DNA of 64,000 bases from Acidimicrobiales bacterium (GTDB lineage: Bacteria > Actinomycetota > Acidimicrobiia > Acidimicrobiales > CATQHL01), in assembly GCA_963668565.2 (NCBI GenBank), contig CAXXMX010000009.1, forward strand, positions 9,301 through 73,300, written 5' to 3'. Positions within the stretch are counted from its first letter, which is position 1. Each line of letters starts with the position of its first letter. A program made the position numbers and the translations under genes. Below, piece after piece: positions 1-64,000 of this stretch. Below the pieces are notes generated by a model, which was not told the DNA's origin, did not search any database, and saw nothing but the letters and a program-made list of their open reading frames with translations.

Positions 1-1136
1 ACCAGGTTGCCGGTCACGGTGTGCAACTCGAGCGAGCCCGAGGGGCCGTCGTAGTCGATGTCCTCGCCGCGCTCGAGCGCGGCGACGCCGTCGGCGTACG
101 TGTACACCTTGGTGCCCGGCGCGTTGAGGACGTTGTAGACCTGTGCAGCGACAGCGGGACCGTCGGTGGTTCCGGCGGCGGTCATCGCCAGCGCCAGACC
201 GATGTACTGGTCGAACTGGTTGGTCTCGTAGAAGCCGGTGGGTGGCGCCTTGCCCGCGAACTTCTGGTGCGCGGCGGCGAAGGCAGCGTATGCGGGGGAG
301 TCGAAGTCGTCGGTGACCTGGGCGGCCAGAATCCGGCCGGTGGGCAGGCTGGCCACGAGCTCGGCGATGTCGGGCACCTGCAGGTCGGGTGAGACCAGGA
401 TCGGGGTCTCGTAGCCCCTGGACATGTACTCCCTGAGGATGGGGATCCCAGCCTGGGGGCCGGCGCCGATGTAGACGGCATCGGGGTTGCCCGAGAAGGC
501 CTTCTCGACCTGGGCCTGGTAGCTGTCGAGGCCGGGATTGAAGCGCACGTCTTCGCCGACCTCACGGCCGATCTTGTTCGTCCACACGTCCTTGAAGGCT
601 TCGGCCGGGCTCTCGGTGCCCTCAGTCTGCTGCACCAGCATGTTCACCCGCGTGTAGCCCGCGTCGCGGGCAAGCTGCGCGGAGATGGTGCCGTACGTGG
701 TGTCCGAAGCGGTGATGCGCCAGATGTAGTTGCCGCCCTTGGTGTCCAGCACGGTCGTGCCGCAGGCCGGGCACATGGTCGGCATCTCGTCCTCGGCCAC
801 GGTGTCCAGCAGGGCCACGGCCCCGTCGGACTCGACGCCGCCGAGCGCGTCAATCTCCTCGCGGATCCGGTTGTATCCCGTGACGGCGCCCTCTGCCGTG
901 GACAGGTTGTCCTGCACCACGAGTTCGGCATCGCGGCCCAAAATGCCGCCGTTCTCGTTGATGACACCGATGGCTGCCTCCGCGCCGTCCTGGCTGGGTG
1001 GACCCCATTCGGAGTAGTCCCCGGATAGGCCGGCCAGGAAGCCGAGCTTGACCGGGCCCTCGTCGTCGTCACCGCAGCTGAGGACGACACCGCCCAGCAC
1101 CACGATCGCGATCAATGGCAGGAAAATGCGTCGCAC
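1..1136 (-). CDS. ABC transporter substrate-binding lipoprotein, type-1 periplasmic-binding fold (Leu/Ile/Val/amide-binding family); 3' end runs off the left edge
   Basis: Absent from the ORF track because it is open at the window edge. My translation of the minus strand from GTG (complement of 1134-1136, preceded by GAGAGGGGA) gives VRRIFLPLIAIVVLGGVVLSCGDDDEGPVKLGFLAGLSGDYSEWGPPSQDGAEAAIGVINENGGILGRDAELVVQDN. That is a signal peptide, a lipobox Cys and the conserved N-terminal pattern of LivK-like binding proteins. The frame stays open to position 1. Confidence 0.6.
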   Translation of the reverse strand, partial: MRRIFLPLIAIVVLGGVVLSCGDDDEGPVKLGFLAGLSGDYSEWGPPSQDGAEAAIGVINENGGILGRDAELVVQDNLSTAEGAVTGYNRIREEIDALGGVESDGAVALLDTVAEDEMPTMCPACGTTVLDTKGGNYIWRITASDTTYGTISAQLARDAGYTRVNMLVQQTEGTESPAEAFKDVWTNKIGREVGEDVRFNPGLDSYQAQVEKAFSGNPDAVYIGAGPQAGIPILREYMSRGYETPILVSPDLQVPDIAELVASLPTGRILAAQVTDDFDSPAYAAFAAAHQKFAGKAPPTGFYETNQFDQYIGLALAMTAAGTTDGPAVAAQVYNVLNAPGTKVYTYADGVAALERGEDIDYDGPSGSLELHTVTGNL

Positions 1137-1268
1137 TGTTTCCCCTCTCACTTTCTTGTCAACTCGATCAGTAAAGGACCGAGCTTCAATCACGTTGAAA
1201 ACACAGTATCAGGGCTGCCGCGCCATTGTGCAATTGCATGCCCACCATTTTGGCGGCCCGTGCGAGCT

Positions 1269-2810
1269 TCACACCGCCGCGGGCGCGCCGGCCGGCCGGC
1301 CGGCCATCGCGAGAGCCAACTCGTCCATGTCGAGGTCCCGTACGGAGCCTTCGAGCACGATGCGACCTCGGAACAGCACGATAAGGCGATCACTCAGCTT
1401 CAGGAGTTCCTCGAGATCCATCGAGAGCAGCAGGACGGCCGCCCCGCTGTGCTTGACGTCGAGCAGCCGGCGATGCACGTACTCGATGGCGCCGACGTCG
1501 AGCCCCCAAGTGGGGTTGTCCGCCACGAGCACCTTCGGCTCCCGTGACAACTCCCGGGCCAGGACCACCTTCTGCTGGTTGCCGCCGGACAGGTTCACGG
1601 CCAGCAGGTCCGGATCGGGCGGGCGCACGTCGTACTCCTCGAGCAACTCGCGCGCGCGGCGCCGGACGCTGCGCCAGTCCAGGAGGCCGTGCTTGTTGTA
1701 CGCCCCGGCGGGGATGTCCGACATCGCCAGGTTCTCTGCCAGGGTCATGTCGAGGATGAGGCCCCACGTGTGGCGATCTTCGGGGATGACCGCCAGTCCG
1801 GCCGTGCGAAGGGCGCTCGTGCCGGCGCCGGAGACATCCTGCCCGGCGATGTGGACCGAGCCGGACTCCGCGTTGTCGAGCCCGCAGACGCAGTTGACGA
1901 GGGTGCGCTGCCCGTTGCCCTCCACACCGGCCACACCGAGTATCTCGCCGGGGCGCACCATGAAGGACAGGCTGTCGAGGTGATCCGCCCCCTCGCCGGG
2001 AGCCGTGAGTTCGCGCACCTCCAGAAGAGGGACATCGTCGGTCCAGGGCGCGTGGTCGCTCTCGACCGCCACGATCTCGTGGCCGGTCATTGCCCGGGTG
2101 AGGCTCCGCTCGTCGAAGTCGCCTCGCTCGGTGGTCGTGACCCTGCGGCCTCCGCGGAGCACGGTGACCCGGTCGGCCACCTCCATGACCTCGCCCAGCT
2201 TGTGCGTGACCAGCACGATGGAGCAGCCCCCCTTGCGCAGGTCGCGGAGGATGGCCAGCAGATTCTCGATCTGCCGTGGGCCCAACAGAGAGGTGGGCTC
2301 GTCGAGGATCAGGATGGTGGCGCCCCGGTAGAGCACCTTCAGGATCTCGACCCGCTGCTGCAGGTCGACCGGGAGATCCTGCACAGCGAGGTGGGGGTCG
2401 AGCGGCATGCCGAATCGCTCGGCCAACTCCGTCGTCTCGGCCCCGATGGCGCCGCGCTTGAACCGGAGGTCTGTCGCCGGGCGCGATCCCAGGACGATGT
2501 TCTCCGCCACGCTGAAGGTGGGGACCAGCGAGAAATGCTGGTGCACCATCCCGATCCCCAACTCCAGGGCATCGTGCGGCGAGTGGATCTCAGCAGCCTC
2601 GCCCCGCACGTGGATCGTCCCGGTGTCCGGCAGGACGTGGCCGAACATGATGTTCATCAGCGTCGTCTTGCCGGCGCCGTTCTCTCCGAGCAGCACATGG
2701 ATCTCGCCGGCGCGCAGGTCGAAATCGATGTCGCGGTTCGCCTGCGTCTCGCCGTAGCTCTTGGAGATGCCGTGGAGTTCGACGATGGTGCCGTTGGTTG
2801 GCGCGGTCAC
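1269..2810 (-). CDS. ABC transporter ATP-binding protein with two fused ATPase domains (sugar/nucleoside RbsA-type, partner of BMP-family importers)
   Basis: 513-aa ORF. Walker A GENGAGKTTL in domain 1, signature LSGGNQQK in domain 2, and Walker B ILILDEP / VLVADNP. Confidence 0.9.
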   Translation of the reverse strand: MTAPTNGTIVELHGISKSYGETQANRDIDFDLRAGEIHVLLGENGAGKTTLMNIMFGHVLPDTGTIHVRGEAAEIHSPHDALELGIGMVHQHFSLVPTFSVAENIVLGSRPATDLRFKRGAIGAETTELAERFGMPLDPHLAVQDLPVDLQQRVEILKVLYRGATILILDEPTSLLGPRQIENLLAILRDLRKGGCSIVLVTHKLGEVMEVADRVTVLRGGRRVTTTERGDFDERSLTRAMTGHEIVAVESDHAPWTDDVPLLEVRELTAPGEGADHLDSLSFMVRPGEILGVAGVEGNGQRTLVNCVCGLDNAESGSVHIAGQDVSGAGTSALRTAGLAVIPEDRHTWGLILDMTLAENLAMSDIPAGAYNKHGLLDWRSVRRRARELLEEYDVRPPDPDLLAVNLSGGNQQKVVLARELSREPKVLVADNPTWGLDVGAIEYVHRRLLDVKHSGAAVLLLSMDLEELLKLSDRLIVLFRGRIVLEGSVRDLDMDELALAMAGRPAGAPAAV

Positions 2811-2844
2811 GGCGGAGTGCTCCTCTTTCGGCTTCGCAGGGTGG

Positions 2845-5064
2845 TCAGCGGCCGTTGCCGCCGGTGGACATGGCGCGCCAGATCTTCTCCGGTGTCAGCG
2901 GCATATCCAGGTGGCGGACCCCGAAGGGCGCGAGGGCGTCGATGACCGCGCTCTGCACGGCGGGCGTGGCGCCGACGGTGCCCGCCTCACCGATGCCCTT
3001 GGCGCCGAGCGGGTTGAGCGGCGTGGGCGTCGTGTTGCGGTGGGTTTCGAAGTCGCAGAATTCCGCGGCCGAGGGGATGAGATAGTCCCCGAAGTTGGTG
3101 GTTCGCGGGCCTGCGCCGGCGTCGTAGACCATCTCCTCCCAAAGCGCCTGGGCCACACCCTGCGCGATACCGCCGTGTTGCTGACCCTCGGCCAGCAACG
3201 GATTGATGACATTGCCGCAGTCGTCCACGCAGAGGTGGCGCAGCATGCGCACGCCTCCGGTCTCGGTGTCCACCTCGACGACGGACACGTGGGTGCCGAA
3301 CGGGAACGTGCGTGCGCCCTGGTCGAAGTCGCATTCCGCGGCGAGTGGCTCGGGGGCCAGTTCGGCCAGCCGGGACCACGAGAGCACGGTGTCGGGCGAG
3401 CCCGCGACGCCCAGCCCCTCGCCGCGATAGGTGGCGATGTCGTCGACGTTGGCCTCGAGGTGCTCGGCGGCGATCTGGCGGGCCTGCTCCACGACGGCGG
3501 CCGCGGCCCGATCGATGGCGGAGCCGCCCAGTTGCAGCGAGCGCGAGCCGTACGTGCCGTTGCCACGGGGCACCAAGTCGGTGTCGGACTGGATGACGGT
3601 GATGTCAGCCATCGGAATGCCGAGCTGTTCGGAGGCGATCTGGGCGTAGGTCGTCTGGTGGCCCTGACCGTGGGACGAGACACCCGACAGCACGGTGACC
3701 GTGCCGTCGTCGTGGATCTGGACCGAGCCGTAGTCGCTGCTGGGTCCGTTGCCGGTCACCTCGATGTAGTTGGCGACGCCGATACCGATCTGGTGGCGGT
3801 CTCCCCGCCGGCGCCGCTCGGACTGCGCGAGCCGGAGGTCGTCGTAGTCGACGAGTTTGACGGCCCGCTCCATTGCCCCCAGGTAATCGCCGGCGTCGTA
3901 GACGGCTCCCGTGGGGGTCTCGACCGGTTCGCTGTGGGTCTCGATCAAGTTCCGGCGGCGGACCTCGACCGCATCGAGTCCGATCTCGGCCGCCAAGAGG
4001 TCCATAGCCCGCTCGACGAGCGCGGCCGCCTCGGGCCGGCCCGCGCCGCGCAGTGCCCCGGTCGGTGCTGTGTTGGTGATCACGCTGCGCGCACGGAAGT
4101 CGATCCGGGGGATCCGGTAGGTGCCCGACGCCATCATCTTCGTATAGAAGATAAGCCAGGCGCCGATGTCGGGGTAGGCGCCGGCGTCGGCGGTGACGCG
4201 GACCTTCATGCCCACAACGGTGCCGTCGGCACGCGCCCCTATCTCGACGTCCTGGACCTGGCCGCGGGCGTGGCCCATGTGGAGCATGTTCTCGGTGCGC
4301 GATTCGATCCACCGCAGCGGGTAGCCGAGCCGCACAGCCAGAGCGGCGGTCACGACCTGCTCCACGTACGCATGACCCTTGGCTCCGAATCCTCCTCCGG
4401 TCGCGGGCACCACGACGTGGACCTGCTCGATGTCGAGTCCCAGGCAGGAGGCGATCGTCCGCTGGACCGAGAACGGGCACTGGGTGGGTACCCAGAGCCG
4501 CAGGCGCCCCTGGCCGTTCGGGCCGTCGACGTTCGGGATGGCCAGGATTCCATTGGTCTCCATGGGCGCCGGCGCGATCTTCTGATTCACGTACCTGAAC
4601 GACACGACCACGTCGGCGCCGTCGAGCGCTCCCGGGTCATCGATCGGATCGACTTCGAACACGACCTCGGTGGCCGCCATCGGATCGGAGTTGGCCGGGA
4701 GCTCCTCGATCTCGACCACCACGTCCTCGGCTCGGTCACGCGCCTCGGTGAGAGTGTCGGCCACGACTGCCGCGATGGGATCGCCCACGTAGCCCACCGT
4801 CCCGCGAGCCAGGGTGGGACGCCCGAAGTGAGCGGGCGCCGGCGCGCCGGCGAGCATGTCGGGAAGGTCCAGGTCCTCCGCGGTGTAGACGCCCTCGCCG
4901 CCGGAGATGTCGATGATCCGGCCGTGCGGCACGTCGGAGCGCACGAACACCACGCTGCGGGCGTCGACGTCGAGGTCGTCCACGTAGGGCCGTCCACCGA
5001 CCAGCAACGCCGCGTCCTCGCGGCGCAGCACGCTGTGGCCCAGGATTGATCCGGTCTGTCCCAT
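2845..5064 (-). CDS. xanthine dehydrogenase / aldehyde oxidase / CO-dehydrogenase family molybdopterin-binding large subunit
   Basis: 739 aa. N-terminal GHSVLRREDAALLVG, then GGGFG, and C-terminal NPLGAKGIGEAGTVGATPAV, as in CoxL/XdhB-like subunits. No adjacent small or medium subunit on this strand. Confidence 0.85.
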   Translation of the reverse strand: MGQTGSILGHSVLRREDAALLVGGRPYVDDLDVDARSVVFVRSDVPHGRIIDISGGEGVYTAEDLDLPDMLAGAPAPAHFGRPTLARGTVGYVGDPIAAVVADTLTEARDRAEDVVVEIEELPANSDPMAATEVVFEVDPIDDPGALDGADVVVSFRYVNQKIAPAPMETNGILAIPNVDGPNGQGRLRLWVPTQCPFSVQRTIASCLGLDIEQVHVVVPATGGGFGAKGHAYVEQVVTAALAVRLGYPLRWIESRTENMLHMGHARGQVQDVEIGARADGTVVGMKVRVTADAGAYPDIGAWLIFYTKMMASGTYRIPRIDFRARSVITNTAPTGALRGAGRPEAAALVERAMDLLAAEIGLDAVEVRRRNLIETHSEPVETPTGAVYDAGDYLGAMERAVKLVDYDDLRLAQSERRRRGDRHQIGIGVANYIEVTGNGPSSDYGSVQIHDDGTVTVLSGVSSHGQGHQTTYAQIASEQLGIPMADITVIQSDTDLVPRGNGTYGSRSLQLGGSAIDRAAAAVVEQARQIAAEHLEANVDDIATYRGEGLGVAGSPDTVLSWSRLAELAPEPLAAECDFDQGARTFPFGTHVSVVEVDTETGGVRMLRHLCVDDCGNVINPLLAEGQQHGGIAQGVAQALWEEMVYDAGAGPRTTNFGDYLIPSAAEFCDFETHRNTTPTPLNPLGAKGIGEAGTVGATPAVQSAVIDALAPFGVRHLDMPLTPEKIWRAMSTGGNGR

Positions 5065-5095
5065 CGGGCTGCCTGACGGTAGAGCGGCGCCGCCG

Positions 5096-6499
5096 TCAGG
5101 CCGACGGCGCGTAACCGGTGAGATCGAGGATGACGTGGGCGCCGGGTACCTGCAGCGGTCCGCCGATGCGCATCGTCGTGGAAGCCGGTTTCCCGTCCGG
5201 GAAGTGCCGTGCCCACTCGTTGATGGAGATCTGGAAGTCCGCGAAGTCGGAGTGGTAACACTGCCGCTTGCAGATGTTCTCCAGCGAGGTGCCGGCCGCC
5301 TCGCAGATGGCCGAGATGTTCTTGAGCAGGTATTCCATCTCCATCTGAGCAGGCAGGCCGTAGTGGGGGAAGCCGGGGTTGCGCTGCACCTCGGCCGGCA
5401 GGCTGCCCCGCTCGTCGGTGGGGATCATCGTGCTGAAGAACAGGTAGTCGCCTGCCTTTACCGCCTGCGGCTCGTGCCAGGGAGGCTGCACGGCGTCGGA
5501 CGTCTCGATGGTCTCCTTGGAGATCGAGGCGTCATCGGCGAGCAGCTTCATGGCGATCTCGATGCGCGAGCCCATGCCGCCGAGCCCCATGTAGGGCACG
5601 ACCACGCGCGCCGGCGGGTTCTCGGGGAACCACCGGCGCCACTCCCTGTCCATGCCGGCGAAGTCGTTGGGGCTGGACAGGTAGACCGTGGCCTTCACGC
5701 AGTTTTGCAGGGACGAGGCGCCGGCCGCTGCGGCGATCTTCTCGAGTTTCGCCAGCGTGTAGTCGGTCTGGCGCTCGATCGGCGAGTCGTACCAGAGGTA
5801 CGGGTTCACCCGTGCCTCCGGCGCCAGACCGCTGAGCTCGCCCATGTGGCGCTCGGACATCCAGTCGCCCATCCAGTCCACGGGGATCTCGCCCGCCAGG
5901 AAGATCCAGTCACCGCGCCGGATGGCCGGCGAGTAGCCCGCCAGCGGGGAGGGCACACCCTCGGGCGTCTCGTAGCCCGCGCTGGGGCCGCCCGGGATGG
6001 CCAGCAGGTCGACCTCGATGAGCGAGTCGGCCACGAGTAGCTCCTTGATACCCATGCCCGTGGAGGCGGGGCGGGGAGGCTTGATGTAGAGGTCGCGTGT
6101 GCGCAGGTACGGCGAGATGGTGATGCGCGGCCAGGTGTTGCCGGCGGCGAACTCCTCCATCGTGGGGTACTCCGAGGTGAACCATTGGTAGATGCGCACC
6201 ACGTCGGTGGCGATGTCGCAGCCGGCCGCCGCCAGAGTTGTCGTGAGGTTGTCCAGGATGATCTTGGACTGCAACTCCAGGTGGTTGTCGAGGTAGGGGT
6301 TGCGCCCGTCGCCGCCGCCCTCGGCGGTGATGCCGGTCTCGAAGTCGGTGGCGAGTTGGCCCGAGAAGAACACCCAGTCACCGGCCTTCACGGCCGGGGT
6401 ATAGGGCATGAGCGGCGCGGGCTCGCCGCCCCAGATGTGTTGGATATCGCTGGACATGACTACCTCCGGTTTAAGTGGACGGCGCGGATTGGACGGCAA
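5096..6499 (-). CDS. RidA/YjgF/L-PSP family protein with three tandem RidA-like domains in one chain
   Basis: 467 aa. The RidA N-terminal strand motif occurs three times at roughly 150-aa spacing: VKAGDWVFFSGQLATD, AIRRGDWIFLAGEIPVD, VKAGDYLFFSTMIPTD. Confidence 0.7.
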   Translation of the reverse strand: MPSNPRRPLKPEVVMSSDIQHIWGGEPAPLMPYTPAVKAGDWVFFSGQLATDFETGITAEGGGDGRNPYLDNHLELQSKIILDNLTTTLAAAGCDIATDVVRIYQWFTSEYPTMEEFAAGNTWPRITISPYLRTRDLYIKPPRPASTGMGIKELLVADSLIEVDLLAIPGGPSAGYETPEGVPSPLAGYSPAIRRGDWIFLAGEIPVDWMGDWMSERHMGELSGLAPEARVNPYLWYDSPIERQTDYTLAKLEKIAAAAGASSLQNCVKATVYLSSPNDFAGMDREWRRWFPENPPARVVVPYMGLGGMGSRIEIAMKLLADDASISKETIETSDAVQPPWHEPQAVKAGDYLFFSTMIPTDERGSLPAEVQRNPGFPHYGLPAQMEMEYLLKNISAICEAAGTSLENICKRQCYHSDFADFQISINEWARHFPDGKPASTTMRIGGPLQVPGAHVILDLTGYAPSA

Positions 6500-6549
6500 G
6501 GCGGTGGATCTCGACCGGGCGCCGCAGCGGCGCCCGGTCGGGGTGAGCT

Positions 6550-7371
6550 TTAGGCGGCTTCCTGACTCTCGGCTTCGGTGTCCTTCAGCAGGCCGCAGCT
6601 CTCGGTGATGTCGGTGATGCCCACGAACTGCTCGGGCACGTCAACGCTCTTGCGGGCATACCACTCGCGTACCAGCGCGGGTGCATCGACCACGAGGCCG
6701 AGGTGCAGGGAGATGACCTGCAGGGCGGCGTGCTCGACCTCCTCGGTGTAGCCGGCCACGATGTCGCGCGGCACGATCACCCGGAAGTCCCGGTTGGCCG
6801 CGTCGAACGCCGAGGACAGAACGCAGGCGTCGGTGTAGGTGCCCGTGAGCACCAGGTTCTGCACGTTGAGTTGACGCAGCAGGAACTCCAGGTCGGTGGG
6901 GTAGAAGGCCGACAGGCGCTTCTTGGTGCGCACGTACAGGTCCCCCTCTTCCTCCTCCACCAGGATGTCCAACCACTTGGTGCCCTCCCAGGAGTGCTGG
7001 TCCATGGCGGGGTTGGGGGGCAGGTACAACTCGTAGAGAGCCCGCCAGTTCGCCATGCGGTTCGCTTGCCGCGAGTGCAGGTCGTCGATCCCGCCGTAGC
7101 GCTGCCAGTGTTGGACGTGAATGATGGGGATGCCAATGGCGCGGCAGGCGGCGTGGAACATGTTGTGCGCCGGGATGCGCCAGCGGGCGCGCGGCGCCGG
7201 GCAGGTCAGTTCCTCGTCCGGTCCGATGTGCCCGCGGTGCATGTCGATGCACGCCACGGCCGTGCGGTCCGGGTCCAGCCACATGTCGAACACCTCCGCT
7301 GAGTTGCTGGTGCCCGAGGGCAGGACGCGACGGTCCTTGTCTTCCAGATAGCAGTACATCTCGGTGCGCAC
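6550..7371 (-). CDS. isochorismatase-family cysteine hydrolase (nicotinamidase / RutB / maleamate-amidase type)
   Basis: 273 aa. VACIDMHRGH near the N-terminus and NLVLTGTYTDACVLSSAFDAANRDFRVIVPRD, the catalytic Cys region of the isochorismatase fold. Confidence 0.75.
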   Translation of the reverse strand: MRTEMYCYLEDKDRRVLPSGTSNSAEVFDMWLDPDRTAVACIDMHRGHIGPDEELTCPAPRARWRIPAHNMFHAACRAIGIPIIHVQHWQRYGGIDDLHSRQANRMANWRALYELYLPPNPAMDQHSWEGTKWLDILVEEEEGDLYVRTKKRLSAFYPTDLEFLLRQLNVQNLVLTGTYTDACVLSSAFDAANRDFRVIVPRDIVAGYTEEVEHAALQVISLHLGLVVDAPALVREWYARKSVDVPEQFVGITDITESCGLLKDTEAESQEAA

Positions 7372-7450
7372 GGTTGGTCTCCTTGGTGCAGTCGTGTCGT
7401 GAGTGGGTGGTCGGTCTGCCGGGGCCGGTACGCCCAGGGCGCCCGGCTAC

Positions 7451-7503
7451 CCGAACGCCGGGGAGCACGGAAGCAGTGCGCTCCCGTGCTCCCCGGCGTT
7501 CGG
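7451..7503 (-). terminator. strong stem-loop downstream of the BMP binding-protein gene (factor-independent terminator candidate without a U-tract)
   Basis: Perfect 20-bp inverted repeat ccgaacgccggggagcacgg (7451-7470) / ccgtgctccccggcgttcgg (7484-7503) with a 13-nt loop. It lies 37 nt past the stop at 7540 on the minus strand. Confidence 0.5.
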
Positions 7504-7539
7504 TGTCAGGTTGTGCGGTTCGGTGAGCTGAGGGCGGCC

Positions 7540-8841
7540 TCAGCAGCCGATGCTGGCCAGGTCGATCTTGCCGCCGAGGCCTTCTTCGAGGCCGATGGGG
7601 TTGTCGCCCTCGGTCTCGTCGGGGATCTGGATCGCTCCGCTGCGGACCCGCTCCTCGAAGTCCTCGAAGATCGCCCGGTTCTCAGCGGACAGAGCGGCAG
7701 CTCCGGGGCCTTGCAGCGGAGCCGCGGAGATGCCAGGTGTGTTGTAGGCGGTGAAGTCGTGGAACGAGCCGGGTTCGATCTCGCCGCGGGCGCCGCGGCC
7801 GACCATCTCGCGTGCCACGTCGGTGAGCCCGTGGATGGCCGAGGTCAGCACCACGTCGGGGTTGATCTCGTAGCTGTCGTAGTAGGCCGGGATGACCCAC
7901 ACCTGGCTGCCAGCGTCGTCCGCCGCTTCGATGATGCCCAGCACGGCCTGGTCGGTGGCGGACTGGATGACGTCCACACCGTCGGCGATGAGGGCCTGTG
8001 CCGCCGTCTTGGCGATGCCCGTGTCGTCCCAGGTCATGATGTATTGCTGGCTGAACTCGATGTCGGGATTCACGCAGCGTGCGCCGAGGTGGAAACTCTC
8101 GGGCTGGCGGGTGAGCGCCGGGAACGGGAAGCCGCCCAGGGCGCCGATGTGGCCGGTCTCGGTGACGAGGGCCGCCAGTACGCCGGTGAAGAAGTTGGCG
8201 TGGTGCTGGGCCATGTCGATGAAGCAGAGGTTCGGTGGACTGGCATCCAGCAGGTCCTGTGTGGGCTGCACGGGTGCGACACACACCTGGACGTCGGGGT
8301 TGGCCTCGGCCACCTGTGCTGCCGGATCGCTCATGGCGCCGTGGGCCATGATGATCAGGTCGAAGCCCTCGTTGGCGTAGCTCAGGCCGTTCTGCAGGTA
8401 GTCGTCGACCTCGTAGGCGTACTCGACGGCTTCGACTTGCACGTTCGGCCAGTTGTCCATGGCCTGGATGGCACCGTCCCACCAGGCGTTCGCCCAGCTC
8501 TGGTCGTCGGAGAAGCCGGGGTACAGGATGACGGCCCTGTACGGCTCAGCGTCGGCGGCCGGCTCCGGAGGCGGCGGCGGTTCGGGCGCCGGATCGGGAG
8601 GCGGCGGCGGTTCGGGCGCCGGATCGGCCGATGGTGCCGGTTCGGGCGCCGGATCGGGTGATGCGGCGGGTGCTGCCGGCTCCGGTGAGGGAGCCGGTGG
8701 TGGTGCTGTCGAGGTGTCGTCGTCGTCACCGCCGCATGCGGCGGCGATCAGTACGACGCTCAGGAGCAGGCCGAACAGCCTGCCTGTGGTGCGACGGTTC
8801 ATCTGTTTCTCCTTGGTTGGGTTTGTGTTGGTCGAGCCCAC
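7540..8841 (-). CDS. BMP-family (PnrA/Med-like) ABC transporter substrate-binding lipoprotein with a Pro/Ala-rich linker
   Basis: 433 aa. Signal peptide plus lipobox LIAAACGG, a low-complexity PAPEPPPPPDPAPEPPPPPEP linker, then a BMP-type body (GFDLIIMAHG, HIGALGGFPFP, DVIQSATD). Confidence 0.8.
   Translation of the reverse strand: MGSTNTNPTKEKQMNRRTTGRLFGLLLSVVLIAAACGGDDDDTSTAPPPAPSPEPAAPAASPDPAPEPAPSADPAPEPPPPPDPAPEPPPPPEPAADAEPYRAVILYPGFSDDQSWANAWWDGAIQAMDNWPNVQVEAVEYAYEVDDYLQNGLSYANEGFDLIIMAHGAMSDPAAQVAEANPDVQVCVAPVQPTQDLLDASPPNLCFIDMAQHHANFFTGVLAALVTETGHIGALGGFPFPALTRQPESFHLGARCVNPDIEFSQQYIMTWDDTGIAKTAAQALIADGVDVIQSATDQAVLGIIEAADDAGSQVWVIPAYYDSYEINPDVVLTSAIHGLTDVAREMVGRGARGEIEPGSFHDFTAYNTPGISAAPLQGPGAAALSAENRAIFEDFEERVRSGAIQIPDETEGDNPIGLEEGLGGKIDLASIGC
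8567..8656 (-). repeat. three tandem 30-bp coding repeats (two perfect, one diverged) encoding the Pro-rich linker of the BMP lipoprotein
   Basis: ggaggcggcggcggttcgggcgccggatcg occurs at 8567-8596 and again at 8597-8626. A diverged copy follows at 8627-8656. Confidence 0.8.
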
Positions 8842-8946
8842 GAGCCGCGCGCTCGGGCCGGACTCTCAGCGGACGCCCGCGGCCGCGCAGAGTATTTGCG
8901 CATCGTACTTCGACGCCACAGCTCTGCTCGATGACGGGACCACGAC

Positions 8947-9876
8947 TCAACGCCCCCGCGCGGCGGGCTCCCGCCAGGGGATCCCCACGGCCGCGGGGTA
9001 GCGCGAGCCGCGCGACAGCACCACAGCCGCGATGGTGATGATGTAGGGGAGGGCAAGCCAGACCTGCTGGGGCACCGAATCGAAGAAGTCGATGAGCCCG
9101 GCCACGAATTGCAGCGCCTGCGACAGGCCGAACAGTCCGGCGATGGCGACAACGGCCACGGGGTTCCAGCGGGCCACCACGACGACTCCCAGTGCGATGA
9201 AGCCACGTCCCGAAGTGAACCCCGGGATGAACCGCCCCGAGGATGACACGACGAGCGCGGCACCACCCAGCGCGGCCAGAGCGTTGCCGGCGATGACCGC
9301 GCCATAGCGCAGTCGCCAGACATCGAGACCGGCAGAAGAGGAGGCGTGCGGGCGCTCTCCCGCTGCCCGCACGTAGAGCCCCCACCAAGTGCGGCGCATC
9401 AGATAGAAGATCGCCACCGCCAGGAGGATCGACACCCAGAAGAGGAAGTTCTGCGCGTTGATGACGTCGCGCAGCTTGGGGATCCGTCCGAGCAGGGGGA
9501 CCGTCCAGCGTGACAGCGTCGGAGCCGTGTTCCCGCCGATGACCTGCGACGCCAACGCACCGGTGATGCCGAGAGCGAAGATGTTGAAGAGCAGCCCCGT
9601 GACGATCTGGTCGGTGCCGCGGCGTACGTAGAGAGCCGACAGGACGATGCCCGATCCCACTCCCGCCGCCACACCGCCCAGCAGAGCCAGCGGCATGTTG
9701 CCGGTTGCGTGCCCGACGAGAGAGCAGACGGCCGCGCCGAAGAGCATGGTTCCTTCGATGCCCACATTGAGGACACCTGCCTGCTCGCTGATGGTCTCGC
9801 CGAGGGCCGCCAGCAGGATCGGCACCATGAGTTGCAGGCCCGATGCGAACAGCGTGATGATGATGATCTCGGTCAT
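8947..9876 (-). CDS. ABC transporter permease (BMP/nucleoside-type importer, second permease)
   Basis: 309 aa and polytopic. N-terminal MTEIIIITLFASGLQLMVPILLAALGETISEQAGVLNVGIEGTM is typical of this permease family. 4-nt ATGA overlap with the upstream permease. Confidence 0.85.
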   Translation of the reverse strand: MTEIIIITLFASGLQLMVPILLAALGETISEQAGVLNVGIEGTMLFGAAVCSLVGHATGNMPLALLGGVAAGVGSGIVLSALYVRRGTDQIVTGLLFNIFALGITGALASQVIGGNTAPTLSRWTVPLLGRIPKLRDVINAQNFLFWVSILLAVAIFYLMRRTWWGLYVRAAGERPHASSSAGLDVWRLRYGAVIAGNALAALGGAALVVSSSGRFIPGFTSGRGFIALGVVVVARWNPVAVVAIAGLFGLSQALQFVAGLIDFFDSVPQQVWLALPYIITIAAVVLSRGSRYPAAVGIPWREPAARGR

Positions 9877-11102
9877 GCCGTCGCCCCCTCGCTCTGCGCG
9901 TAGCGGAAGCGGATGACGCCCGTCACCATCAGGGTGATGACGAACGTGGCAATGAGAACGTCGCCCATCGTCGGGGAGACCCCGGCGGCGGCCTGCAGGC
10001 TGTTACTCCCGACCCGCAGTGTCGAGAACAGGAATGCTGCGGGTAGCACGGCCATCGGGTTGAGACGCGCCAGGAGAGCCACGGCGATGCCGATATACCC
10101 GTAGTTCGAGATCCACAGGTCCAGCGCCAGGTCGTGGTGGATACCTCCAACCGTGACCGCCCCGGCGAGGCCTCCCGCTGCTCCCCCGGCAGCGAACGAC
10201 GACACGGTGACCAACTTGGTCCGCACACCCGCCAGGCGAGCGGCACGCGCGTTTGCGCCGATGGAGCGGATGGAGAAACCGAGGGATGTCCGCGTCAACA
10301 GCACCCATGCGGCCAGAGCGGCGGCGAGGGCGACGAAAACGCTGATGTCCACCTTGGCCGTGGCCCAGAAGTCCGGGAAATGGGCGGTGTCGTGGATCTC
10401 CTTGCTTTGCAGCTGGGCGTAGATCTCGGGCCAGGCAACCGTGACGACGTAGTTGGCCGCGAAGTAGGCCAAGAAGTTCAACATCAACGACGTGACGATC
10501 TCGTTGATGTCGAAGTACGCCTTGAGCAGACCGGGAACCGAGCCCCACACGGCACCGCCCATCGCCGCCCCGAAGATCAGGATGAGTACGAACAGTCCCT
10601 GCGGGGTGCCCGCGGGCAGGGTGATCCCGAGTGTTACCGCCACGACGGCGCCGGCGAACATCTGACCCTCCCCCCCGATGTTCCACAGCCGGGCAGTGAA
10701 GGGAATGGCGGCGGCAAGGCCGGTCAGCACGAGCAGCGATGCGGTCATGATCGTCTGGCCCAGGAAGATCTGCTGCGCGAGGGAGTTCTTGACGATCGTC
10801 CTGGCCACCGTCCAAGGGTTGGCGCCGAAGGCAAGGACGATGAGCGCCATGATGGCGGCGGTCAGAAGGAGGGCGCCGGCCACGTCGCCGTGACGCCACA
10901 CAGCCAGGACTTCAAGGCGTTTGCGGACCGATTGTTTCCCGCCGGCAGCCGGCCCGGCGATCGCGTCGTCGGTGCTGTTTGCCTCGGCAGCGCCGCGACC
11001 ATCGACCCCGTCGACCACACTGCCTCCCCGCTGACTACCGGCCGCTTCCCTCGGCCGATTCCGACAGCGCGACGATAGTCCGTTTCGTTCGCCGTGTTTC
11101 AA
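9873..11102 (-). CDS. ABC transporter permease (BMP/nucleoside-type importer, first permease); start codon uncertain
   Basis: 409-aa ORF. The membrane body begins around residue 70 (LLLTAAIMALIVLAF ... NIGGEGQMFAG). The first 60-70 residues are Arg/Gly-rich, so the true start may be internal. Confidence 0.8.
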   Translation of the reverse strand: MKHGERNGLSSRCRNRPREAAGSQRGGSVVDGVDGRGAAEANSTDDAIAGPAAGGKQSVRKRLEVLAVWRHGDVAGALLLTAAIMALIVLAFGANPWTVARTIVKNSLAQQIFLGQTIMTASLLVLTGLAAAIPFTARLWNIGGEGQMFAGAVVAVTLGITLPAGTPQGLFVLILIFGAAMGGAVWGSVPGLLKAYFDINEIVTSLMLNFLAYFAANYVVTVAWPEIYAQLQSKEIHDTAHFPDFWATAKVDISVFVALAAALAAWVLLTRTSLGFSIRSIGANARAARLAGVRTKLVTVSSFAAGGAAGGLAGAVTVGGIHHDLALDLWISNYGYIGIAVALLARLNPMAVLPAAFLFSTLRVGSNSLQAAAGVSPTMGDVLIATFVITLMVTGVIRFRYAQSEGATA

Positions 11103-11251
11103 TCGTGTGCGTCACTGTTTCAGCAATATCGAAAACTCCCGGCGCCGCACTGACCCATCACCCGCCGAAGCCTGCGTGGCCCGTCCAGCGAATGCCACGG
11201 TCAGGGAGCGGTACCATCGCGAGCGTGGCTGCCTCTCCGGTGGATAAGCCG

Positions 11252-11908
11252 ATGCCCGCCGTCACGGACGGGTCTGATACGGGCGCATCGCCGCGGCGCG
11301 CCGTGGTTGCCACCGAGGAGCACCTCGCCGAGTTGGGAGGGCGCATCCGTGCCCTGCGCGCGGAGCAGGGGCTCACCTTGCAGGCCGTGGCCGAGCGCAC
11401 CGGTCTGAGTGCCTCCATGGTCTCGATGGTGGAGCGGGGGCGGACGTCCCCGTCGATTGGAACGCTGATAGCGATCGCCTCGGCGCTGGGTGTGCACATG
11501 GCCGACCTGTTCGAACTCGACGTGGAAGGCTCGCGGGATGCGGTGCAGCGGGCTGCTGATCAGCAGGTTGTCGAGACCGCCAACGGCGTGCTGCGGCGGC
11601 TCGTGCAGGTGGATCCCCGACGCGGCCTCGAGCTCGTGGTGAACGAGTACGCGCCCGGCACTGCGAGTGCCGTGCAGGTCACCCACCACGCCGGCTACGA
11701 GTACGGGTACGTACTCGAGGGTGTGCTGACCGTCGAACTCCAGGACGCCGCACACGAACTGAAGCCGGGCGACTCGGTCGGCTTCGAGTCCACGCGGCCT
11801 CACCGGATCGTCAACCACGGCTCCAAGCGCGCTCGGGCCGTGTGGGTCAACCTGTCGCAGCGGGGGCAGCAGCCGGACGTTGTAGGGGACGGAAGCCGGC
11901 GAGATTGA
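11252..11908 (+). CDS. XRE-family HTH transcriptional regulator with C-terminal cupin sensor domain
   Basis: In frame with ORF 10979..11908, but I start it at ATG 11252. HTH: LRAEQGLTLQAVAERTGLSASMVSMVERGRTSPSIGTLIAIASAL. Cupin: GYEYGYVLEGVLTVEL...PGDSVGFESTRPHRIVNHG. Divergent from the transporter operon. Confidence 0.8.
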   Translation: MPAVTDGSDTGASPRRAVVATEEHLAELGGRIRALRAEQGLTLQAVAERTGLSASMVSMVERGRTSPSIGTLIAIASALGVHMADLFELDVEGSRDAVQRAADQQVVETANGVLRRLVQVDPRRGLELVVNEYAPGTASAVQVTHHAGYEYGYVLEGVLTVELQDAAHELKPGDSVGFESTRPHRIVNHGSKRARAVWVNLSQRGQQPDVVGDGSRRD

Positions 11909-11996
11909 GCCGTACGACGCGAGGGTTCCAGCCGGTTGCTGACCACTGGAGAGTCCGGTATCGCACCGGGACGAGACCGAAGACAACCGGGAGGAT

Positions 11997-12752
11997 TTGA
12001 TGAGCGCCACGCTTGCAGGAAGGACGGCCCTGGTGACCGGGGGCAATCGCGGTCTCGGCCGGGCGATGGCGCTGGCCCTGGCGGAGGCGGGGGCCGACAT
12101 CGTCATCTGGGGTCGCGACACCGGGGCTCTCGAGCGCACCGCCGCCGAGGTGCGCGCCCTTGGCCGGGAGTGCCTCGCCCAGGCGGTCGAGATCACCGAC
12201 TCGGCACAGGTCAGCAGCGCTGCAGCCGAGGCATGGGAGCGGACGGGAGGCGTGGACGTGGCGTTCCATGCCGCCGGCGTCCTGCTCCTCAAACCGGCAA
12301 CCGAGACCGGGGACGAGGACTGGGAGGCGGTGATGGGGGCCAACCTCACCGGCGCCTTCTACTGCTGTCGCGCCTTCGGCGAACGCATGCTGGCGCAGGG
12401 CCACGGCAAGATCGTCAACATTGCCTCCAATTTCGGCCTCCACGGCGGCGCGAACTGGTCGGCCTACTCGGCCAGTAAGGCCGGTGTCGTGGCGCTGTCC
12501 AAGAGCCTGGCTTGGGAGTGGGCCCCGACGGTGACCGTGAACGTGATCGCCCCCGGGGCGTTCTACACCGACATGAACAGTCACCTGCTGGATGTGCCGG
12601 AGATCATGGCGGCCGTGGAGGCGAACACACCGTTGGGGCGGGTCGGCGATCCGCCCGAACTGGGCCCTCTCGCCGTGATGCTGGCCGGGCCGGGGTCGGA
12701 TTTCATGACCGGCGCCGTGATCAGCATCGACGGCGGCGTGATCAAACCCTGA
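11997..12752 (+). CDS. SDR-family oxidoreductase
   Basis: 251 aa. Cofactor motif TGGNRGLGRA and catalytic YSASKAG. Confidence 0.9.
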   Translation: MMSATLAGRTALVTGGNRGLGRAMALALAEAGADIVIWGRDTGALERTAAEVRALGRECLAQAVEITDSAQVSSAAAEAWERTGGVDVAFHAAGVLLLKPATETGDEDWEAVMGANLTGAFYCCRAFGERMLAQGHGKIVNIASNFGLHGGANWSAYSASKAGVVALSKSLAWEWAPTVTVNVIAPGAFYTDMNSHLLDVPEIMAAVEANTPLGRVGDPPELGPLAVMLAGPGSDFMTGAVISIDGGVIKP

Positions 12753-12895
12753 TAGCCGCCGAGCTTCACGAACGGCCCCGATCTTGGGGGTGTGACCGCT
12801 GAGCAGCGGCTCCCGGCGTCGTGAGCCGCTCAACTACAGTACTGTTCAACCGATTACAGAATTCTTGAAGTTCGCTGGACGGTGGAAGGCTGCAG

Positions 12896-13276
12896 ATGAG
12901 CGAGAACCGGGTGCAGGTCGTTCGGGGCAGCGGGAACAGCGTCTCGCTTCCCTTGGTTGCGTCCGGGGGCGAGGCGGTCGCGGTGGTGTGGCCGGGCGTG
13001 GGCTCGAAGCATCGCTCGCTGCACCGCGTGCTGCTGCAGCCCGGCGGCTACACCTTCGATCTGCGGCACCCGTCGGAGTCGGTGTACTACGTCCGTTCGG
13101 GCAGCGCCACGGTCGTCGACGCCGACAGCGGCGAGCAGCAACCGCTCGTGGAGGGGTCGATGGTGCACGTCGATCCGTCCACGGCGCACCGATTCGAGGC
13201 GGGCGCCTCGGGGGCCGAGATCGTCGGTGGCCCGTGCCCGCCCGATCCCTCCATCTACGAGACACGGGAGGCCTAG
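12896..13276 (+). CDS. cupin-domain protein (degenerate metal site)
   Basis: 126 aa. Cupin-like strand pattern (VYYVRSGSATVVD...GSMVHVDPSTAHRF), but the HxH of motif 1 is replaced by RHPSE. Confidence 0.55.
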   Translation: MSENRVQVVRGSGNSVSLPLVASGGEAVAVVWPGVGSKHRSLHRVLLQPGGYTFDLRHPSESVYYVRSGSATVVDADSGEQQPLVEGSMVHVDPSTAHRFEAGASGAEIVGGPCPPDPSIYETREA

Positions 13277-13278
13277 CA

Positions 13279-13653
13279 ATGGCAGTGCGTGTATTCCACC
13301 GTGACGAGCCCGATCTGATGATGCCGATCATCTCCTCGGACGCCCGGCTGATCGTTTGGCCCGGCGTCGGCGCGGAGGTGGCCAACATGAACTACGTCGT
13401 GCTCGAGCCGGGCGAGCAGAACGTCCCGCACATCCACTCGGAGTCGGAGGACACAATCTTCATCCTCGAGGGCAAGGGTTCGGTGCAGGACCTCACCAAC
13501 GGCACGCGCCTGGAGTTCGAGGCCGGCGATGCCGTGCACGTGCCCGCCGGCGTGGAGCACGCGGTCTGCGCGGACCGCGACAGCCGCATCGTCAGCGTGG
13601 GTGGCCCGTGCCCGCCGGACCGCCACCTGCTGCGGCTCCTCGGCGTGGAGTGA
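13279..13653 (+). CDS. cupin-domain protein
   Basis: In frame with ORF 12865..13653, but started at ATG 13279, 2 nt after the previous stop. Canonical cupin motif PHIHSESEDTIFILEGKG and second motif GDAVHVPAGVEHAV. Confidence 0.7.
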   Translation: MAVRVFHRDEPDLMMPIISSDARLIVWPGVGAEVANMNYVVLEPGEQNVPHIHSESEDTIFILEGKGSVQDLTNGTRLEFEAGDAVHVPAGVEHAVCADRDSRIVSVGGPCPPDRHLLRLLGVE

Positions 13654-13678
13654 GCCGTCGCCGTCTCCGACCGGGACA

Positions 13679-14542
13679 ATGAGCCCCGTCGGGGTGGGCT
13701 TGGCGCAGTTGAGCGCTCCGCCGGGCGACCCTGCGGGAAACCGCCGGCGAAGCGTCGATGCGGCCGCGGCGTTGTTCGACGGCGGCGCCAACATCGTGGT
13801 CCTGCCGGAGTTGTGTGTCCCCTGGTACACGGCCGACCGGGCACGACTGCTGGAGGTGGCCGAGCCACTCGACGGTCCGACCGTCGAGGCGTGGAGCGCC
13901 GTTGCCGGGGTGCACGGCGGTGTGGTCGTGGGAGGATTCTGCGAGCGGACCGATGGCGCCGGCGATGCGGTGTTGTACAACAGCGCCGTGGCCGTGAGCG
14001 GCGACGGGGTCGTCGGTCATTACCGCAAGCTGCACCTGTTCGATACCGAGAAGCTCTGCTTCGCGCCCGGTGATCTCGGTCTTCCGACGTTCGACACCGA
14101 GTTCGGCTGCCTCGGAATCTGCGTGTGTTACGACCTGCGGTTCGTGGAGGTGGTCCGGGTCCTTGCGCTGTCGGGGGCCGAGATGATCTGCGTGCCGACC
14201 GCATGGGTCCGGGGCTTCGACCGTCGAGACACGGATCGTGATGGCCTGATTCCCCACGCGCAGGGTGCCCTTCTGCAGGCAAACCTGTCGCAGGTGTTCA
14301 TCGCCTGCGCCTCGCAGGCCGGCGACTTTGGTGATCTGCACTTCCTGGGGTCGTCGATTCTGGCCGGACCGTATGGGCAGATAGTTGCCGGCCCGCTGGA
14401 TCGCGACCGTGGCGAATCGCAGGTGGCTAGCGTGGACCTGGCCGATGCAGCCCGAGCGCAGGTCCGAAGCGAGTTGATCCGGCCGCGCGCCGACCGGCGG
14501 ACCGACGTCTACGGTGTGACTCTCGGCCCGCAGCAGTTGTAG
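13679..14542 (+). CDS. carbon-nitrogen hydrolase (nitrilase/amidase superfamily)
   Basis: Started at ATG 13679 within ORF 13529..14542. VVLPEL (Glu), HYRKLHLFD (Lys) and GICVCYDLRF (Cys) give the Glu-Lys-Cys triad context of the CN-hydrolase fold. Confidence 0.8.
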   Translation: MSPVGVGLAQLSAPPGDPAGNRRRSVDAAAALFDGGANIVVLPELCVPWYTADRARLLEVAEPLDGPTVEAWSAVAGVHGGVVVGGFCERTDGAGDAVLYNSAVAVSGDGVVGHYRKLHLFDTEKLCFAPGDLGLPTFDTEFGCLGICVCYDLRFVEVVRVLALSGAEMICVPTAWVRGFDRRDTDRDGLIPHAQGALLQANLSQVFIACASQAGDFGDLHFLGSSILAGPYGQIVAGPLDRDRGESQVASVDLADAARAQVRSELIRPRADRRTDVYGVTLGPQQL

Positions 14543-14618
14543 ACGACAGGGGAGTTGTGCCGATGGCGACCGTATTGGAGTTCGATGTCCGGGGTTGTTG
14601 CACCCCGGTGCGACTGCG

Positions 14619-15533
14619 ATGAAGCCGGCCCGTTTCGCGTACACCGCGCCCGACAGCGTCGAGGGTGTGCTGGATGCCCTCGATCGCTTCGGCGACGAAG
14701 CGAAGGTTCTCTCCGGGGGACAGAGCCTGGTGCCGATGATGAACTTCCGCCTGGCTCGCCCCGAGGTGATCGTGGACATCGGGCGGGTGACGGGACTCGA
14801 CCGCCTGACCGTCGCGAACGGCACGCTGGCCGTGGGGGCGCGGGTGCGGCACATCCAGATGGAGGCTCCGGCGGTCGCCACACCGTCGGGCGGCTCTGCG
14901 CCCCTCGCCGGTGTGCTCGGGTCGCTGCTGGCGGGTGTGGCACACCACGTCGGACACCTGCCGATCAGGGTGCGGGGCACGTTCGGGGGATCGATCGCCC
15001 ACGCCGACCCGGCGGCCGAATGGTGCATCGTTGCCCGCACGCTCGACGCCGAAATGGTGGCGCGGCGCCGAGGTGGAGAGCGCACGATCCCGGCAGCCGA
15101 CTTCTTCGAGACGGTGTTCACCACCGCATTGGCGCCCGAGGAATTGCTCGTGGCCGTGCATCTTCCGATTCTTGGCGACGACTGGCGGGCTGGGTTCTGC
15201 GAGTTCAGCCGGCGCGTCGGAGACTTCGCTGTGGTGGCTGCCATGACCGCACTGCGTCTGGATCCTGCGACCGGTGCCATCGCCGAAGCCCGCATCGGTG
15301 TGGGGGGAGTGGCCGGCGTGCCGGCGCGCCTGCGGGGCGCCGAGGCGACGCTGGTGGGTGAGGCGCCGGGGGCAGAGCTCTTCGCCGCCTCCGCCGCCGC
15401 CGCGGCGAGTGAGGTGGATCCTGTCGGTGACCTTCATGGTTCGGCCATCTACCGGCGCGACCTGGTGCGGGCAATGGTGTCGCGGTCGCTGGCGCAGGGC
15501 ACCTCGACGCCGCGTGCCGAGGCGCACCGGTAG
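14619..15533 (+). CDS. FAD-binding medium subunit of a xanthine-dehydrogenase-family enzyme (CoxM/XdhA-FAD type)
   Basis: MKPARFAYTAPDSVEGVLDAL...KVLSGGQSLVPMMNFRLARP...GTFGGSIAHADPAAEW is the typical FAD_binding_5 / CO_deh_flav_C pattern. Confidence 0.85.
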   Translation: MKPARFAYTAPDSVEGVLDALDRFGDEAKVLSGGQSLVPMMNFRLARPEVIVDIGRVTGLDRLTVANGTLAVGARVRHIQMEAPAVATPSGGSAPLAGVLGSLLAGVAHHVGHLPIRVRGTFGGSIAHADPAAEWCIVARTLDAEMVARRRGGERTIPAADFFETVFTTALAPEELLVAVHLPILGDDWRAGFCEFSRRVGDFAVVAAMTALRLDPATGAIAEARIGVGGVAGVPARLRGAEATLVGEAPGAELFAASAAAAASEVDPVGDLHGSAIYRRDLVRAMVSRSLAQGTSTPRAEAHR

Positions 15534-15555
15534 TCGCCGCCGCGGGGAGAGTGCT

Positions 15556-17922
15556 GTGACCTGGGTCGGTCGCTCCATCAGGCGGGTCGAGGACCCGACC
15601 CTGCTGCAGGGTGCCGGAATGTTCGTCGGCGACATCGCCGGCGCGGCGGCCGTCCGGTTCGTGCGCAGCCCGGTGGCGAGCGGGCTCATCCGCGCTGTGC
15701 GCGGCCCGGCGTACACGATCGAGGACCTCGATGCCGACGGGGTCGGTCACATCAGCGCCGTGCTGCACCGCCCCGACTACGTGCGCGTCGCCCAGCCGTT
15801 GCTCGCCCGCGAGCGAGTGCGGTACGTCGGCGAGCCGGTGGCGGTGGTTGTGGCCGACACCGCGGCCGAGGCCGAGGATCTGGCCGAACAGGTGGAACTG
15901 GACATCGAGCCACTGCCGGCGGCGGTGAGTCTCGACGATGCCCTCGCCGCCGGGGCACCCCTGGTGCACCCCGAAGAGGCGGAGTCCAACGTGATGCTGG
16001 CCGGCGAGATGGCGACACCCGGTCTCGCGGCGGCTCTCGAGTCGGCACACACCGTCGTCGAGATGGAGATCATCTCCGGGCGCCAGGCCGCCCTGCCGCT
16101 CGAGGCGCGTGGCTCGCACGCCGTCACCGAGCGCTACAGCGGCCGCACGACCCTGCACGCCTCGATCCAGGCGCCGCATATGGTGCGCACTGTCATCTGC
16201 GACCTGCTGGGCATGCCGGAGGCCGACCTGCGCGTGGTGGCACCGGATGTCGGTGGAGGCTTCGGCCAGAAACTGCCGCTGGCCCGCGAGGACGCGGTCG
16301 TGGTCTGGTTGGCGCGACGACTTGGACGTCCCGTGGCGTGGATCGAGGACCGCAGCGAGAACCTGATGGCGTCCTGGCACAGCCGCGAGCAGCGCTACCG
16401 GCTGCGGGCCGGCTTCGACGCCGACGCCCGGCTGCACTCGCTCCAAGCGGACGTGGTGGCGAACGTCGGGGCATGGCCGTGCTACCCGATCACCTGGGGG
16501 GTCGAGCCCCTCATGGCGCTGGCCGAACTGCCCGGGCCCTACACGGTGGAGCACTACGGCGTGCGCTCACGCGGCATCGCCACGCATACCTGCCCGATGG
16601 CCCCGTACCGCGGTGTGTCCCGGCCGGCCATCACGCTGGCGCTGGAGCGGCTCATGGACACCGCCGCGCCGCGTCTGGGGATCGACCCGGTGGAGATCCG
16701 GCGACGGAACCTGCAGAGCGTGTTCCCGCACACCTCGCCGACCGGGCTGGTCCACGACGCCGGTTCCTACCGCGAAGCAATGGAGGTGGCGGTGCGCCAC
16801 GTCGACCTTGCGTCATTCCGCAGCCGCCAGCGGGCCGGCCGCGCCGCGGGTGGGCCACAGTTGGGCCTGGGGATCTGCACGTTCTCTGAGCGCACCGGTT
16901 ACGGCACACCGGTTTTCGCGGCGCGGGCGATGGGGGTCACGCCGGGCTACGAGAACGTGGAGTTGGCCATGGACCCGTCGGGCTACGTGACGCTGCGCAT
17001 CGGCGCCTCGCCGCACGGGCAGGGTCTCGCGACGGCGCTGTCTCAGATCGTGGCCGACGAACTCGGCACCGAGCCGAGCCGTGTGCGGGTCGTGGCGAGC
17101 GACACCGATCGCACGCCGTACGGCTGGGGATCCTTCGCCAGCCGCGCCATGGTGCTGGCGGGCGGAGCGACACAGCTCGCGGCACAGAAGCTGGCCGCAC
17201 AGTTGGGGGCGCTGGCCGGAGAGGTCCTCGAAGCTGCTGCCGACGATGTGGTCCTGTCGGGTGGACGGGCCACCGTGGCCGGCACGTCGGTGGGTGTGGA
17301 GATTGCTGAGCTGGCGCGCATCGCCCACCACCACACCCAACGGCTACCCGACGGGGCGGCTCCGGGCCTGTCGGTGCAGGCCGGCTACGACCCCGCCGGC
17401 ACGTTCTCCAACGCCTGCCATGTGGCGGAGGTGGAAGTGGATCTCGACACCGGCGGCGTGTCGGTGCGGCGCTTCGTCGTCGTGGAGGACGCGGGACGGC
17501 TCATCAACCCGATGATCGTGGACGGGCAGATACGCGGCGGCGTGGCGCAGGGCATCGCCAATGCGCTGCTGGAGGAGATCGTCTACGACGACGACGGCAA
17601 CATCCTGACGACGTCGCTCATGGACTACCTGCCGCCGACGACCACCGAGATCCCCGACATCGAGATCCTGCACCTCGAGACCCTCTCCGACGCCACTGTG
17701 ACCGGCGCCAAGGGCGTGGGTGAGGGCGGGACGATCGGGGCTCCGGCGGCGGTACTGAATGCCGTGAACGACGCGCTCGCCCCCTTGGGTGTGGCGCTCA
17801 ACGAGATGCCGGCGACCCCGGAGCGGGTCCGGTCTCTCGTCCGTGCCGCGGAGGCGGCCGGTCGTGCAGTGAGTTCAATGGGCGGGTCCAACGGATCAAT
17901 GGAGGAGGCGACAGGCGCATGA
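15556..17922 (+). CDS. xanthine-dehydrogenase-family molybdopterin-binding large subunit (copy 1 of this operon)
   Basis: Started at GTG 15556 (GGGGAGAG upstream) within ORF 15274..17922. VGRSIRRVEDPTLLQG, DVGGGFGQK and C-terminal VTGAKGVGEGGTIGAPAAV. Confidence 0.85.
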   Translation: MTWVGRSIRRVEDPTLLQGAGMFVGDIAGAAAVRFVRSPVASGLIRAVRGPAYTIEDLDADGVGHISAVLHRPDYVRVAQPLLARERVRYVGEPVAVVVADTAAEAEDLAEQVELDIEPLPAAVSLDDALAAGAPLVHPEEAESNVMLAGEMATPGLAAALESAHTVVEMEIISGRQAALPLEARGSHAVTERYSGRTTLHASIQAPHMVRTVICDLLGMPEADLRVVAPDVGGGFGQKLPLAREDAVVVWLARRLGRPVAWIEDRSENLMASWHSREQRYRLRAGFDADARLHSLQADVVANVGAWPCYPITWGVEPLMALAELPGPYTVEHYGVRSRGIATHTCPMAPYRGVSRPAITLALERLMDTAAPRLGIDPVEIRRRNLQSVFPHTSPTGLVHDAGSYREAMEVAVRHVDLASFRSRQRAGRAAGGPQLGLGICTFSERTGYGTPVFAARAMGVTPGYENVELAMDPSGYVTLRIGASPHGQGLATALSQIVADELGTEPSRVRVVASDTDRTPYGWGSFASRAMVLAGGATQLAAQKLAAQLGALAGEVLEAAADDVVLSGGRATVAGTSVGVEIAELARIAHHHTQRLPDGAAPGLSVQAGYDPAGTFSNACHVAEVEVDLDTGGVSVRRFVVVEDAGRLINPMIVDGQIRGGVAQGIANALLEEIVYDDDGNILTTSLMDYLPPTTTEIPDIEILHLETLSDATVTGAKGVGEGGTIGAPAAVLNAVNDALAPLGVALNEMPATPERVRSLVRAAEAAGRAVSSMGGSNGSMEEATGA

Positions 17923-18416
17923 CCGAGATTTCCGACGCCGCGACCGCGGTGCCAGTCGTGCTGCGGGTGAACGGAGCCGAGTACCGGATCGCCACCGAGC
18001 CGCGCCGCACGCTTGCCGACGCGCTGCGCGAGGAGTGCGGGCTGACCGGAACCCACCTGGGTTGCGAGCACGGCGTGTGCGGGGCGTGCACCGTTCTCCT
18101 TGACGGTGAGCCGGTGCGGTCGTGCCTGATGTTCGCGGTTCAGGCGCAGGACGCCGAGATCCGCACCGTGGAGGGGCTCGCCGACGCCGACGGCACGCTG
18201 CACCCCCTGCAGGAGGCGTTCTGGCGTCATCACGGCCTGCAGTGCGGCTTCTGCACGCCGGGGTTCCTGATGCTCAGCGCGGGCGTGCTCGAGACCCGGC
18301 CGGATATCGGTGATGAGGAACTGCGCGAGGCGCTCTCGTCGAACCTCTGCCGCTGTACCGGCTACCAGACGATCGTCGAGGCGGTGCAGTCGGTGCGAGA
18401 CGCCGGCGAGGCCTGA
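17919..18416 (+). CDS. (2Fe-2S)-binding small subunit (CoxS/XdhC-Fe-S type)
   Basis: 165 aa. GCEHGVCGACTV and CGFCTPGF...CRCTGY cysteine clusters. 4-nt overlap with the upstream gene. Confidence 0.9.
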   Translation: MTEISDAATAVPVVLRVNGAEYRIATEPRRTLADALREECGLTGTHLGCEHGVCGACTVLLDGEPVRSCLMFAVQAQDAEIRTVEGLADADGTLHPLQEAFWRHHGLQCGFCTPGFLMLSAGVLETRPDIGDEELREALSSNLCRCTGYQTIVEAVQSVRDAGEA

Positions 18417-18419
18417 GTC

Positions 18420-20549
18420 TTGAGCACTACCGATGCCCCGGCGGGCCGGGCGGTGATCGGCAAGTCGGTCCTGCGCCTCGAGGACCGCCCCCTGCTGGTC
18501 GGCGAGGGCCGCTTCCTCGCCGATATCAGCTTCGACGGTGAGGTACATCTGCGGGTGGTTCGCTCCGACGTTGCGCACGGTGTGCTGCATGGCGTGGACC
18601 TGAGCGAGGTCTTGGCAGCCGAGGGCGTCGTGGCGGCCTGGAGCGCCGCGGAAGTTGCGCACATTCCGCCGATCGAGTTCCGGATGACCGGCGTGGACGT
18701 CTTGCGGCCCTACTGCCAGCGAGTCCTCGCCCGCGACCGGGTGCGCTACGTCGGCGATCCCGTGGCCGTCGTGATCGCAGAGGACCCTTACCTGGCCGAG
18801 GACGCCGCCGAGTTGGCCTTCGCGGACATCGAGCCCCTGGATCCGGTGCTGGAGTCGTGGGCGCCCGAGGCCCCCGCCCCCTTGACGCTGGAGAACGGCT
18901 ACGGCGACGTGGACGCGGCTTTCGCGGACGCCCACTGGGTCGTGGAGGTGCGGGCGGCAGTGGGGCGCCACAGCGGGATCCCGATGGAGACACGCGGGCT
19001 GCTGGCGCGCCCGGTTGCCTCCGGTGGCGTGGAGCTGTACGGCATCGCCAAGGTGCCGCACTACAACTGCGCCACGATCGCCGACATGCTGAGTCTGGCG
19101 CCGGGACAGGTCGTCGGCCGGGAGGGGCACGTGGGCGGCGGGTTCGGGATCCGCGGCGAGCTGTATCCCGAGGATCTGCTCGTGACGTATGCCGCGCTGA
19201 AGCTGGATCGTCCCGTGAAATGGGTGGAGGACCGCAGGGAGCACATGCTGGCGGCCAACCACTCGCGCGAGCAGACCTACCACGTGCGGGCCGCCGTGGA
19301 CTCCCGCGGCGTGGTGCAGGCTCTCGACGCCGAGTTCTTCCACGACCAGGGGGGCTACGTCCGCACGCACGGGGCCACCGTGCCGAACCTGTCGGTGGCA
19401 CTGCTGCCGGGTCCCTACGTCATGCCCGCCTACCGGGTGCGCGGCCACATCCGTCTCACCAACAAGACCCCGGCGGGCACCTACCGCGCGCCGGGCCGGT
19501 TCGAGAGCACGTTCGCGCGCGAGCGACTGATGGACGCGGTCGCCACCGCCTGCGACCTGGATCCCGCCGAGGTGCGCCGCCGCAACCTGATCCCGCCCGA
19601 TGCCATGCCGTTCGACCGACGGGTCAGCACCCTCGGTACGCACGTCGTCTACGACTCCGGCGACTACCGGAGGCTTCTGGACCGGCTGCTCGACCACATC
19701 GACTACGAGTCGCTGCGGGAGTCGTTGGCGCGGCGCCGTGGCGCCGGGGAGATGGTGGGACTCGGTCTCGGCATGTTCGTCGAGAAGTCCGGCCTGGGCC
19801 CGTTCGACGACGTGCGCGTGCGGTGGCTCGACGGCGGGGGCGTAGAGGTCGTCACAGGCGCTGCCTCGCTGGGCCAGGGGATGGAGACCGCCCTCGCCCA
19901 GATCTGCGCCGAGGTGCTGGACGTGGACTACCGCGACGTGACGGTTCGCCACGGTCAGACCGACTTGATCGGCCGCGGCATGGGGGCCTTTGCAAGCCGG
20001 GTCACGGTCATGACCGGTGCCGCCGTGTACCTCGCCGCCACCGAACTGGCCGCCACGGGCGAGCCCGCCGCCGAGGCCACCTTCAATGCCGACCACATGA
20101 CCTACCCGTACGGTGCCCACGCGGCGGTCGTGCGCATCGACGAGGACACGGGCGGGGTCACCGTCGAGCGCTACGTGGTGGCCTACGACGTGGGCCGTGC
20201 CGTGAACCCGATGCTGTGCGAGGGCCAGATCATCGGCGGCGTTGCCCAGGGTGTCGGCGGAGCCCTGCTGGAGCTCTTCAGCTACGACGCCGACGGCCAG
20301 CCCCTGGCCACCTCGTTCATGGACTACCTGATGCCCACGCTTGCTGAGCAGCCCCCCGTGGAGGTGTTGCTGAGCGAGGACGCCCCCAGTCCGCTGAACC
20401 CGTTGGGGCTCAAGGGCGCAGGCGAGGGCGGCACGAACGCCTGCGGGGCGGCCATCGCCGCGGCCATCGACGACGCCATCGGACGACCCGGCGCGGTCAC
20501 GACGCTGCCCGCCACGCCGGAGCTGATCCGCTCACTCATCAGGGACTGA
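18420..20549 (+). CDS. xanthine-dehydrogenase-family molybdopterin-binding large subunit (copy 2 of this operon)
   Basis: 709 aa. IGKSVLRLEDRPLLVG, VGGGFGIRGE and C-terminal NPLGLKGAGEGGTNACGAAI. Confidence 0.85.
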   Translation: MSTTDAPAGRAVIGKSVLRLEDRPLLVGEGRFLADISFDGEVHLRVVRSDVAHGVLHGVDLSEVLAAEGVVAAWSAAEVAHIPPIEFRMTGVDVLRPYCQRVLARDRVRYVGDPVAVVIAEDPYLAEDAAELAFADIEPLDPVLESWAPEAPAPLTLENGYGDVDAAFADAHWVVEVRAAVGRHSGIPMETRGLLARPVASGGVELYGIAKVPHYNCATIADMLSLAPGQVVGREGHVGGGFGIRGELYPEDLLVTYAALKLDRPVKWVEDRREHMLAANHSREQTYHVRAAVDSRGVVQALDAEFFHDQGGYVRTHGATVPNLSVALLPGPYVMPAYRVRGHIRLTNKTPAGTYRAPGRFESTFARERLMDAVATACDLDPAEVRRRNLIPPDAMPFDRRVSTLGTHVVYDSGDYRRLLDRLLDHIDYESLRESLARRRGAGEMVGLGLGMFVEKSGLGPFDDVRVRWLDGGGVEVVTGAASLGQGMETALAQICAEVLDVDYRDVTVRHGQTDLIGRGMGAFASRVTVMTGAAVYLAATELAATGEPAAEATFNADHMTYPYGAHAAVVRIDEDTGGVTVERYVVAYDVGRAVNPMLCEGQIIGGVAQGVGGALLELFSYDADGQPLATSFMDYLMPTLAEQPPVEVLLSEDAPSPLNPLGLKGAGEGGTNACGAAIAAAIDDAIGRPGAVTTLPATPELIRSLIRD

Positions 20550-20590
20550 CAGCGCGCGGCTCCCCGCGCACCGAATGAGTGAGAGCCGCC

Positions 20591-21616
20591 TCAGGGCGTA
20601 ACGGCGGCGAGGGTCCAGTCGAGTACGTAAGCCGGTCCGTCGTCGCGGTGGGCGGTCGCCCGGACGCGTACGGCCCGCAGCCGTCCTTGACCGGCGGGGA
20701 TCTCCGCGAGGAGGGTGTGGCGGAACGACAGCAGGTCAGCCTCGAAGACGGGTCCGGTGTGGGAGCAATACCCCCAGGCCACCACGGTGGCCATGCCGTG
20801 CAGCACGCGGCTGAGCGAAGCCTGCCCCATGCCCGCAACCTGCAGGCCGTTCACGAGGCGGCGGCCGTAGGGCGAGACCTCGGCATCGCGGTGGGCGAAC
20901 GCCAGGTTGTGGGTCAGGTGCAGCAGGGCAGGCGTGTTGTCGATGTAGTCCCGCAGGGGGTCGGCCACGGTGGTCCCGATCTCCCAGGTGTCGGGTGGGC
21001 CGAGCAACTGGAGTTGCCAATCGCCCGGCACCAACTCGGCGCAGGCGTGCAGATCGATGCCGCCGGTCGGGTGATCAGTGCCGGCGCCGCTGCCGATGTC
21101 GTCGCCGAAGCCGGGTAGATCGGCTCCCGTGGCGGGCAGGAGGGGACAGCGCTGGTACGTGGCCACCACCACACCGTCGGCTGTGCTCTCGCAGGCCACG
21201 AGCACCATGCCCCGCGGCGCGCGGTCGGGTCGGGGACGCCCGTCGCGCATGGCCACGACGCGCACGGAGGTCTCCAGCGTCTGACCCTGGAACACCGGGT
21301 GCGGGAGGCGCACGTCCCGATAGAAGAGGTTGGCGATGACCCGCCTGCTGACGGTGGTCGTATGGCCGACCGACAGGGCCATGAGGAGCCCCGAACTGAC
21401 GAGCGGCTGATCGGAGCCGGTCACCTCGGCGCAGAGCCGGCGGTTCTGCACCAGCGGCAGTCGCTCGCCCACGAGGGCCTGGTAGATGGCACAGATGCCG
21501 CTGTCGATGGTCACACCCGGCTGCCGCGGCAGTTCCTCCCCTGGCTGCAGCAGGTCGTAGTAGGGCCCGTCGAGGGGAATGTGCCCGCTGCCGGGCACCG
21601 GATCGGCCGGACTCAT
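20591..21616 (-). CDS. double hot-dog fold acyl dehydratase, MaoC-like (mesaconyl-CoA-hydratase-like size and layout)
   Basis: 341 aa, two halves of about 150 aa, with hot-dog-like segments (NLFYRDVRLPHPVFQGQTL, LTHNLAFAHRD). The assignment rests on weak motif recognition only. Confidence 0.45.
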   Translation of the reverse strand: MSPADPVPGSGHIPLDGPYYDLLQPGEELPRQPGVTIDSGICAIYQALVGERLPLVQNRRLCAEVTGSDQPLVSSGLLMALSVGHTTTVSRRVIANLFYRDVRLPHPVFQGQTLETSVRVVAMRDGRPRPDRAPRGMVLVACESTADGVVVATYQRCPLLPATGADLPGFGDDIGSGAGTDHPTGGIDLHACAELVPGDWQLQLLGPPDTWEIGTTVADPLRDYIDNTPALLHLTHNLAFAHRDAEVSPYGRRLVNGLQVAGMGQASLSRVLHGMATVVAWGYCSHTGPVFEADLLSFRHTLLAEIPAGQGRLRAVRVRATAHRDDGPAYVLDWTLAAVTP

Positions 21617-23988
21617 CGGCCTCTGCGGAGACCGGCGAAGCGGTTGAGGCGCAGCGAGTTGCCCAGCACGAAGAGCGAGGATAGCCCCATGGCCGCCGCG
21701 GCGATCTCGGGGCGCAGGAGACCGAGCGCAGCCAGAGGAATGGCGGCGGTGTTGTAGGCGAACGCCCAGAAGAGATTGCCGCGAATGGTTCCAAGTGTGT
21801 GACGGGCGAGTTCGAGAGCATCCACCGCGATGGTTAGGTCGCCCCCCACGAGGGTCAGGTCCGAGGCCTCGGCCGCGACGTCGGCACCGGTGCCGATGGC
21901 CACCCCCACGTCGGCCGCGGCCAGGGCAGGGGCATCGTTGACGCCGTCGCCCACCATCGCAACCCGGCGCCCGGCGGCCTGCAGGCGCTCGATCTCGGCG
22001 GCCTTGCCGGCCGGCGTCAACTCGGCGAGCGTGCGGTCGACGCCCACCTCTCGACCGACGTGCTCCGCGGCGGACCAGTTGTCGCCGCTCAGCAGCACGA
22101 CTTCCCGGCCGGAGCGCTTCCAGGCGTCCACGGCGGCGGCGCTGGAGGGCTTCACCGTGTCCGCAAGCGCCAGGAATCCCCCGGCGGTGCCTGCGAGTCC
22201 CACGAACACGAGCGTGCGGCCGGCGGCGGTGTGCTGTTCGGCAGCAGACTCCAGCGAGGCCGGTACACGGTCGAACAGCGCGCGCCGCCCAGCGGTGACC
22301 GTGACCCCGTCAGGCTGGGCAGTGGTGGGTGCGAGGCCGGCCGCCGCTGTTCCATCCCCGGCGGCCGCAGTCTCCACCCCGACCAGCCGTCCCTGGACGC
22401 CGAAGCCGGGCAGGTTGGCGAAGTCCGTCACGACGACGCCGGGGCTGGGCCGTGTTGCCTCGTTCGCAGCGCGGACGATCGCCGTCGCCACCGGGTGTTC
22501 GGAGCGAGCCTCCAAGGCCTCCGCCAGCGCCAGCAGGTCAGCGGGGGTCGTTCCCTCTGCGACCTCGACTGCGACGACCTCCAGGCGGCCTTCGGTCACC
22601 GTGCCGGTCTTGTCGAGGGCGATCACGTCGATGCGCCGCGCCGCTTCCAGCGCGTCGGGTCCTCTGATGATCACACCCATGCGGGCTCCCCTGCCGGCCC
22701 CGGCCAGGAAGGCAGCGGGCGTTGCCAGGCCGAGGGCGCACGGGCACGCCACGATCAGGACGGCAACAGCCGGGCTGATCGCCTCGCCGGCCGGTCCCGC
22801 CAGGAGCCAGCCCACCAGCGTGGCAATAGCCACGACGACCACGGCGGGCACGAAGACCCCCGAGATCCGGTCGGCCAGGCGCTGGATCGGTGCCTTGCGC
22901 GACAGGGCCTCGGTCACCAGCCGCACGACCTGGGCAAGGGTGCTGTCCGCGCCGACCCGGCGGGCCTCCACCACGAGCGAGCCGTGGGTATTGAGGGTTC
23001 CGCCGGTCACGCCGTCACCGGGGCCGACCTCGGCCGGCACGGGCTCTCCAGTCACGATCGAGGTGTCCACGGCGGAGTGTCCGTCGGTCACCAAACCGTC
23101 GGCGGCGATCCTCTCGCCGGGCCGGACCAGGAACCGCATGCCGACGGTCAACTCGGAGGGCGGGATGTCGCTCCCATCGGGGAGCCGCACGTTGCCGGCG
23201 CTCAGGCCGACGAGCGCGCCGATGGCGTCACCCGCCCGGCGCCGGGCACGCGCCTCCAGGTGGCGCCCCAGCAGCACGACCGCCACGATGACCGCGGCGG
23301 TGTCGAAGTACACGTGCCCGTCGAAGCCGCCGACGGTGATGACCGCCGACCAGCCCCAGGCGACCAGCGACCCGAGCGACACGAGGGTGTCCATGGTGGC
23401 GTGCCGTCGCCGCACCGCCCGCCAGCCGGGCCGATGGAAGGCCAAGCCGCTGATGAGAACGACAGGCATGGTGAGCCCCAGCACGAGCCACTGCCAACCT
23501 GCGAATCGCAGCGCGTCGATCGATGAGACCAGCATCGAGGCCGCGGCCAGAGCGAGAGTGGCCAGGAGGGCGCCACCGCTTGTCCAGCATGGCTCCTCAC
23601 CGTCGAGATGTAGGTGCCCCGGAGCGGCCCTGTAGCCGAGGTATTCGATGCGATCGAGCACGTCGCGCTCATTCAGCAGCTGCGGGTCGTACGACACGCT
23701 GGCGCGGCGGGCCGCGAAGTTGACGTGCGCTGCGGACACACCGGGGAGGTCGTGCAGGGCGCTCTCGATGCTGGTCGCGCAGGCGCCGCAATTCATCCCG
23801 TCGACGGTCAGATCAAGGCGGGTTTGCCGCTGTGGAGGCTCGGGGAGTTCCTGCTCGTCGGGGAGTTCTGTACGTACCAGATCCTCACCTCCCGTTCTGC
23901 CACCAGCGTATTGGGCTGGGGAGGCGGCGCGCAGGCCTCTACGATGCCGCCGATGCGGCCAACCAGCGGTCACCGGAGCGGCCACCAC
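21613..23988 (-). CDS. copA: copper-translocating P1B-type ATPase
   Basis: HMA domain GMNCGACATSIESAL, transmembrane CPCALGLATP, phosphorylation site DKTGTVT, hinge GDGVNDAPAL. The start is uncertain: the 5' end overlaps the divergent acyltransferase start region. 4-nt overlap with the MaoC-like gene. Confidence 0.9.
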   Translation of the reverse strand: MVAAPVTAGWPHRRHRRGLRAASPAQYAGGRTGGEDLVRTELPDEQELPEPPQRQTRLDLTVDGMNCGACATSIESALHDLPGVSAAHVNFAARRASVSYDPQLLNERDVLDRIEYLGYRAAPGHLHLDGEEPCWTSGGALLATLALAAASMLVSSIDALRFAGWQWLVLGLTMPVVLISGLAFHRPGWRAVRRRHATMDTLVSLGSLVAWGWSAVITVGGFDGHVYFDTAAVIVAVVLLGRHLEARARRRAGDAIGALVGLSAGNVRLPDGSDIPPSELTVGMRFLVRPGERIAADGLVTDGHSAVDTSIVTGEPVPAEVGPGDGVTGGTLNTHGSLVVEARRVGADSTLAQVVRLVTEALSRKAPIQRLADRISGVFVPAVVVVAIATLVGWLLAGPAGEAISPAVAVLIVACPCALGLATPAAFLAGAGRGARMGVIIRGPDALEAARRIDVIALDKTGTVTEGRLEVVAVEVAEGTTPADLLALAEALEARSEHPVATAIVRAANEATRPSPGVVVTDFANLPGFGVQGRLVGVETAAAGDGTAAAGLAPTTAQPDGVTVTAGRRALFDRVPASLESAAEQHTAAGRTLVFVGLAGTAGGFLALADTVKPSSAAAVDAWKRSGREVVLLSGDNWSAAEHVGREVGVDRTLAELTPAGKAAEIERLQAAGRRVAMVGDGVNDAPALAAADVGVAIGTGADVAAEASDLTLVGGDLTIAVDALELARHTLGTIRGNLFWAFAYNTAAIPLAALGLLRPEIAAAAMGLSSLFVLGNSLRLNRFAGLRRGR

Positions 23989-24639
23989 CGCAGATTCGGA
24001 TTCCTTGGAACGGGCGTCCGGCTGCTCTCGGCGGTGATGGCGCGCTGGGACATTCCGCAGGTCCTACCCGTTCCGGCGCCCGCCATCTTCGCAGGAAACC
24101 ACCGCAGCCTGTTCGACATCGTCGTGGGGTTCCGCCTGTTCTGGAACTACCGGTCGTCGGTCCACATCGTGGTCGCCCAGCGCTACTTCGACCACTGGCT
24201 GATGGGGCGCTTACTTCGCGCAGGGGGCTGCATTCCCATGGGGACCGGCAGGTCCGCCCTGACGGGCATCAAGGCCTGCCTCGAGGCTCTTGATCGAGGG
24301 GAGACGGTGGTGATCATGCCCGAGGGGCGCGTGATCCCCCTTGAGGAAAGGACCAGTGGCGTTGGCCCGCCGGAAGCGGGCATCGGTGTGCTGGCGGCTC
24401 GCAGCACCGTGCCGCTGGCGCTCTGTGCAATCACCGGCAGCGACGAGGTGTGGCCCCCCGGACGGCGGTTTCCGCGCCTCCGCCTTGGCCGGGCCCGCCC
24501 CACGGTCCGCGTCCTCGTCGAGGCACTAACGCCACTCGCGCCGGAAGAGCGGACCGACCGCGAACGGGTCGCGGAGGCGGTGATGTGGGCGCTGGCCGGC
24601 CTCGTCGAGTCGCCTACCGACTCGACGACGGGGGAGTGA
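23944..24639 (+). CDS. lysophospholipid (1-acyl-sn-glycerol-3-phosphate) acyltransferase family protein
   Basis: Started at ATG 23944 within ORF 23614..24639. HX4D motif NHRSLFD and VVIMPEGRV (PEG block). Confidence 0.7.
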   Translation: MPPMRPTSGHRSGHHRRFGFLGTGVRLLSAVMARWDIPQVLPVPAPAIFAGNHRSLFDIVVGFRLFWNYRSSVHIVVAQRYFDHWLMGRLLRAGGCIPMGTGRSALTGIKACLEALDRGETVVIMPEGRVIPLEERTSGVGPPEAGIGVLAARSTVPLALCAITGSDEVWPPGRRFPRLRLGRARPTVRVLVEALTPLAPEERTDRERVAEAVMWALAGLVESPTDSTTGE

Positions 24640-24652
24640 CCCGCCGCCGGCG

Positions 24653-25588
24653 CTAGGTGGCCATCCGCCGGGCGAGGCGGCGCATCCCGGCCAGCCAGCG
24701 ATCGGGGTCGCCGGCGCGGCGCTTGGTGTAGATCGCTGTCTCCGGGTGCGGGAGGACGAGGAACCGCCCCGCGCGGAGAGCGTCGGCTGTGGCGTCGGCG
24801 ACCGCCTCGGGCTCCAGGACGCCGTCCACCGCGGCGGCGGAACGCGCTGCGGGTGCGGCGCCAGCGGGTCCAGCCGGTTCCCGCGTACCCGGCGAGCCCT
24901 CCAGCAGCGGTGTGCGCACCGCCTGGGGGCACAGGGCGGCGACCTGTACGCCCTGATCTCCGTGCGCGATGGCGAGCCACTCGGCGGCGGCGACTGCGGC
25001 GTGCTTGGTCACGGCATAGGAGACGGAGTCCAGCTGTGTCAGCAGACCTGCCGCAGAGGCGGTCACCACGAAGATGCCTCCCCCGCGCTCGGACCAGCGG
25101 GGCACAAGGACCACCGCCGCATGGAAGTGCGCCATGACGTGGACGTCCCAACTCCGCTGCCAGCCCGCGGCTGTCGTCTCGAGTCCTCCCGGAACCAGCA
25201 GGCCCGCGTTGGAGCAGTAGATCTCCACGGGACCGAGCGAGCGCTCCACCTCGTCGATCAGACGGCGGGTGGCCGCCGCGTCGGTCACGTCGAGGCGGCG
25301 GGCCTCGCCTCCGATGTCCGCGGCGACGGCTGCAGCGCCCTCGGCGTCGATGTCAGTCACCACGACCAGCGCTCCGTCGGCGGCGAGCCGTCGGGCCAGC
25401 GCCGCCCCGATACCGCTTGCCGCGCCCGTCACGATCGCCACTGAACCCGGCCGAGGGGGGTAGCGGCTGCGCACCGGCGCATCCCTCCCGCCACGGGGCG
25501 ATTGTTCCGAGCGGCTGTCCGATGTGGCGGGCACGGGACGGAGGTTAGAGCCGGAGGCGGCGACCGCCGGTGTGCTCGGAGTTGCCAA
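24653..25588 (-). CDS. SDR-family oxidoreductase (start uncertain; alternative GTG at 25474)
   Basis: VAIVTGAASGIGAALARRLA Rossmann motif about 50 residues into the ORF, and YAVTKHAAV catalytic motif. Confidence 0.8.
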   Translation of the reverse strand: MATPSTPAVAASGSNLRPVPATSDSRSEQSPRGGRDAPVRSRYPPRPGSVAIVTGAASGIGAALARRLAADGALVVVTDIDAEGAAAVAADIGGEARRLDVTDAAATRRLIDEVERSLGPVEIYCSNAGLLVPGGLETTAAGWQRSWDVHVMAHFHAAVVLVPRWSERGGGIFVVTASAAGLLTQLDSVSYAVTKHAAVAAAEWLAIAHGDQGVQVAALCPQAVRTPLLEGSPGTREPAGPAGAAPAARSAAAVDGVLEPEAVADATADALRAGRFLVLPHPETAIYTKRRAGDPDRWLAGMRRLARRMAT

Positions 25589-25780
25589 GCAGTGCGAGAC
25601 CGCTCACGCCGGGGGAATTGCCGGACACCCGGACAGCGGAATCGTGTGGCGGCCCCGTAGTGTCCGTGTGGGATGTTCGGCCGCATCGGCCTCGGCGAAC
25701 CGGGAGGTCCGTCCCGGCACAGAGCGGTGCGAGCAACCCACCGAAGGCGATCCGGCGACCGGGAGAGGACGAACACGCCG

Positions 25781-26626
25781 ATGGGGATGCTCGGCAAACG
25801 GGCTTGCGCGTTGGGGGCCTCAGTCCTTCTCGTCGCCGCCTGCGGCGGGAACGATGCCTCCGAGGTGCCCGCGCCCCCCGATGGCGGCTCCGTAACGACG
25901 ACCGAGCGTGCGTCGCCGCCTGCCGGCGCGGCCGAGACCACTCCCGAGACAGCGGCGCAGCCCCCGCCCGCAGGCACCCCGACGGCGCCGGCGGAGAGCC
26001 CGGAGCCTCCCGCCGAGAGCGCCGATGAGCCGCGCGCTGGAAGTGGTGGGCGAGTCGGCGCCGACCTGGCGGATGTCCTGCCGACCGTGTCCACGATGGC
26101 CGAGTCCTCCGCCCCCCTGCCCGAGACACCCGATGGCTCCGGCGGGTCCCCCGAGGGGATCGAAGGGGTCGTCTCGGTGCCCGTGACGAGCGCCGATCAC
26201 GTGCGCCACGACGTCGAGTACCCGACGGCGCCGCCGGCGGGGGGCCCGCACCTGGGCATCTGGCTGAACTGTGGCTTCTACACGGTGCCGGTCCTGGACG
26301 AGTTGGCCGTCCACTCCCTCGAGCACGGCGCCGTTTGGGTGACGTATCGCTCCGACGTTCCCGCCGGGGCCCTCAGCGAACTGGCGGCGCTGGCGACGCG
26401 TCTGCCGTATCTGCTGGTGTCGCCGTATGAGGCGCAGGACTCACCGCTGGTCCTGACCGCCTGGGCGCGCCAGCTGTCGCTGGACTCCCTCGACGATGCC
26501 CGTTTCGAACGCTTCCTCGACGTCTACCTGTTCGACGGACCGACGACTCCGGAACCCGGTGCCGCTTGCTCGGGGGCCGTGGGTGTGCCTCCTGAGCATC
26601 CCGACGCGGTACCGCAGCAGGGATGA
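25781..26626 (+). CDS. DUF3105-like secreted lipoprotein
   Basis: Started at ATG 25781 within ORF 25673..26626. Lipobox LLVAACGG, an Ala/Pro-rich linker, then VHSLEHGAVWVTY and SPLVLTAW, which I recognise as DUF3105 hallmarks. Confidence 0.6.
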   Translation: MGMLGKRACALGASVLLVAACGGNDASEVPAPPDGGSVTTTERASPPAGAAETTPETAAQPPPAGTPTAPAESPEPPAESADEPRAGSGGRVGADLADVLPTVSTMAESSAPLPETPDGSGGSPEGIEGVVSVPVTSADHVRHDVEYPTAPPAGGPHLGIWLNCGFYTVPVLDELAVHSLEHGAVWVTYRSDVPAGALSELAALATRLPYLLVSPYEAQDSPLVLTAWARQLSLDSLDDARFERFLDVYLFDGPTTPEPGAACSGAVGVPPEHPDAVPQQG

Positions 26627-26771
26627 GCGCCAAGCCGCCGAAGCGCCGGCCCGGCCGCTCCAGCGCTCCCCGATCCCAGGCAACTGCTGGTCGGGACCGC
26701 CCTGGGCGGCGACCGGGGCCCGTCGCAGGCGCCGGCGCGGCCGGCCGGATCGCACCCGCCTGTGGCGCGGC

Positions 26772-27353
26772 GTGCTCTGGGGAGCCGTTGCCGTCGGTGT
26801 GGCCTGGGTCGCGGTGGCGATGGTCCTCTTCCTCGGCGACGAGGAGGATCCGCCGCCTCCCCGGCCTGTGGAGGTCACCGCAGGCGCCGAAGGGTGCCGT
26901 CCGCTCGTGTTCGGGGTCGAGCCGGGCGAGCGCGTCGTCCTGCGGGTGACGAACACCACCGACAGCGACTTCGAGGTGATCGTGACCGACGAGGCGGGGC
27001 TGGCTCTGCGCATGTCGCCGGGCTACGACCCGGCCAGCCCGGAGGGAGCGGGAGCACCGGGGCAGGTCGTGACGGTGGTGGCCGGTCCTGGCCGGCTCGG
27101 GCCACCGCTGCTCGTCGCCGGCGTCCTCGCTCACGAGGGTCATGAGGATGAGGCGGGCCCCAATGCGACCGCGGACTTCCGCTATCGCATGATCGTGGCC
27201 GAGAACGGGGTGCGGATCATGCTGGTCACGTTCCCCGAGGTCGGCGAGTTCGACCCGCTCAACCGCCTCGTGTGCGCCGCCATCGCTCCCGACGGCGTCC
27301 TGGACGCCACGATGCCTGTGGGCCGGATCGAGGTCGGCTCCTCCGGCGGCTGA
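26772..27353 (+). CDS. membrane-anchored hypothetical protein, possibly cupredoxin-like; 5' end unresolved
   Basis: Frame of ORF 26496..27353. TM segment LWGAVAVGVAWVAVAMVLFLG, then VVLRVTNTTDSDFEVIV, which resembles cupredoxin_1-type strands. An ATG at 26623 overlaps the DUF3105 stop (ATGA) but is in a different frame. Confidence 0.4.
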   Translation: MLWGAVAVGVAWVAVAMVLFLGDEEDPPPPRPVEVTAGAEGCRPLVFGVEPGERVVLRVTNTTDSDFEVIVTDEAGLALRMSPGYDPASPEGAGAPGQVVTVVAGPGRLGPPLLVAGVLAHEGHEDEAGPNATADFRYRMIVAENGVRIMLVTFPEVGEFDPLNRLVCAAIAPDGVLDATMPVGRIEVGSSGG

Positions 27354-27375
27354 CCGCTGGAGAAGCGGCGAGCCG

Positions 27376-29163
27376 CTAGCGCAGTTGCGCGGGACCGAGG
27401 GCGGCGAGGATGTCGGCGCCGCCGGTCACAGCCGGGGCCAGCGCCGCCGCCGGCGGCAGTAGCTGCCGGCAGAAGAACTCGGCGGTGACCTGCTTGGCCT
27501 CCAGAGCTTCGGCCTCCGCTCCGGTCGCCCCGGAGGCGATCTCAGCCCGCGCGACCTCTGCCGAACGGGCTAGCAGCCACGCACCGACCACGCTGGCCAG
27601 CAGGCGCAGGTACGGGGTGGCGCCCGCCAGGGCGGCGTCGCCCGGATGCGCCAGCAGCCAGTCGGTGCAGGAGCGTGCCGCAGCGGCGGCCTCCAGCAGC
27701 GGCGCCTGCAGAGCCGTGAGGTCGTCGTGCAACGTCTCGGCGGTCGACTCGACGCTGTCGAGCAACTCGTGCACGACCGCACCGCTGCGCATGGGCAGCT
27801 TGCGCCCGACGAGGTCAATGGCCTGGATGCCGTTGGTGCCCTCGTAGATGGCGGCAATACGCACGTCCCGGCAGTACTGCGCAGCTCCCGTCTCCTCCAC
27901 ATAGCCCATCCCGCCGTGGACTTGCAGCGCCAGAGAGGTCGTCTCGTTGGCCACGTCGGTGCACCAGGCCTTGGACAGAGGCGTGAGCAGGTCGCACAAC
28001 TCCTGAGCGGCGCGCCGTTCCGCCTCGTCGGGGTGGTGCTGGGCGAGGTCCAGCGCGGTGGCGTTGAAATAGCACAGGCAGCGCATCGCCTCGATGTAGG
28101 CCTTCTGGGTCAGCAACATGCGCCGCACGTCGGGGTGCTCGACTATGGCGGCGCGCTCACCCGGCGCCGTGGTCGGCCGGCGGCCCTGCAGGCGCTCGCA
28201 GGCGTGGTCGACAGACTGCTGGTATGCCCTGTCGGCCACCCCGAGACCTTCCAGGCCGACACCGAGCCGGGCATTGTTCATCATGGTGAACATGTACACC
28301 ATGCCCATGTTCTCCTCGCCGATGAGGTAACCCACGGCGCCGTCGCGCTCGCCGAGCGACATGACACACGTGGGGCTGGCGTGGATGCCCAGCTTGTGTT
28401 CGATGGAGACGCAGGTGATGTCGTTGCGCTCGCCGGGGTGTCCGGAGGCGTCGGGTAGGTACTTGGGGACGATGAAGCACGAGATGCCGCGGGAGCGGGC
28501 AGGGGCGTCAGGCGTGCGGGCCAGGACGAGGTGGATCGTGTTGGCGGTCATGTCGTGCTCACCCCAGGTGATGAAGATCTTCTGGCCGCGCAGGCGGTAG
28601 CTGCCATCGGAGACCTGTTCGGCGCGCGTCGTCAGGGCGCCGAGATCCGAACCGGCGTGGGGTTCGGTGAGCAGCATGGTGGCGGTCCACTCGCCGGCGA
28701 CGAGTTTCGGCAGGTACTCGGCTCGCTGGGCCGGGCTGGCGTGCAGGTCGAGAAGGTGAATGCCACCCTGCGTCAGCAGCGGGCACAGCGACAGTGCCAG
28801 GTTCGAGGCCGTCATCATCTCCTGCAGGGCCAGTCCAACCGCCCACGGCAGGCCGCCTCCGCCGAGTTCGGGGCCGAAGGCCGCCGCGCCCCAGCCCGCA
28901 TCCACGTAGGCCTCGTAGGCGTCGCGGAAGCCGGGGGGCGTCGTGACGGTTCCGTCTTCGTTGTGGACGCTGGGCGTGGAGTCGCCGGTGCGGTTAAGCG
29001 GAGCGAAGACCTCCGAGAAGAACCGGCCGGCCTCGGCGAGGATGTCCTCGATGCTGTCGGGGTCGAAGGAACCGAAGGCCTCCAGCTTGGCCAGAGAGCG
29101 CACGTCGCAGATGTGTTCGAGGACGAACTGCATTTCCCGCAGTGGCGGACGGTAGGTGCTCAT
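27376..29163 (-). CDS. acyl-CoA dehydrogenase, long FadE-type with extra C-terminal domain
   Basis: Started at ATG (complement of 29161-29163) within ORF 27376..29295. MSTYRPPLREMQFVLEH, LTEPHAGSD, IFITWGEHD and IYEGTNGIQAIDLV. Confidence 0.9.
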   Translation of the reverse strand: MSTYRPPLREMQFVLEHICDVRSLAKLEAFGSFDPDSIEDILAEAGRFFSEVFAPLNRTGDSTPSVHNEDGTVTTPPGFRDAYEAYVDAGWGAAAFGPELGGGGLPWAVGLALQEMMTASNLALSLCPLLTQGGIHLLDLHASPAQRAEYLPKLVAGEWTATMLLTEPHAGSDLGALTTRAEQVSDGSYRLRGQKIFITWGEHDMTANTIHLVLARTPDAPARSRGISCFIVPKYLPDASGHPGERNDITCVSIEHKLGIHASPTCVMSLGERDGAVGYLIGEENMGMVYMFTMMNNARLGVGLEGLGVADRAYQQSVDHACERLQGRRPTTAPGERAAIVEHPDVRRMLLTQKAYIEAMRCLCYFNATALDLAQHHPDEAERRAAQELCDLLTPLSKAWCTDVANETTSLALQVHGGMGYVEETGAAQYCRDVRIAAIYEGTNGIQAIDLVGRKLPMRSGAVVHELLDSVESTAETLHDDLTALQAPLLEAAAAARSCTDWLLAHPGDAALAGATPYLRLLASVVGAWLLARSAEVARAEIASGATGAEAEALEAKQVTAEFFCRQLLPPAAALAPAVTGGADILAALGPAQLR

Positions 29164-29468
29164 TGTCTCCTCGAGTCTCGGGTCTCCACCGTTGCGGGCG
29201 CAGGGCGCCGCGACCGGTCGGGGCGATGTTCGCGATTCACGGTACCGGTTCGGCGCCCGGCACCTGCCACCGGAGCGCGCTGCGAACCCGTGCAAGGTGT
29301 CACGCGTGCCGCGAGCGAACGTGCGCGACGCTCACGTGGTGGAACCTGTGAGGAGCGGGAGGGGTTCCTGCCATGGTCGATCCATCCGCCGCGGGCCGCG
29401 CCCGGAGGCATCGGCCCGCGGATCGGCTAGACAACAGCGCCGGAGGAATCACCGAGGGAGGATCCACC

Positions 29469-29966
29469 ATGCCCGAAATCGAATTTCGCGGGAACATCAT
29501 GCACACCGGGGGCGACCTGCCCGGCGTGGGTGCGCCTGCTCCGGACTTCAGCCTGACCGGTGCCGGCTTGGCACCTGTGAGCCTTAGCGACTTCGCGGGA
29601 CAGAGCGTCGTGCTGAACATCTTCCCGAGCATCGACACGCCAACGTGCGCCACGTCGGTGCGGACCTTCAACGAGCGCGCCGCGGGCCTCGGCAACACCA
29701 CCGTCCTGTGCGTCTCGGTCGACCTGCCGTTCGCAGCCGCACGGTTCTGCGGCGACGAGGGCATCGAGAACGTGTCCTGCGCGTCGACGTTCCGCTCGCC
29801 GGACTTCTACGACTCCTACGGCGTGCAGCTCACCGACGGCCCGCTGGCAGGGCTGTGCGCGAGGGCCGTGGTCGTCATTGACGAGGACGGCAACGTCGCC
29901 CATACCGAACTCGTGAACCCGATCAGCGACGAACCCGACTACGAAGCCGCTCTGAGCGCTCTGTAG
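29469..29966 (+). CDS. tpx: thiol peroxidase (atypical 2-Cys peroxiredoxin)
   Basis: MPEIEFRGNIMHTGGDLPGVGAPAPDFSLTG...LNIFPSIDTPTCATSVRTFNERAA...LCVSVDLPFAAARFCG matches the Tpx pattern closely, including the peroxidatic Cys in DTPTC. Confidence 0.9.
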   Translation: MPEIEFRGNIMHTGGDLPGVGAPAPDFSLTGAGLAPVSLSDFAGQSVVLNIFPSIDTPTCATSVRTFNERAAGLGNTTVLCVSVDLPFAAARFCGDEGIENVSCASTFRSPDFYDSYGVQLTDGPLAGLCARAVVVIDEDGNVAHTELVNPISDEPDYEAALSAL

Positions 29967-30023
29967 CAAGCGCCCTTCGCAACCAACAAAGCGGCCGGCA
30001 TGTAGCGGCCGACGGAGCGATCG

Positions 30024-31217
30024 ATGACCCCAGCGCTCGACGGACTTCGCGTCCTGGAGACAGGCGTCCTACTGGCCGGACCCTTCTGCGGGCAGCTCCT
30101 CGCCGACTTCGGTGCCGAGGTCATCAAGATCGAGCAACCCGGTGTCGGCGACCCGATGCGCCAGTGGGGTCGAGAGAAGTCCGGGGGGCACTCGCTGTGG
30201 TGGCCCGTCGTGGCCCGCAACAAGAAGTCGGTCACCCTGAACCTGCGCGAGCCCCGCGGCCAGGACCTCGTACGGCGACTCGCCGCCTCCAGCGACATCC
30301 TGGTCGAGAACTTCCGGCCCGGGACGCTGGAGCGCTGGGGCCTCGGCTACGAGGAGCTCTCGGCGATCAATCCCCGCCTGATTCTGGTACGGGTCACGGG
30401 CTTCGGCCAGACCGGTCCGTACTCCGGGCGGCCCGGCTATGGCTCGGTCGGCGAGGCCATGGGAGGGCTGCGGTACGTGGTCGGCAGCCCCGACTCCGCG
30501 CCGAGCCGGGTCGGCATCAGCATCGGCGACACCCTGGCGGCGACGTTTGCCTGCGTCGGAGCGCTCTGCGCCCTGCACGCCCGCGAGCGCACGGGCCGTG
30601 GTCAGGTGGTGGACTCGGCCATCTACGAGGCGGTGCTGGGGGTGATGGAGTCGCTGATACCCGAGTACGCCGTGGCCGGGTACATACGCGAGCGGAGCGG
30701 GGCCATCATTCCCAACGTTGCGCCGTCCAACGTGTACCCCACCGCGGATGGGCAGATGGTGATCATCGCCGCCAACCAGGACACGGTCTTCGCCCGGCTG
30801 GCCGACGCCATGGGCCGGTCCGATCTGGCCGGCGATGAGCGCTACGCCACACACGTGGCGCGCGGCGCGCACCAAGCCGAATTGGACGAGTTGATCGCCG
30901 CCTGGACGGCCGGGCTCGATGCGGAGGAGCTGAACGAGGTCCTGTTGCAGCACGGCGTGCCGACGGGGCACATCTACCGGGCGCCGGAGATGCTGCGCGA
31001 CCCCCATTTCGCGGCTCGCGAGGCCATCGTGCGCCTCACCCATCCCGAGATCGGCGAAGTGCCGATGCAGAACGTCGTGCCGAAACTGTCCGAGACGCCC
31101 GGACGGCTCCGCTGGCCGGGCCCCGACCTCGGAGCGCACAACGAGGAGATACTGGCGGGTCTACTCGGCCTCGACAGCGACGAGGTAGCCGAACTGCTCG
31201 CCGACGGCATTGTCTGA
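30024..31217 (+). CDS. CaiB/BaiF family (type III) CoA-transferase
   Basis: 397 aa. LDGLRVLETGVLLAGPFCGQLLADFGAEVIKIE and ENFRPGTLERWGLGYEEL. Confidence 0.9.
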   Translation: MTPALDGLRVLETGVLLAGPFCGQLLADFGAEVIKIEQPGVGDPMRQWGREKSGGHSLWWPVVARNKKSVTLNLREPRGQDLVRRLAASSDILVENFRPGTLERWGLGYEELSAINPRLILVRVTGFGQTGPYSGRPGYGSVGEAMGGLRYVVGSPDSAPSRVGISIGDTLAATFACVGALCALHARERTGRGQVVDSAIYEAVLGVMESLIPEYAVAGYIRERSGAIIPNVAPSNVYPTADGQMVIIAANQDTVFARLADAMGRSDLAGDERYATHVARGAHQAELDELIAAWTAGLDAEELNEVLLQHGVPTGHIYRAPEMLRDPHFAAREAIVRLTHPEIGEVPMQNVVPKLSETPGRLRWPGPDLGAHNEEILAGLLGLDSDEVAELLADGIV

Positions 31218-31260
31218 CCGGTTGCACCGCGGCGCGCCGAGCCGGGATCGCGATCACCGA

Positions 31261-32811
31261 TCACCCCCGGGGGGCAAGCTCCCTATCCAACCTGACGGGC
31301 CGGGAAACACGCCGGCGCGGCCGCAGCACTACGGTCGCCAAGAGGGCAGCGACAGCGACCGCGCCCAGGGTTATGAGGGCGGTCTGCCCCACGGCCGTGG
31401 TGAACGCCTGCTCTCCGGCGATCTCGTAGAGCAGTCCGTCGGCCGCCGACACGCCCGGCGGCGCTGCACTGCGGCCGAGGGCCAGATCACCGATGATCCC
31501 CTCCGGCACGTCGGGGTCGAGGCCGGTGTCTTCCAGCAGCCTCTGGTAGATGTCACCGACACGCGAGGCGACAAGGGATCCGATGATCGCGAACGAGAGG
31601 AGTTGGCCGAGCTGTAGCGCCACCGTGTGAGCCCCCGTGATGAGGCCGCTGCGGGAAGTCGGTGCCGAGCTGAGGGCCAAGTGGAGCGAGACCGCCGGGA
31701 ACACGGACATCGCGCCCCCCACGAGTCCCAACGAGATCCCGATGAGAGCGTACGAGGACGACGGGCTCATGCGGGAGAGAGTCGCCAGGCCCGCTACATC
31801 CAGCAGCACGGCGGCTCCGAGCATGCGCCCGAGACCGAACCGTTCGAGCAGGCGTATGGCGAATGGGGAGATCAGGGCCGCCACGATGCCGAACGGCATG
31901 AAGGCGACGCCGGCGACCAGCGGGGAGAACCCGAGCACGGTCTGCAGATGCGTGATGACGAAGAACATCGTCCCGACGATGGGGACCATCGCCAGCAGCA
32001 TGATGGTGAGGCCCGCGGCGAGCCTCCGACGGTCGTACCCCGAGTCCGGGCCCGTGCCGTCCCGGAATCGCAGAATGATCACCATCAGCGCTAGCACTGC
32101 CACCCCCGCAGTCATCCGCCAGAGAGCCGAGGAGGCCCCCCAGCCGTCCTGACCGGCGCTGATCAATCCCCAGATCAGCAAGGCCAGGCCGACCGAGCCC
32201 GCCAGGCTCGGCACGACCGGCAGATGGGCCGCAGTAGGCGAAACCGGCTCTCCCCGGACGCCGAACAACGTTGGAGCCAGGGCGGCAAGCGTCAAGGCGC
32301 CTGACACCCAGAAGATCGACGACCACGGCCCCACGCGCAGGAGTAACCCGCCGACCGGAGGGCCGATGGCCACACCGCCTAGCGCTCCGGTGAACCACAG
32401 GCCCAGCGCCAAGGTGAGCGGGCGCCCCGGCGGCAGGTGCGCCCGTAGCAGCGCCACCGACGCCGGGAACGCCAGCGCCGCGCCCGTGCCTGTGAGCGCC
32501 CTCAGGCCGATCAGCGTGCCCATACTCCCGGCGAAGGCGTTGCCGACCGAACCGGCCAGGAAGAGTGCCAGCCCGCAGCGGAGGATGACCGAGGCGCCGA
32601 ACCGGTCCGCCAGGCCGCCACCAAGGGTTACCAGAGCCGCCAGCGGCAGGAGGAAACCCGAGAACATCCACTGTGTCGTGGACAGGTCGGCGCCGAGGGC
32701 TTCGGTGATGGACGGCGCCGCCAGCAGCACGGTCGACTGGTCGAGGTTCAGGACCAGGGACGTGAGGGTCGCCGAAGCCGTCACCCCCCAGTGGGATCGT
32801 TCCGCGGTCAC
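31261..32811 (-). CDS. MFS transporter (14-TMS DHA2/EmrB-like drug:H+ antiporter type)
   Basis: 516 aa, polytopic, with GGLADRFG (MFS motif A-like) in loop 2-3. Confidence 0.85.
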   Translation of the reverse strand: MTAERSHWGVTASATLTSLVLNLDQSTVLLAAPSITEALGADLSTTQWMFSGFLLPLAALVTLGGGLADRFGASVILRCGLALFLAGSVGNAFAGSMGTLIGLRALTGTGAALAFPASVALLRAHLPPGRPLTLALGLWFTGALGGVAIGPPVGGLLLRVGPWSSIFWVSGALTLAALAPTLFGVRGEPVSPTAAHLPVVPSLAGSVGLALLIWGLISAGQDGWGASSALWRMTAGVAVLALMVIILRFRDGTGPDSGYDRRRLAAGLTIMLLAMVPIVGTMFFVITHLQTVLGFSPLVAGVAFMPFGIVAALISPFAIRLLERFGLGRMLGAAVLLDVAGLATLSRMSPSSSYALIGISLGLVGGAMSVFPAVSLHLALSSAPTSRSGLITGAHTVALQLGQLLSFAIIGSLVASRVGDIYQRLLEDTGLDPDVPEGIIGDLALGRSAAPPGVSAADGLLYEIAGEQAFTTAVGQTALITLGAVAVAALLATVVLRPRRRVSRPVRLDRELAPRG

Positions 32812-33108
32812 TTGTGGTCCGAGCGCGCGGGAGAGCCGGTCACTCTCCCTCGATGCGGTCCACGAACGACATCACGGCGACGGCACAGTCCCTCGGACAC
32901 TCCGGCGCGACCGTCATCCCCCGTTGGACGTTGGGATCGGGTCCCGGACCCTCGACGTGCCCGCTGTGGGAAACGGTCTCGTGCGCCTTCACGGTCTACG
33001 AGTACAGCACTGTCCAAGGCGACCTGCACCTGCTACCGACGTCGGCCATGAACTGGTAGAAGTTCCGGACGTCGAACGCCTCGCTGCAACCGTAGGCGCG
33101 AGGAACCG

Positions 33109-33732
33109 CTACACCATCTCGTTGCTGTGGTGGTGTGGGCAGAACCTGCTGGTCGCCCAGGAGTGCCAGCCCGAGAGTTGGGGATCCTTGACGAGCAGGG
33201 CGGCAGCGCCAATGTTCACTGCGGGATCGAGGTACGTCTCGTCGCTGCGCCCGAACCGCTTCACCATGCGCTCGTGATATTCCGAGCCGATCCACCAGTC
33301 GGAGTTGATCTGCATCAAGCCGAACGAGCCGCGTGCCGGGTCGTCTCGATTCGTGAGGCTGGGGTCGCCGCCGGACTCGTAGGACATGACGCACAACGCC
33401 GTGGCGGCATCGGTCGGGTCGAAGACAGCGCACACGGTGGATGACCAACGCATCACCGTGTCGCGATCGACAATCTCGCTCAGGATCGGCTCTCCTTGCG
33501 GGCAGGCGCCCTCACGGCCACGTGGGGGGCTATCGGGAACCTGAACTGCGAACCAGACGCTGTAGGCCTCGAAGGGAGAGCACCCCAGGAGCCCCAGCGA
33601 CGCACAGAGACCGACCGCGATCGCCGCGACACGCCGGGCGCGCGACGAGGGCGGCCGGCGTGTCGCGGTCTGGCGGGCACCGGCTCGTCTCGCATCGGCA
33701 CGGCGACGGGGGAATCGAAGGGGGAAAAGCAC
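33109..33732 (-). CDS. lysozyme-like / lytic transglycosylase domain lipoprotein
   Basis: Lipobox LGLLGCSP. Catalytic-region pattern SYESGGDPSLTNRD...GSFGLMQINSDWW is typical of the SLT/goose-lysozyme-like fold. Confidence 0.6.
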   Translation of the reverse strand: MLFPLRFPRRRADARRAGARQTATRRPPSSRARRVAAIAVGLCASLGLLGCSPFEAYSVWFAVQVPDSPPRGREGACPQGEPILSEIVDRDTVMRWSSTVCAVFDPTDAATALCVMSYESGGDPSLTNRDDPARGSFGLMQINSDWWIGSEYHERMVKRFGRSDETYLDPAVNIGAAALLVKDPQLSGWHSWATSRFCPHHHSNEMV

Positions 33733-33840
33733 CGGAGCAGGTTAAGCACTCGATGGGGAGGATTGTCACATGAGGTGATGTGACATATGTCAAACAGACC
33801 ACCGAGTGGAAGATGTCAACTACGCGACCGCCGGATCACC

Positions 33841-34987
33841 GTGTGGGTGCCGGAAACCCGGTCGTGGCTGGTCAGGCCGCATGTCGGTACTCGCTGACGA
33901 GTCCGTCGCATCGTGTCGATTTCACGGCTTCGAGGTGCTGGTATGGCTGGTTCGGAGGGTCGGGCGGGTCCGGGGGTCGCTGGGCGAGTGAGCGGTGGGG
34001 GCGGTGGGTGTTGTAGTGGTCGATGTAGTCGATGATGAGTCGTTGGAGTTGTTGGTGGTTCCAGATGATGGTGCGGTCGAGCAGCTCGCGGCGCAGGGTT
34101 GCGATCCAGCGTTCGGCGAACGCGTTCGCGACCGGCGTCTGGAGGGGTGTCTTGAGGACCTTGCAGCCTTGGGTTCTGAAGATCTCGTCGAATGCTCGAG
34201 TGAATTGGCTGCCGTGGTCGCGCACGAGCGCACGCGTCCCAGCGAGCCCGTCGGCGTGGTGGAGGAACAGGTTCCGCGCTGCTTGGGTGGTCCAGGCGCC
34301 CGTGGGGTGTTCGGTGATCCCGCCGAAGTACACGCTTCGGCTGCCGATCTGGATGAAGAACAGCAAGTAGAACCTGCGCAACAAGACGGTATCGACGGTT
34401 GCGAAGTCGCAGGCCACGGCTGCTTGGGACCGGAGGAACTCGGACCACGTCACCTTCGATCGCGTGGGTGCGGGTTCAATGCCGGCGTTCTTGAGGATCT
34501 GCCAGATAGTTGACGCTGCGATGGTGTGGCCGAGCCCGAGCAGTTCGCCGTGGATGCGGCGGTAGCCCCACGTCGGATTCTCCGCTGCGAGGCGCAGTGT
34601 GAGTCGGCGAAGCTCCGTTGAGGTCGATGGTCGATCCGGCGGTCGCTGTGGTTGGGCCCAGTGTCCGACGATGCGGCGCCGGTGCCAACGCAACAGTGTG
34701 TCGGGGGTGACCAGCCACCCGGCTCGGCTCGGTCGCGCGAGCGCGGCCGCTATCGCCCCGAGCAAGCTCCGGTCGGCGTCGGTGAGTTCGGGTCGGTTGA
34801 CCTGCCGGCGCAGCACAGCGAGTTGGTGGCGCAACACGATGATCTCGAGGTCCTTGGAGCGGCCTGACCGCACAGTGAGTCGAGCCAGTGATGCCAGGAA
34901 TCGGTACAAGATTCGGTACACAAGGACTCAGTATCGGCCCGCATCGCGGGAGGTCAACGACCATGGCCGAGTTCCCGGCACCCACAC
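33841..34987 (-). mobile_element. IS481-like insertion sequence (1,147 bp) inserted into an ISL3 transposase gene
   Basis: Terminal inverted repeats gtgtgggtgccggaaa (33841-33856) and ttcccggcacccacac (34972-34987) match at 15/16 positions as reverse complements. They bracket a single rve-type transposase ORF. Confidence 0.75.
33872..34921 (-). CDS. IS481/IS3-superfamily DDE transposase (integrase core domain, single ORF)
   Basis: 349 aa. N-terminal HTH region with DLEIIVLRHQLAVLRRQV, then an rve-like core (WSEFLRSQAAVACDFATVDT...RDHGSQFT...ERW). Confidence 0.85.
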   Translation of the reverse strand: MYRILYRFLASLARLTVRSGRSKDLEIIVLRHQLAVLRRQVNRPELTDADRSLLGAIAAALARPSRAGWLVTPDTLLRWHRRRIVGHWAQPQRPPDRPSTSTELRRLTLRLAAENPTWGYRRIHGELLGLGHTIAASTIWQILKNAGIEPAPTRSKVTWSEFLRSQAAVACDFATVDTVLLRRFYLLFFIQIGSRSVYFGGITEHPTGAWTTQAARNLFLHHADGLAGTRALVRDHGSQFTRAFDEIFRTQGCKVLKTPLQTPVANAFAERWIATLRRELLDRTIIWNHQQLQRLIIDYIDHYNTHRPHRSLAQRPPDPPDPPNQPYQHLEAVKSTRCDGLVSEYRHAA

Positions 34988-35379
34988 CCTCGAAGGCCGG
35001 GTGGTCCTCCAAGAACCGGCTACCGCAGTTGCCGCACACCATCCTGCGCCGCTGCCACACCAACGTCATGCGCCGTCCCGACACCTCCAGGTCCCGGACC
35101 CTCTTGGCGCGGCGGTCGTGCACCCGGTGGCACTTGAACCCGCACTGCGCACAGCGCAGCCGCCTGAACGTGGACTCGACGCTCACCACAAGCGCGCCCG
35201 GGGTGTCCTCGACCACCTCCAACACACGGATCTGCGGCAAGTGCAGCCGAACTGTCATAACATCGCAAGCCATCGGCGCCCTCCTGGATCGTGATCTCTC
35301 AATCACCGATTCCAGCAGGGCCTCGACCCCTACTCAGGGACCCTCAACCACCCACCTCCCCACGTTTCCGCGAAGGCTC
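34988..35379 (-). mobile_element. ISL3-family element remnant: left inverted repeat plus the first 90-107 codons of the transposase (zf-ISL3 region), interrupted by the IS481-like element
   Basis: Minus-strand translation from ATG 35258: MTVRLHLPQIRVLEVVEDTPGALVVSVESTFRRLRCAQCGFKCHRVHDRRAKRVRDLEVSGRRMTLVWQRRRMVCGNCGSRFLEDHPAFEG, the ISL3 N-terminal zinc-finger pattern. The putative IR gagccttcgcggaaacg (complement of 35363-35379) resembles the IR of the second ISL3 at 52605-52619. Confidence 0.6.
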
Positions 35380-38067
35380 GTCAGTTTGGTTGGTCACTGT
35401 GACCGTCACTTCCAGAAACGCGGTGTTTGCCTCGGCATCGGCAGCCTCAACGGTCACCTTGTACACGTTGTCGCCGTCCGAGTCTGACGGCTGCTCGTAG
35501 TCCGGAGGATCGTTGAAGGCAAGTACGCCCGCGTCACTGATGATCAAGACCCCGCTGTCGGCTCCTGACAGGTTCCAGGAGATCGTTCCCCTCTCCGGGT
35601 CGGTGGCTCTGTAGGTGGCCAGCGAGTCGGTGCCGTTCTCCTGGTAGGCGATGCGGTCGCTCCCCGTCATGTCCGGCGTCTCGTTGATGTCGTTGACGGT
35701 GACGGTCACCTCGAGGTAGCCGTAGTTCCGCCCGTCCGAGGCCCGCACCGAGAAGTTGTAGACGTTGTCGCGCCCCGAGTCCGCCGGCGCCTCGTAGTCC
35801 GGCACATTCCTAAACGACAGTTCGCCGCCCTCGCTGATCACGAAATCCCCCGCATCAGAACCCGACAGGCTCCAGCGCGTTATCAACGCAGATGGGTCCT
35901 CAGGATCGGTGGCCGTATAGGTCGCCAAGATCTGGTCCGTGGCCTGGTTCTCGGCGAACGACAGGCTCTGCTGGCCCGCGATCTCCGGCCCCTCGCTCTG
36001 GCCGGTCACCGTCACCGTCACCGCCACGCTGTCGGCGTGGCCGTCATCGTCGGTGGCCTCCACGGTGACCTCATAGACGTTGTCCCGGTCGGCGTCGGTG
36101 GGGTTCTCGAAGTCCGGCGGGCTGGCAAAGGTCAGAACACCCCGCCCGCGGCTATCGGCGGTGATCGTGAAGTCATCCCCGTCAGCTCCCCCCGGCGACC
36201 AACTGATGGCGGCCCGCTCCGGATCGGCAGCGGCGAAGGTGTAGATCGTGGCGGTGCCGTTCTCCCGATAGGTGAAGGAGGTCTTGCTCGTCGTGGTGAT
36301 CGCCAGCGCCTCGTTGACGTCCTCGACGGTGACGGTCACCTCCAGGTAGCCGTAGTTGCGCCCATCCGACGCGCGCACCGAGACGTTGTAGACGTTGTCG
36401 CGCCCCGAGTCCGCCGGCGCCTCGTAGTCCGGCACATTCCTAAACGACAACTCGCCGCCCTCGCTGACCGCGAAATCGCCGGCGTCGCGGCCCGACAAAC
36501 TCCACCGAGAGATGACGGCGCCCGGATCCTCCGGGTCAGTGGCCGTATAGGTCGCCAAGACCCGGTCGGTGGCCTGGTTCTCGGCGAACGACAGGCTCTG
36601 CAGGCCCGCGATCTCCGGCCCCTCATTCACGTCGCTGACCGTGACGGTGACCTCCACGCTGTCGGCGTGGCCGTCATCATCGGTGGCCTCCACGGTGACC
36701 TCATAGACGTTGTCCCCGCCGGCGTCGACCGGGTTCTCGAAGTCCGGCGGGCTGGCAAAGGTCAGAACACCCCGCCCGCGGCTATCGGCGGTGATGGTGA
36801 AGTCATCCCCGTCAGCTCCCCCCGTCGACCAACTGATCGTGCCCCGCTCGGGGTCGGCGGCGCTGAACGTGTAAATCGTGGCCGTGCCGTTCTCCCGATA
36901 CGTGAAGGAGGTCTTGCTCGTCGTGGTGATCGCCAGCGCCTCGTTGACGTCCTCGACGGTGACGGTCACCTCCAGGTAGCCGTAGTTCCGCCCATCCGAC
37001 GCGCGCACCGAGAAGTCATAGACGTTGTCGCGCCCCGAGTCCGCCGGCGCCTCGAAGTCCGGCACATTCCTAAACGACAACTCGCCGCCCTCGCTGACCG
37101 CGAAATCCCCCGCATCAGAACCCGACAAACTCCACCGAGAGATGACCGCGCTCGGGTCCTCGGGATCGGTGGCCGTGTAGGCCGCCAAGATCCGACCCTC
37201 CTCTAGGTTCTCCGCGAACGACAGGCTCTGCAGGCCCGCGATCTCCGGCCCCTCATTCACGTCGCTGACCGTGACGGTGACCTCCACGCTGTCGGCGTGG
37301 CCGTCATCATCGGTGGCCTCCACGGTGACCTCATAGACGTTGTCCCGGTTAGCGTCGGTGGGGTTCTCGAAGTCCGGCGTGCTGGCAAAGGTCAGAACAC
37401 CCCGCCCGCGGCTATCGGCGGTGATCGTGAAGTCATCCCCGTCCGCTCCCCCCGGCGACCAACTGATCGTGCCCCGCTCAGGATCGGCGGCGCTGAAGGT
37501 GTAAATCGTGGCGGTGCCGTTCTCCCGATACGTGAACTCGGTCTTGCTCGTCGTGGTGATCACCAGCGCCTCGTTGACGTCCTCGACGGTGACGGTCACC
37601 TCCAGGTAGCCGTAGTTGCGCCCATCCGACGCGCGCACCGAGAAGTCATAGACGTTGTCGCGCCCCGAGTCCGCCGGCCGCTCGAAGTCCGGCACATTCC
37701 TAAACGACAACTCGCCGCCCTCGCTGATCCGGAAATCCCCCGCATCAGAACCCGACAGACTCCACCGCGAGATGACGGCGCTCGGATCCTCCGGGTCGGT
37801 GGCCGTATAGGTCGCCAAGATCCGGTCGGTGGCCTGGTTCTCCGCGAACGACAGGCTCTGCAGGCCCGAGATCTCCGGTCCCTCGTTCTGCTCAACGACG
37901 GTTACCTCTACCTGTAGCTCGGCGCGGTTGCGTTCGCTGTCGGTGGCCTCCACGGTGACCTCATAGACGTTGTCCCGGTCGGCGTCGGTGGGGCTCTCAA
38001 AGTCCGGCGGGCTGGAGAACGCCAGGACACCCCGCCCGCGGCTATCGGCGGTGATCGGTGAAGTCAT
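35344..38067 (-). CDS. giant cadherin-repeat protein, fragment 5 (C-terminal; the last 12 codons plus stop derive from the ISL3 inverted repeat)
   Basis: 907-aa ORF. Ends ...LEVTVTVTNQTDEP|SRKRGEVGG*, where the break after the inter-domain DEP linker coincides with the ISL3 IR. Confidence 0.75.
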   Translation of the reverse strand: MTSPITADSRGRGVLAFSSPPDFESPTDADRDNVYEVTVEATDSERNRAELQVEVTVVEQNEGPEISGLQSLSFAENQATDRILATYTATDPEDPSAVISRWSLSGSDAGDFRISEGGELSFRNVPDFERPADSGRDNVYDFSVRASDGRNYGYLEVTVTVEDVNEALVITTTSKTEFTYRENGTATIYTFSAADPERGTISWSPGGADGDDFTITADSRGRGVLTFASTPDFENPTDANRDNVYEVTVEATDDDGHADSVEVTVTVSDVNEGPEIAGLQSLSFAENLEEGRILAAYTATDPEDPSAVISRWSLSGSDAGDFAVSEGGELSFRNVPDFEAPADSGRDNVYDFSVRASDGRNYGYLEVTVTVEDVNEALAITTTSKTSFTYRENGTATIYTFSAADPERGTISWSTGGADGDDFTITADSRGRGVLTFASPPDFENPVDAGGDNVYEVTVEATDDDGHADSVEVTVTVSDVNEGPEIAGLQSLSFAENQATDRVLATYTATDPEDPGAVISRWSLSGRDAGDFAVSEGGELSFRNVPDYEAPADSGRDNVYNVSVRASDGRNYGYLEVTVTVEDVNEALAITTTSKTSFTYRENGTATIYTFAAADPERAAISWSPGGADGDDFTITADSRGRGVLTFASPPDFENPTDADRDNVYEVTVEATDDDGHADSVAVTVTVTGQSEGPEIAGQQSLSFAENQATDQILATYTATDPEDPSALITRWSLSGSDAGDFVISEGGELSFRNVPDYEAPADSGRDNVYNFSVRASDGRNYGYLEVTVTVNDINETPDMTGSDRIAYQENGTDSLATYRATDPERGTISWNLSGADSGVLIISDAGVLAFNDPPDYEQPSDSDGDNVYKVTVEAADAEANTAFLEVTVTVTNQTDEPSRKRGEVGG

Positions 38068-38698
38068 CCCCGTCAGCTCCCCCCGGCGACCAACTGATCA
38101 GCCCCCGCTCCGGATCAGCAGCGGCGAAGGTGTAGATCGTGGCGGTGCCGTTCTCCCGATAGGTGAAGGAGGTCCTGCTCGTCGTGGTGATCGCCAGCGT
38201 CTCGTTGACGTCGTTGACGGTGACGGTCACCTCGAGGTAGCCGTAGTTCCGCCCGTCCGAGGCGCGCACCGAGAAGTCATAGACGTTGTCGCGCCCCGAG
38301 TCCGCCGGCCGCTCGAAGTCCGGCACATTCCTAAACGTCAACTCGCCGCCCTGGCTGATCGCGAAATCGCCGCCGTCGCTGCCCGACAGGCTCCACCGCG
38401 AGATGACGGCGCTCGGATCCTCCGGGTCGGTGGCCGTATAGGTCGCCAAGATCCGGTCGGTGGCCTGGTTCTCGGCGAACGACAGGCTCTGCAGGCCCGA
38501 GATCTCCGGTCCCTCGTTCTGCTCAACGACGGTTACCTCTACTTGCAGCTCGGCGCGGTTGCGTTCGCTGTCGGTGGCCTCCACGGTGACCTCATAGACG
38601 TTGTCCCGGTCGGCGTCGGTGGGACTCTCAAAGTCCGGCGGGCTGGCAAAGGTCAGAACACCCCGCCCGCGGCTATCGACGGTGATCGGTGAAGTCAT
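38042..38698 (-). CDS. giant cadherin-repeat protein, fragment 4
   Basis: 218-aa ORF equal to one repeat unit. Ends ...SWSPGGADGDDFTDHRR at the same indel motif that ends fragment 3. Confidence 0.7.
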   Translation of the reverse strand: MTSPITVDSRGRGVLTFASPPDFESPTDADRDNVYEVTVEATDSERNRAELQVEVTVVEQNEGPEISGLQSLSFAENQATDRILATYTATDPEDPSAVISRWSLSGSDGGDFAISQGGELTFRNVPDFERPADSGRDNVYDFSVRASDGRNYGYLEVTVTVNDVNETLAITTTSRTSFTYRENGTATIYTFAAADPERGLISWSPGGADGDDFTDHRR

Positions 38699-41600
38699 CC
38701 CCGTCAGCTCCCCCCGGCGACCAACTGATCAGCCCTTCCTCCGGATCGGTGGCGCTGAAGGTGTAAATCGTGGCCGTGCCGTTCTCCCGATACGTGAAGG
38801 AGGTCCTGCTCGTCGTCGTGATCACCGGCGCCTCGTTGACGTCGTTGACGGTGACGACCACCTCCAGGTAGCCGTAGTTCCGCCCATCCGACGCCCGCAC
38901 CGAGAAGTTGTAGACGTTGTCGCGCCCCGAGTCCGCGGGCCGCTCGAAGTCCGGCACATTCCTAAACGACAACTCGCCGCCCCCGCTGACCGCGAAATCC
39001 CCCGCATCAGAACCCGACAAACTCCACCGAGAGATGACCGCGCCCGGGTCCTCGGGATCGGTCGCCGTGTAGGCCGCCAAGATCCGACCCTCCTCTAGGT
39101 TCTCCGCGAACGACAGGCTCTGCACGCCCGCGATCACCGGACCCTCATTCTGATCAACGACGGTTACCTCTACCTGCAACTCGGCGCGGTTGCCTTCGCT
39201 GTCGCGAGCCACCACGGTGACCTCATAAACGTTGTCCCGGTCAGAGTCCGCAGGGCTCTCAAAGTCTCGCAACGTCTTGAACGTGAGCTTTCCCCTATAG
39301 ATGGCGAAGTCGTCGTCGTCGGGTCCTGACAGCGACCAGCTGATGTCGACCCGCTCGGGGTCGGTGGCGCGGAAGGTGTAAATCGTCGCGGTGCTGCTCT
39401 CCCGATAGGTGAAGGAGGTCCTGCTCGTCGTGGTGATCACCGGCGCCTCGTTGATGTCCTCGACGGTGACGGTCACCTCCAGATAGCCGTAGTTCCGCCC
39501 ATCCGACGCGCGCACCGAGAAGTCATAGACGTTGTCGCGCCCCGAGTCCGCCGGCCGCTCGAAGTCCGGCACGTTCCTAAACGTCAGCTCGCCGCCCCCG
39601 CTGACCGTGAAATCCCCCGCATCAGAACCCGACAGACTCCAGCGCGTAATCGGCGTGCCCGGGTCCTCGGGATCGGTGGCCGAATAGGTCGCCAGGATCC
39701 GGTCGGTGGCCTGGTTCTCGGCGAACGACAGGCTCTGCACGCCCGAAACCTCCGGCCCCTCGTTCTGACCAGTCACCGTGACGGTGACCTCCAGGGTGCC
39801 GGAGTTGAAGGCGTCGTCGCGAGCCTCCACGGTGACCTCATAGACGTTGTCCTGGTCAGCGTCGGTGGGGTTCTCGAAGTCCGGCGGGCTGGAAAAGGTC
39901 AGAACACCCCGCCCGCGGCTATCGACGGTGATGGTGAAGTCATCCCCGTCCGCTCCCCCCGGCGACCAACTGATCGTGCCCCGCTCGGGATCGGCGGCGC
40001 TGAACGTGTAAATCGTCGCGGTGCCGTTCTCCCGATACGTGAAGGAGGTGGTGCCGGTGATCACCGGCGCCTCGTTGACGTCCTCGACGGTGACGGTCAC
40101 CTCCAGATAGCCGTAGTTCCGCCCATCCGACGCCCGCACCGAGAAGTCATAGACGTTGTCGCGCCCCGAGTCCGCCGGCGCCTCGAAGTCCGGCACATTC
40201 CTAAACGACAACTCGCCGCCCCCGCTGATCGCGAAATCGCCGGCGTCGCTGCCCGAGAGGCTCCACCGGGAGATCGAGGCGCCCGGGTCCTCTGGATCGG
40301 TCGCCGTATAGGCCGCCAGGATCCGGTCGGTGGCCTGGTTCTCGGCGAACGACAAGCTCTGCACGCCCGCCACCACCGGCCCCTCATTCACGTCGCTGAC
40401 CGTGACGGTGACCTCCACGCTGTCAGTGAGGCTCTGGTCGTCGGTTACCTCCACGGTGACCTCATAGACGTTGTCCTGGTCAGCGTCGGCGGGGTTCTCG
40501 AAGTCCGGCGGGCTGGAAAAGGTCAGAACACCCCGCCCGCGGCTATCGGCGGTGATCGTGAAGTCATCCCCGTCCGCTCCCCCCGGCGACCAACTGATCG
40601 TGCCCCGCTCGGGGTCGGTGGCGCGGAAGGTGTAAATCGTCGCGGTGCCGTTCTCCCGATAGCTGAAGGAGGTCCTGCTCGTCGTGGTGATCACCGGCGC
40701 CTCGTTGATGTCCTCGACGGTGACGGTCACCTCCAGATAGCCGTAGTTCCGCCCATCCGACGCCCGCACCGAGAAGTCATAGACGTTGTCGCGCCCCGAG
40801 TCCGCCGGCCGCTCGAAGTCCGGCACATTCCTAAACGACAACTCGCCGCCCCCGCTGATCCGGAAATCCCCCGCATCAGAACCCGACAGACTCCAGCGCG
40901 TAATCGGCGTGCCCGGGTCCTCTGGATCGGTGGCCGAATAGGTCGCCAGGATCCGGTCGGTGGCCTGGTTCTCGGCGAACGACAAGCTCTGCACGCCCGC
41001 CACCACCGGCCCCTCATTCACGTCGCTGACCGTGACGGTGACCTCCACGCTGTCAGTGAGGCTCTGGTCGTCGGTTACCTCCACGGTGACCTCATAGACG
41101 TTGTCCCGGTTAGCGTCGGTGGGGTTCTCAAAGTCAGGCGGGCTGGCAAAGGTCAGAACACCCCGCCCGCGGCTATCGGCGGTGATGGTGAAGTCATCCC
41201 CGTCCGCTCCCCCCGGCGACCAACTAATGGCGGCCCCCTCGGGATCGGCGGCGCTGAACGTGTAAATCGTCGCGGTGCCGTTCTCCCGATAGCTGAAGGA
41301 GGTCTTGCTCGTCGTGGTGATCACCGGCGCCTCGTTGACGTCCTCGACGGTGACGGTCACCTCCAGGTAGCCGTAGTTGCGCCCATCCGACGCCCGCACC
41401 GAGAAGTCATAGACGTTGTCGCGCCCCGAGTCCGCCGGCGCCTCGAAGTCCGGCACATTCCTAAACGACAACTCGCCGCCCCCGCTGACCGTGAAATCGC
41501 CCGCATCAGAACCCGACAGACTCCAGCGCGTAATCGGCGTGCCCGGGTCCTCGGGATCGGTGGCCGAATAGGTCGCCAGGATCCGGTCGGTGGCCTGGTT

Positions 41601-41828
41601 CTCGGCGAACGACAAGCTCTGCACGCCCGCCACCACCGGCCCCTCGTTCTGATCAACGACGGTTACCTCTACCTGCAACTCGGCGCGGTTGAACTTCGCT
41701 GTCGCGAGCCACCACGGTGACCTCATAAACGTTGTCCCGGTCAGCGTCGGCGGGGTTCTCAAAGTCCGGCGGGCTCGAAAACGCCAGAACACCCCGCCCG
41801 CGGCTATCGACGGTGACAGCGAAGTCAT
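38673..41828 (-). CDS. giant cadherin-repeat protein, fragment 3
   Basis: 1,051-aa ORF. Authentic frame runs from ...NRAELQVEVTVVDQNEGPVVAG onward, about five units. Confidence 0.75.
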   Translation of the reverse strand: MTSLSPSIAAGGVFWRFRARRTLRTPPTLTGTTFMRSPWWLATAKFNRAELQVEVTVVDQNEGPVVAGVQSLSFAENQATDRILATYSATDPEDPGTPITRWSLSGSDAGDFTVSGGGELSFRNVPDFEAPADSGRDNVYDFSVRASDGRNYGYLEVTVTVEDVNEAPVITTTSKTSFSYRENGTATIYTFSAADPEGAAISWSPGGADGDDFTITADSRGRGVLTFASPPDFENPTDANRDNVYEVTVEVTDDQSLTDSVEVTVTVSDVNEGPVVAGVQSLSFAENQATDRILATYSATDPEDPGTPITRWSLSGSDAGDFRISGGGELSFRNVPDFERPADSGRDNVYDFSVRASDGRNYGYLEVTVTVEDINEAPVITTTSRTSFSYRENGTATIYTFRATDPERGTISWSPGGADGDDFTITADSRGRGVLTFSSPPDFENPADADQDNVYEVTVEVTDDQSLTDSVEVTVTVSDVNEGPVVAGVQSLSFAENQATDRILAAYTATDPEDPGASISRWSLSGSDAGDFAISGGGELSFRNVPDFEAPADSGRDNVYDFSVRASDGRNYGYLEVTVTVEDVNEAPVITGTTSFTYRENGTATIYTFSAADPERGTISWSPGGADGDDFTITVDSRGRGVLTFSSPPDFENPTDADQDNVYEVTVEARDDAFNSGTLEVTVTVTGQNEGPEVSGVQSLSFAENQATDRILATYSATDPEDPGTPITRWSLSGSDAGDFTVSGGGELTFRNVPDFERPADSGRDNVYDFSVRASDGRNYGYLEVTVTVEDINEAPVITTTSRTSFTYRESSTATIYTFRATDPERVDISWSLSGPDDDDFAIYRGKLTFKTLRDFESPADSDRDNVYEVTVVARDSEGNRAELQVEVTVVDQNEGPVIAGVQSLSFAENLEEGRILAAYTATDPEDPGAVISRWSLSGSDAGDFAVSGGGELSFRNVPDFERPADSGRDNVYNFSVRASDGRNYGYLEVVVTVNDVNEAPVITTTSRTSFTYRENGTATIYTFSATDPEEGLISWSPGGADGDDFTDHRR

Positions 41829-42345
41829 CCCCGTCCGCTCCCCCCGGCGACCAACTAATGGCGGCCCCCTCGGGATCGGCGGCGCTGAACGTGTAAATCG
41901 TCGCGGTGCCGTTCTCCCGATACGTGAACGAGGTCTTGCTCGTCGTGGTGATCACCGGCGCCTCGTTGATGTCCTCGACGGTGACGGTCACCTCCAGATA
42001 GCCGTAGTTCCGCCCATCCGACGCCCGCACCGAGAAGTCATAGACGTTGTCGCGCCCCGAGTCCGCCGGCGCCTCGAAGTCCGGCACATTCCTAAACGAC
42101 AACTCGCCGCCCCCGCTGACCGCGAAATCGCCCGCATCAGAACCCGACAAACTCCACCGAGAGATGACCGCGCTCGGATCCTCGGGATCAGTCGCCGCAT
42201 AAGTCGCCAGGATCCGGTCGGTGGCCTGGTTCTCGGCGAACGACAAGCTCTGCACGCCCGCCACCACCGGCCCCTCGTTCTGATCAACGACGGTTACCTC
42301 TACCTGCAACTCGGCGCGGTTGCCTTCGCTGTCGCGAGCCACCAC
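41653..42345 (-). CDS. giant cadherin-repeat protein, fragment 2
   Basis: 230-aa ORF carrying one full 630-bp unit in the authentic repeat frame (DQNEGPVVAGVQSLSFAENQATDRILATY...). Confidence 0.7.
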   Translation of the reverse strand: MVARDSEGNRAELQVEVTVVDQNEGPVVAGVQSLSFAENQATDRILATYAATDPEDPSAVISRWSLSGSDAGDFAVSGGGELSFRNVPDFEAPADSGRDNVYDFSVRASDGRNYGYLEVTVTVEDINEAPVITTTSKTSFTYRENGTATIYTFSAADPEGAAISWSPGGADGDDFAVTVDSRGRGVLAFSSPPDFENPADADRDNVYEVTVVARDSEVQPRRVAGRGNRR

Positions 42346-45300
42346 GGTGACCTCATAAACGTTGTCCCGGTCAGCGTCGGCGGGGTTCTCAAAGTCCGGC
42401 GGGCTGGAAAACGCCAGAACACCCCGCCCGCGGCTATCGACGGTGACAGCGAAGTCATCCCCGTCCGCTCCCCCCGGCGACCAACTGATCGTGCCCCCTC
42501 GGGATCGGCGGCGCTGAACGTGTAAATCGTCGCGGTGCCGTTCTCCCGATAGGTGAAGGAGGTCCTGCTCGTCGTGGTGATCACCGGCGCCTCGTTGAGG
42601 TCCTCGACGGTGACGGTCACCTCCAGATAGCCGTAGTTCCGCCCATCCGACGCCCGCACCGAGAAGTCATAGACGTTGTCGCGCCCCGAGTCCGCCGGCG
42701 CCTCGAAGTCCGGCACATTCCTAAACGACAACTCGCCGCCCCCGCTGACCGTGAAATCGCCCGCATCAGAACCCGACAAACTCCAGCGCGTAATCGGCGT
42801 GCCCGGGTCCTCTGGATCGGTCGCCGAATAGGTCGCCAGGATCCGGTCGGTGGCCTGGTTCTCGGCGAACGACAAGCTCTGCACGCCCGAAACCACCGGC
42901 CCCTCATTCACGTCGCTGACAGTGACGGTGACCTCCCGGGTGCCGGCGTTGAAGGCGTCGTCGCGAGCCTCCACGGTGACCTCATAGACGTTGTCCCGGT
43001 CAGCGTCGGTGGGGTTCTCAAAGTCCGGCGGGCTGGCAAAGGTCAGAACACCCCGCCCGCGGCTATCGACGGTGATGGTGAAGTCATCCCCGTCCGCTCC
43101 CCCCGGCGACCAACTGATCGTGCCCCGCTCGGGATCGGTGGCGCGGAAGGTGTAAATCGTCGCGGTGCCGTTCTCCCGATAGGTGAAGGAGGTCCTGCTC
43201 GTCGTGGTGATCACCGGCGCCTCGTTGATGTCCTCGACGGTGACGGTCACCTCCAGATAGCCGTAGTTCCGCCCATCCGACGCGCGCACCGAGAAGTCAT
43301 AGACGTTGTCGCGCCCCGAGTCCGCCGGCCGCTCGTAGTCCGGCACATTCCTAAACGACAACTCGCCGCCCTCGCTGACCGTGAAATCCCCCGCATCAGA
43401 ACCCGACAAACTCCACCGAGAGATGACCGCGCTCGGATCCTCCGGATCAGTCGCCGTATAGGTCGCCAGGATCCGGTCGGTGGCCTGGTTCTCGGCGAAC
43501 GACAGGCTCTGCACGCCCGAAACCTCCGGCCCCTCGTTCTGACCAGTCACCGTGACGGTGACCTCCAGGGTGCCGGAGTTGAAGGCGTCGTCGCGAGCCT
43601 CCACGGTGACCTCATAGACGTTGTCCCGGTCAGCGTCGGTGGGGTTCTCGAAGTCCGGCGGGCTGGAAAAGGTCAGAACACCCCGCCCGCGGCTATCGAC
43701 GGTGATCGTGAAGTCATCCCCGTCCGCTCCCCCCGGCGACCAACTGATCGTGCCCCGCTCGGGATCGGCGGCGCTGAACGTGTAAATCGTCGCGGTGCCG
43801 TTCTCCCGATACGTGAACGAGGTGGTGCCGGTGACCAGCGGCGCCTCGTTGACGTCCTCGACGGTGACGGTCACCTCCAGATAGCCGTAGTTCCGCCCAT
43901 CCGACGCGCGCACCGAGAAGTCATAGACGTTGTCGCGCCCCGAGTCCGCCGGCGCCTCGAAGTCCGGCACATTCCTAAACGACAACTCGCCGCCCCCGCT
44001 GATCGCGAAATCCCCCGCATCAGAACCCGACAAACTCCACCGAGAGATGACCGCGCCCGGATCCTCCAGATCAGTCGCCGTATAGGCCGCCAGGATCCGG
44101 TCCGTGGCCTGGTTCTCAACGAACGACAAGCTCTGCGAGCCCGAAACCACCGGCCCCTCGTTCTGATCAACGACGGTTACCTCTACCTGCAACTCGGCGC
44201 GGTTGCCTTCGCTGTCGCGAGCCACCACGGTGACCTCATAGACGTTGTCCTGGTCAGCGTCGGTGGGGTTCTCGAAGTCCGGCGGGCTGGAAAACGCCAG
44301 AACACCCCGCCCGCGGCTATCGGCGGTGATCGTGAAGTCATCCCCGTCCGCTCCCCCCGGCGACCAACTGATCGTGCCCCGCTCAGGATCGGCGGCGCTG
44401 AACGTGTAAATCGTCGCGGTGCCGCTCTCCCGATAGCTGAAGGAGGTCCTGCTCGTCGTGGTGATCACCGGCGCCTCGTTGACGTCCTCGACGGTGACGG
44501 TCACCTCCAGATAGCCGTAGTTCCGCCCATCCGACGCCCGCACCGAGAAGTCATAGACGTTGTCGCGCCCCGAGTCCGCCGGCGCCTCGAAATCCGGCAC
44601 ATTCCTAAACGACAACTCGCCGCCCCCGCTGACCGTGAAATCGCCCGCATCAGAACCCGACAAACTCCAGCGCGTAATCGGCGTGCCCGGGTCCTCTGGA
44701 TCGGTCGCCGAATAGGTCGCCAGGATCCGGTCGGTGGCCTGGTTCTCGGCGAACGACAAGCTCTGCACGCCCGCCACCACCGGCCCCTCATTCACGTCGC
44801 TGACCGTGACGGTGACCTCCACGCTGTCAGTGAGGCTCTGGTCGTCGGTGGCCACCACGGTGACCTCATAGACGTTGTCCCGGTCAGCGTCGGCGGGGTT
44901 CTCAAAGTCCGGCGGGCTGGCAAAGGTCAGAACACCCCGCCCGCGGCTATCGACGGTGATCGTGAAGTCATCCCCGTCCGCTCCCCCCGGCGACCAACTG
45001 ATCGTGCCCCCCTCGGGATCGGCGGCGCTGAACGTATAAATCGTCGCGGTGCCGTTCTCCCGATACGTGAACGAGGTGGTGCCGGTGATCACCGGCGCCT
45101 CGTTGACGTCCTCGACGGTGACGGTCACCTCCAGATAGCCGTAGTTGCGCCCATCCGACGCGCGCACCGAGAAGTCATAGACGTTGTCGCGCCCCGAGTC
45201 CGCCGGCGCCTCGAAATCCGGCACATTCCTAAACGACAACTCGCCGCCCCCGCTGACCGTGAAATCCCCCGCATCAGAACCCGACAAACTCCACCGAGAG

Positions 45301-48300
45301 ATGACCGCGCTCGGATCCTCTGGATCGGTCGCCGTATAGGCCGCCAGGATCCGGTCGGTGGCCTGGTTCTCGGCGAACGACAAGCTCTGCACGCCCGCCA
45401 CCACCGGCCCCTCATTCACGTCGCTGACCGTGACGGTGACCTCCACGCTGTCAGTGAGGCTCTGGTCGTCGGTGGCCACCACGGTGACCTCATAGACGTT
45501 GTCCCGGTCAGCGTCGGCGGGGTTCTCAAAGTCCGGCGGGCTGGAAAACGTCAGAACACCCCGCCCGCGGCTATCGACGGTGATCGTGAAGTCATCCCCG
45601 TCCGCTCCCCCCGGCGACCAACTGATCGTGCCCCGCTCGGGATCGGCGGCGCTGAACGTGTAAATCGTCGCGGTGCCGTTCTCCCGATACGTGAACGAGG
45701 TGGTGCCGGTGATCACCGGCACCTCGTTGACGTCCTCGACGGTGACGGTCACCTCCAGGTAGCCGTAGTTCCGCCCATCCGACGCCCGCACCGAGAAGTC
45801 ATAGACGTTGTCGCGCCCCGAGTCCGCCGGCGCCTCGAAATCCGGCACATTCCTAAACGACAACTCGCCGCCCCCGCTGACCGTGAAATCGCCCGCATCA
45901 GAACCCGACAAACTCCACCGAGAGATGACCGCGCTCGGATCCTCGGGATCAGTCGCCGCATAAGTCGCCAAGATCCGGTCGGTGGCCTGGTTCTCAACGA
46001 ACGACAAGCTCTGCGAGCCCGAAACCACCGGCCCCTCATTCACGTCGCTGACCGTGACCACCACGTCCAGGGTGTCTGTGAGGCTCTGGTCGTCGGTGGC
46101 CACCACCGTGAACTCATAGACGTTGTTCCCGCCGGCGTCGGCCGGGCTCTCAAAATCAGGCGGGCTGCGGAAGGTCAACACGCCGCTGGAACTGATCGCG
46201 AAGGCATGGCTGTCGGGGCCCGTGACCATCCAACTGACGGGCCTGCCCTGGGGGTCCCGCGCCCGGAAGGTGTACACGGCGCCCGTTCCGTTCTCCCGGT
46301 ACGGCGACGGGTTGCTCGTGGTCGTGATGGTGGGCTCCTCCGGGCCCGCGGAGTTGGTGACGGTGACCGTCACCTCCAGGGTCGCAAGGTTGGGGCCGTC
46401 GTCTCGGGCCTCCACCGTTACCAGGTAGTCGTTGTCCTGGTTGGCGTCCGCCGGATTCTCAAAGTCGGGGATGTTGACGAAGGTCAACACGCCCGTCTCG
46501 CTGATTTCGAAGTCGTCGCTATCTGTCCACGAGACCGACCAGGTAACAGCGTCGCGCTCGGGGTCCGTGGCGCGGTAGGTGGCCACCGCCCGGACACCGT
46601 TCTCGGGGAACGCCGGAGCTTCGTCACCCGTTATCGTGGGCGCCTCGTTGACGTCACGCACGCTGATCGTGACGTCCAGGGTGCCCCGGAGCCCGCCTTC
46701 CTCGGTGGCGATCACCGTCGCCAGGTACTCGTTGTTGCCGCCGGAGTCCGCCGGTCGCTCGTAGTCGGGCGGGTTCTTGAAGGTGACCACGCCCGCGTCG
46801 CTGATTTCGAAGTCACCCCGGTCCGTCCCGCCGAGGCTCCAGGTGATGTTGGTCGTGGCGCCCTCAGGGTCGTCGGCGGTATAAGAGGCGACGTCGCCGG
46901 TGCCGTTCTCGTCGTAGTCGTCAACGGTGGCGGCCCCGGTGATCACCGGCGGCTCGTCAACGTCGTTCACGGTGACCGTCACGCTGATGGTGTCGTCGAT
47001 CGTCGTGTCCGAGTTGCCGTAGATGTCCTTCCCGTCGTGTACTGACATCGTGAAGGAGTAGCTGTCGCGGGACTCGTGGTCGAGTGCCGCCTTGGTACGC
47101 AACTGGCCGCTCGACGCGACCACGTCAAACAAGGCAGCGTCCGCACCGGAGATCGAGTAGGTGAGCCTGTCGCTGTCCGCATCGGTGGCCGCGACCGGCG
47201 TCCCGATGTTGCGGTTCGCGGGCGTGTTCTCATCCACACTGCGGACACCGTCCTCGCCGGAGGGAAACTCCGGCGGGCTATTGGCGCTCCGGGTAATAGA
47301 AACCGTGGCCCTGTTATTTCCGCCGGCATAGTTGCCGAGTGTGTCTTTGAGCGGGGGATGGGTACTGCGCGGCACGCCGTAGTCGACTCTGAGCTGGTCG
47401 GTCGCCTTGATGTCCGAATACAGCGTCAAAGTCACCACCCTGCCAGCGACGGAGATCGTTCTGATACGGATGATAAGGCGATTCGTTCCGGCGCTCGTAT
47501 ATCGGACCGTGAACCCCCTACCGAACCGAGTGGGCACGGAGTCTTCGTCTAGAGCCTCGTCCCAGGTCAGCGTCACGTGGTTGCCGTTCGCCAACGCGCC
47601 CGCGGAGACCAAGGTCGGGCGAACGGCGTCAACGAGGTGCCCGCTTTGAGCGCCGAGAACGACACGAGCGGGAGCCACACCCTTGGTGGAAGCGTAGCGG
47701 ACCAGGCCCTGGGCGGTTGATATGGCGCCGTCTGGGACGCTGATTCCGACGGTATCGGCCTCGCCTTCGGTCAATGCGTAGCGGAACACCAGCGAGGTCG
47801 TGCCCGAACCGCTGCGGTATGTCGCGTGTCGTGTCTGTCCCCCGATCAGCAGTGCGAGTTCCGGCCTGCCGCTCACCACCACGTTCTCGCCGAAGGTCAC
47901 CGTTGCCTCGATCACGTCCTGTCTGCCGCGCCAGTTGCCCCAGATGTAGGTCATGTCCGTGCCGGGATCTGAGGTGATCGCGACTTGAGTTGTGTCGTTT
48001 CGAACCTCCTGGCCCGAAAAGTCGGAGGCGTTGTTCGTGGCGGAGTCCTTGAGCGGGTTCGCTCCGGACCCGGTCGGCGCCGAGTAGCCGACCGTCACCG
48101 TGTCGCTCGCGTTGACGGCCGGCGCCAATGAGAGCGTGACGACATTGCCTAGGACTGATACTTCGTCGATCCCGCGGCTCACGCCGCCAACGTTCACAGT
48201 GAACGCGGTCGATGCCGGTTCCGAGGATGCATCAAGCGCCTCGTTCCAAGTCAACCGCAGCGTTGCCCTATCAACCGTTGCTGCCGACAGCGTCGGCGCG

Positions 48301-49916
48301 GTCGTGTCGGTCGCGGTCGGTGTTGCCGTTGTCTCTGCTGCTGCGCCGTCACCGTTATCGTTGTAGGCCAGCACTCGAAGCGTGTGACTCTCGTCGTTGG
48401 TCAATCCGCTGATCGTTCGCCGCAGATCTGTGAGGTTCGTGACCAACGCCTCCCTCGAGGAGCTGTAGTCTTGAGTGCCGGATTTCCACTGGACCTTGTA
48501 TCCCGAAATCGGTGATCCGCCGTCGTCGGGCGGCTCCTGCCAGGACACGGCTAGCTTCCCGGCGCCAACGGCGGTGGCCCCCACGTCTGCGGGCGCCTCG
48601 GGGACGCAGCCGCCGTCGTTCCAAGGATTGCGCGTCACGCCGTCTGCGAACGCCGACTCGGTCGCCTTGGAGTCGTCGCAATAGCCGCCGAACGCGTCCC
48701 GCAGCTGGTAGACGACGGCCCTCTGCCTCTCGAGGCCCGAGAGCACCTTCACATCGGCCCAGACTCGTACCAGATCAGGATCCCCGACGGAGTCGTTGTA
48801 GGTATCGGCGAACCAGGACGGCATCTGTCCTGTGGCCGCGCTCCCGAGCACGGCGAGAGCTTGCTCGGTAGCGGTGTCGGCGGCGGAGCATTGCCGCCAA
48901 TAGCGGCTCGGATCCCGTCCCCCGTCCCCGAGAGTGAGAATCAGCAGCCCGTCGGCGTATAACTCAATAGCATTGCAGGCTGATCCAGGTCCCTCTCGAC
49001 CGTCCGGGGAGACCAAGGCAAGGAAGTAGAGATGAGCGATCCCCACCGGAGCGGGCGTCGAGGCCACGTCGTTCACCAGCGTATAGACATGCGCCAGCTC
49101 ATGAATGATCACATCAATCACGTGGGGGTCGAACCTACCGACAATGATCCCCCACCCATCGCAGCGCCACAGGTCCGAATCCACCAGATAGTCCGGTGAT
49201 GTGCACCCACCGCTGTAGCGACCGCCTGCCGCCACGCCAAAATTCACAAAAGCGTCTTGGGCTGTCATGTAGTCCCATGTTTCGCGCAGCCAGGGAAACG
49301 AACTCTCAAGAATCTCGACAACCTCGTTCTCGACGAACTCCCGCGACTGGCCGGGGGTCGACTGCGGCGTTCCCGTCGCCTCCCCAGAGGCGTCGCTGCC
49401 CCCGTTGGCGTTCGCGGCGATGACCCGCACCGTGTACTCGGTGCCGTCAGTCAGCCCCGTGAGGACGGCCTTGTACCGGTCGCCGGCCGAGGTCGACTGC
49501 GCGCTTTCGATGCTCGTCGCCGGATCGCTCGATAGCTGCCGGGACGAGTCGAACTCCTCGCTTCCCGATTTCCACTGGACCTTGAACGACGTGGTCGACG
49601 CGTCCGACGACGACCAGCGCACCTCCAGCTTCTCGCTCTCGACGCTGTAGACCGCCACCGCCGTCGGCGCATCGGGACCCAGAGACTGGGCGAACGCCAC
49701 GGGGCTGATCACCAAGACAGCGACAACGGACCCCAACAACACAAGCGCGAAGACAACACCACCCCACAGCAACTGAGGTGCTTCTGAGTAAATGTCCGTT
49801 TTTGGGGGTTTGATTACGCCGCATTGGGCGGGTGTGTTCATGGCTGGTTTGGTTTGTTGTTGAGGCTTCGCGAAAACGTGGGTTTTGGGTCTGTTGGTGT
49901 CGGTTGGGTGCATCAT
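42300..49916 (-). CDS. giant cadherin-repeat protein, fragment 1 (N-terminal 2,47x residues are in the authentic frame; the tail is out of frame after about 42495)
   Basis: 2,538-aa ORF. Real sequence ends at ...TFSAADPEG and is followed by Arg/Pro-rich frameshift read-through. An alternative start is ATG 49841 (MNTPAQCGV...). Confidence 0.8.
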   Translation of the reverse strand: MMHPTDTNRPKTHVFAKPQQQTKPAMNTPAQCGVIKPPKTDIYSEAPQLLWGGVVFALVLLGSVVAVLVISPVAFAQSLGPDAPTAVAVYSVESEKLEVRWSSSDASTTSFKVQWKSGSEEFDSSRQLSSDPATSIESAQSTSAGDRYKAVLTGLTDGTEYTVRVIAANANGGSDASGEATGTPQSTPGQSREFVENEVVEILESSFPWLRETWDYMTAQDAFVNFGVAAGGRYSGGCTSPDYLVDSDLWRCDGWGIIVGRFDPHVIDVIIHELAHVYTLVNDVASTPAPVGIAHLYFLALVSPDGREGPGSACNAIELYADGLLILTLGDGGRDPSRYWRQCSAADTATEQALAVLGSAATGQMPSWFADTYNDSVGDPDLVRVWADVKVLSGLERQRAVVYQLRDAFGGYCDDSKATESAFADGVTRNPWNDGGCVPEAPADVGATAVGAGKLAVSWQEPPDDGGSPISGYKVQWKSGTQDYSSSREALVTNLTDLRRTISGLTNDESHTLRVLAYNDNGDGAAAETTATPTATDTTAPTLSAATVDRATLRLTWNEALDASSEPASTAFTVNVGGVSRGIDEVSVLGNVVTLSLAPAVNASDTVTVGYSAPTGSGANPLKDSATNNASDFSGQEVRNDTTQVAITSDPGTDMTYIWGNWRGRQDVIEATVTFGENVVVSGRPELALLIGGQTRHATYRSGSGTTSLVFRYALTEGEADTVGISVPDGAISTAQGLVRYASTKGVAPARVVLGAQSGHLVDAVRPTLVSAGALANGNHVTLTWDEALDEDSVPTRFGRGFTVRYTSAGTNRLIIRIRTISVAGRVVTLTLYSDIKATDQLRVDYGVPRSTHPPLKDTLGNYAGGNNRATVSITRSANSPPEFPSGEDGVRSVDENTPANRNIGTPVAATDADSDRLTYSISGADAALFDVVASSGQLRTKAALDHESRDSYSFTMSVHDGKDIYGNSDTTIDDTISVTVTVNDVDEPPVITGAATVDDYDENGTGDVASYTADDPEGATTNITWSLGGTDRGDFEISDAGVVTFKNPPDYERPADSGGNNEYLATVIATEEGGLRGTLDVTISVRDVNEAPTITGDEAPAFPENGVRAVATYRATDPERDAVTWSVSWTDSDDFEISETGVLTFVNIPDFENPADANQDNDYLVTVEARDDGPNLATLEVTVTVTNSAGPEEPTITTTSNPSPYRENGTGAVYTFRARDPQGRPVSWMVTGPDSHAFAISSSGVLTFRSPPDFESPADAGGNNVYEFTVVATDDQSLTDTLDVVVTVSDVNEGPVVSGSQSLSFVENQATDRILATYAATDPEDPSAVISRWSLSGSDAGDFTVSGGGELSFRNVPDFEAPADSGRDNVYDFSVRASDGRNYGYLEVTVTVEDVNEVPVITGTTSFTYRENGTATIYTFSAADPERGTISWSPGGADGDDFTITVDSRGRGVLTFSSPPDFENPADADRDNVYEVTVVATDDQSLTDSVEVTVTVSDVNEGPVVAGVQSLSFAENQATDRILAAYTATDPEDPSAVISRWSLSGSDAGDFTVSGGGELSFRNVPDFEAPADSGRDNVYDFSVRASDGRNYGYLEVTVTVEDVNEAPVITGTTSFTYRENGTATIYTFSAADPEGGTISWSPGGADGDDFTITVDSRGRGVLTFASPPDFENPADADRDNVYEVTVVATDDQSLTDSVEVTVTVSDVNEGPVVAGVQSLSFAENQATDRILATYSATDPEDPGTPITRWSLSGSDAGDFTVSGGGELSFRNVPDFEAPADSGRDNVYDFSVRASDGRNYGYLEVTVTVEDVNEAPVITTTSRTSFSYRESGTATIYTFSAADPERGTISWSPGGADGDDFTITADSRGRGVLAFSSPPDFENPTDADQDNVYEVTVVARDSEGNRAELQVEVTVVDQNEGPVVSGSQSLSFVENQATDRILAAYTATDLEDPGAVISRWSLSGSDAGDFAISGGGELSFRNVPDFEAPADSGRDNVYDFSVRASDGRNYGYLEVTVTVEDVNEAPLVTGTTSFTYRENGTATIYTFSAADPERGTISWSPGGADGDDFTITVDSRGRGVLTFSSPPDFENPTDADRDNVYEVTVEARDDAFNSGTLEVTVTVTGQNEGPEVSGVQSLSFAENQATDRILATYTATDPEDPSAVISRWSLSGSDAGDFTVSEGGELSFRNVPDYERPADSGRDNVYDFSVRASDGRNYGYLEVTVTVEDINEAPVITTTSRTSFTYRENGTATIYTFRATDPERGTISWSPGGADGDDFTITVDSRGRGVLTFASPPDFENPTDADRDNVYEVTVEARDDAFNAGTREVTVTVSDVNEGPVVSGVQSLSFAENQATDRILATYSATDPEDPGTPITRWSLSGSDAGDFTVSGGGELSFRNVPDFEAPADSGRDNVYDFSVRASDGRNYGYLEVTVTVEDLNEAPVITTTSRTSFTYRENGTATIYTFSAADPEGARSVGRRGERTGMTSLSPSIAAGGVFWRFPARRTLRTPPTLTGTTFMRSPWWLATAKATAPSCR

Positions 49917-49919
49917 GTC

Positions 49920-51465
49920 ACGAGGAGTGCGCGGGCGGCGAAGTTGTGGGGGTTGGTGAAGCCGTGGGCGGTGCGGCGTAGGACTTGGAGGAGGTTGATG
50001 CTCCTATGTTTGTCAACTCGCGATCTGTGCGAGGTATCGCTGGTAGCGTTCTGCGAGGTCGCGGTTGTGGATGGCGCCTCTTTCGAGTGCGGATATCCGG
50101 GTGGGTGCGGCTCCGAGGGCTTGGGCTGTCTGGTTGATGGTGAGCCGTCGTTGGGTGCGCTGGCGGCGAAGGTCGGCTCCGTGGACGACGTCGGGCGGGT
50201 CGGTGATCAGCTTGTAGACCTCGCGTGCGATGTGGCGCTTGAGGCAGCGGAGTATCTCGCGGCGGGTCTTGCCCTGGGCGGTGAGGCGAGCGGCGTAGGC
50301 GATGCTGCGCTCGTCGAAGCGCAGGCGGACCATCGCGATGCGCCACAGGGCGTTGTTGGCGCGTCGGTTGCCGCCGCGGTTGAGTCGGTGGCGCACCGTT
50401 CGGCCTGAGGACGCCTCAACGGGGCTGGTGCCGCACAGGGCGGCGAAGGACGCCTCGCTGTGCATCCGCTCGGGGTTGTCCCCGGCGGCGACGAGCAGCG
50501 AGGCTGCGGTCTCGGCGCCGACGCCGCAGGCGCTGAGCAGCGCCGGGTTGGCTCGCTCGCACAGGCGGCGCAGCTCGGTGTCGAGGTGCTTGATCTCCGC
50601 GGTGAGCGCCTGGTGGCGGCGGGCCAGACAGCGCAGCGCCTGCTTGGCCGCTGCAAGGACGGGATCGCAGCCCGCGCCGGGCCGCATCCGGGCGCAGGCC
50701 TCGACGGTGCGGGCCGTGTTCAGTGCCCGCAGCCGGTCTTTGACCTGCTCGGGCGCGGTAACGACGACGGCGCCGATCTGGTTGGCGGCGACGGTGCGGG
50801 CCTTGACAGCGGAGCGCCGCGCCACAGACAGCACCCTGATCGCCTCGACGCACCCGTCGGCGCTCTTGGGCACCACAGCGGCAGAGCCGCTGAGCGCAGC
50901 CAGCGCCGCGGCGTGCGCGTCGACGGTGTCGGTCTTGCCGCGGCGGCGGCGCAGTTGGCGGTTCGGGCGGTTCACGTCCACGACGTCTACGCCGGCCTGA
51001 GCGAGGCACCGGGCGAGACCCGCTCCATAGGAGCCGGTGCCCTCCACGCCGACGCGCTCGACGCTGCCGCAGCCGCGGAGCCATCCCAGCAGCTCCGCGT
51101 AGCCGGCGGCGTCCGCGCCGAACGCGGCCGTGCCCAAGACCCGTCCGGCGCCGTCGACAGCGGCGGCGACATGGGTGTGCTTGTGTGTGTCGACCCCGCC
51201 GAAGACGCCGGGGCGGTGTTGCTGTGTCAAGATGGTGATGCCTCCTTGTGGTCATCTCACTGTCGGGGGCGCCACCGGCCGCGACGGCGGACAGAACACT
51301 CACGGTGCGGTTTGCAAAGGCTCCTATCGGGTCACATCCATCGGGCCGGTCGGTGCGCGCCCCGCCGACCGGAGCGGGCCGACAGATCAACCTGAAGACA
51401 CAAGGCCAGTTGGTGCCTGGGTCAGACCCGCTCCTGCCGGCAGGGCCCAACCATTATGAGTGTTG
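49920..51465 (-). mobile_element. IS110-family insertion sequence (boundaries approximate), inserted into an ISL3 transposase gene and abutting the giant gene start
   Basis: Contains the IS110 transposase ORF. The upstream boundary is inferred from where ISL3 transposase similarity stops (about 51465). The downstream boundary must lie in the 96 bp between 49917 and 50012. Confidence 0.6.
50013..51230 (-). CDS. IS110-family transposase (DEDD recombinase) with a C-terminal XRE-like HTH tail
   Basis: 405 aa. N-terminal GGVDTHKHTHVAAAVD (DEDD_Tnp_IS110 pattern), Transposase_20-like region ending ...LKRHIAREVYKLI, then about 55 extra residues: LRRQRTQRRLTINQTAQALGAAPTRISALERGAIHNRDLAERYQRYL. Confidence 0.85.
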   Translation of the reverse strand: MTQQHRPGVFGGVDTHKHTHVAAAVDGAGRVLGTAAFGADAAGYAELLGWLRGCGSVERVGVEGTGSYGAGLARCLAQAGVDVVDVNRPNRQLRRRRGKTDTVDAHAAALAALSGSAAVVPKSADGCVEAIRVLSVARRSAVKARTVAANQIGAVVVTAPEQVKDRLRALNTARTVEACARMRPGAGCDPVLAAAKQALRCLARRHQALTAEIKHLDTELRRLCERANPALLSACGVGAETAASLLVAAGDNPERMHSEASFAALCGTSPVEASSGRTVRHRLNRGGNRRANNALWRIAMVRLRFDERSIAYAARLTAQGKTRREILRCLKRHIAREVYKLITDPPDVVHGADLRRQRTQRRLTINQTAQALGAAPTRISALERGAIHNRDLAERYQRYLAQIAS

Positions 51466-52523
51466 GTGCCTTGGAGGTCGTCGACGAGCTCGGTGGCGTA
51501 GGTGGCGGCGAGTTGGGGGCAGTCGATGTCGTAGAGGCCGCGGAGGGTCTCCTTGGCGTGCCACGCCAGGCGGACCTCGCCGTGGGGGTCGCCGGCGGCG
51601 AGCAGGCCGCGGAGTTTCGCCTCGCCGCGTTCGCTGAGGCGTTCGTGGGCGGAAATGAGTAGCCGCCGCGCCCGATACAGCGGGTCGTCCTTGCGCCCCC
51701 GAGCGCCGAGCGTGTCGTTCTGGGTGCGCCGTCGCACCTCGTCGATGCAGCTGTTGGCCAAGCGGACGACATGGAACGGGTCAGCGACCTGGCCGGCGTG
51801 GGGCAGCGCCACGTCGAAGGCGCGCCGGTACGCCCCGGAGAGGTCCAGCACCCCCCAGTCGATGCCCCCGCGCCACGCCTCGGGTTGCGCGAGCAGCCAC
51901 GCGATGGGGCGCTCGGCGTCGCGACCAGGGACAATGTCGAGCAGCTGGCCCCGGTGCACGTCCACGATCGACGTGCACCAGTTCCGGGTGCGCCACCGTC
52001 CGGCGCGCCCGAACAGGGTCTCATCGAGACCCAGCGCCTCCACCGCTCCCACACGGTCGGCGTCGGCGGCCAACAGCGCCTCGCCCCAGGCGAGCACCGC
52101 CCGGTTCACCGTGTGCCAGTCACAACCCAACTCGGCTGCCACATCGGCGACCGGGCGGGCGTCGCGGCCCACCGCCATCGTCGCCCAGCGTCCCGCCCGC
52201 GCCGTCAACGCCGCGCGGGCCGGCGCGATCTGTTCATCGACCTCGGTGAACGAACCCACCGGACACCCCGCATCGACACAGCACCAGCGGTGCTTGTGCC
52301 ACACGAGGCGCACCGGGCGCCCGAACACCGCCAGATCCACCAACCCCACCGGGCTGGCGCCCTTGGACCACACCGACCCGCCGCAGCCACCACACGGCGG
52401 CCGCGGCGCCCCGCTGCGGATGTGCACCCCCAACGGCCCGCCGGGCGCATCATCGACGCCGAGGACCTCCACATCACCGAGACCGACGATCAACTCACAG
52501 ATACGCGTAGGGTTCTCCTCCAC
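51387..52523 (-). CDS. ISL3-family transposase, C-terminally truncated (about 350 authentic residues, then read-through into IS110 sequence)
   Basis: 378-aa ORF. N-terminal zinc-finger region CGGCGG...WCCVDAGCPVGSFTE, an HTH region and a DDE core (LGLDETLF...). Lacks the conserved C-terminal part of ISL3 transposases. The left IR ggctcttcggaaatg is the complement of 52605-52619. Confidence 0.8.
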   Translation of the reverse strand: MEENPTRICELIVGLGDVEVLGVDDAPGGPLGVHIRSGAPRPPCGGCGGSVWSKGASPVGLVDLAVFGRPVRLVWHKHRWCCVDAGCPVGSFTEVDEQIAPARAALTARAGRWATMAVGRDARPVADVAAELGCDWHTVNRAVLAWGEALLAADADRVGAVEALGLDETLFGRAGRWRTRNWCTSIVDVHRGQLLDIVPGRDAERPIAWLLAQPEAWRGGIDWGVLDLSGAYRRAFDVALPHAGQVADPFHVVRLANSCIDEVRRRTQNDTLGARGRKDDPLYRARRLLISAHERLSERGEAKLRGLLAAGDPHGEVRLAWHAKETLRGLYDIDCPQLAATYATELVDDLQGTNTHNGWALPAGAGLTQAPTGLVSSG

Positions 52524-52906
52524 CGGGGGCCTCCTCGGAATCGGCGTGCGTCACACCCGATTCTGGGGGCCCCCAACCCCGCAATCGCGGACCCAGTGCC
52601 CGCTCATTTCCGAAGAGCCGCAAATTATCCGAAGATTGGAGCATGGGCCACGCATCCGGGTGCGGAAGGTCGCACGCTGCGGCCGGTCGCGGGGGCGATT
52701 GGCGACGGTGACGGTGACCCCCGCCGGATCAGCCGTTCGTCGTTGTCGCTGCCAGCCGGTAGTTGAAACCGCTAGCTCGGGAACCACCCTGCACCTCGAC
52801 CGCCGAACATCCCAACCGGTCGGCGGATGCAGGCCTCGGTCGAATCACCGCGACGTGCGATTGCTGCGGACGCCCTGATCACGCGAACCCGTCGGTGCGT
52901 CGGGGC

Positions 52907-55900
52907 TCAGCCCAGCGTCGTGTGACCCGGCTTCGGTTTCCGTGCGACCGCTGGCGCCTTCTTGGCCTCGGGCGGGACCGGTAGCACACCGGCGGCCGTG
53001 AGGTCGCCGACGGTGACCTGCGGTCCATCGAGGATCGCCGTCAGCAGTTCGGCCTGTTCAGGCTCGAGAGCGACGAGGGCGGTGAGCGCGTTGAGAACGT
53101 CGAGAAGCTCTCTGTCCCACTCCGGGCGCCAGCCCGGCGGGGTGATCCTGTCCAGGGAGTCAGGGTCCTGCGTTCCCTTGCTCGGCTTGCGGTAGTTAAA
53201 CCAGGATCTGATGACGTTGGTGCCTGAGACTTTGTAGTCGTGGACCTCCGGGGCGACGTTCTCGAACACGCCGTTCCCGATTCGGAGTTCCCACCGCTCG
53301 GAGTCATAAGCGAGCGCCCGGTTGAGGGTCCCCTCTCCGGTTTCGGATCGCGACAGTGGTCGATTGTCCACGCGAATTCGTCCGGCCGGGCGACCGTCGC
53401 TCGACGTCGACGTAGCGCTCGCCGAAGGTCTGTGCCCAGATGACCCGCCGGCCGATCCCGAGGGCCATCGACCAGTAGTCGACGTCGGCGGTGACGGGTA
53501 TTCGCAGGCCCGGTGTGTGGGGTGAGACATCGTTGAACCAGGCTGTGTACGCGGGGTGAGCACACACGGCGGCCACGTAGGCGAGTAGGTCCTCCGGTGT
53601 CACGTTTGTGTCGAACAGTCCACCGAGATGGCCGAGCAACCCGGGCGTGACGTTCGGGGCGGTGGCGGTGCTGTCCCGCCAGAGTGGAAACGCGCGGCCG
53701 CCACGCCCGTGATAGTGATGCAGGCCGGGTAGCAGGTGAGTGAACGTGACCGCCGGTCCGTTGTCCGGGTGATCATCCTCGATGCAGGTGAGGTGAATCT
53801 GGTGGTCGCTGCGTGCCTCCCACAACGCCGGCCGGGCCCTGTCGAGAACCCGAATGTCGGGAATGATCCTCTGGCGGTCGAACGACCGCCAAGCCAGGTG
53901 GATAGGGCTTGGACACGGATTCATTTCACGCGAGATCGGCCTCGCCGCCGACTCGTCGGGCCAGCCGCGAAGATTGGTCTTGAATCCCCGATCGATCGTG
54001 CGGCTGTCGGTCTCGTTGAAGAGCGCTTTCTTTCGCTCCAAGTCCGCCTCCGCGATGAGTTCGTCCCAGCGCTGCTCGAGAGTGTTGGAGTCCGGCGAGG
54101 TCGGCCAGCCGCGATTGGCCAGGACCCCGGGTGAGGACCACGGCAGCAGGTCGTGGATGCACGGGCAGGTGCGCCAGATGCGCTGTCCCGCGGGTTTGAA
54201 GGATGCGCGCCAGTCCTTGGGGCATTCGGTCCACGCCTTGGGCGAGTCGTCCGTGATTCCCATCGTCGCCAGCTCGGCGAACTTCTCGTCTCGGTTGCCG
54301 GGAGCGACCTCCCGGAATCTCACTGTTGCCGCTGACGCGTCGGTGTGGGGGGAGCGGACGGCGCAGACGACGGCGATTTCGTGCTGGACCTGCTCGAACA
54401 TCCGCGTCGGGACGTCGGGCTGGTGGCCTTCGGGGGACAGCGAGACCACCCAGATCTCTGAACACCAGTGCCGCAACCAGGAACGCATTCCCTGAAACCC
54501 GTCGCCGCTCAGCCATGCGGCGGTCGTGACGAAACAGACGATGCCGGGTGACTCGCCACCGTTGTTACCGGAGTTCTCCAGCACCTTCCAACCCGCCCAG
54601 CGCCAGAAGTAGATGAGCAGGTTCGACATGTTGTACACATGCGCACCGACGCCCCAGTCCGTCGGTGGTTTCCAGTCGTCAAGGATCGATGGCTCTTTCG
54701 TGTCGGGCTTGCCGTGCTCGACCCAGCCGCCGAGTCCCTTTGCCCGCTCGCGGTACGGCGGGTTGCCGATGGCGACCATGACGGGCGTTGACTTCTTGAG
54801 CTCGTTGGCGGCGCGCCTTTCCCGGCTGATCGGTTCGTAGATCGATCCCAGGTGCTCCTCTTCGGCGTACGGATTCGCCAGAGTGTCCGCCAGCAGTACG
54901 CGCGGTGCGCTGCCCACTCCGTGGCGGCGGAACCTGGCGCCCGTACGGAACTGGGCCACGCTGTAGGGGCCGGTCTGCAACTCGAAACCGATGAGGCGAG
55001 CCGCGGCGTTCCTCAGCGCACCTGCGACCGCTCCGATCCCATCGCGCTCCTCGACTGTGGAGGCGATCCTGTCGATGACGTGGAGCAGGAAGGTTCCGGT
55101 CCCGGCGGCCGGGTCGATCACGGTCACCGCCTCGTTGGCGAATCCCGAGGGTTTGCCGAGCCGCGAGACGAGCACCTCGTCGGTAAGGCGCACCATGAAC
55201 TTCACGAGTTCAGCGGGCGTGTAGTACGAGCCGGACTCCTTGCGCAGATCGGGGTCGTACTGGGCGAGAAAGTCCTCGTAGAAGTAGAGCCAGTCACCGG
55301 CGTCGTTCAGCAGCGCCGGGTCGGTTGCGGCGAGCAGTGACAGAAGGGACTCGACGGCCGGCTCGATGTGTCTGATAGCGCTCTCGGCGCAAAGCACCGT
55401 GAGGGCAGTCGGAATCAGGCCGACCTCGGCGTCGAGCGCCCTCGTTGCCTGCGCCACCCGCTCAGCGACACTGCCGCCGGCAGTGAGCCCGGCGTCGGCG
55501 GCACGCGCGCCGATCAACCCGAACGTGATGGTCTGTGCATATGCGTCAGCGAACTCCGCGTCGCTTGCCTGCGGGAACAGCAGCGACCGCCAGTCCCCTG
55601 CGACGGCGGCAAGTCCTTCAGATCTGCCGGCTTCGAGCGTGTGAAGAATCTGGTTGCGCAGGACCCGGCAGAGGCGAGCGGTCGTCCGGGCGAGTTCTTG
55701 AGTTGTCGCTGGGGGACGCGGGGCGTTGGCGCAGAACGCATCGAGCAGGTGCACCAGATCGCCCGCGTCGATCCTGGCGCTGGCGATTCTCTTGCCCGGC
55801 GCCGTCCAAGCCGTGACACGCGCGACCTGTTGACTGTCCTGCCAGAGGATCCAGTCGATCCCGTCGGTGTAGAGCAGGTTCGGCAGGTGACGAAGCTGCA

Positions 55901-56228
55901 TCCACTGATCCAGGTTGTGGCCCGTGAATCCAGCAGGATCAACACCTGCACCAGAGGCCTTGAGTTCGATGTGACCGATGATCAATCCACGTCGGGCCAC
56001 GGTGTAATCGGGCCGCGCGCCCTCGACTGCCCCGGAGATCTCACCGGCAAGCACGAACTTCGGATAGCCGAGGTCCTCCGCGACCGATTCGACCAACACC
56101 TCGACCGGTCGACGCAGATGATCCTCCAGCGCGATCCCATCGTTCGCCCGAGCCGCCGCAGTAACTCGCAACCGAAGATCCGCGTAGAGGCGCTCCGCTG
56201 TCAAATGAGCCGGAGTGACTGGGGTCAC
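52907..56228 (-). pseudogene. type IIG / type ISP-like fused restriction-modification enzyme: N-terminal PD-(D/E)xK nuclease, gamma-class N6-adenine methyltransferase, and a Type-ISP-like C-terminal specificity domain. Interrupted by a +1 frameshift near 53390-53415
   Basis: ORF 53304..56324 has ARPDYTV...IGHIELKASG (D...ExK), VIDPAAGTGTFLL (motif I), IGNPPY (motif IV), and AWRSFDRQRIIPD / GRAFPLW in the C-terminal domain. The domain continues in ORF 52907..53563 in another frame (LAYDSERWELRIGNGVFENVAPEVHDYKVSGTNVIRSWFNYRK). I start it at GTG 56228, 19 nt after the upstream stop, rather than at 56324. Confidence 0.7.
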
Positions 56229-56247
56229 AGCGTTCGTAATTACGCGT

Positions 56248-56730
56248 CTATGCCGACTTGTGCCAGCGTTGGGGGATTTCTCTACCGCATTGGACCACAC
56301 GAACCGGTACCGCTTTTCCCCCAAACCTCAATGGCTTTCTCAGTCGGGTTCGATCTGCGGTCCGACGAAGATCTCTTTCGGTAAATGCGAAACAGACGCG
56401 GGCTCTCCTAATGTCAACTTTGACTAATTCGTGGTCCGCAATTGTCTTGAGTCCCGCATTGGCTTGTCTTCGACCTTTGAGTTTCATGACGCCCTTAATC
56501 TCAACAACTAGCCACCTAATGTCCTCAGGACCCTCACAAACTTGAAGAGCGATGATGTCGGGTTTCTGCTCATTCTCGTTGAATGCATTACATCGATCAC
56601 AGTCGAAGGCAGCCCGGAGTCCACGAATCGTCAAACGACAGCCACTCTTGGAGACGACGCCACTAGTCATATTCCCGGTGGGGCAAGTGCAGAGGGTGTG
56701 AAATTCGCGCAGTGCGTCGATCGAACTCAT
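56248..56730 (-). CDS. small Cys-cluster + PD-(D/E)xK nuclease-like protein (candidate effector)
   Basis: 160 aa. LCTCPTG...GCRL...DCDRC cysteine cluster, then KPDIIAL and about 19 residues later VVEIKG. 4-nt ATGA overlap with the ATPase gene. Low-GC codon usage. Confidence 0.5.
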   Translation of the reverse strand: MSSIDALREFHTLCTCPTGNMTSGVVSKSGCRLTIRGLRAAFDCDRCNAFNENEQKPDIIALQVCEGPEDIRWLVVEIKGVMKLKGRRQANAGLKTIADHELVKVDIRRARVCFAFTERDLRRTADRTRLRKPLRFGGKAVPVRVVQCGREIPQRWHKSA

Positions 56731-58241
56731 GCACGCTGTGCGTCGATCAGCGCAGCCGTTTGGTTCGTTAGATCGTCAGCGATATCCGCGTATTCTTCTT
56801 CGGGGATACCCCAGTCTGGTTCGATCTCTACTGGACTAATGACAACTCCGCCCTCGTCGACCTCGCGTCGGAATCGGAACACTCCTATATCAGAGTGCGC
56901 AATACGGTCCTCGGCTGAAAGGCTTACGTCCACGCTTGGAGCGTTCGCCGACAACATACAATTTGATATCTGGTCCAGTAGAATACTGCTATGCGTGGTG
57001 CACAGCATTTTTACGCCGGTATTGGCGAGCCGGACGAGCGCGCGGGCTACAAGTCGGATCGCCTCAGGGTGCAAGTGTGATTCCGGCTCGTCAACGATCA
57101 GCAGACTTCCAGGGTGTACGATCTCTCGCGTCCAAATGATAAGTGGACTGAGATCTGCGACCATTGACGATGCCCTCTGGACCGGAATCCGATTGCCGCC
57201 TTGCTGATAGATTAGAGCAGGAATGTCGTAAGACTCTGCGTCAATTGTAACGGATCCAGCTATGGCCTGCTCTAATAGATGAATAGCTGAGTCGACATCG
57301 CCAGATTCTGCGAGGCTCTGCCGCTGGATGCGGCTGCGATGAGAAAAGAGACCCTGGAACTCTGAGATAAAGTCTAGAGCGGCACCACTGAGCGAGATAT
57401 CGGTGTCGCGGTCAAGTCCGAATCGCTCTCGATCAAGCTGCAGCGTCATACGTACCACATCGGTCCAAGCGTGTAGGAGTCCCGAACGGCCAGACGGAAG
57501 GTAATATGAACTGAAGCCGAAGCCCGTTTTCCCTAGGATACGAAACCAGAGGTGCAGTGACCAGTACCTGGAGAATCGCTCATATCGATACTCTTGATCT
57601 TCTGAAAGAGATGAGTTCGGATAGCTTCTTCGTACGTGGTCATCGGTAGTACGCAGCGTGTTCTTGAGTAGTTCTTGGTCGTTGACTAGGTATCCAAGTG
57701 GATCCGGTGGCGTGTCGGGGATGCCAAACAAGTAAGTCTCAGCAGATTGTGTGCGTGTCGATACTGTGAACGACAGAGGACCATTGCTGCCCCATGTCGT
57801 GACGTCTTTGGAATCAGGAACACCGAAGTAAGCTTGTACTCGTCCGGGTAGCCGAAGAGAGCTATCATGAAAGTAGCTTTCAATCCATGACTGCGCCTTT
57901 CTGAGTACTGTCGCAATAGGTCGAATATCTTGAGGATTGTCGACGTCGGCTGGCTGCAATTGCAGCAATTTCGGTTCCGAGTCTTCTGCGCTCTTCTTGA
58001 ACTCCGAGATTTCGCCAGTGCGCAGGAGGGTTTGGAGCAGCTCGAATTCAGTCGAGTCAAGCAATGGCACGTTTGTGGGAAGGGCGGCATCGAGCGCTTT
58101 ATGGGCAGCGTGGATGGCTTGAGCCATGTACGTCTTACCGGTGTTGTTCTTGCCGATGAGCAGCGTAAGGGGGCGCAGCTCAACCTCGCCACTGCGGATC
58201 GGCCCCAGGTTCTCGACTCGAAACGTCGGTGAAGGAGTCAT
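56727..58241 (-). CDS. ABC-type ATPase of the AAA_15/AAA_21 (PtuA/AriA/OLD-ATPase-like) kind
   Basis: 504 aa. Walker A LLIGKNNTGKTY at residues about 27-38, a long helical insert, YLPSGRSGLL, Walker B SLLIVDEPESHLHP and H-loop LCTTHS near the C-terminus. Confidence 0.8.
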   Translation of the reverse strand: MTPSPTFRVENLGPIRSGEVELRPLTLLIGKNNTGKTYMAQAIHAAHKALDAALPTNVPLLDSTEFELLQTLLRTGEISEFKKSAEDSEPKLLQLQPADVDNPQDIRPIATVLRKAQSWIESYFHDSSLRLPGRVQAYFGVPDSKDVTTWGSNGPLSFTVSTRTQSAETYLFGIPDTPPDPLGYLVNDQELLKNTLRTTDDHVRRSYPNSSLSEDQEYRYERFSRYWSLHLWFRILGKTGFGFSSYYLPSGRSGLLHAWTDVVRMTLQLDRERFGLDRDTDISLSGAALDFISEFQGLFSHRSRIQRQSLAESGDVDSAIHLLEQAIAGSVTIDAESYDIPALIYQQGGNRIPVQRASSMVADLSPLIIWTREIVHPGSLLIVDEPESHLHPEAIRLVARALVRLANTGVKMLCTTHSSILLDQISNCMLSANAPSVDVSLSAEDRIAHSDIGVFRFRREVDEGGVVISPVEIEPDWGIPEEEYADIADDLTNQTAALIDAQRA

Positions 58242-58558
58242 TTGGGGGCCTCCTCTCAGGGAGCGATTCTACCGACTCGGTTCGGACCGGGGGAATCCGA
58301 AGGCGCTAGCGAGCCCGGCGTGGCGGGTGCCCGGACGAGTGTGGAGGTGGACTTCGACCTACGACTGGCTGACGAGGCACCGGGCCGGAGTGGGCGCAGA
58401 TCTCGGTCGGGCGGGGTGGTCAGGTCAGCCTCGGCCTGGTCGGAGGCAGCCGCGAATTCGACAGCCTGGGGTTTCCACATTCCACTTTCCGGCGATCTTG
58501 GACTCCATTTTCCGAGATCTCCGCGGAGGTGTCGACGCAGAGGTGGACACGCATGGAA

Positions 58559-58574
58559 TCCGGCCTTCGCCGGA
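58559..58574 (-). terminator. short GC hairpin downstream of the P450 gene
   Basis: tccggc-cttc-gccgga, about 40 nt past the stop at 58614. No U-tract. Confidence 0.3.
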
Positions 58575-58613
58575 ATGGCGGGGCGGGGCCGGGATGACGA
58601 TGGGTTTGGGCGG

Positions 58614-59927
58614 TCAAGCCAGCGTGCAGGGTAGGTGCTTGATGCCGTTGATGAAGTTGGAGCGGAGGCGTTCGGGTTCGGCGGTGGCGCGGATCTGCGG
58701 GAAGTGCTTCAGCAGCTCGCGGAACATCACGCCGATCTCCCGCCGGGCCAGGTGGGCGCCCATGCAGAAGTGCGGGCCGGGGCCGCCGAAGCCGATGTGG
58801 TTGTTGGGGCTGCGGCGGACGTCGAAGCGTTGCGGGTCATCGAACACATCCTCATCACGGTTGGCCGAGTAGTACCACAGCACCACCTTGTCGCCCGCGG
58901 AGAAGACGTGATCGCCGAGGGTGGTGCCGTCGGCGGTCACCGTGCGCCGGAACTGGATCACCGGCGTCGCCCACCGCACGATCTCCTCCACCGCCGTGGG
59001 TGTGACGGCGTCGAGGTCCTCAAGCCAGATGCGGCGCTGCTCGGGGTGGTCGGTGAGTGCCCAGAGCCCGTGGCTGATGGCGTTGCGCGTGGTCTCGTTA
59101 CCCGCCGTGCACAGCAGGATGAAGAACGAGGCCAACTCGGCCTCACCGAGACGTTCGCCGTCCACCTCGGCGTGTACAAGGGCCGACGTGATGTCATCGG
59201 TCGGATCAGCCTGCCGGGCAGCGGCCAACTCGGTCATCATGGCCGCCAGCGTGCCGCCCGCCGTCAGGATGGCCTCCAGAAGGTTTGCGCCCGGCGGCAC
59301 GTACTCCGGGTCGTTGGCCCCGAGGATGATGTTGGTGTTGTCGAGAACCTCCGCGTGCAGGCTCTTGGGGACGCCCATCATGTCGCAGATGATCTGCACG
59401 GGCAGGCGGGCGGCCACCTCGGTCACGAAGTCGCACTCGCCCCGGCCAGCCAGATCGTCGACGATCTGGCCGGCGACCTGCTCGACCTGGTGCTCGACCC
59501 GAGCGAGGGTGCGAGGCGTGAACCCGCGAGACACCAACCCGCGGAGGCGGGCATGTCGCGGATCGTCCATGTGCAGCATCGAGCCGAAGTACTCGTTGAA
59601 CTCGATCGGGAGGTCGGCGATCGAGGCGCCGCGGCCGGAACAGAAGAGGTCGGCTCGTCGGCTGGCTTCGACGACGTCGGCGTGGCGCGTGAGCGCCCAG
59701 TAGCCCGGCCCGGCGGGGAAGACCTCCTTGCCGTCGAGGAAGTAGGCGCGTTCGGTGAAGAAGCGGATGGGTTCCTCGGCCCGCAGCTGGGCGAACGCCT
59801 GCTGCCGCTCCGCCTCGGGGAGACCCCAGAACCTGCCTGTGCTGCTCAGGTCGATCTCGTCCAGGTCCACGCCCGCGCCTCCTTGGATGTGGCTCGACGT
59901 CGGGATCTGCGTCCTGCGTGCGCTCAA
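58614..59927 (-). CDS. cytochrome P450
   Basis: 437 aa. I-helix AGNETTRN, EEIVRW (ExxR) and heme loop FGGPGPHFCMGAHLAR. Confidence 0.9.
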   Translation of the reverse strand: MSARRTQIPTSSHIQGGAGVDLDEIDLSSTGRFWGLPEAERQQAFAQLRAEEPIRFFTERAYFLDGKEVFPAGPGYWALTRHADVVEASRRADLFCSGRGASIADLPIEFNEYFGSMLHMDDPRHARLRGLVSRGFTPRTLARVEHQVEQVAGQIVDDLAGRGECDFVTEVAARLPVQIICDMMGVPKSLHAEVLDNTNIILGANDPEYVPPGANLLEAILTAGGTLAAMMTELAAARQADPTDDITSALVHAEVDGERLGEAELASFFILLCTAGNETTRNAISHGLWALTDHPEQRRIWLEDLDAVTPTAVEEIVRWATPVIQFRRTVTADGTTLGDHVFSAGDKVVLWYYSANRDEDVFDDPQRFDVRRSPNNHIGFGGPGPHFCMGAHLARREIGVMFRELLKHFPQIRATAEPERLRSNFINGIKHLPCTLA

Positions 59928-59952
59928 GTGGGCCGCAGGCGGGGCGGTCTGT

Positions 59953-60333
59953 TCAGCGCGTGCGGCCGATGCGGGCGCTGAGAACGTCCCGGAGGCTCAC
60001 GATGCCGAGAAGCCCTGTGCTGTCGACCACGGGGAGGTGGCGGAAGCCGCCGGAGAGCATCATCTCCGCCACCTCTTCGGTGTCGATCTCTGGGCTGCAG
60101 GTGATGGGCTCGGGCGTCATCCAGCGGTCGATCGGGTCAGTGGACATGTCCGTGGCCTTGCCGGCGGCACGCAGCACGTCGCGCTCGGTGAGGATGCCGC
60201 TGAGCATTGTGCCGTCCACGACGAGCACCGACCCGATGTGGCGCCGCACCATGAGCCGGGCTGCCTCGGCCATCGGCGTGGAGCCCGGCATGGTCACCAC
60301 CTGTGTGCTCATGACCTGGCGCAGCGCAGCCAT
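59953..60333 (-). CDS. CBS-domain pair protein
   Basis: 126 aa, two CBS-like halves (VVTMPGSTPMAEAARLM...IGSVLVVD and ...GGFRHLPVVDSTGLLGIVSLRDVL). Confidence 0.8.
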   Translation of the reverse strand: MAALRQVMSTQVVTMPGSTPMAEAARLMVRRHIGSVLVVDGTMLSGILTERDVLRAAGKATDMSTDPIDRWMTPEPITCSPEIDTEEVAEMMLSGGFRHLPVVDSTGLLGIVSLRDVLSARIGRTR

Positions 60334-60334
60334 G

Positions 60335-60577
60335 TCAGCCCGAGCCGCCGGTCTCGTCGTAGCCGCTGCCGTCGCCCGGCTGTGAGGGAGTGTCGAGATC
60401 CTGATTGAGGCGCCGCCAGAGGGCTCCGGCCCACCCCACCGTGTGGGGCCACTCGCGCCAGAAAGATTGCAGTGTGGCAGCGTCGATCGCGTCGACCGCC
60501 TCCTCCGGGGTGACCTCGCGCGCCAACTCCTCCAGCAGGCTCATGGCATCGAGCAGCTTCTCGGACGGGTCGGACAT
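60335..60577 (-). CDS. hypothetical small acidic protein
   Basis: Started at ATG 60577 (AGGAGG upstream) within ORF 60335..60652. Its stop lies 1 nt before the CBS gene start. No recognisable motif. Confidence 0.4.
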   Translation of the reverse strand: MSDPSEKLLDAMSLLEELAREVTPEEAVDAIDAATLQSFWREWPHTVGWAGALWRRLNQDLDTPSQPGDGSGYDETGGSG

Positions 60578-60682
60578 CGGTGGCCTCCTGCGGAAAGTCT
60601 GCCACATGTCGCCTGCGACGGAAATGTCGCGCGGGTGAGAACGGAATGACACCGGAGTGACGTGCCCGGGGAGTCTGCGGGA

Positions 60683-60748
60683 CAGCCAGTGGTAGTCGCA
60701 GGCTGACCTGCTGGACAGTCAGCGGTAGTCGCAGGCTGACCAGCTGGA
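60683..60748. repeat. two tandem 33-bp imperfect direct repeats in an intergenic region
   Basis: cagccagtggtagtcgcaggctgacctgctgga (60683-60715) and cagtcagcggtagtcgcaggctgaccagctgga (60716-60748), 30/33 identical. Confidence 0.8.
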
Positions 60749-60754
60749 CCCTGG

Positions 60755-60774
60755 ATTCCGGCCTCCGCCGGAAT
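60755..60774 (-). terminator. 8-bp perfect hairpin downstream of the carotenoid oxygenase gene
   Basis: attccggc-ctcc-gccggaat, 49 nt past the stop at 60823. No U-tract. Confidence 0.35.
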
Positions 60775-60822
60775 GACGCAAGTAAGCGCGGCGGCCTGTG
60801 AAGGGATTCGCTGCTTGTTCGC

Positions 60823-62145
60823 TCAGGCGCCGGCGGGCACCCAGGAGCAGTGGAAGCCGAACGGCACGCGGTTGGGCAGGCTGATAGTTGCGAGTGGTTC
60901 CGAACCGATGGCGTCGGCGGCGAGGACGACCACCTCGCTGGAACCGCGCTCGCTGTCGTACACCACGGCCAGCAAGTAGCCCTCCTCCTCGTCGCTCTCG
61001 GCGTGGCGGGGCACGAAGACCGCCTCGCTGGCGTACCGGGACGGGCCGAAGTGATGGTGCTCAGTCGTGTGTGCCACGAGGTCGAGGCGCACCACGCGGT
61101 GGCCGTGTGAGACGGCGCCGGTCTCCTCGTCAACCAGCGTCGTCACGTAGGCGTAGCGGTTCGGGCGGCCGAGGAGCCGGTCGTCGATGCGCGGGAAGTC
61201 GCAGAGCACGTCGAAGATGGTTTCCTCCCGCACCGAGCCGTCACGGAGTCCCAGCGTCCAGCGGTGCACCATGGCGGGCACGTCGAACCGATCCGATGAC
61301 TTGCTCCAGAGAGAGTCGTAGCGGCAGGCGTCGAGCGTGATCCGCCCGCCGATCTCGCAGGCGTTGATCGTGTGGAAGACGTAGCAGGGATCGATGTCGA
61401 ACCACTGCACGTCACCCCCGGCACGGGGCATGACGCCGAGCCGAGCGCCATGGTCCGGGTCCCAGCGATAGGGGAGGCCACCGGGGGCTCCGAGATCCCG
61501 CACGATCGGCAGGTCCATGAAGACGACGTGATCGGACGTCACGGCGAAGTCGTGCATCATCACCGGCCGCGGCAGTTCGATCGTGGCGGTGCCGGCCAGC
61601 GCTCCGTCGCTGCCGAACCGGAAATAGTCGACCTGCGGCCCGTCCGGCCTGACGGCGAACGCCAGCATCTCGCCCGTGCGCGGGCAGATCTTCGGATGCG
61701 CGGTGAGGTTGTGGATCGAGCCGTTGAAGTCGACCGGACCGACGGTGTCGAGATCGGAGGTCACCTCGTAGGGGCGGTGGTTCTCCTCGAGAGCCAGGAT
61801 GCGCCCTCCGTGGACGACCACGTTCGTATTGGCGGGGGAGTAATCGGGATCGTCCGCGTCGGCCGCGGGCCCCTCCAGCCGGGGCGTACGCACCCAGCGG
61901 CTGCGATACCGCACCGCTCGTCCCCCGCGCAAGAGCAGCCCGTGAAGCATTCCCTCGCCGAGGAACCAGTGCGGCGAGTCGCAGCTGGGCGGGTTGGGGC
62001 CGGCATGGATCAGCATCCCGTGCAGGTCCGTGGGGATCCGGCCACGCACCGGAAGGTCGAGCGCCTCGGTCTCGTCGGGGAGGGGGCCGTGATTGCCCCG
62101 TAACCACCAGGGCTTGTCCGGGTCTCCTGCACTCCTGTCAGCCAC
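60823..62145 (-). CDS. carotenoid oxygenase family (RPE65/CCD/lignostilbene dioxygenase-like)
   Basis: 440 aa. NTNVVVHGGRILALEE, TAHPKICPRTGEM, MMHDFAVTSDHVVFMDLP and FHCSWVP give the conserved His-bearing blades of the CCD fold. Confidence 0.85.
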   Translation of the reverse strand: MADRSAGDPDKPWWLRGNHGPLPDETEALDLPVRGRIPTDLHGMLIHAGPNPPSCDSPHWFLGEGMLHGLLLRGGRAVRYRSRWVRTPRLEGPAADADDPDYSPANTNVVVHGGRILALEENHRPYEVTSDLDTVGPVDFNGSIHNLTAHPKICPRTGEMLAFAVRPDGPQVDYFRFGSDGALAGTATIELPRPVMMHDFAVTSDHVVFMDLPIVRDLGAPGGLPYRWDPDHGARLGVMPRAGGDVQWFDIDPCYVFHTINACEIGGRITLDACRYDSLWSKSSDRFDVPAMVHRWTLGLRDGSVREETIFDVLCDFPRIDDRLLGRPNRYAYVTTLVDEETGAVSHGHRVVRLDLVAHTTEHHHFGPSRYASEAVFVPRHAESDEEEGYLLAVVYDSERGSSEVVVLAADAIGSEPLATISLPNRVPFGFHCSWVPAGA

Positions 62146-62293
62146 GATGGCGGGATACTAGCGACGTGCGCGGGTGACCGCACCGGCGGGCCGGTTCCGC
62201 TGCCGCCGTGTGCACCGAGGCGCTCCGCCGGCGACGGACGAGGCGGTCGTAGGCTCCGGCGGTGATCGGTGCCGGTGGATCCCGAAGGCTGCG

Positions 62294-63013
62294 ATGAGTC
62301 CATGGGAGATCGTCGCAGCCATGGTTGTGATGGCCGCGGGGGCCGCAGTGCAGGGCAGCGTCGGATTCGGTCTGAACGTCGTCGCTGCGCCGATCCTCAT
62401 CCAGATCGATCCGGATTTCGTGCCCGGGCCGCTGCTGGCTGCGGCGCTGGTGATGAGCATGATGGTGGCCCGCCGGGACCGTGTCGGGATCAACAAGTCG
62501 GCTCTCTTGTGGGCACTGGTTGGCCGTGTGCCCGGCGCCGTGCTGGGAGGGTTCCTGCTGGTGGAGGTGCTCTCGGCGTGGGGACTCTCGGTGTTCCTGG
62601 CGTCGGTGATCCTGGCGGGGGCAGCGCTGTCCGTGGCGCCGATCCGCCTGCCGCAGGGGCGCCAGATGATCGCTATCGGCGGGTTCGTCTCGGGTGTGGC
62701 AGGGACCACGACCGGAGTTGGCGGCCCGCCTTTGGCGCTCACCCTGCAGCACATTCCGCCGCGCCAACTCCGGGGCACGATGTCGGTGTACTTCCTCGTG
62801 GGCGCGTCGATCTCGCTGGCGGTCCTGGCGGCGTGGGGCGAGTTCGGTACCCGGCACCTGCTCGCGGTCGCGCTGCTCGTCCCGGGCCAACTGCTCGGCT
62901 ATCTCGTCTCGGGGCGGCTCGTCCGGGTGCTCGATCGCGGCTACACGCGCCCGGCGCTGCTGATCATCTCCGTCGCCGCCGCAGTGAGCCTGCTGGTGCG
63001 TGCCCTGATCTGA
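62294..63013 (+). CDS. TauE/SafE family sulfite/anion exporter
   Basis: Started at ATG 62294 within ORF 62174..63013. MSPWEIVAAMVVMAAGAAVQGSVGFGLNVVAAP and GGFVSGVAGTTTGVGGPPLAL are typical of TauE-like permeases. Confidence 0.8.
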   Translation: MSPWEIVAAMVVMAAGAAVQGSVGFGLNVVAAPILIQIDPDFVPGPLLAAALVMSMMVARRDRVGINKSALLWALVGRVPGAVLGGFLLVEVLSAWGLSVFLASVILAGAALSVAPIRLPQGRQMIAIGGFVSGVAGTTTGVGGPPLALTLQHIPPRQLRGTMSVYFLVGASISLAVLAAWGEFGTRHLLAVALLVPGQLLGYLVSGRLVRVLDRGYTRPALLIISVAAAVSLLVRALI

Positions 63014-63048
63014 GTTGCAGCGCCGCTGGGCGTGGCTCGTCAGGCGCT

Positions 63049-64000
63049 CTAGCCGATCTCGGTGGGGCGCACCGAACGGTTCTCGGCCGCCGACAGGTAG
63101 GCGGCGTTCACGAGGCGCAGCGTGTTGAGGTTGTCGTGGCCGCTCGTCGGCGGCTCGGTGCCGTCGTTGATGGCGGCCATCAGCGACGAGATCGGCCCGA
63201 CGAAACCCTCGGGGATCCAGCGCCCCGGTAGTTCGGTCTCGTAGCCGCCGTCGGGGTCGTCGTGCGCCGACCAGCGCACGGTGTCGGAGCGCCCGTGGGG
63301 GTAGTCGTAGGAGAGCCCCATGGTGCCCGACACCACGCCCTCGGTGCCCAGGACCCGCACCCGCCCGAAGACGTCGTCGCTGACGTCGTTGTGATCCACC
63401 GCCACGAAGGCCTGTGACCCGTCGGCGTAGTCGAGGATTGTGACCGTCTTCGTCTCCGCGCTCGGAGCCTGGAGCGGGTGACGGGTGTGCCGACTCGTCA
63501 CCCACTCGGGCTCGCCGTGGTCACCGAGAAGGAAACGCATGCCGTCGAGGTAGTGGATGCTGTGATACATGATCTCCAACTGCGGGACTTCCATCAGCCA
63601 GGGCCAGAGCTCCCAAGGGTTCACCAGGGATTCGTGAATGAAGGCGGCCGTTGGCTCGCCGATTCTCCCCTGCGTCATGAGTGTGTGCATCGCTCGGATG
63701 ACCGGGCTCCACCGGTACTGCTGGTTGACGGCCAGCTTGACCCCCGCGGCCTCGGCGCGCTGCACGATCTCGACAGCTTGAGAGAACTCGTTCGAGAGGG
63801 GCTTCTGGCAAAGCAGGTGCTTGCCGCTGTCTGCGAGGGTCCGGACCAGTTCGAGTTGCCGCCACGCGGGGACCGCGATGTCGGCAATTTCCACCGAGGG
63901 ATCGCCGGCGACTTCATCCAGCGAGCCGAACACCCGCTCGACGCCCCACCTCTCCGCCGTACGTTGCGCCGCCGCCGGATCGATGTCGTAGCAGCCCACC
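63049..64000 (-). CDS. Gfo/Idh/MocA family oxidoreductase; 5' end lies beyond the right edge
   Basis: GKHLLCQKPL (EKP-like motif) and the C-terminal alpha/beta domain are present. The N-terminal GxGxxG Rossmann start is missing, so the gene continues past 64000. Confidence 0.8.
   Translation of the reverse strand, partial: VGCYDIDPAAAQRTAERWGVERVFGSLDEVAGDPSVEIADIAVPAWRQLELVRTLADSGKHLLCQKPLSNEFSQAVEIVQRAEAAGVKLAVNQQYRWSPVIRAMHTLMTQGRIGEPTAAFIHESLVNPWELWPWLMEVPQLEIMYHSIHYLDGMRFLLGDHGEPEWVTSRHTRHPLQAPSAETKTVTILDYADGSQAFVAVDHNDVSDDVFGRVRVLGTEGVVSGTMGLSYDYPHGRSDTVRWSAHDDPDGGYETELPGRWIPEGFVGPISSLMAAINDGTEPPTSGHDNLNTLRLVNAAYLSAAENRSVRPTEIG

Follow-up and report, generated by a model that had tools for sequence, protein, structure and literature searches.

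A gene for a half-megadalton bacterial surface protein with a zinc-protease-like head and 38 cadherin domains

The window analysed here, a stretch of 64,000 nucleotides, contains a real gene for a half-megadalton bacterial surface protein in which 38 cadherin domains lie behind a zinc-protease-like head. It is a true representative of a Chloroflexota (mostly Dehalococcoidia) family whose members are secreted surface proteins of very large size. The explanation that best accounts for the data, and that we consider probable, is that the window holds a copy of such a gene that has been cut by insertion sequences and whose frame breaks are assembly errors.

Reading frame and domain composition

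The composite reading frame lies on the minus strand, as do the other parts of the locus and its flanking elements, and runs from an ATG at 49916 to a stop at 35344-35346. The original prediction placed the locus at 35344-49916 and estimated that it takes about 23% of the window, in agreement with the measured coding region (22.8%). The same prediction described one gene of about 4,850 codons, and this has to be revised: the frame shifts four times here, leaving five consecutive ORF fragments distributed over three frames (stop-to-stop segments 50003-42303, 42666-41656, 41951-38676, 38728-38045 and 38097-35347). When the four 1-nt indels are corrected, 4,856 codons are read with no stop. The predicted start is also displaced, because ATG 49916 lies inside an IS110 copy and the N-terminal 18 codons are IS110 sequence. 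The probable start codon is at 49841-49843, which is the first in-frame ATG beyond IS110 and the start of the gene call for the first fragment (P0362, 2,513 aa). At the other end, the stop and the last ~10 codons are inside an ISL3 end. Since the giant ORF runs into this element (at ~35377), the native C-terminus is missing, together with any anchor it carried, and no remnants of homolog tails were found elsewhere in the window.

HMM parsing with Pfam yielded cadherin, FN3, SWM_repeat and Big assignments, and the domain order first read from the translation is reproduced by matches to fn3 (two), SWM_repeat (two), Cadherin (PF00028), Cadherin_4 and Big_9. The sole hydrophobic segment of the giant protein is N-terminal (aa 46-81) and includes a sequence that we take to be a Sec signal peptide with an AxA site (LLWGGVVFALVLLGSVVAVLVISPVAFA, followed by Q; 49686-49772). 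The first FN3 domain comes next (aa 94-170; 49407-49637); Pfam reported two fn3 stretches and printed coordinates for the second only, and those of the first are taken from a sub-threshold Pur_ac_phosph_N match. The HExxH zincin-like head domain (aa 175-438; 48603-49394) carries HELAH, ELYAD and all six Cys residues of the mature protein, and is followed by the second FN3 domain identified by Pfam (aa 441-529; 48330-48596). The region at 47280-48311 contains two SWM_repeat modules, which are Ig-like and of the SwmB type, with a beta-rich module between them. About three SwmB-type modules had been predicted; two are matched by SWM_repeat, and the third is the beta-rich module, which is unassigned. 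The SWM_repeat profile (PF13753) scored E=5e-25 over 2 stretches and TIGR02059 (swm_rep_I) reached 49.4 bits against a cut-off of 40.1, and these modules make up ~4% of the protein. The giant protein has a pI of 4.05. A search of its whole length found no LPxTG-like motif, which places it outside the sortase-anchored class, and neither a GGxGxD motif nor RTX repeats; Pfam gave no HemolysinCabind match. With no LPXTG motif and no second hydrophobic segment in the protein, the earlier statement that no anchor is left stands.

The head domain carries its HELAH motif at 49089-49103, with the conserved Glu of ELYAD downstream. At H98, E99, H102, E144 and D148, conservation among 28 sequences is 90% or more, and a structural model of the head (pLDDT 88.8) places HExxH on a helix at 92-106 and the Glu on a later helix at 142-159. 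Thus, both sequence and model show the gluzincin motif, HExxH plus a third-ligand Glu on a downstream helix. Pfam assigns no family to the HExxH region, with SprT-like matching at E=0.3 only, and there is no zincin among the PDB sequence matches to the head. The best Foldseek match against the PDB is 3sks, an M3 peptidase (E=0.5, TM ~0.28-0.3), and the weak top matches comprise M3 oligoendopeptidase F, anthrax lethal factor and the putative Zn-peptidase 4l7a. Because the best zincin match has an E value of 0.5, peptidase activity of the head is a putative assignment. The HExxH motif has been lost in a few family members (P0120, P0105). The head is the most original element of the protein, belonging to no Pfam family and having no significant structural neighbour.

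The cadherin portion opens with the module that best matches PF00028 in Pfam (46950-47279). Three divergent cadherin-like modules (46032-46949) precede a regular array of 17 A+B double units of 615-632 bp each, or 34 modules (35377-46031). The total of 38 modules bears out the predicted composition of one classical module and about 37 further ones. Sixteen of the units are 83-100% identical to the reference unit at the nucleotide level, and the terminal unit is 76% identical. PF00028 matched the first segment alone at E=2.4e-79, and the five fragments scored 262, 35, 173, 42 and 172 bits (cut-off 28.8), with 22 stretches that score on their own. One A+B unit, modelled with AlphaFold, reached a pLDDT of 94.1 and shows the seven-strand beta-sandwich of the EC fold in tandem, and the 50 PDB matches listed for it are all cadherin or protocadherin EC pairs, with probability 1.00, E values of about 1e-11 to 1e-9 and ~220 aligned columns that cover both modules. 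Together, the Pfam HMMs and this model support the predicted cadherin-like fold, and both module types, A and B, fold as cadherin EC pairs in the model. A census of Ca2+-binding motifs (xEx, DxD/DPE, DxE, DxNDN-like linker) counted 36, 38, 38, 37 and 35 of 38 modules. The D(V/I)NE(A/G)P linkers first noticed between modules are likewise recovered, with DxNE in 35 of 38.

Relatives in Chloroflexota

The N-terminal 900 aa have 315 homologs, the closest of which match at 56-96% identity across more than 90% of the query, and orthologous loci are present in 15 MAGs. Comparison of homologous loci, which had been proposed as a check, revealed that family members have in common a collinear N-terminal head of ~900 aa. 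In order, the family proteins carry a Sec signal, FN3, the HExxH zincin-like domain, a second FN3, SWM/Ig modules and cadherin domains, the number of which varies, as does the C-terminal end. Dehalococcoidia/Chloroflexota MAGs contain intact relatives of ~3,200-4,200 aa, one of them annotated as "cadherin domain-containing protein". These include P0365, an intact giant of 4,205 aa, and P0363, an intact protein of 4,060 aa whose gene has no IS flanks and lies on a circular contig of 3.57 Mb. Intact Chloroflexota relatives have 22-38 cadherin modules in 11-19 double units, and the locus is therefore less unusual than the original prediction implied. The giant-protein family and the general idea are already known, and the locus is a further member of an uncharacterised kind; no experimental study of the Chloroflexota/Dehalococcoidia relatives was found in the literature searched.

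Chloroflexota/Dehalococcoidia MAG proteins named 'fibronectin type III domain-containing protein' or 'cadherin domain-containing protein' (P0025, P0365 and P0363 among them) have the same N-terminal architecture with 48-67% identity, and cadherin modules of the A and B types alternate in them as well. The window copy has 17 double units plus four further modules. Unlike the intact relatives, it is bracketed by IS elements, broken in frame and devoid of a native C-terminal region, whereas P0363 continues for ~390 aa past its last cadherin. Other relatives end in a TM helix, as in L005, or in an EF-hand-like tail, and a tail of the form 'DxDxNGxID...DYF..LYF' is found in L004, L007, L009, L011, P0016 and P0044. 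None of the native ends seen in the family (TM helix, EF-hand-like tail, extra beta domains) is present in the window copy. Homology to the closest relative (L017/P0001) starts at 49773 and ends at 46948, with 97% nucleotide identity. The heads of the two proteins agree through the first cadherin domain, and the stalk that follows is completely different.

Flanking elements, unit number and frame breaks

IS debris had been predicted on both sides of the gene, and we find an ISL3 fragment with an rve_3 ORF on the left and IS110 plus ISL3 on the right. The IS110-family element (49862-51470, ~1.6 kb, with a DEDD transposase ORF at 50013-51230) ends 21 bp upstream of ATG 49841, and copies that are 98-100% identical occur on four other contigs. 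Next to it lies an ISL3-family element (51471-52621) whose transposase ORF, from 52523 to 51387, is truncated by the IS110 insertion. The left flank (33872-35377) comprises an ISL3 end and an N-terminal transposase fragment (34476-35306), overlapped by the rve_3 integrase ORF (33872-34921). The bracketing is tighter than first stated, as the reading frame passes into IS sequence at either end. The elements on the two sides either come from different families or are divergent members of ISL3. A composite transposon carrying the gene was considered and rejected, because the flanks have no mutual nucleotide similarity at E<=1e-8. The window also contains a Type ISP restriction enzyme gene, which is split.

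A sister contig, L018, is 99.5% identical to the window over 21 kb, and its gene is open for 1,958 codons and ends in the same ISL3-derived sequence. That gene is called as a single 4,650-aa product, a figure that comes from the gene-call table, with the 5' 2,692 codons lying outside the compared sequence. It is possible, albeit on the unlikely side, that the array in the window is partly a construct of assembly, with ~630-bp units expanded, collapsed or shuffled, and that 38 modules is not the true count; this would be compatible with assembly errors and with a pseudogene alike. The 83-100% identity between units is in keeping with such an origin, as is the length of the sister product, 4,650 aa compared to 4,856 here. 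The two lengths are reconciled by one 624-bp unit fewer and a 6-bp insertion (4,650 = 4,856 + 2 - 208), only if the ATG is shared. Moreover, differences between the window and L018 within the array fall in dense patches (37885-37939, 38016-38059 and 40810-40869) that resemble swaps of unit variants. However, unit order is identical over the 5.9 kb of array common to both assemblies, and a difference in copy number between strains is also biologically plausible. Independent intact relatives have 11-19 A+B units, one of them on a circular HiFi-style contig, and therefore arrays of this size do exist.

The first frame break, at 42497 in unit 6, is a 1-nt deletion that leaves the run GAG(C/G)GGGGC one G short. 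The second, at 41693 in unit 7, is an extra base, and the sequence there (GAAGTTCAAC) resembles a hybrid of the unit variants GAAG-GCAAC and GCCT-TCAAC. An extra base is also present at 38687 in unit 12 (ACC-G-ATC) and again at the homologous site in unit 13 (38056). L018 covers the last two breaks and has neither of them, reading ACC GTC at the former site. The extra bases occur at sites that vary between units, and we read them as two variants merged. Because three of the four indels look like such merges, the breaks are most likely consensus errors made during assembly of a near-identical repeat array, rather than mutations of the organism. Reciprocal +/-1 differences between the window and L018 assemblies are found in unique DNA too. 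In many metagenome contigs arrays of this kind are broken into several small ORFs, and in 4 of 13 orthologous loci the array contains frame switches.

We think it rather unlikely that the locus is instead a decaying pseudogene, in which four real frameshifts, IS110 at the 5' end and truncation by ISL3 at the 3' end would be signs that an IS-rich island is losing the gene. The five ORF fragments, the IS sequence reached at both ends and the split of the neighbouring Type ISP gene all fit genuine decay, and the stretch between IS110 and the start codon yielded no sigma-70-like promoter. The frame switches in 4 of 13 orthologous loci could likewise represent real pseudogenisation. Against decay, ~2,380 codons past the first break are free of stops once four bases are corrected, and two of the breaks are missing from a 99.5%-identical genome that has one 4,650-aa ORF with the same ISL3-derived end. 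In addition, the indels resemble merged variants and not slippage, and units past the first break show no loosening of constraint (dN/dS among units 0.38, vs 0.52 upstream). Even if translated, the product of this copy, which lacks its native C-terminus, may be released or non-functional.

Proposed function and likeness to known systems

Judged by its domain content, the giant protein is a putative adhesin. We propose that tandem duplication produced the 17 units of ~630 bp, which later exchanged sequence with one another. The protein would be exported by Sec and its signal cleaved after AFA, and Ca2+ bound at the conserved inter-domain motifs would stiffen the acidic cadherin chain into a rod of ~170 nm. 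Intact family members would be held at the cell by their C-terminal end, through a TM helix in at least one ortholog and through an EF-hand/dockerin-like tail, whose role is assumed, in several. This arrangement would put the disulfide-bonded N-terminal zincin-like head at the distal tip, where it may bind or cleave a partner such as a protein of the host or extracellular matrix. In the window copy, IS110 lies 21 bp upstream of the likely start, and the native C-terminus has given way to an ISL3 end.

Members of the head family form ~540 clusters at 50% identity, and those with known source are mainly from Chloroflexota MAGs. A more speculative extension, which we put forward tentatively, is that the head represents an uncatalogued extracellular zincin-like family carried on Ca2+-stiffened cadherin stalks of up to ~170 nm, that it binds or cleaves host or matrix proteins, and that the stalks are exchangeable cassettes. 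On this reading, the different stalk of the closest relative, the difference of about one unit between near-identical genomes and the IS elements exactly at the gene ends would together point to a symbiosis-relevant surface organelle that diversifies rapidly by modules. Cadherin- and FN3-domain genes have been reported as enriched in sponge-associated MAGs, with FN3 genes especially abundant in Actinobacteriota and Chloroflexota, and a role in attachment was assumed (PMC8163846).

The protein could alternatively serve to bind and degrade polysaccharides or particles rather than to adhere to cells or a host, in which case the cadherins would be carbohydrate-binding modules and the head would be a hydrolase, but we regard this as improbable. 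Cadherin domains of Saccharophagus degradans are said to bind carbohydrate. By the account given in PMC8163846, the first bacterial cadherin domains to be characterised came from this polysaccharide degrader (Fraiberg et al. 2010, PMC2812970), and FN3 domains are common in glycoside-hydrolase systems (PMC8163846). However, Pfam detected no glycoside-hydrolase or CBM family in the giant protein, and 38 tandem EC domains with intact Ca2+ linkers are more in keeping with an extender or stalk than with a binding module. Finally, surface adhesins are classic phase-variable genes and one break lies within a short G run, but it is most improbable that the breaks are phase-variable switches or programmed ribosomal frameshift sites controlling a surface antigen, given that the run is just 5-6 bases long, the other three sites are outside simple repeats, no tandem short repeat was found, two of the four breaks are missing from the sister genome, and the full product needs all four successive shifts (-1, +1, +1, +1) to be corrected.

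Although a single instance that overturns nothing, the locus with its relatives offers an architecture that is concrete and testable: a zincin-like head with disulfide bonds, carried by a very long cadherin rod. It also counsels caution in genome mining. In long-read metagenome assemblies, arrays of this kind are frequently broken up by single-base consensus errors and have IS elements at their borders, so that automated annotation lists many small 'cadherin' ORFs or pseudogenes instead of one half-megadalton protein.

Like gluzincin metallopeptidases, the head has an HExxH helix after a small beta-sheet and a Glu on a later helix, but neither its sequence nor its structure significantly matches any catalogued peptidase family. 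The long cadherins of metazoans (cadherin-23, protocadherin-15, FAT-type) have in common with the giant protein tandem EC folds and conserved Ca2+-binding linker motifs, and EC pairs of cadherin-23 and protocadherins are the best structural matches of the A+B unit among the 50 listed. Identity to animal EC domains is 19-25%. Some bacterial orthologs (L005) also have the type-I topology with a C-terminal TM helix. In contrast, the giant protein has neither the TM helix nor the cytoplasmic domain of metazoan cadherins, and thus lacks the single-pass TM segment and cytoplasmic tail after the EC array that characterise a classical cadherin receptor; its FN3/zincin-like/SWM head has no counterpart in them. 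SwmB is a giant cell-surface protein needed for swimming by marine Synechococcus, and we take it to be the source of Pfam SWM_repeat and TIGR02059. The giant protein contains two such SWM_repeat/swm_rep_I modules and is likewise very large, acidic, repetitive and secreted, and its lineage is probably marine, but the SWM repeats are a small part of it, the bulk is cadherin, and no link to motility is known. Giant RTX adhesins of Gram-negative bacteria such as LapA, SiiE and MpIBP have a long Ca2+-stiffened Ig-like extender with functional domains at one end. The lineage that carries the giant protein is probably Chloroflexota and not a Gram-negative proteobacterium. The RTX adhesins also differ in having RTX nonapeptide repeats and a T1SS-type C-terminus where the giant protein has an N-terminal Sec signal, and in building the extender from BIg repeats instead of cadherin repeats, yet the extender design principle is common to both.

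Reading frame and repeat array of the giant gene

The coding signal of the giant gene runs on the minus strand from an ATG at 49916 to a stop codon at 35344-35346, and the ORF listing bears out these outer limits of the original prediction. A single gene of ~4,850 codons had been proposed, but the locus is divided into five successive minus-strand ORFs at 42300-49916 (2,538 aa), 41653-42345, 38673-41828, 38042-38698 and 35344-38067. When the three minus-strand frames were mapped from stop to stop, the protein-like reading passed through frames 1, 0, 1, 2 and 0 in turn.

Autocorrelation revealed a repeat period of 630 bp. Tandem Repeats Finder reported no repeats in the gene, because this period exceeds its 500-bp limit, and units were delimited by autocorrelation, BLAST and MAFFT instead. 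BLAST of one unit against the gene identified an array of 17 units of 615-632 bp; identity to the reference unit is 83-100% for 16 of them and 76% for the terminal one. When aligned with MAFFT, the units differ in length by in-frame steps of 6, 12 and 15 bp and contain exactly four single-base events, all given here for the minus strand. A G is missing from a G run in unit 6 (~42497), one base is extra in unit 7 (~41693), and units 12 (~38687) and 13 (~38056) carry the same extra base at homologous positions. Conceptual repair, with one base restored and three removed, yields a 14,571-nt CDS of 4,856 codons with no internal stops. The predicted length therefore fits the repaired frame and no ORF present in the window, because it is reached only after these four changes. 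The initial observation was largely right, and its interpretation partly so.

Origin of the frame breaks

We consider assembly error the probable cause of the four frame breaks, based on comparison with a sister assembly, the sequence at the break sites and the behavior of related arrays. Contig_26 of ERZ28668957 (2.24 Mb), reached through a neighboring gene, aligns to window positions 20024-41213 with 99.5% identity, and there too the neighbors are MFS, rve_3 and an ISL3 fragment. For the sister gene on this contig, the record gives a single 4,650-residue product, which was not among the matches of a homology search with a 2,703-aa query. The comparison covered 5.9 kb of the gene, over which the sister frame is open for 1,958 codons (the other 2,692 codons lie outside it), and within this segment the sister has neither the extra base at ~38056 nor that at ~38687. 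At both sites the sister reads ACC GTC ACC and most other units read ACC ATC ACC, while the window reads ACC G ATC ACC, which is what a consensus caller produces from merged G- and A-variant reads. The sequence at the unit-7 insertion mixes two unit variants, and the base lost from unit 6 lies in a G run.

Unique DNA is also affected. In an alignment of window 26600-27300 with positions 6577-7330 of the sister sequence L018, one C is missing from the window at ~26703 and one G from the sister at ~27090. Because these reciprocal single-base indels break the same small membrane-protein gene differently in each assembly, the sequences indicate indel noise in both. Of 13 orthologous loci, 4 have a frame switch within the array, and metagenome assemblies contain several fragments of such cadherin arrays per contig. 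Finally, dN/dS among the units is 0.39 overall and is not higher downstream of the first break. True pseudogenisation would also account for a broken frame, but the two breaks missing from the sister, the merged-variant sites, the indels in unique DNA, the dN/dS values and the ortholog arrays all favor assembly error, and we regard gene decay as the less likely explanation. Phase variation or programmed frameshifting was rejected, because none of the sites is slippery and the sister assembly lacks two of them.

The sister length equals 4,856 + 2 - 208 residues, corresponding, if both genes start at the same ATG, to one 624-bp unit fewer and a 6-bp insertion. On that condition, the number of units therefore differs between the two assemblies, through either real copy-number variation or assembly.

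A Type ISP restriction-modification gene nearby (52907-56324, minus strand) is also split, which fits artefact and pseudogenisation alike. Positions 1-255 of the Type_ISP_C profile match the ORF at 53304-56324 and positions 267-341 match the ORF at 52907-53563, both on the minus strand; the 1,006-aa Type ISP ORF contains methylase and specificity domains only. Beside this gene is a low-GC island (56000-58300; 54% compared to 66-72% around it) with an AAA_15/AAA_21 (AbiEii-like) ATPase gene at 56727-58241 (minus strand), which looks like an acquired defence islet.

Insertion sequences at both ends of the gene

The right flank contains an IS110-family element (51470-49862); four other contigs carry copies of it with 98-100% identity. 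Because these copies match through 49862, the ATG at 49916, originally taken as the start, sits in IS110 sequence. The next in-frame ATG (49841) is 21 bp past the IS110 end and is the start in P0362 (2,513 aa, on a contig of 74,466 bp), the gene call that is the counterpart of the window's first fragment. The probable start codon lies in an 88-bp A/C-rich stretch (49774-49861) that separates the IS110 from the region homologous to L017, the closest relative; this stretch could be native to the gene's 5' end or left over from the disrupted ISL3 element. A promoter scan upstream of the start, which covered sigma-70-like consensus sites, found none, a result that carries little weight for this lineage.

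The IS110 insertion interrupts an ISL3 transposase gene. On at least three other contigs (L019-L022; window counterpart 49862-52621), a copy of this IS110 with 98-100% identity likewise directly follows an ISL3 transposase gene. Recurrence beside ISL3 copies that differ in sequence suggests that this IS110 may target ISL3 elements.

At the left end of the gene, similarity to other ISL3 copies begins at ~35377, and thus the stop codon and the ~10 codons before it (PSRKRGEVGG) are IS-derived. The claim that no anchor remains was right: the anchor is missing because of the IS insertion, with the ISL3 end in place of the C-terminus. No displaced native C-terminus or remnant of an ortholog tail was found elsewhere in the 64-kb window. 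Orthologs end in several ways: with a transmembrane helix (L005), with an EF-hand/dockerin-like tail, "DxDxNGxID...DYF..LYF" (several members), with ~390 aa of extra beta domains (P0363), or directly after the last cadherin (P0365). A conserved tail of ~40 aa, "D.D.NG.I...E.I.A..DYF.G.I.KEE.I.V..LYF", with a sub-threshold EF-hand signature, recurs in many members (L004, L007, L009, L011; P0016, P0029, P0044, P0047) and is possibly a dockerin-like anchoring module. A composite transposon carrying the gene was ruled out because the IS copies on the two flanks show no relationship at the nucleotide level. Just past the left IS debris, a small ORF (33109-33732, minus strand) has a weak lysozyme/SLT-like transglycosylase signature.

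Architecture, relatives and proposed working of the protein

Pfam agrees with the predicted domain order (fn3, SWM_repeat, Cadherin). Two fn3 domains (the second at aa 441-529) and two SWM_repeat domains, also matched by TIGR02059, were detected; Cadherin (PF00028) scores far over threshold on all five fragments, and alternate modules match Cadherin_4 and Big_9. Cutting the repaired protein at its DxNE linkers gives 38 cadherin-like modules: one best classical match (aa 880-989), three divergent modules and 34 alternating A and B modules. Depending on the motif, 35-38 of the 38 carry cadherin-type sites for Ca2+ binding. One A+B double unit was modeled with AlphaFold (pLDDT 94.1), using 20 units of the window and its relatives. 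The 50 PDB matches that Foldseek listed for this model are all EC pairs, from either protocadherins or cadherin-23 (probability 1.00), and align across both modules, so the modeling confirms a cadherin fold for both types. The repaired protein (516 kDa) is acidic, with a pI of 4.05. Its single hydrophobic segment, at aa 46-81, is N-terminal and ends AFA|Q, and all six cysteines of the mature chain are within the HExxH domain, where three disulfides are predicted.

This HExxH domain (aa 175-438, ~264 aa), which we call the head, has no family in Pfam or NCBIfam and no sequence relative in the PDB. Alignment across 28 diverse homologs showed no or almost no variation at H98, E99, H102, E144, D148 and the six cysteines. 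The AlphaFold model (pLDDT 88.8, pTM 0.88) has a three-stranded sheet followed by the HExxH helix, with the conserved Glu on a later helix, an arrangement that in the model is the gluzincin layout. Foldseek found no significant neighbor among PDB and viral models; the best weak matches are zincins at E ≥ 0.5 (M3 peptidase, anthrax lethal factor and a putative Zn-peptidase). A head profile matched 543 clusters among 1.84 billion representative proteins, 474 of them below 1e-10. We read the head as an uncatalogued, zincin-like extracellular domain that may be catalytic; it is the most original part of the protein. One homolog, P0121 (6,353 aa), has two heads thousands of residues apart with FN3, SWM and Ig-like repeats between them; it lacks the A/B array, and its tail also appears out of frame.

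Near-identical and more distant intact relatives of the locus exist. Similarity to L017/P0001 (97% nucleotide identity; L017 4394-7225) starts at 49773, in the hydrophobic core of the signal peptide, and stops at 46948, where the first cadherin domain is complete; from there on, L017 has a different stalk of Cadherin_4/Big_9 type. Because this recombination breakpoint falls at a domain boundary, the alignment suggests that stalks may be swapped cassette-like on a conserved head. Relatives are mostly Dehalococcoidia MAGs; intact members have 3,200-4,200 aa and about 13-19 A+B units, and P0363, which no IS elements flank, is on a circular contig of 3.57 Mb. The family is already public under generic names, known but uncharacterised. 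The 5' part of the gene matched no sequence in a plasmid search. One isolate name, IRC3_bin_22, may hint at a sponge. Sponge-associated MAGs are enriched in cadherin and FN3 genes, the latter particularly abundant in Actinobacteriota and Chloroflexota, and attachment is their proposed role (PMC8163846).

We propose that the giant protein would be exported by Sec. Cadherin domains are ~4.5 nm long, and Ca2+ would stiffen the 38-domain chain into a rod of ~170 nm. Intact family members would be held at the cell by the C-terminal end, and the zincin-like head, at the distal end, would bind or cleave a partner. Because its anchor end is missing, the product of the window copy, if made, would be released or non-functional.

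This working principle would be like that of RTX adhesins and long animal cadherins, which are also Ca2+-stiffened giant adhesins. The repaired protein differs from RTX/T1SS adhesins and from sortase-anchored proteins in having no RTX or LPXTG motif anywhere in its sequence, and from classical transmembrane cadherins in that its only hydrophobic segment is the N-terminal one.

Follow-up and report, generated by a model that had tools for sequence, protein, structure and literature searches.

Two overlapping genes on the minus strand of the window (the whole 64,000-nucleotide stretch of DNA analysed here) almost certainly form a phage-defence pair in which an ATPase controls a small DNA-cutting enzyme. 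The pair is probably a two-component anti-phage module of the PD-T4-4/WonAB/PDC-M47 class, made up of an ABC ATPase and an effector with the restriction endonuclease (REase) fold. As judged from sequence comparisons, it is a distant, cysteine-decorated relative of the described PD-T4-4/WonAB class and not an undescribed kind of system; the locus opens no new category of defence system. The homology of both proteins to this class, their catalytic motifs, the coupling of the two genes, their conservation across phyla and the hypervariability of an insert in the ATPase were all computed in this work.

Organization of the gene pair

The features of the locus are arranged as follows:
56727..58241, minus strand: gene A, ABC (OLD-type, AAA_15/AAA_21) ATPase of 504 aa (open reading frame, Pfam, PADLOC, hhalign)
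56248..56730, minus strand: gene B, REase-fold (PD-(D/E)xK) protein of 160 aa (open reading frame, conservation, AlphaFold, profiles)
56727..56730, minus strand: ATGA stop/start overlap of genes A and B, translational coupling (open reading frames)
57509..58095, minus strand: hypervariable insert of gene A (about aa 46-240), proposed infection-sensing surface (allele comparison, GC)
52907..56228, minus strand: type IIG restriction-modification (RM) gene, co-oriented with the pair, with a 1-nt insertion at about 53401-53402 (PADLOC, Pfam)

A preliminary description of this DNA had reported two minus-strand genes overlapping at an ATGA, and the open reading frames at 56727..58241 and 56248..56730 confirm it. 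Gene A followed by gene B, on one strand and overlapping, is the order seen in the window, in genuine PD-T4-4 loci and in about 80 related loci, which were collected with the ATPase alignment as query and in which the two genes show either the same overlap or a close abutment. The genes are thus conserved as neighbours, with matches to the gene B profile lying directly downstream of the ATPase in loci from many phyla, and the earlier view of a translationally coupled, low-GC pair, as expected of a defence module, was upheld.

The ATPase and its hypervariable insert

The motifs originally quoted for gene A are all present, namely Walker A LLIGKNNTGKTY (K36), Walker B SLLIVDEPESHLHP (D384-E385) and the H-loop LCTTHS (H417), with K36, E385 and H417 being invariant across the ATPase family alignment. 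The protein also carries a conserved YxPxGRSG motif (247-254) and a C-terminal extension (about 431-504). Its assignment to the ABC ATPases of the OLD/PARIS/Gabija type is supported by Pfam (AAA_15, 2.1e-17; AAA_21, 5.5e-15; AAA_23, weakly) and by PADLOC, in which the ATPases of PARIS, Gabija, Septu, retron PtuAB, P2 OLD and HEC-01/02 were matched with E-values of 1e-8 to 1e-21. The top PADLOC match is nevertheless PD-T4-4_A (8.6e-35), covering two stretches that include the C-terminal extension, followed by PDC-M47A (5.2e-27). Moreover, hhalign comparison of the ATPase family alignment with a genuine PD-T4-4_A (locus L084) gave a probability of 99.1% and an E-value of 6e-19, again with the C-terminal extension included.

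The stretch from Walker A to the conserved GRSG motif holds an insert (aa 46-240, approximately) with the lowest GC of the region (0.50), whose DNA cannot be aligned to that of the syntenic allele L087, while the flanks of both alleles are 85-94% identical. Among eight alleles of the lineage, mean identity is 28% in the insert as opposed to 86% in the N-terminus, 68% in the core and 65% in the C-terminal extension. This segment is accordingly named here as a candidate sensor, and the fact that it differs between otherwise near-identical syntenic alleles provides a natural experiment for mapping the cue sensed by this class. Identity in the C-terminal extension and identity in the small protein showed a correlation of only 0.26 among the lineage alleles, and therefore no co-evolution of an interface between the extension and gene B is claimed.

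The small nuclease

Gene B had been described as joining a Cys cluster to a minimal PD-(D/E)xK core, and this reading held: the motifs HTLCTCPTG, GCRL, DCDRC and KPDIIAL...VVEIKG occur as quoted, with D45, D58, E77, K79 and Q89 as putative catalytic residues. A profile search recovered about 100 homologue clusters, and four of these positions are nearly invariant in the 142 sequences compared (D58 in 140, E77 in 137, Q89 in 134 and K79 in 130). The His/Cys cluster (H11, C14, C16, C31, C44, C47, C148) is confined to one subclade, in which it most likely constitutes a structural Zn site specific to that subclade.

A nuclease fold is also what structure prediction returned. The AlphaFold model (pLDDT 90.9) has the αβββαβ topology of restriction endonucleases, with strands at 38-43, 59-64 and 71-79, a helix at 85-99 and a further strand at 110-116; D58 is placed at the start of β2 and E77 and K79 on β3, as in the PD-(D/E)xK superfamily. 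The best Foldseek matches of the model are all REase-fold proteins (HamA, BsmI, BspD6I, Card1, EcoO109I, BamHI, FokI and Can2), but the likeness to these solved nucleases is weak (best E-value 1.7e-2, TM about 0.35). Gene B matched no PADLOC (at E<=0.1), Pfam or NCBIfam model, its family profile found nothing in a PDB sequence search even at E<=10, and tblastn against plasmids and phages was equally negative. Searches with Pfam, PADLOC and NCBIfam detected neither a TOPRIM nor an HNH domain in either of the two proteins. A profile for this Cys-cluster subfamily of the nuclease is an outcome of the present work.

Relationship to PD-T4-4 and other named systems

PD-T4-4 came out of a functional selection in E. 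coli for systems that protect against phages (Vassallo et al. 2022, PMC9519451) and has been described as an ATPase plus a PD-(D/E)xK protein (bioRxiv 10.1101/2025.07.10.664194). Plasmids (A, 2.2e-258; B, 5.2e-107) as well as a Vibrio phage yielded genuine PD-T4-4 pairs here, the PD-T4-4_B references thus coming from plasmids of E. albertii and E. coli and from that phage; these plasmid and phage proteins cross-match PDC-M47B. The PD-T4-4_B HMM itself detected none of the 63 members of the gene B family at E<=0.01. Eleven of the 63 match PDC-M47B weakly (best 6.5e-5), the window gene B not being among them.

Iterative profiles seeded from the gene B family, on the other hand, recruited the PD-T4-4_B proteins of loci L084 and L085 with E-values of 9e-12 and 6e-14, which are optimistic because the database was a small local set of ORFs chosen by position. 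As a specificity control, the final profile matched 84 of 12,010 ORFs, 82 of them directly downstream of an ATPase, and it also matched a phage PD-T4-4_B outside its training set (2.7e-7). The reverse iterative search, started from PD-T4-4_B, recruited the window gene B in iteration 2. When the profiles of gene B and PD-T4-4_B were compared with hhalign, 99 columns that take in the catalytic residues were aligned with a probability of 92.7% and an E-value of 4e-7, whereas comparison of the gene B family with single PD-T4-4_B sequences aligned the catalytic core only and was non-significant (E 0.03-0.05). At the profile level, gene B can therefore be regarded as a remote homologue of PD-T4-4_B.

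Since gene A has PD-T4-4_A as its best match and the profile of gene B is linked to PD-T4-4_B, the pair does correspond to an existing named system (PD-T4-4) at the level of remote homology, and the novelty initially proposed for it does not stand. The related suggestion that a pairing of an ATPase with a PD-(D/E)xK protein had no name fails because two such pairs, PD-T4-4 (PMC9519451) and WonAB (PMC12137116), are already published and a third candidate, PDC-M47, is listed in PADLOC. A literature search found no published description of PDC-M47, which PADLOC carries as an untested phage-defence candidate. [quoted passage not shown] The proposed PADLOC check thus gave a divided answer: gene A was identified as PD-T4-4_A and the neighbouring RM gene as REase_MTase_IIG, and gene B had no model match. 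As the window gene B goes undetected by the PD-T4-4_B HMMs, PADLOC-type tools would not call the system.

Genomic context and the type IIG RM gene

The GC content across 56000-58000 is 0.50-0.58, compared with about 0.65-0.70 around it. The pair is below its flanks in 73 of 75 loci, which is why it may be said to behave as mobile DNA. Promoter and terminator scans performed at chance level, with no minus-strand terminator-like site between the genes, and an Rfam search near the locus revealed no retron RNA and no other family.

Also as previously described, a co-oriented type IIG RM gene starts (GTG, 56228) 19 nt past the gene B stop, though it proved to be frameshifted. It is recognised by PADLOC as REase_MTase_IIG (7.9e-267) and by Pfam through N6_Mtase and Type_ISP_C, and its product comprises an N-terminal PD-ExK nuclease, an N6-adenine methyltransferase and a Type_ISP_C specificity domain, without an ATPase domain (Pfam). 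Relative to three intact orthologues there is a 1-nt insertion at about 53401, possibly a sequencing error, that places the last 160 or so aa out of frame; in the window, then, all domains of a type IIG enzyme are present but not as an intact single polypeptide. The gene is linked to the pair in loci L001-L003, L025 and L086-L089, all belonging to one lineage, and its distance from gene B is 19-28 nt in the window and L001-L003 and about 200 nt in L087 and L088. Most likely, the RM gene serves defence independently of the pair and has simply stayed next to it within this lineage.

Beyond the RM gene follow an ISL3 transposase gene (51387-52523) and an IS110 transposase gene (50013-51230). The presence of a large defence island was considered and rejected, the neighbours at 35-50 kb being cadherin-repeat surface proteins with no PADLOC matches. 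What remains of the defence context first proposed is the RM gene and the two IS elements; this context is thin, with the RM gene frameshifted and the other neighbours unrelated to defence. Among its relatives the pair is found alone, in a dense defence island (one relative lies inside a type I RM/defence island) or beside a type IIG RM gene, and in some loci HipBA and other toxin-antitoxin genes adjoin it. With these loci, the PD-T4-4/WonAB class is extended to high-GC Actinomycetota-like bacteria, Chloroflexota, sponge symbionts and at least one archaeal MAG, hosts in which the effector is missed by current HMM-based tools (PADLOC models tested).

Alternative explanations

The proximity of the RM gene raises the possibility that ATPase, small nuclease and type IIG enzyme constitute one integrated three-gene system. 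In one version, the pair would stand guard much as PARIS does and be set off once the RM enzyme is knocked out by an anti-restriction protein from a phage; in PARIS, likewise an ABC ATPase with a nuclease partner, the trigger is the anti-restriction protein Ocr. In another, the RM enzyme, which has Type_ISP_C but neither the helicase domain of type ISP enzymes nor any ATPase domain, would obtain a motor or a second nuclease from the pair. The common strand, the short distance from gene B to the RM start (19-28 nt in the window and in L001-L003), the lack of a minus-strand terminator-like site between the genes, and the maintenance of the trio in nine loci despite ATPases at 46-72% and small proteins at 35-85% identity would all suit such a system. 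These loci are not independent, however, because every one comes from a single lineage and a number of them have identical surroundings on the chromosome (P450, CBS, RPE65, TauE and GFO_IDH), and in the 16 closest loci of other lineages (L004-L019) the pair has no RM homologue within 8 kb. Besides occurring alone or in other islands, the pair differs from the RM gene in GC (0.53 versus 0.65) and sharply in evolutionary rate (RM identity 73-84%), the gap widens to about 200 nt in L087 and L088, and decay is independent: the window has a frameshifted RM gene and an intact pair, L025 an intact RM gene and a fragmented ATPase. A single three-gene system appears unlikely for these reasons. There is an outside chance that, in the Acidimicrobiia-like lineage, the three genes make a functional triad in which the insert would watch over the RM enzyme, or detect phage anti-restriction proteins directed against it, and set the Cys-cluster nuclease free as an abortive second line of defence; the low GC that the pair stably retains might serve to silence it in the meantime. 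If true, the triad would represent a guard of the PARIS kind in direct physical connection with the RM gene under its protection.

Other readings dispense with phage defence altogether. A toxin-antitoxin-like addiction module, or a selfish element stabilising the islet, without a dedicated anti-phage role, could be suspected from the Pfam name of AAA_21 ("putative AbiEii toxin"), from the GC deficit at 73 of 75 loci, from the toxin-antitoxin genes (HipBA and others) adjoining some relatives and from the IS elements nearby in the window. It is very unlikely, considering that the closest characterised relatives, PD-T4-4 and WonAB, were discovered or assayed as defences against phages and depend on the catalytic residues of both proteins, that no antitoxin-like DNA-binding partner is present, that the locus is stably syntenic in its lineage instead of hopping, and that an insert so variable and so like a sensor is more readily explained by an arms race than by addiction. 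The idea of a housekeeping DNA-repair or recombination module, which would join a repair nuclease to an SMC/RecF/SbcC-like ABC ATPase, draws on the fact that ABC ATPases with inserts and PD-(D/E)xK nucleases also work in repair, and on the weak AAA_23 matches of gene A. It is extremely improbable in view of the patchy distribution, the foreign GC and the extremely fast divergence of alleles; in addition, the best PADLOC matches of gene A are all defence ATPases and one relative resides within a type I RM/defence island.

Proposed mode of action

For the favoured two-component anti-phage module, complex formation, sensing and an abortive-infection outcome in this subclade are proposed by analogy with its characterised relatives. 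The ATPase would dimerise through its ABC head, leaving the hypervariable insert (aa 46-240, approximately) to sense a phage-derived cue. ATP binding or hydrolysis may then license or stabilise the small nuclease, probably docked on the C-terminal extension of the ATPase in the manner modelled for WonAB. The nuclease active site (D45/D58/E77-x-K79/Q89) would cut nucleic acid and halt phage development, with abortive infection as the probable outcome.

Comparison with known defence systems

The closest parallels are with PD-T4-4. Both have two genes in the order A to B that overlap or abut. Protein A is in each case an OLD-type ABC ATPase (about 460-500 aa) that ends in a C-terminal extension, and protein B is a small PD-(D/E)xK protein, the D...(D/E)xK...Q core of PD-T4-4_B being alignable with that of the window gene B. 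In PD-T4-4, however, protein B has about 200-210 aa instead of 160 and lacks the His/Cys cluster, the ATPase insert is unrelated (overall ATPase identity being about 25%), and the hosts are enterobacterial mobile elements, whereas the window family is found in high-GC Acidimicrobiia-like hosts and sponge-symbiont MAGs.

WonAB (WonA AWB73975.1, WonB AWB73976.1), an ABC ATPase and PD-(D/E)xK pair from the Vibrio cholerae WASA-1 prophage, has been described as a relative of PD-T4-4 whose Insert 1/2 and C-terminal extension vary; its activity depends on the presence of both genes, on the motifs of the ATPase and on the Lys of the nuclease, it acts by abortive infection without cellular DNA being simply degraded, and the docking of WonB on the C-terminal extension of the ATPase was modelled (PMC12137116). 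Going by that description, the likeness lies in the architecture and in the inferred logic: an ABC ATPase that cannot do without its Walker A, Walker B and H-loop motifs, and a small variant REase with an essential Lys. The residue types required in WonAB are found here as K36, E385 and H417 in gene A and as K79 (130/142) and E77 (137/142) in gene B, where K79 would correspond to WonB K71. WonAB differs in being prophage-borne with mainly Gram-negative hosts, in that no Cys cluster is mentioned for WonB in the sections consulted, and in its abortive-infection phenotype, which is known only for WonAB. The resemblance to PDC-M47 comes from the match of gene A to PDC-M47A (5.2e-27) and of some gene B relatives to PDC-M47B, although the window gene B falls below every PDC-M47B model.

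With PARIS (AriAB), Gabija (GajAB), Septu, retron PtuAB, P2 OLD and HEC-01/02, the pair shares the OLD-type ABC ATPase sensor clade and the logic of sensor plus nuclease, but the ATPase similarity is confined to the Walker B/H-loop region. The effectors of those systems are TOPRIM (GajA, AriB, OLD), HNH (PtuB) or NERD proteins, whereas the partner encoded in the window is a minimal protein of the REase fold.

The gene pair and its setting

The two genes lie on the minus strand and overlap at an ATGA, an arrangement put forward in the preliminary description and borne out by the ORF list and the sequence. They are followed by a type IIG restriction-modification (RM) gene and two transposase genes:

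Features of the pair and its downstream neighbours
56727..58241, minus strand: gene 1, ATPase, 504 aa (ORF list and sequence)
56248..56730, minus strand: gene 2, small protein, 160 aa (ORF list and sequence)
56727-56730, minus strand: ATGA overlap common to genes 1 and 2 (ORF list and sequence)
52907-56228, minus strand: type IIG RM gene (PADLOC REase_MTase_IIG, 7.9e-267; N6_Mtase and Type_ISP_C domains)
51387-52523, minus strand: ISL3-family transposase gene, directly downstream of the RM gene
50013-51230, minus strand: IS110-family transposase gene, back to back with the ISL3-family gene

Every motif quoted earlier was found in the sequence, namely Walker A LLIGKNNTGKTY, Walker B SLLIVDEPESHLHP and the H-loop LCTTHS in gene 1, and CTCPTG, GCRL, DCDRC and KPDIIAL...VVEIKG in gene 2. 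The surroundings were confirmed as well: the RM gene is co-oriented with the pair and starts with a GTG at 56228, 19 nt downstream of gene 2, the ISL3 and IS110 elements lie beyond it, and the base composition reported as foreign corresponds to a drop in GC to 0.50-0.58 over the pair, in surroundings of about 0.65-0.70. In the syntenic locus L087, the position of the transposase genes (window 50013-52523) is occupied by lysozyme/SLT_3-like and other genes. A run of giant cadherin/Big_9/fn3/SWM-repeat surface proteins occupies 35344-49916 on the minus strand and includes an ORF of 2538 aa (42300-49916), and PADLOC gave no match for any of them.

The ATPase and the small protein

Gene 1 matches Pfam AAA_15 and AAA_21, and its best PADLOC matches are PD-T4-4_A (8.6e-35 and 2.2e-28) followed by the phage-defence candidate PDC-M47A (5.2e-27), with NsnB, HEC-02A, AriA, Old and GajA scoring far more weakly. 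It has at least 273 relatives, those in Acidimicrobiia and sponge-symbiont MAGs being about 40% identical, and K36, the YxPxGRSG motif (247-254), D384/E385 and H417 are invariant. Among solved structures, its sequence reaches only PtuA and an OLD nuclease, via the Walker B region.

Gene 2 had no match in Pfam, PADLOC or NCBIfam models, and a word-based search retrieved three relatives only. When these four sequences were combined into a profile and searched against 1.84 billion representatives, 100 proteins were recovered at E<=1e-3 and 42 at E<=1e-10, all of about 150-170 aa. In an alignment of 63 sequences, D45, P57 and D58 are invariant, and H11, C31, C44, C47, W73, E77, K79, Q89 and G93 are conserved in at least 90%. 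The AlphaFold model built with this alignment is confident (pLDDT 90.9, pTM 0.87) and presents an αβββαβ restriction-endonuclease core (strands 38-43, 59-64 and 71-79, helix 85-99, strand 110-116), with β2 starting at D58 and E77-x-K79 on β3. Foldseek matches to the model were weak, none falling below E 1e-3, and the top PDB matches were uniformly PD-(D/E)xK nucleases (HamA of Hachiman, BsmI, BspD6I, Card1, EcoO109I, BamHI, FokI, Can2 and MspJI), as were the viral ones. Model topology and the uniformity of these matches thus support the proposed PD-(D/E)xK assignment, the small protein being predicted to adopt a divergent version of the nuclease fold.

Relationship to PD-T4-4 and WonAB

The preliminary description did not recognise the pairing of such an ATPase with a PD-(D/E)xK protein as a named system, a view that fails before the literature, which already describes PD-T4-4 and WonAB. 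PD-T4-4 was found by functional selection in E. coli (PMC9519451), and has been assigned to systems made of a PD-(D/E)xK nuclease and a P-loop NTPase (bioRxiv 10.1101/2025.07.10.664194). According to its published report (PMC12137116), WonAB of the V. cholerae WASA-1 prophage combines an OLD-type ABC ATPase with a variant REase-fold nuclease, depends on both of its genes, on the ATPase motifs and on the nuclease Lys, and defends by lysis-independent abortive infection; the same text places WonB on the WonA C-terminal extensions in a model, and explicitly ties the system to PD-T4-4 and an "OLD-ABC ATPase + novel REase" operon.

Reference PD-T4-4 pairs were taken from E. albertii plasmid pEA4_36 (A 2.2e-258, B 5.2e-107), E. 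coli pSCU-105-5 and Vibrio phage 1.202.O, a P2-like member of the Peduoviridae in which the pair (L092 2077-4108) lies between repressor and integrase genes. WonAB has a similar position in WASA-1, downstream of a putative transcriptional regulator.

By hhalign, the ATPase alignment matched genuine PD-T4-4_A over the C-terminal 180 residues (99.1% probability, E 6e-19), and the small-protein family aligned with single PD-T4-4_B sequences in the catalytic core alone (E 0.03-0.05). PDC-M47B was cross-matched by genuine PD-T4-4_B proteins and by 11/63 members of the family. An iterative profile search of ORFs downstream of the ATPases, seeded with this family, settled on 79 proteins, among them the two plasmid PD-T4-4_B proteins (9e-12 and 6e-14). 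The final profile matched 84 of the 12,010 ORFs of all loci, 82 of them directly downstream of an ATPase, and the phage PD-T4-4_B, which it had not seen, was matched at 2.7e-7. The reverse search, seeded with the three PD-T4-4_B proteins, picked up the window protein in its second iteration and ended with the same 79 proteins. By hhalign, the independently derived 63-sequence family matched the first-round PD-T4-4_B alignment along 99 columns that take in D45, D58, ExK and Q89, at 92.7% probability and E 4e-7. From these hhalign and two-way profile results, both window proteins are judged to be remote homologues of PD-T4-4 A and B, the small protein belonging to a subclade that escapes current B models.

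The residues D58, E77, K79 and Q89 are nearly invariant across 142 small-protein sequences, of which 53 have the full His/Cys pattern H11/C31/C44/C47/C148. PD-T4-4_B lacks this pattern, and the cluster therefore appears to be an elaboration of the subclade, probably a structural metal site.

Variation within the module

Compared with L087, an allele of its own lineage, the window is 85% identical in DNA over a stretch extending from the RM gene across the small gene and the ATPase gene's 3' half, and 90% upstream from ATPase codon ~45, with no DNA alignment at all over 57509-58095. Mean protein identity over eight alleles of the lineage is 86% for ATPase residues 1-45, 28% for the insert (46-240), 68% for the core, 65% for the C-terminal extension and 48% for the small protein. 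Inserts of defence ABC ATPases have been proposed as specificity determinants (bioRxiv 10.1101/2024.01.29.577857), and because its hypervariability fits such proposals, the insert is the best candidate sensor. Interface co-evolution of the C-terminal extension with the small protein was considered and dropped, the correlation being weak (0.26).

The alleles are mosaic, which suggests recombination within the module. The small protein is 85% identical between window and L087, with ATPases only ~57% identical; relative to L003, of the same lineage, the ATPase is 72% identical and the small protein 59%.

Distribution and linkage to the RM gene

A scan with the ATPase alignment against one genome per species gave 80 loci spread over many groups, including Acidimicrobiia, Dehalococcoidia, Thermomicrobiales, Acidobacteriota, Poribacteria, Latescibacterota, Alphaproteobacteria, Bacteroidota, Myxococcota and two archaeal MAGs. 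The survey of neighbour conservation that had been proposed showed that in the 16 closest loci (L004-L019) the ATPase gene is directly followed by a small-protein family member, as it is, after iteration, in essentially all loci. One archaeal MAG contig (L015, Thermoproteota, 1833-3922) carries a pair of the Cys-cluster type, its small protein being the top-scoring match among genome loci; this points to transfer between domains or to a binning artefact.

Contexts vary. One pair stands alone among metabolic genes; another, orthologous pair (L090 1-17449, ATPase 41% identical) lies between type I hsdR and hsdS in a dense defence island with SLFN_AlbA_2, DUF488, NYN, PhdYeFM, Hypoth_Ymh, HEPN_RES_NTD1-RES, ApeA_NTD1 and several uncharacterised ORFs. 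Pair GC is below that of the flanks in 73/75 loci (mean gap 0.069), and in every allele of the window's lineage it is about 0.53, against 0.65 for the RM gene and 0.68 for the flanks, despite deep divergence. The pair's low GC is thus stable and does not indicate recent arrival.

Among the contexts described, only the window's lineage has the pair beside a type IIG RM gene. The loci that carry this trio, namely that of the window, L001-L003, L025 and L086-L089, form one lineage; L087 has the P450, CBS, RPE65, TauE and GFO_IDH neighbours in common with the window at 90-94% nucleotide identity. Stored gene calls of L086-L089 had no gene at the small-gene position, and profile and tblastn searches located it in L086-L088. 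Identity of the RM protein across the lineage is 73-84%, and the pair diverges much faster. That pair and RM gene form an integrated triad is a minority hypothesis, consistent with this recurrent adjacency; since the RM family is absent within 8 kb in all 16 closest loci of other lineages, the RM gene is treated as a defence gene in its own right that is linked to the pair. The window copy has a 1-nt insertion at ~53401 (53395-53405) relative to three intact orthologues (L086, L087, L088), so that the reading frame is lost for the last ~160 aa of the enzyme, at the end of its Type_ISP_C specificity domain; the copy is either a pseudogene or the product of a sequencing error. In L025 the ATPase is the fragmented component. 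In some alleles of the lineage, though not in the window, HipBA and an AAA_14/DUF4143 ATPase gene directly precede the trio (L088 4523-7799; L089 4651-7927; L002 900-2168). The locus acts as a small variable hotspot.

Proposed mode of action and comparison with known systems

Built on the homology, motifs, gene coupling and variability documented here, the most likely reading is that of a WonAB/PD-T4-4-type sensor-effector pair. An ATPase dimer would sense infection via the variable insert, and ATP binding or hydrolysis would control the small REase-fold nuclease. The outcome would probably be abortive; in this model the trigger, the formation of a complex, the substrate and the phenotype are all inferred.

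The pair is thus read as a real finding and probably a defence module, as first proposed; its supposed novelty gives way to the status of a divergent member of the known PD-T4-4/WonAB class. It brings to that class the Cys cluster, an RM linkage confined to one lineage, a profile of a subclade overlooked by current models and, for the candidate sensor region, a clear series of natural alleles.
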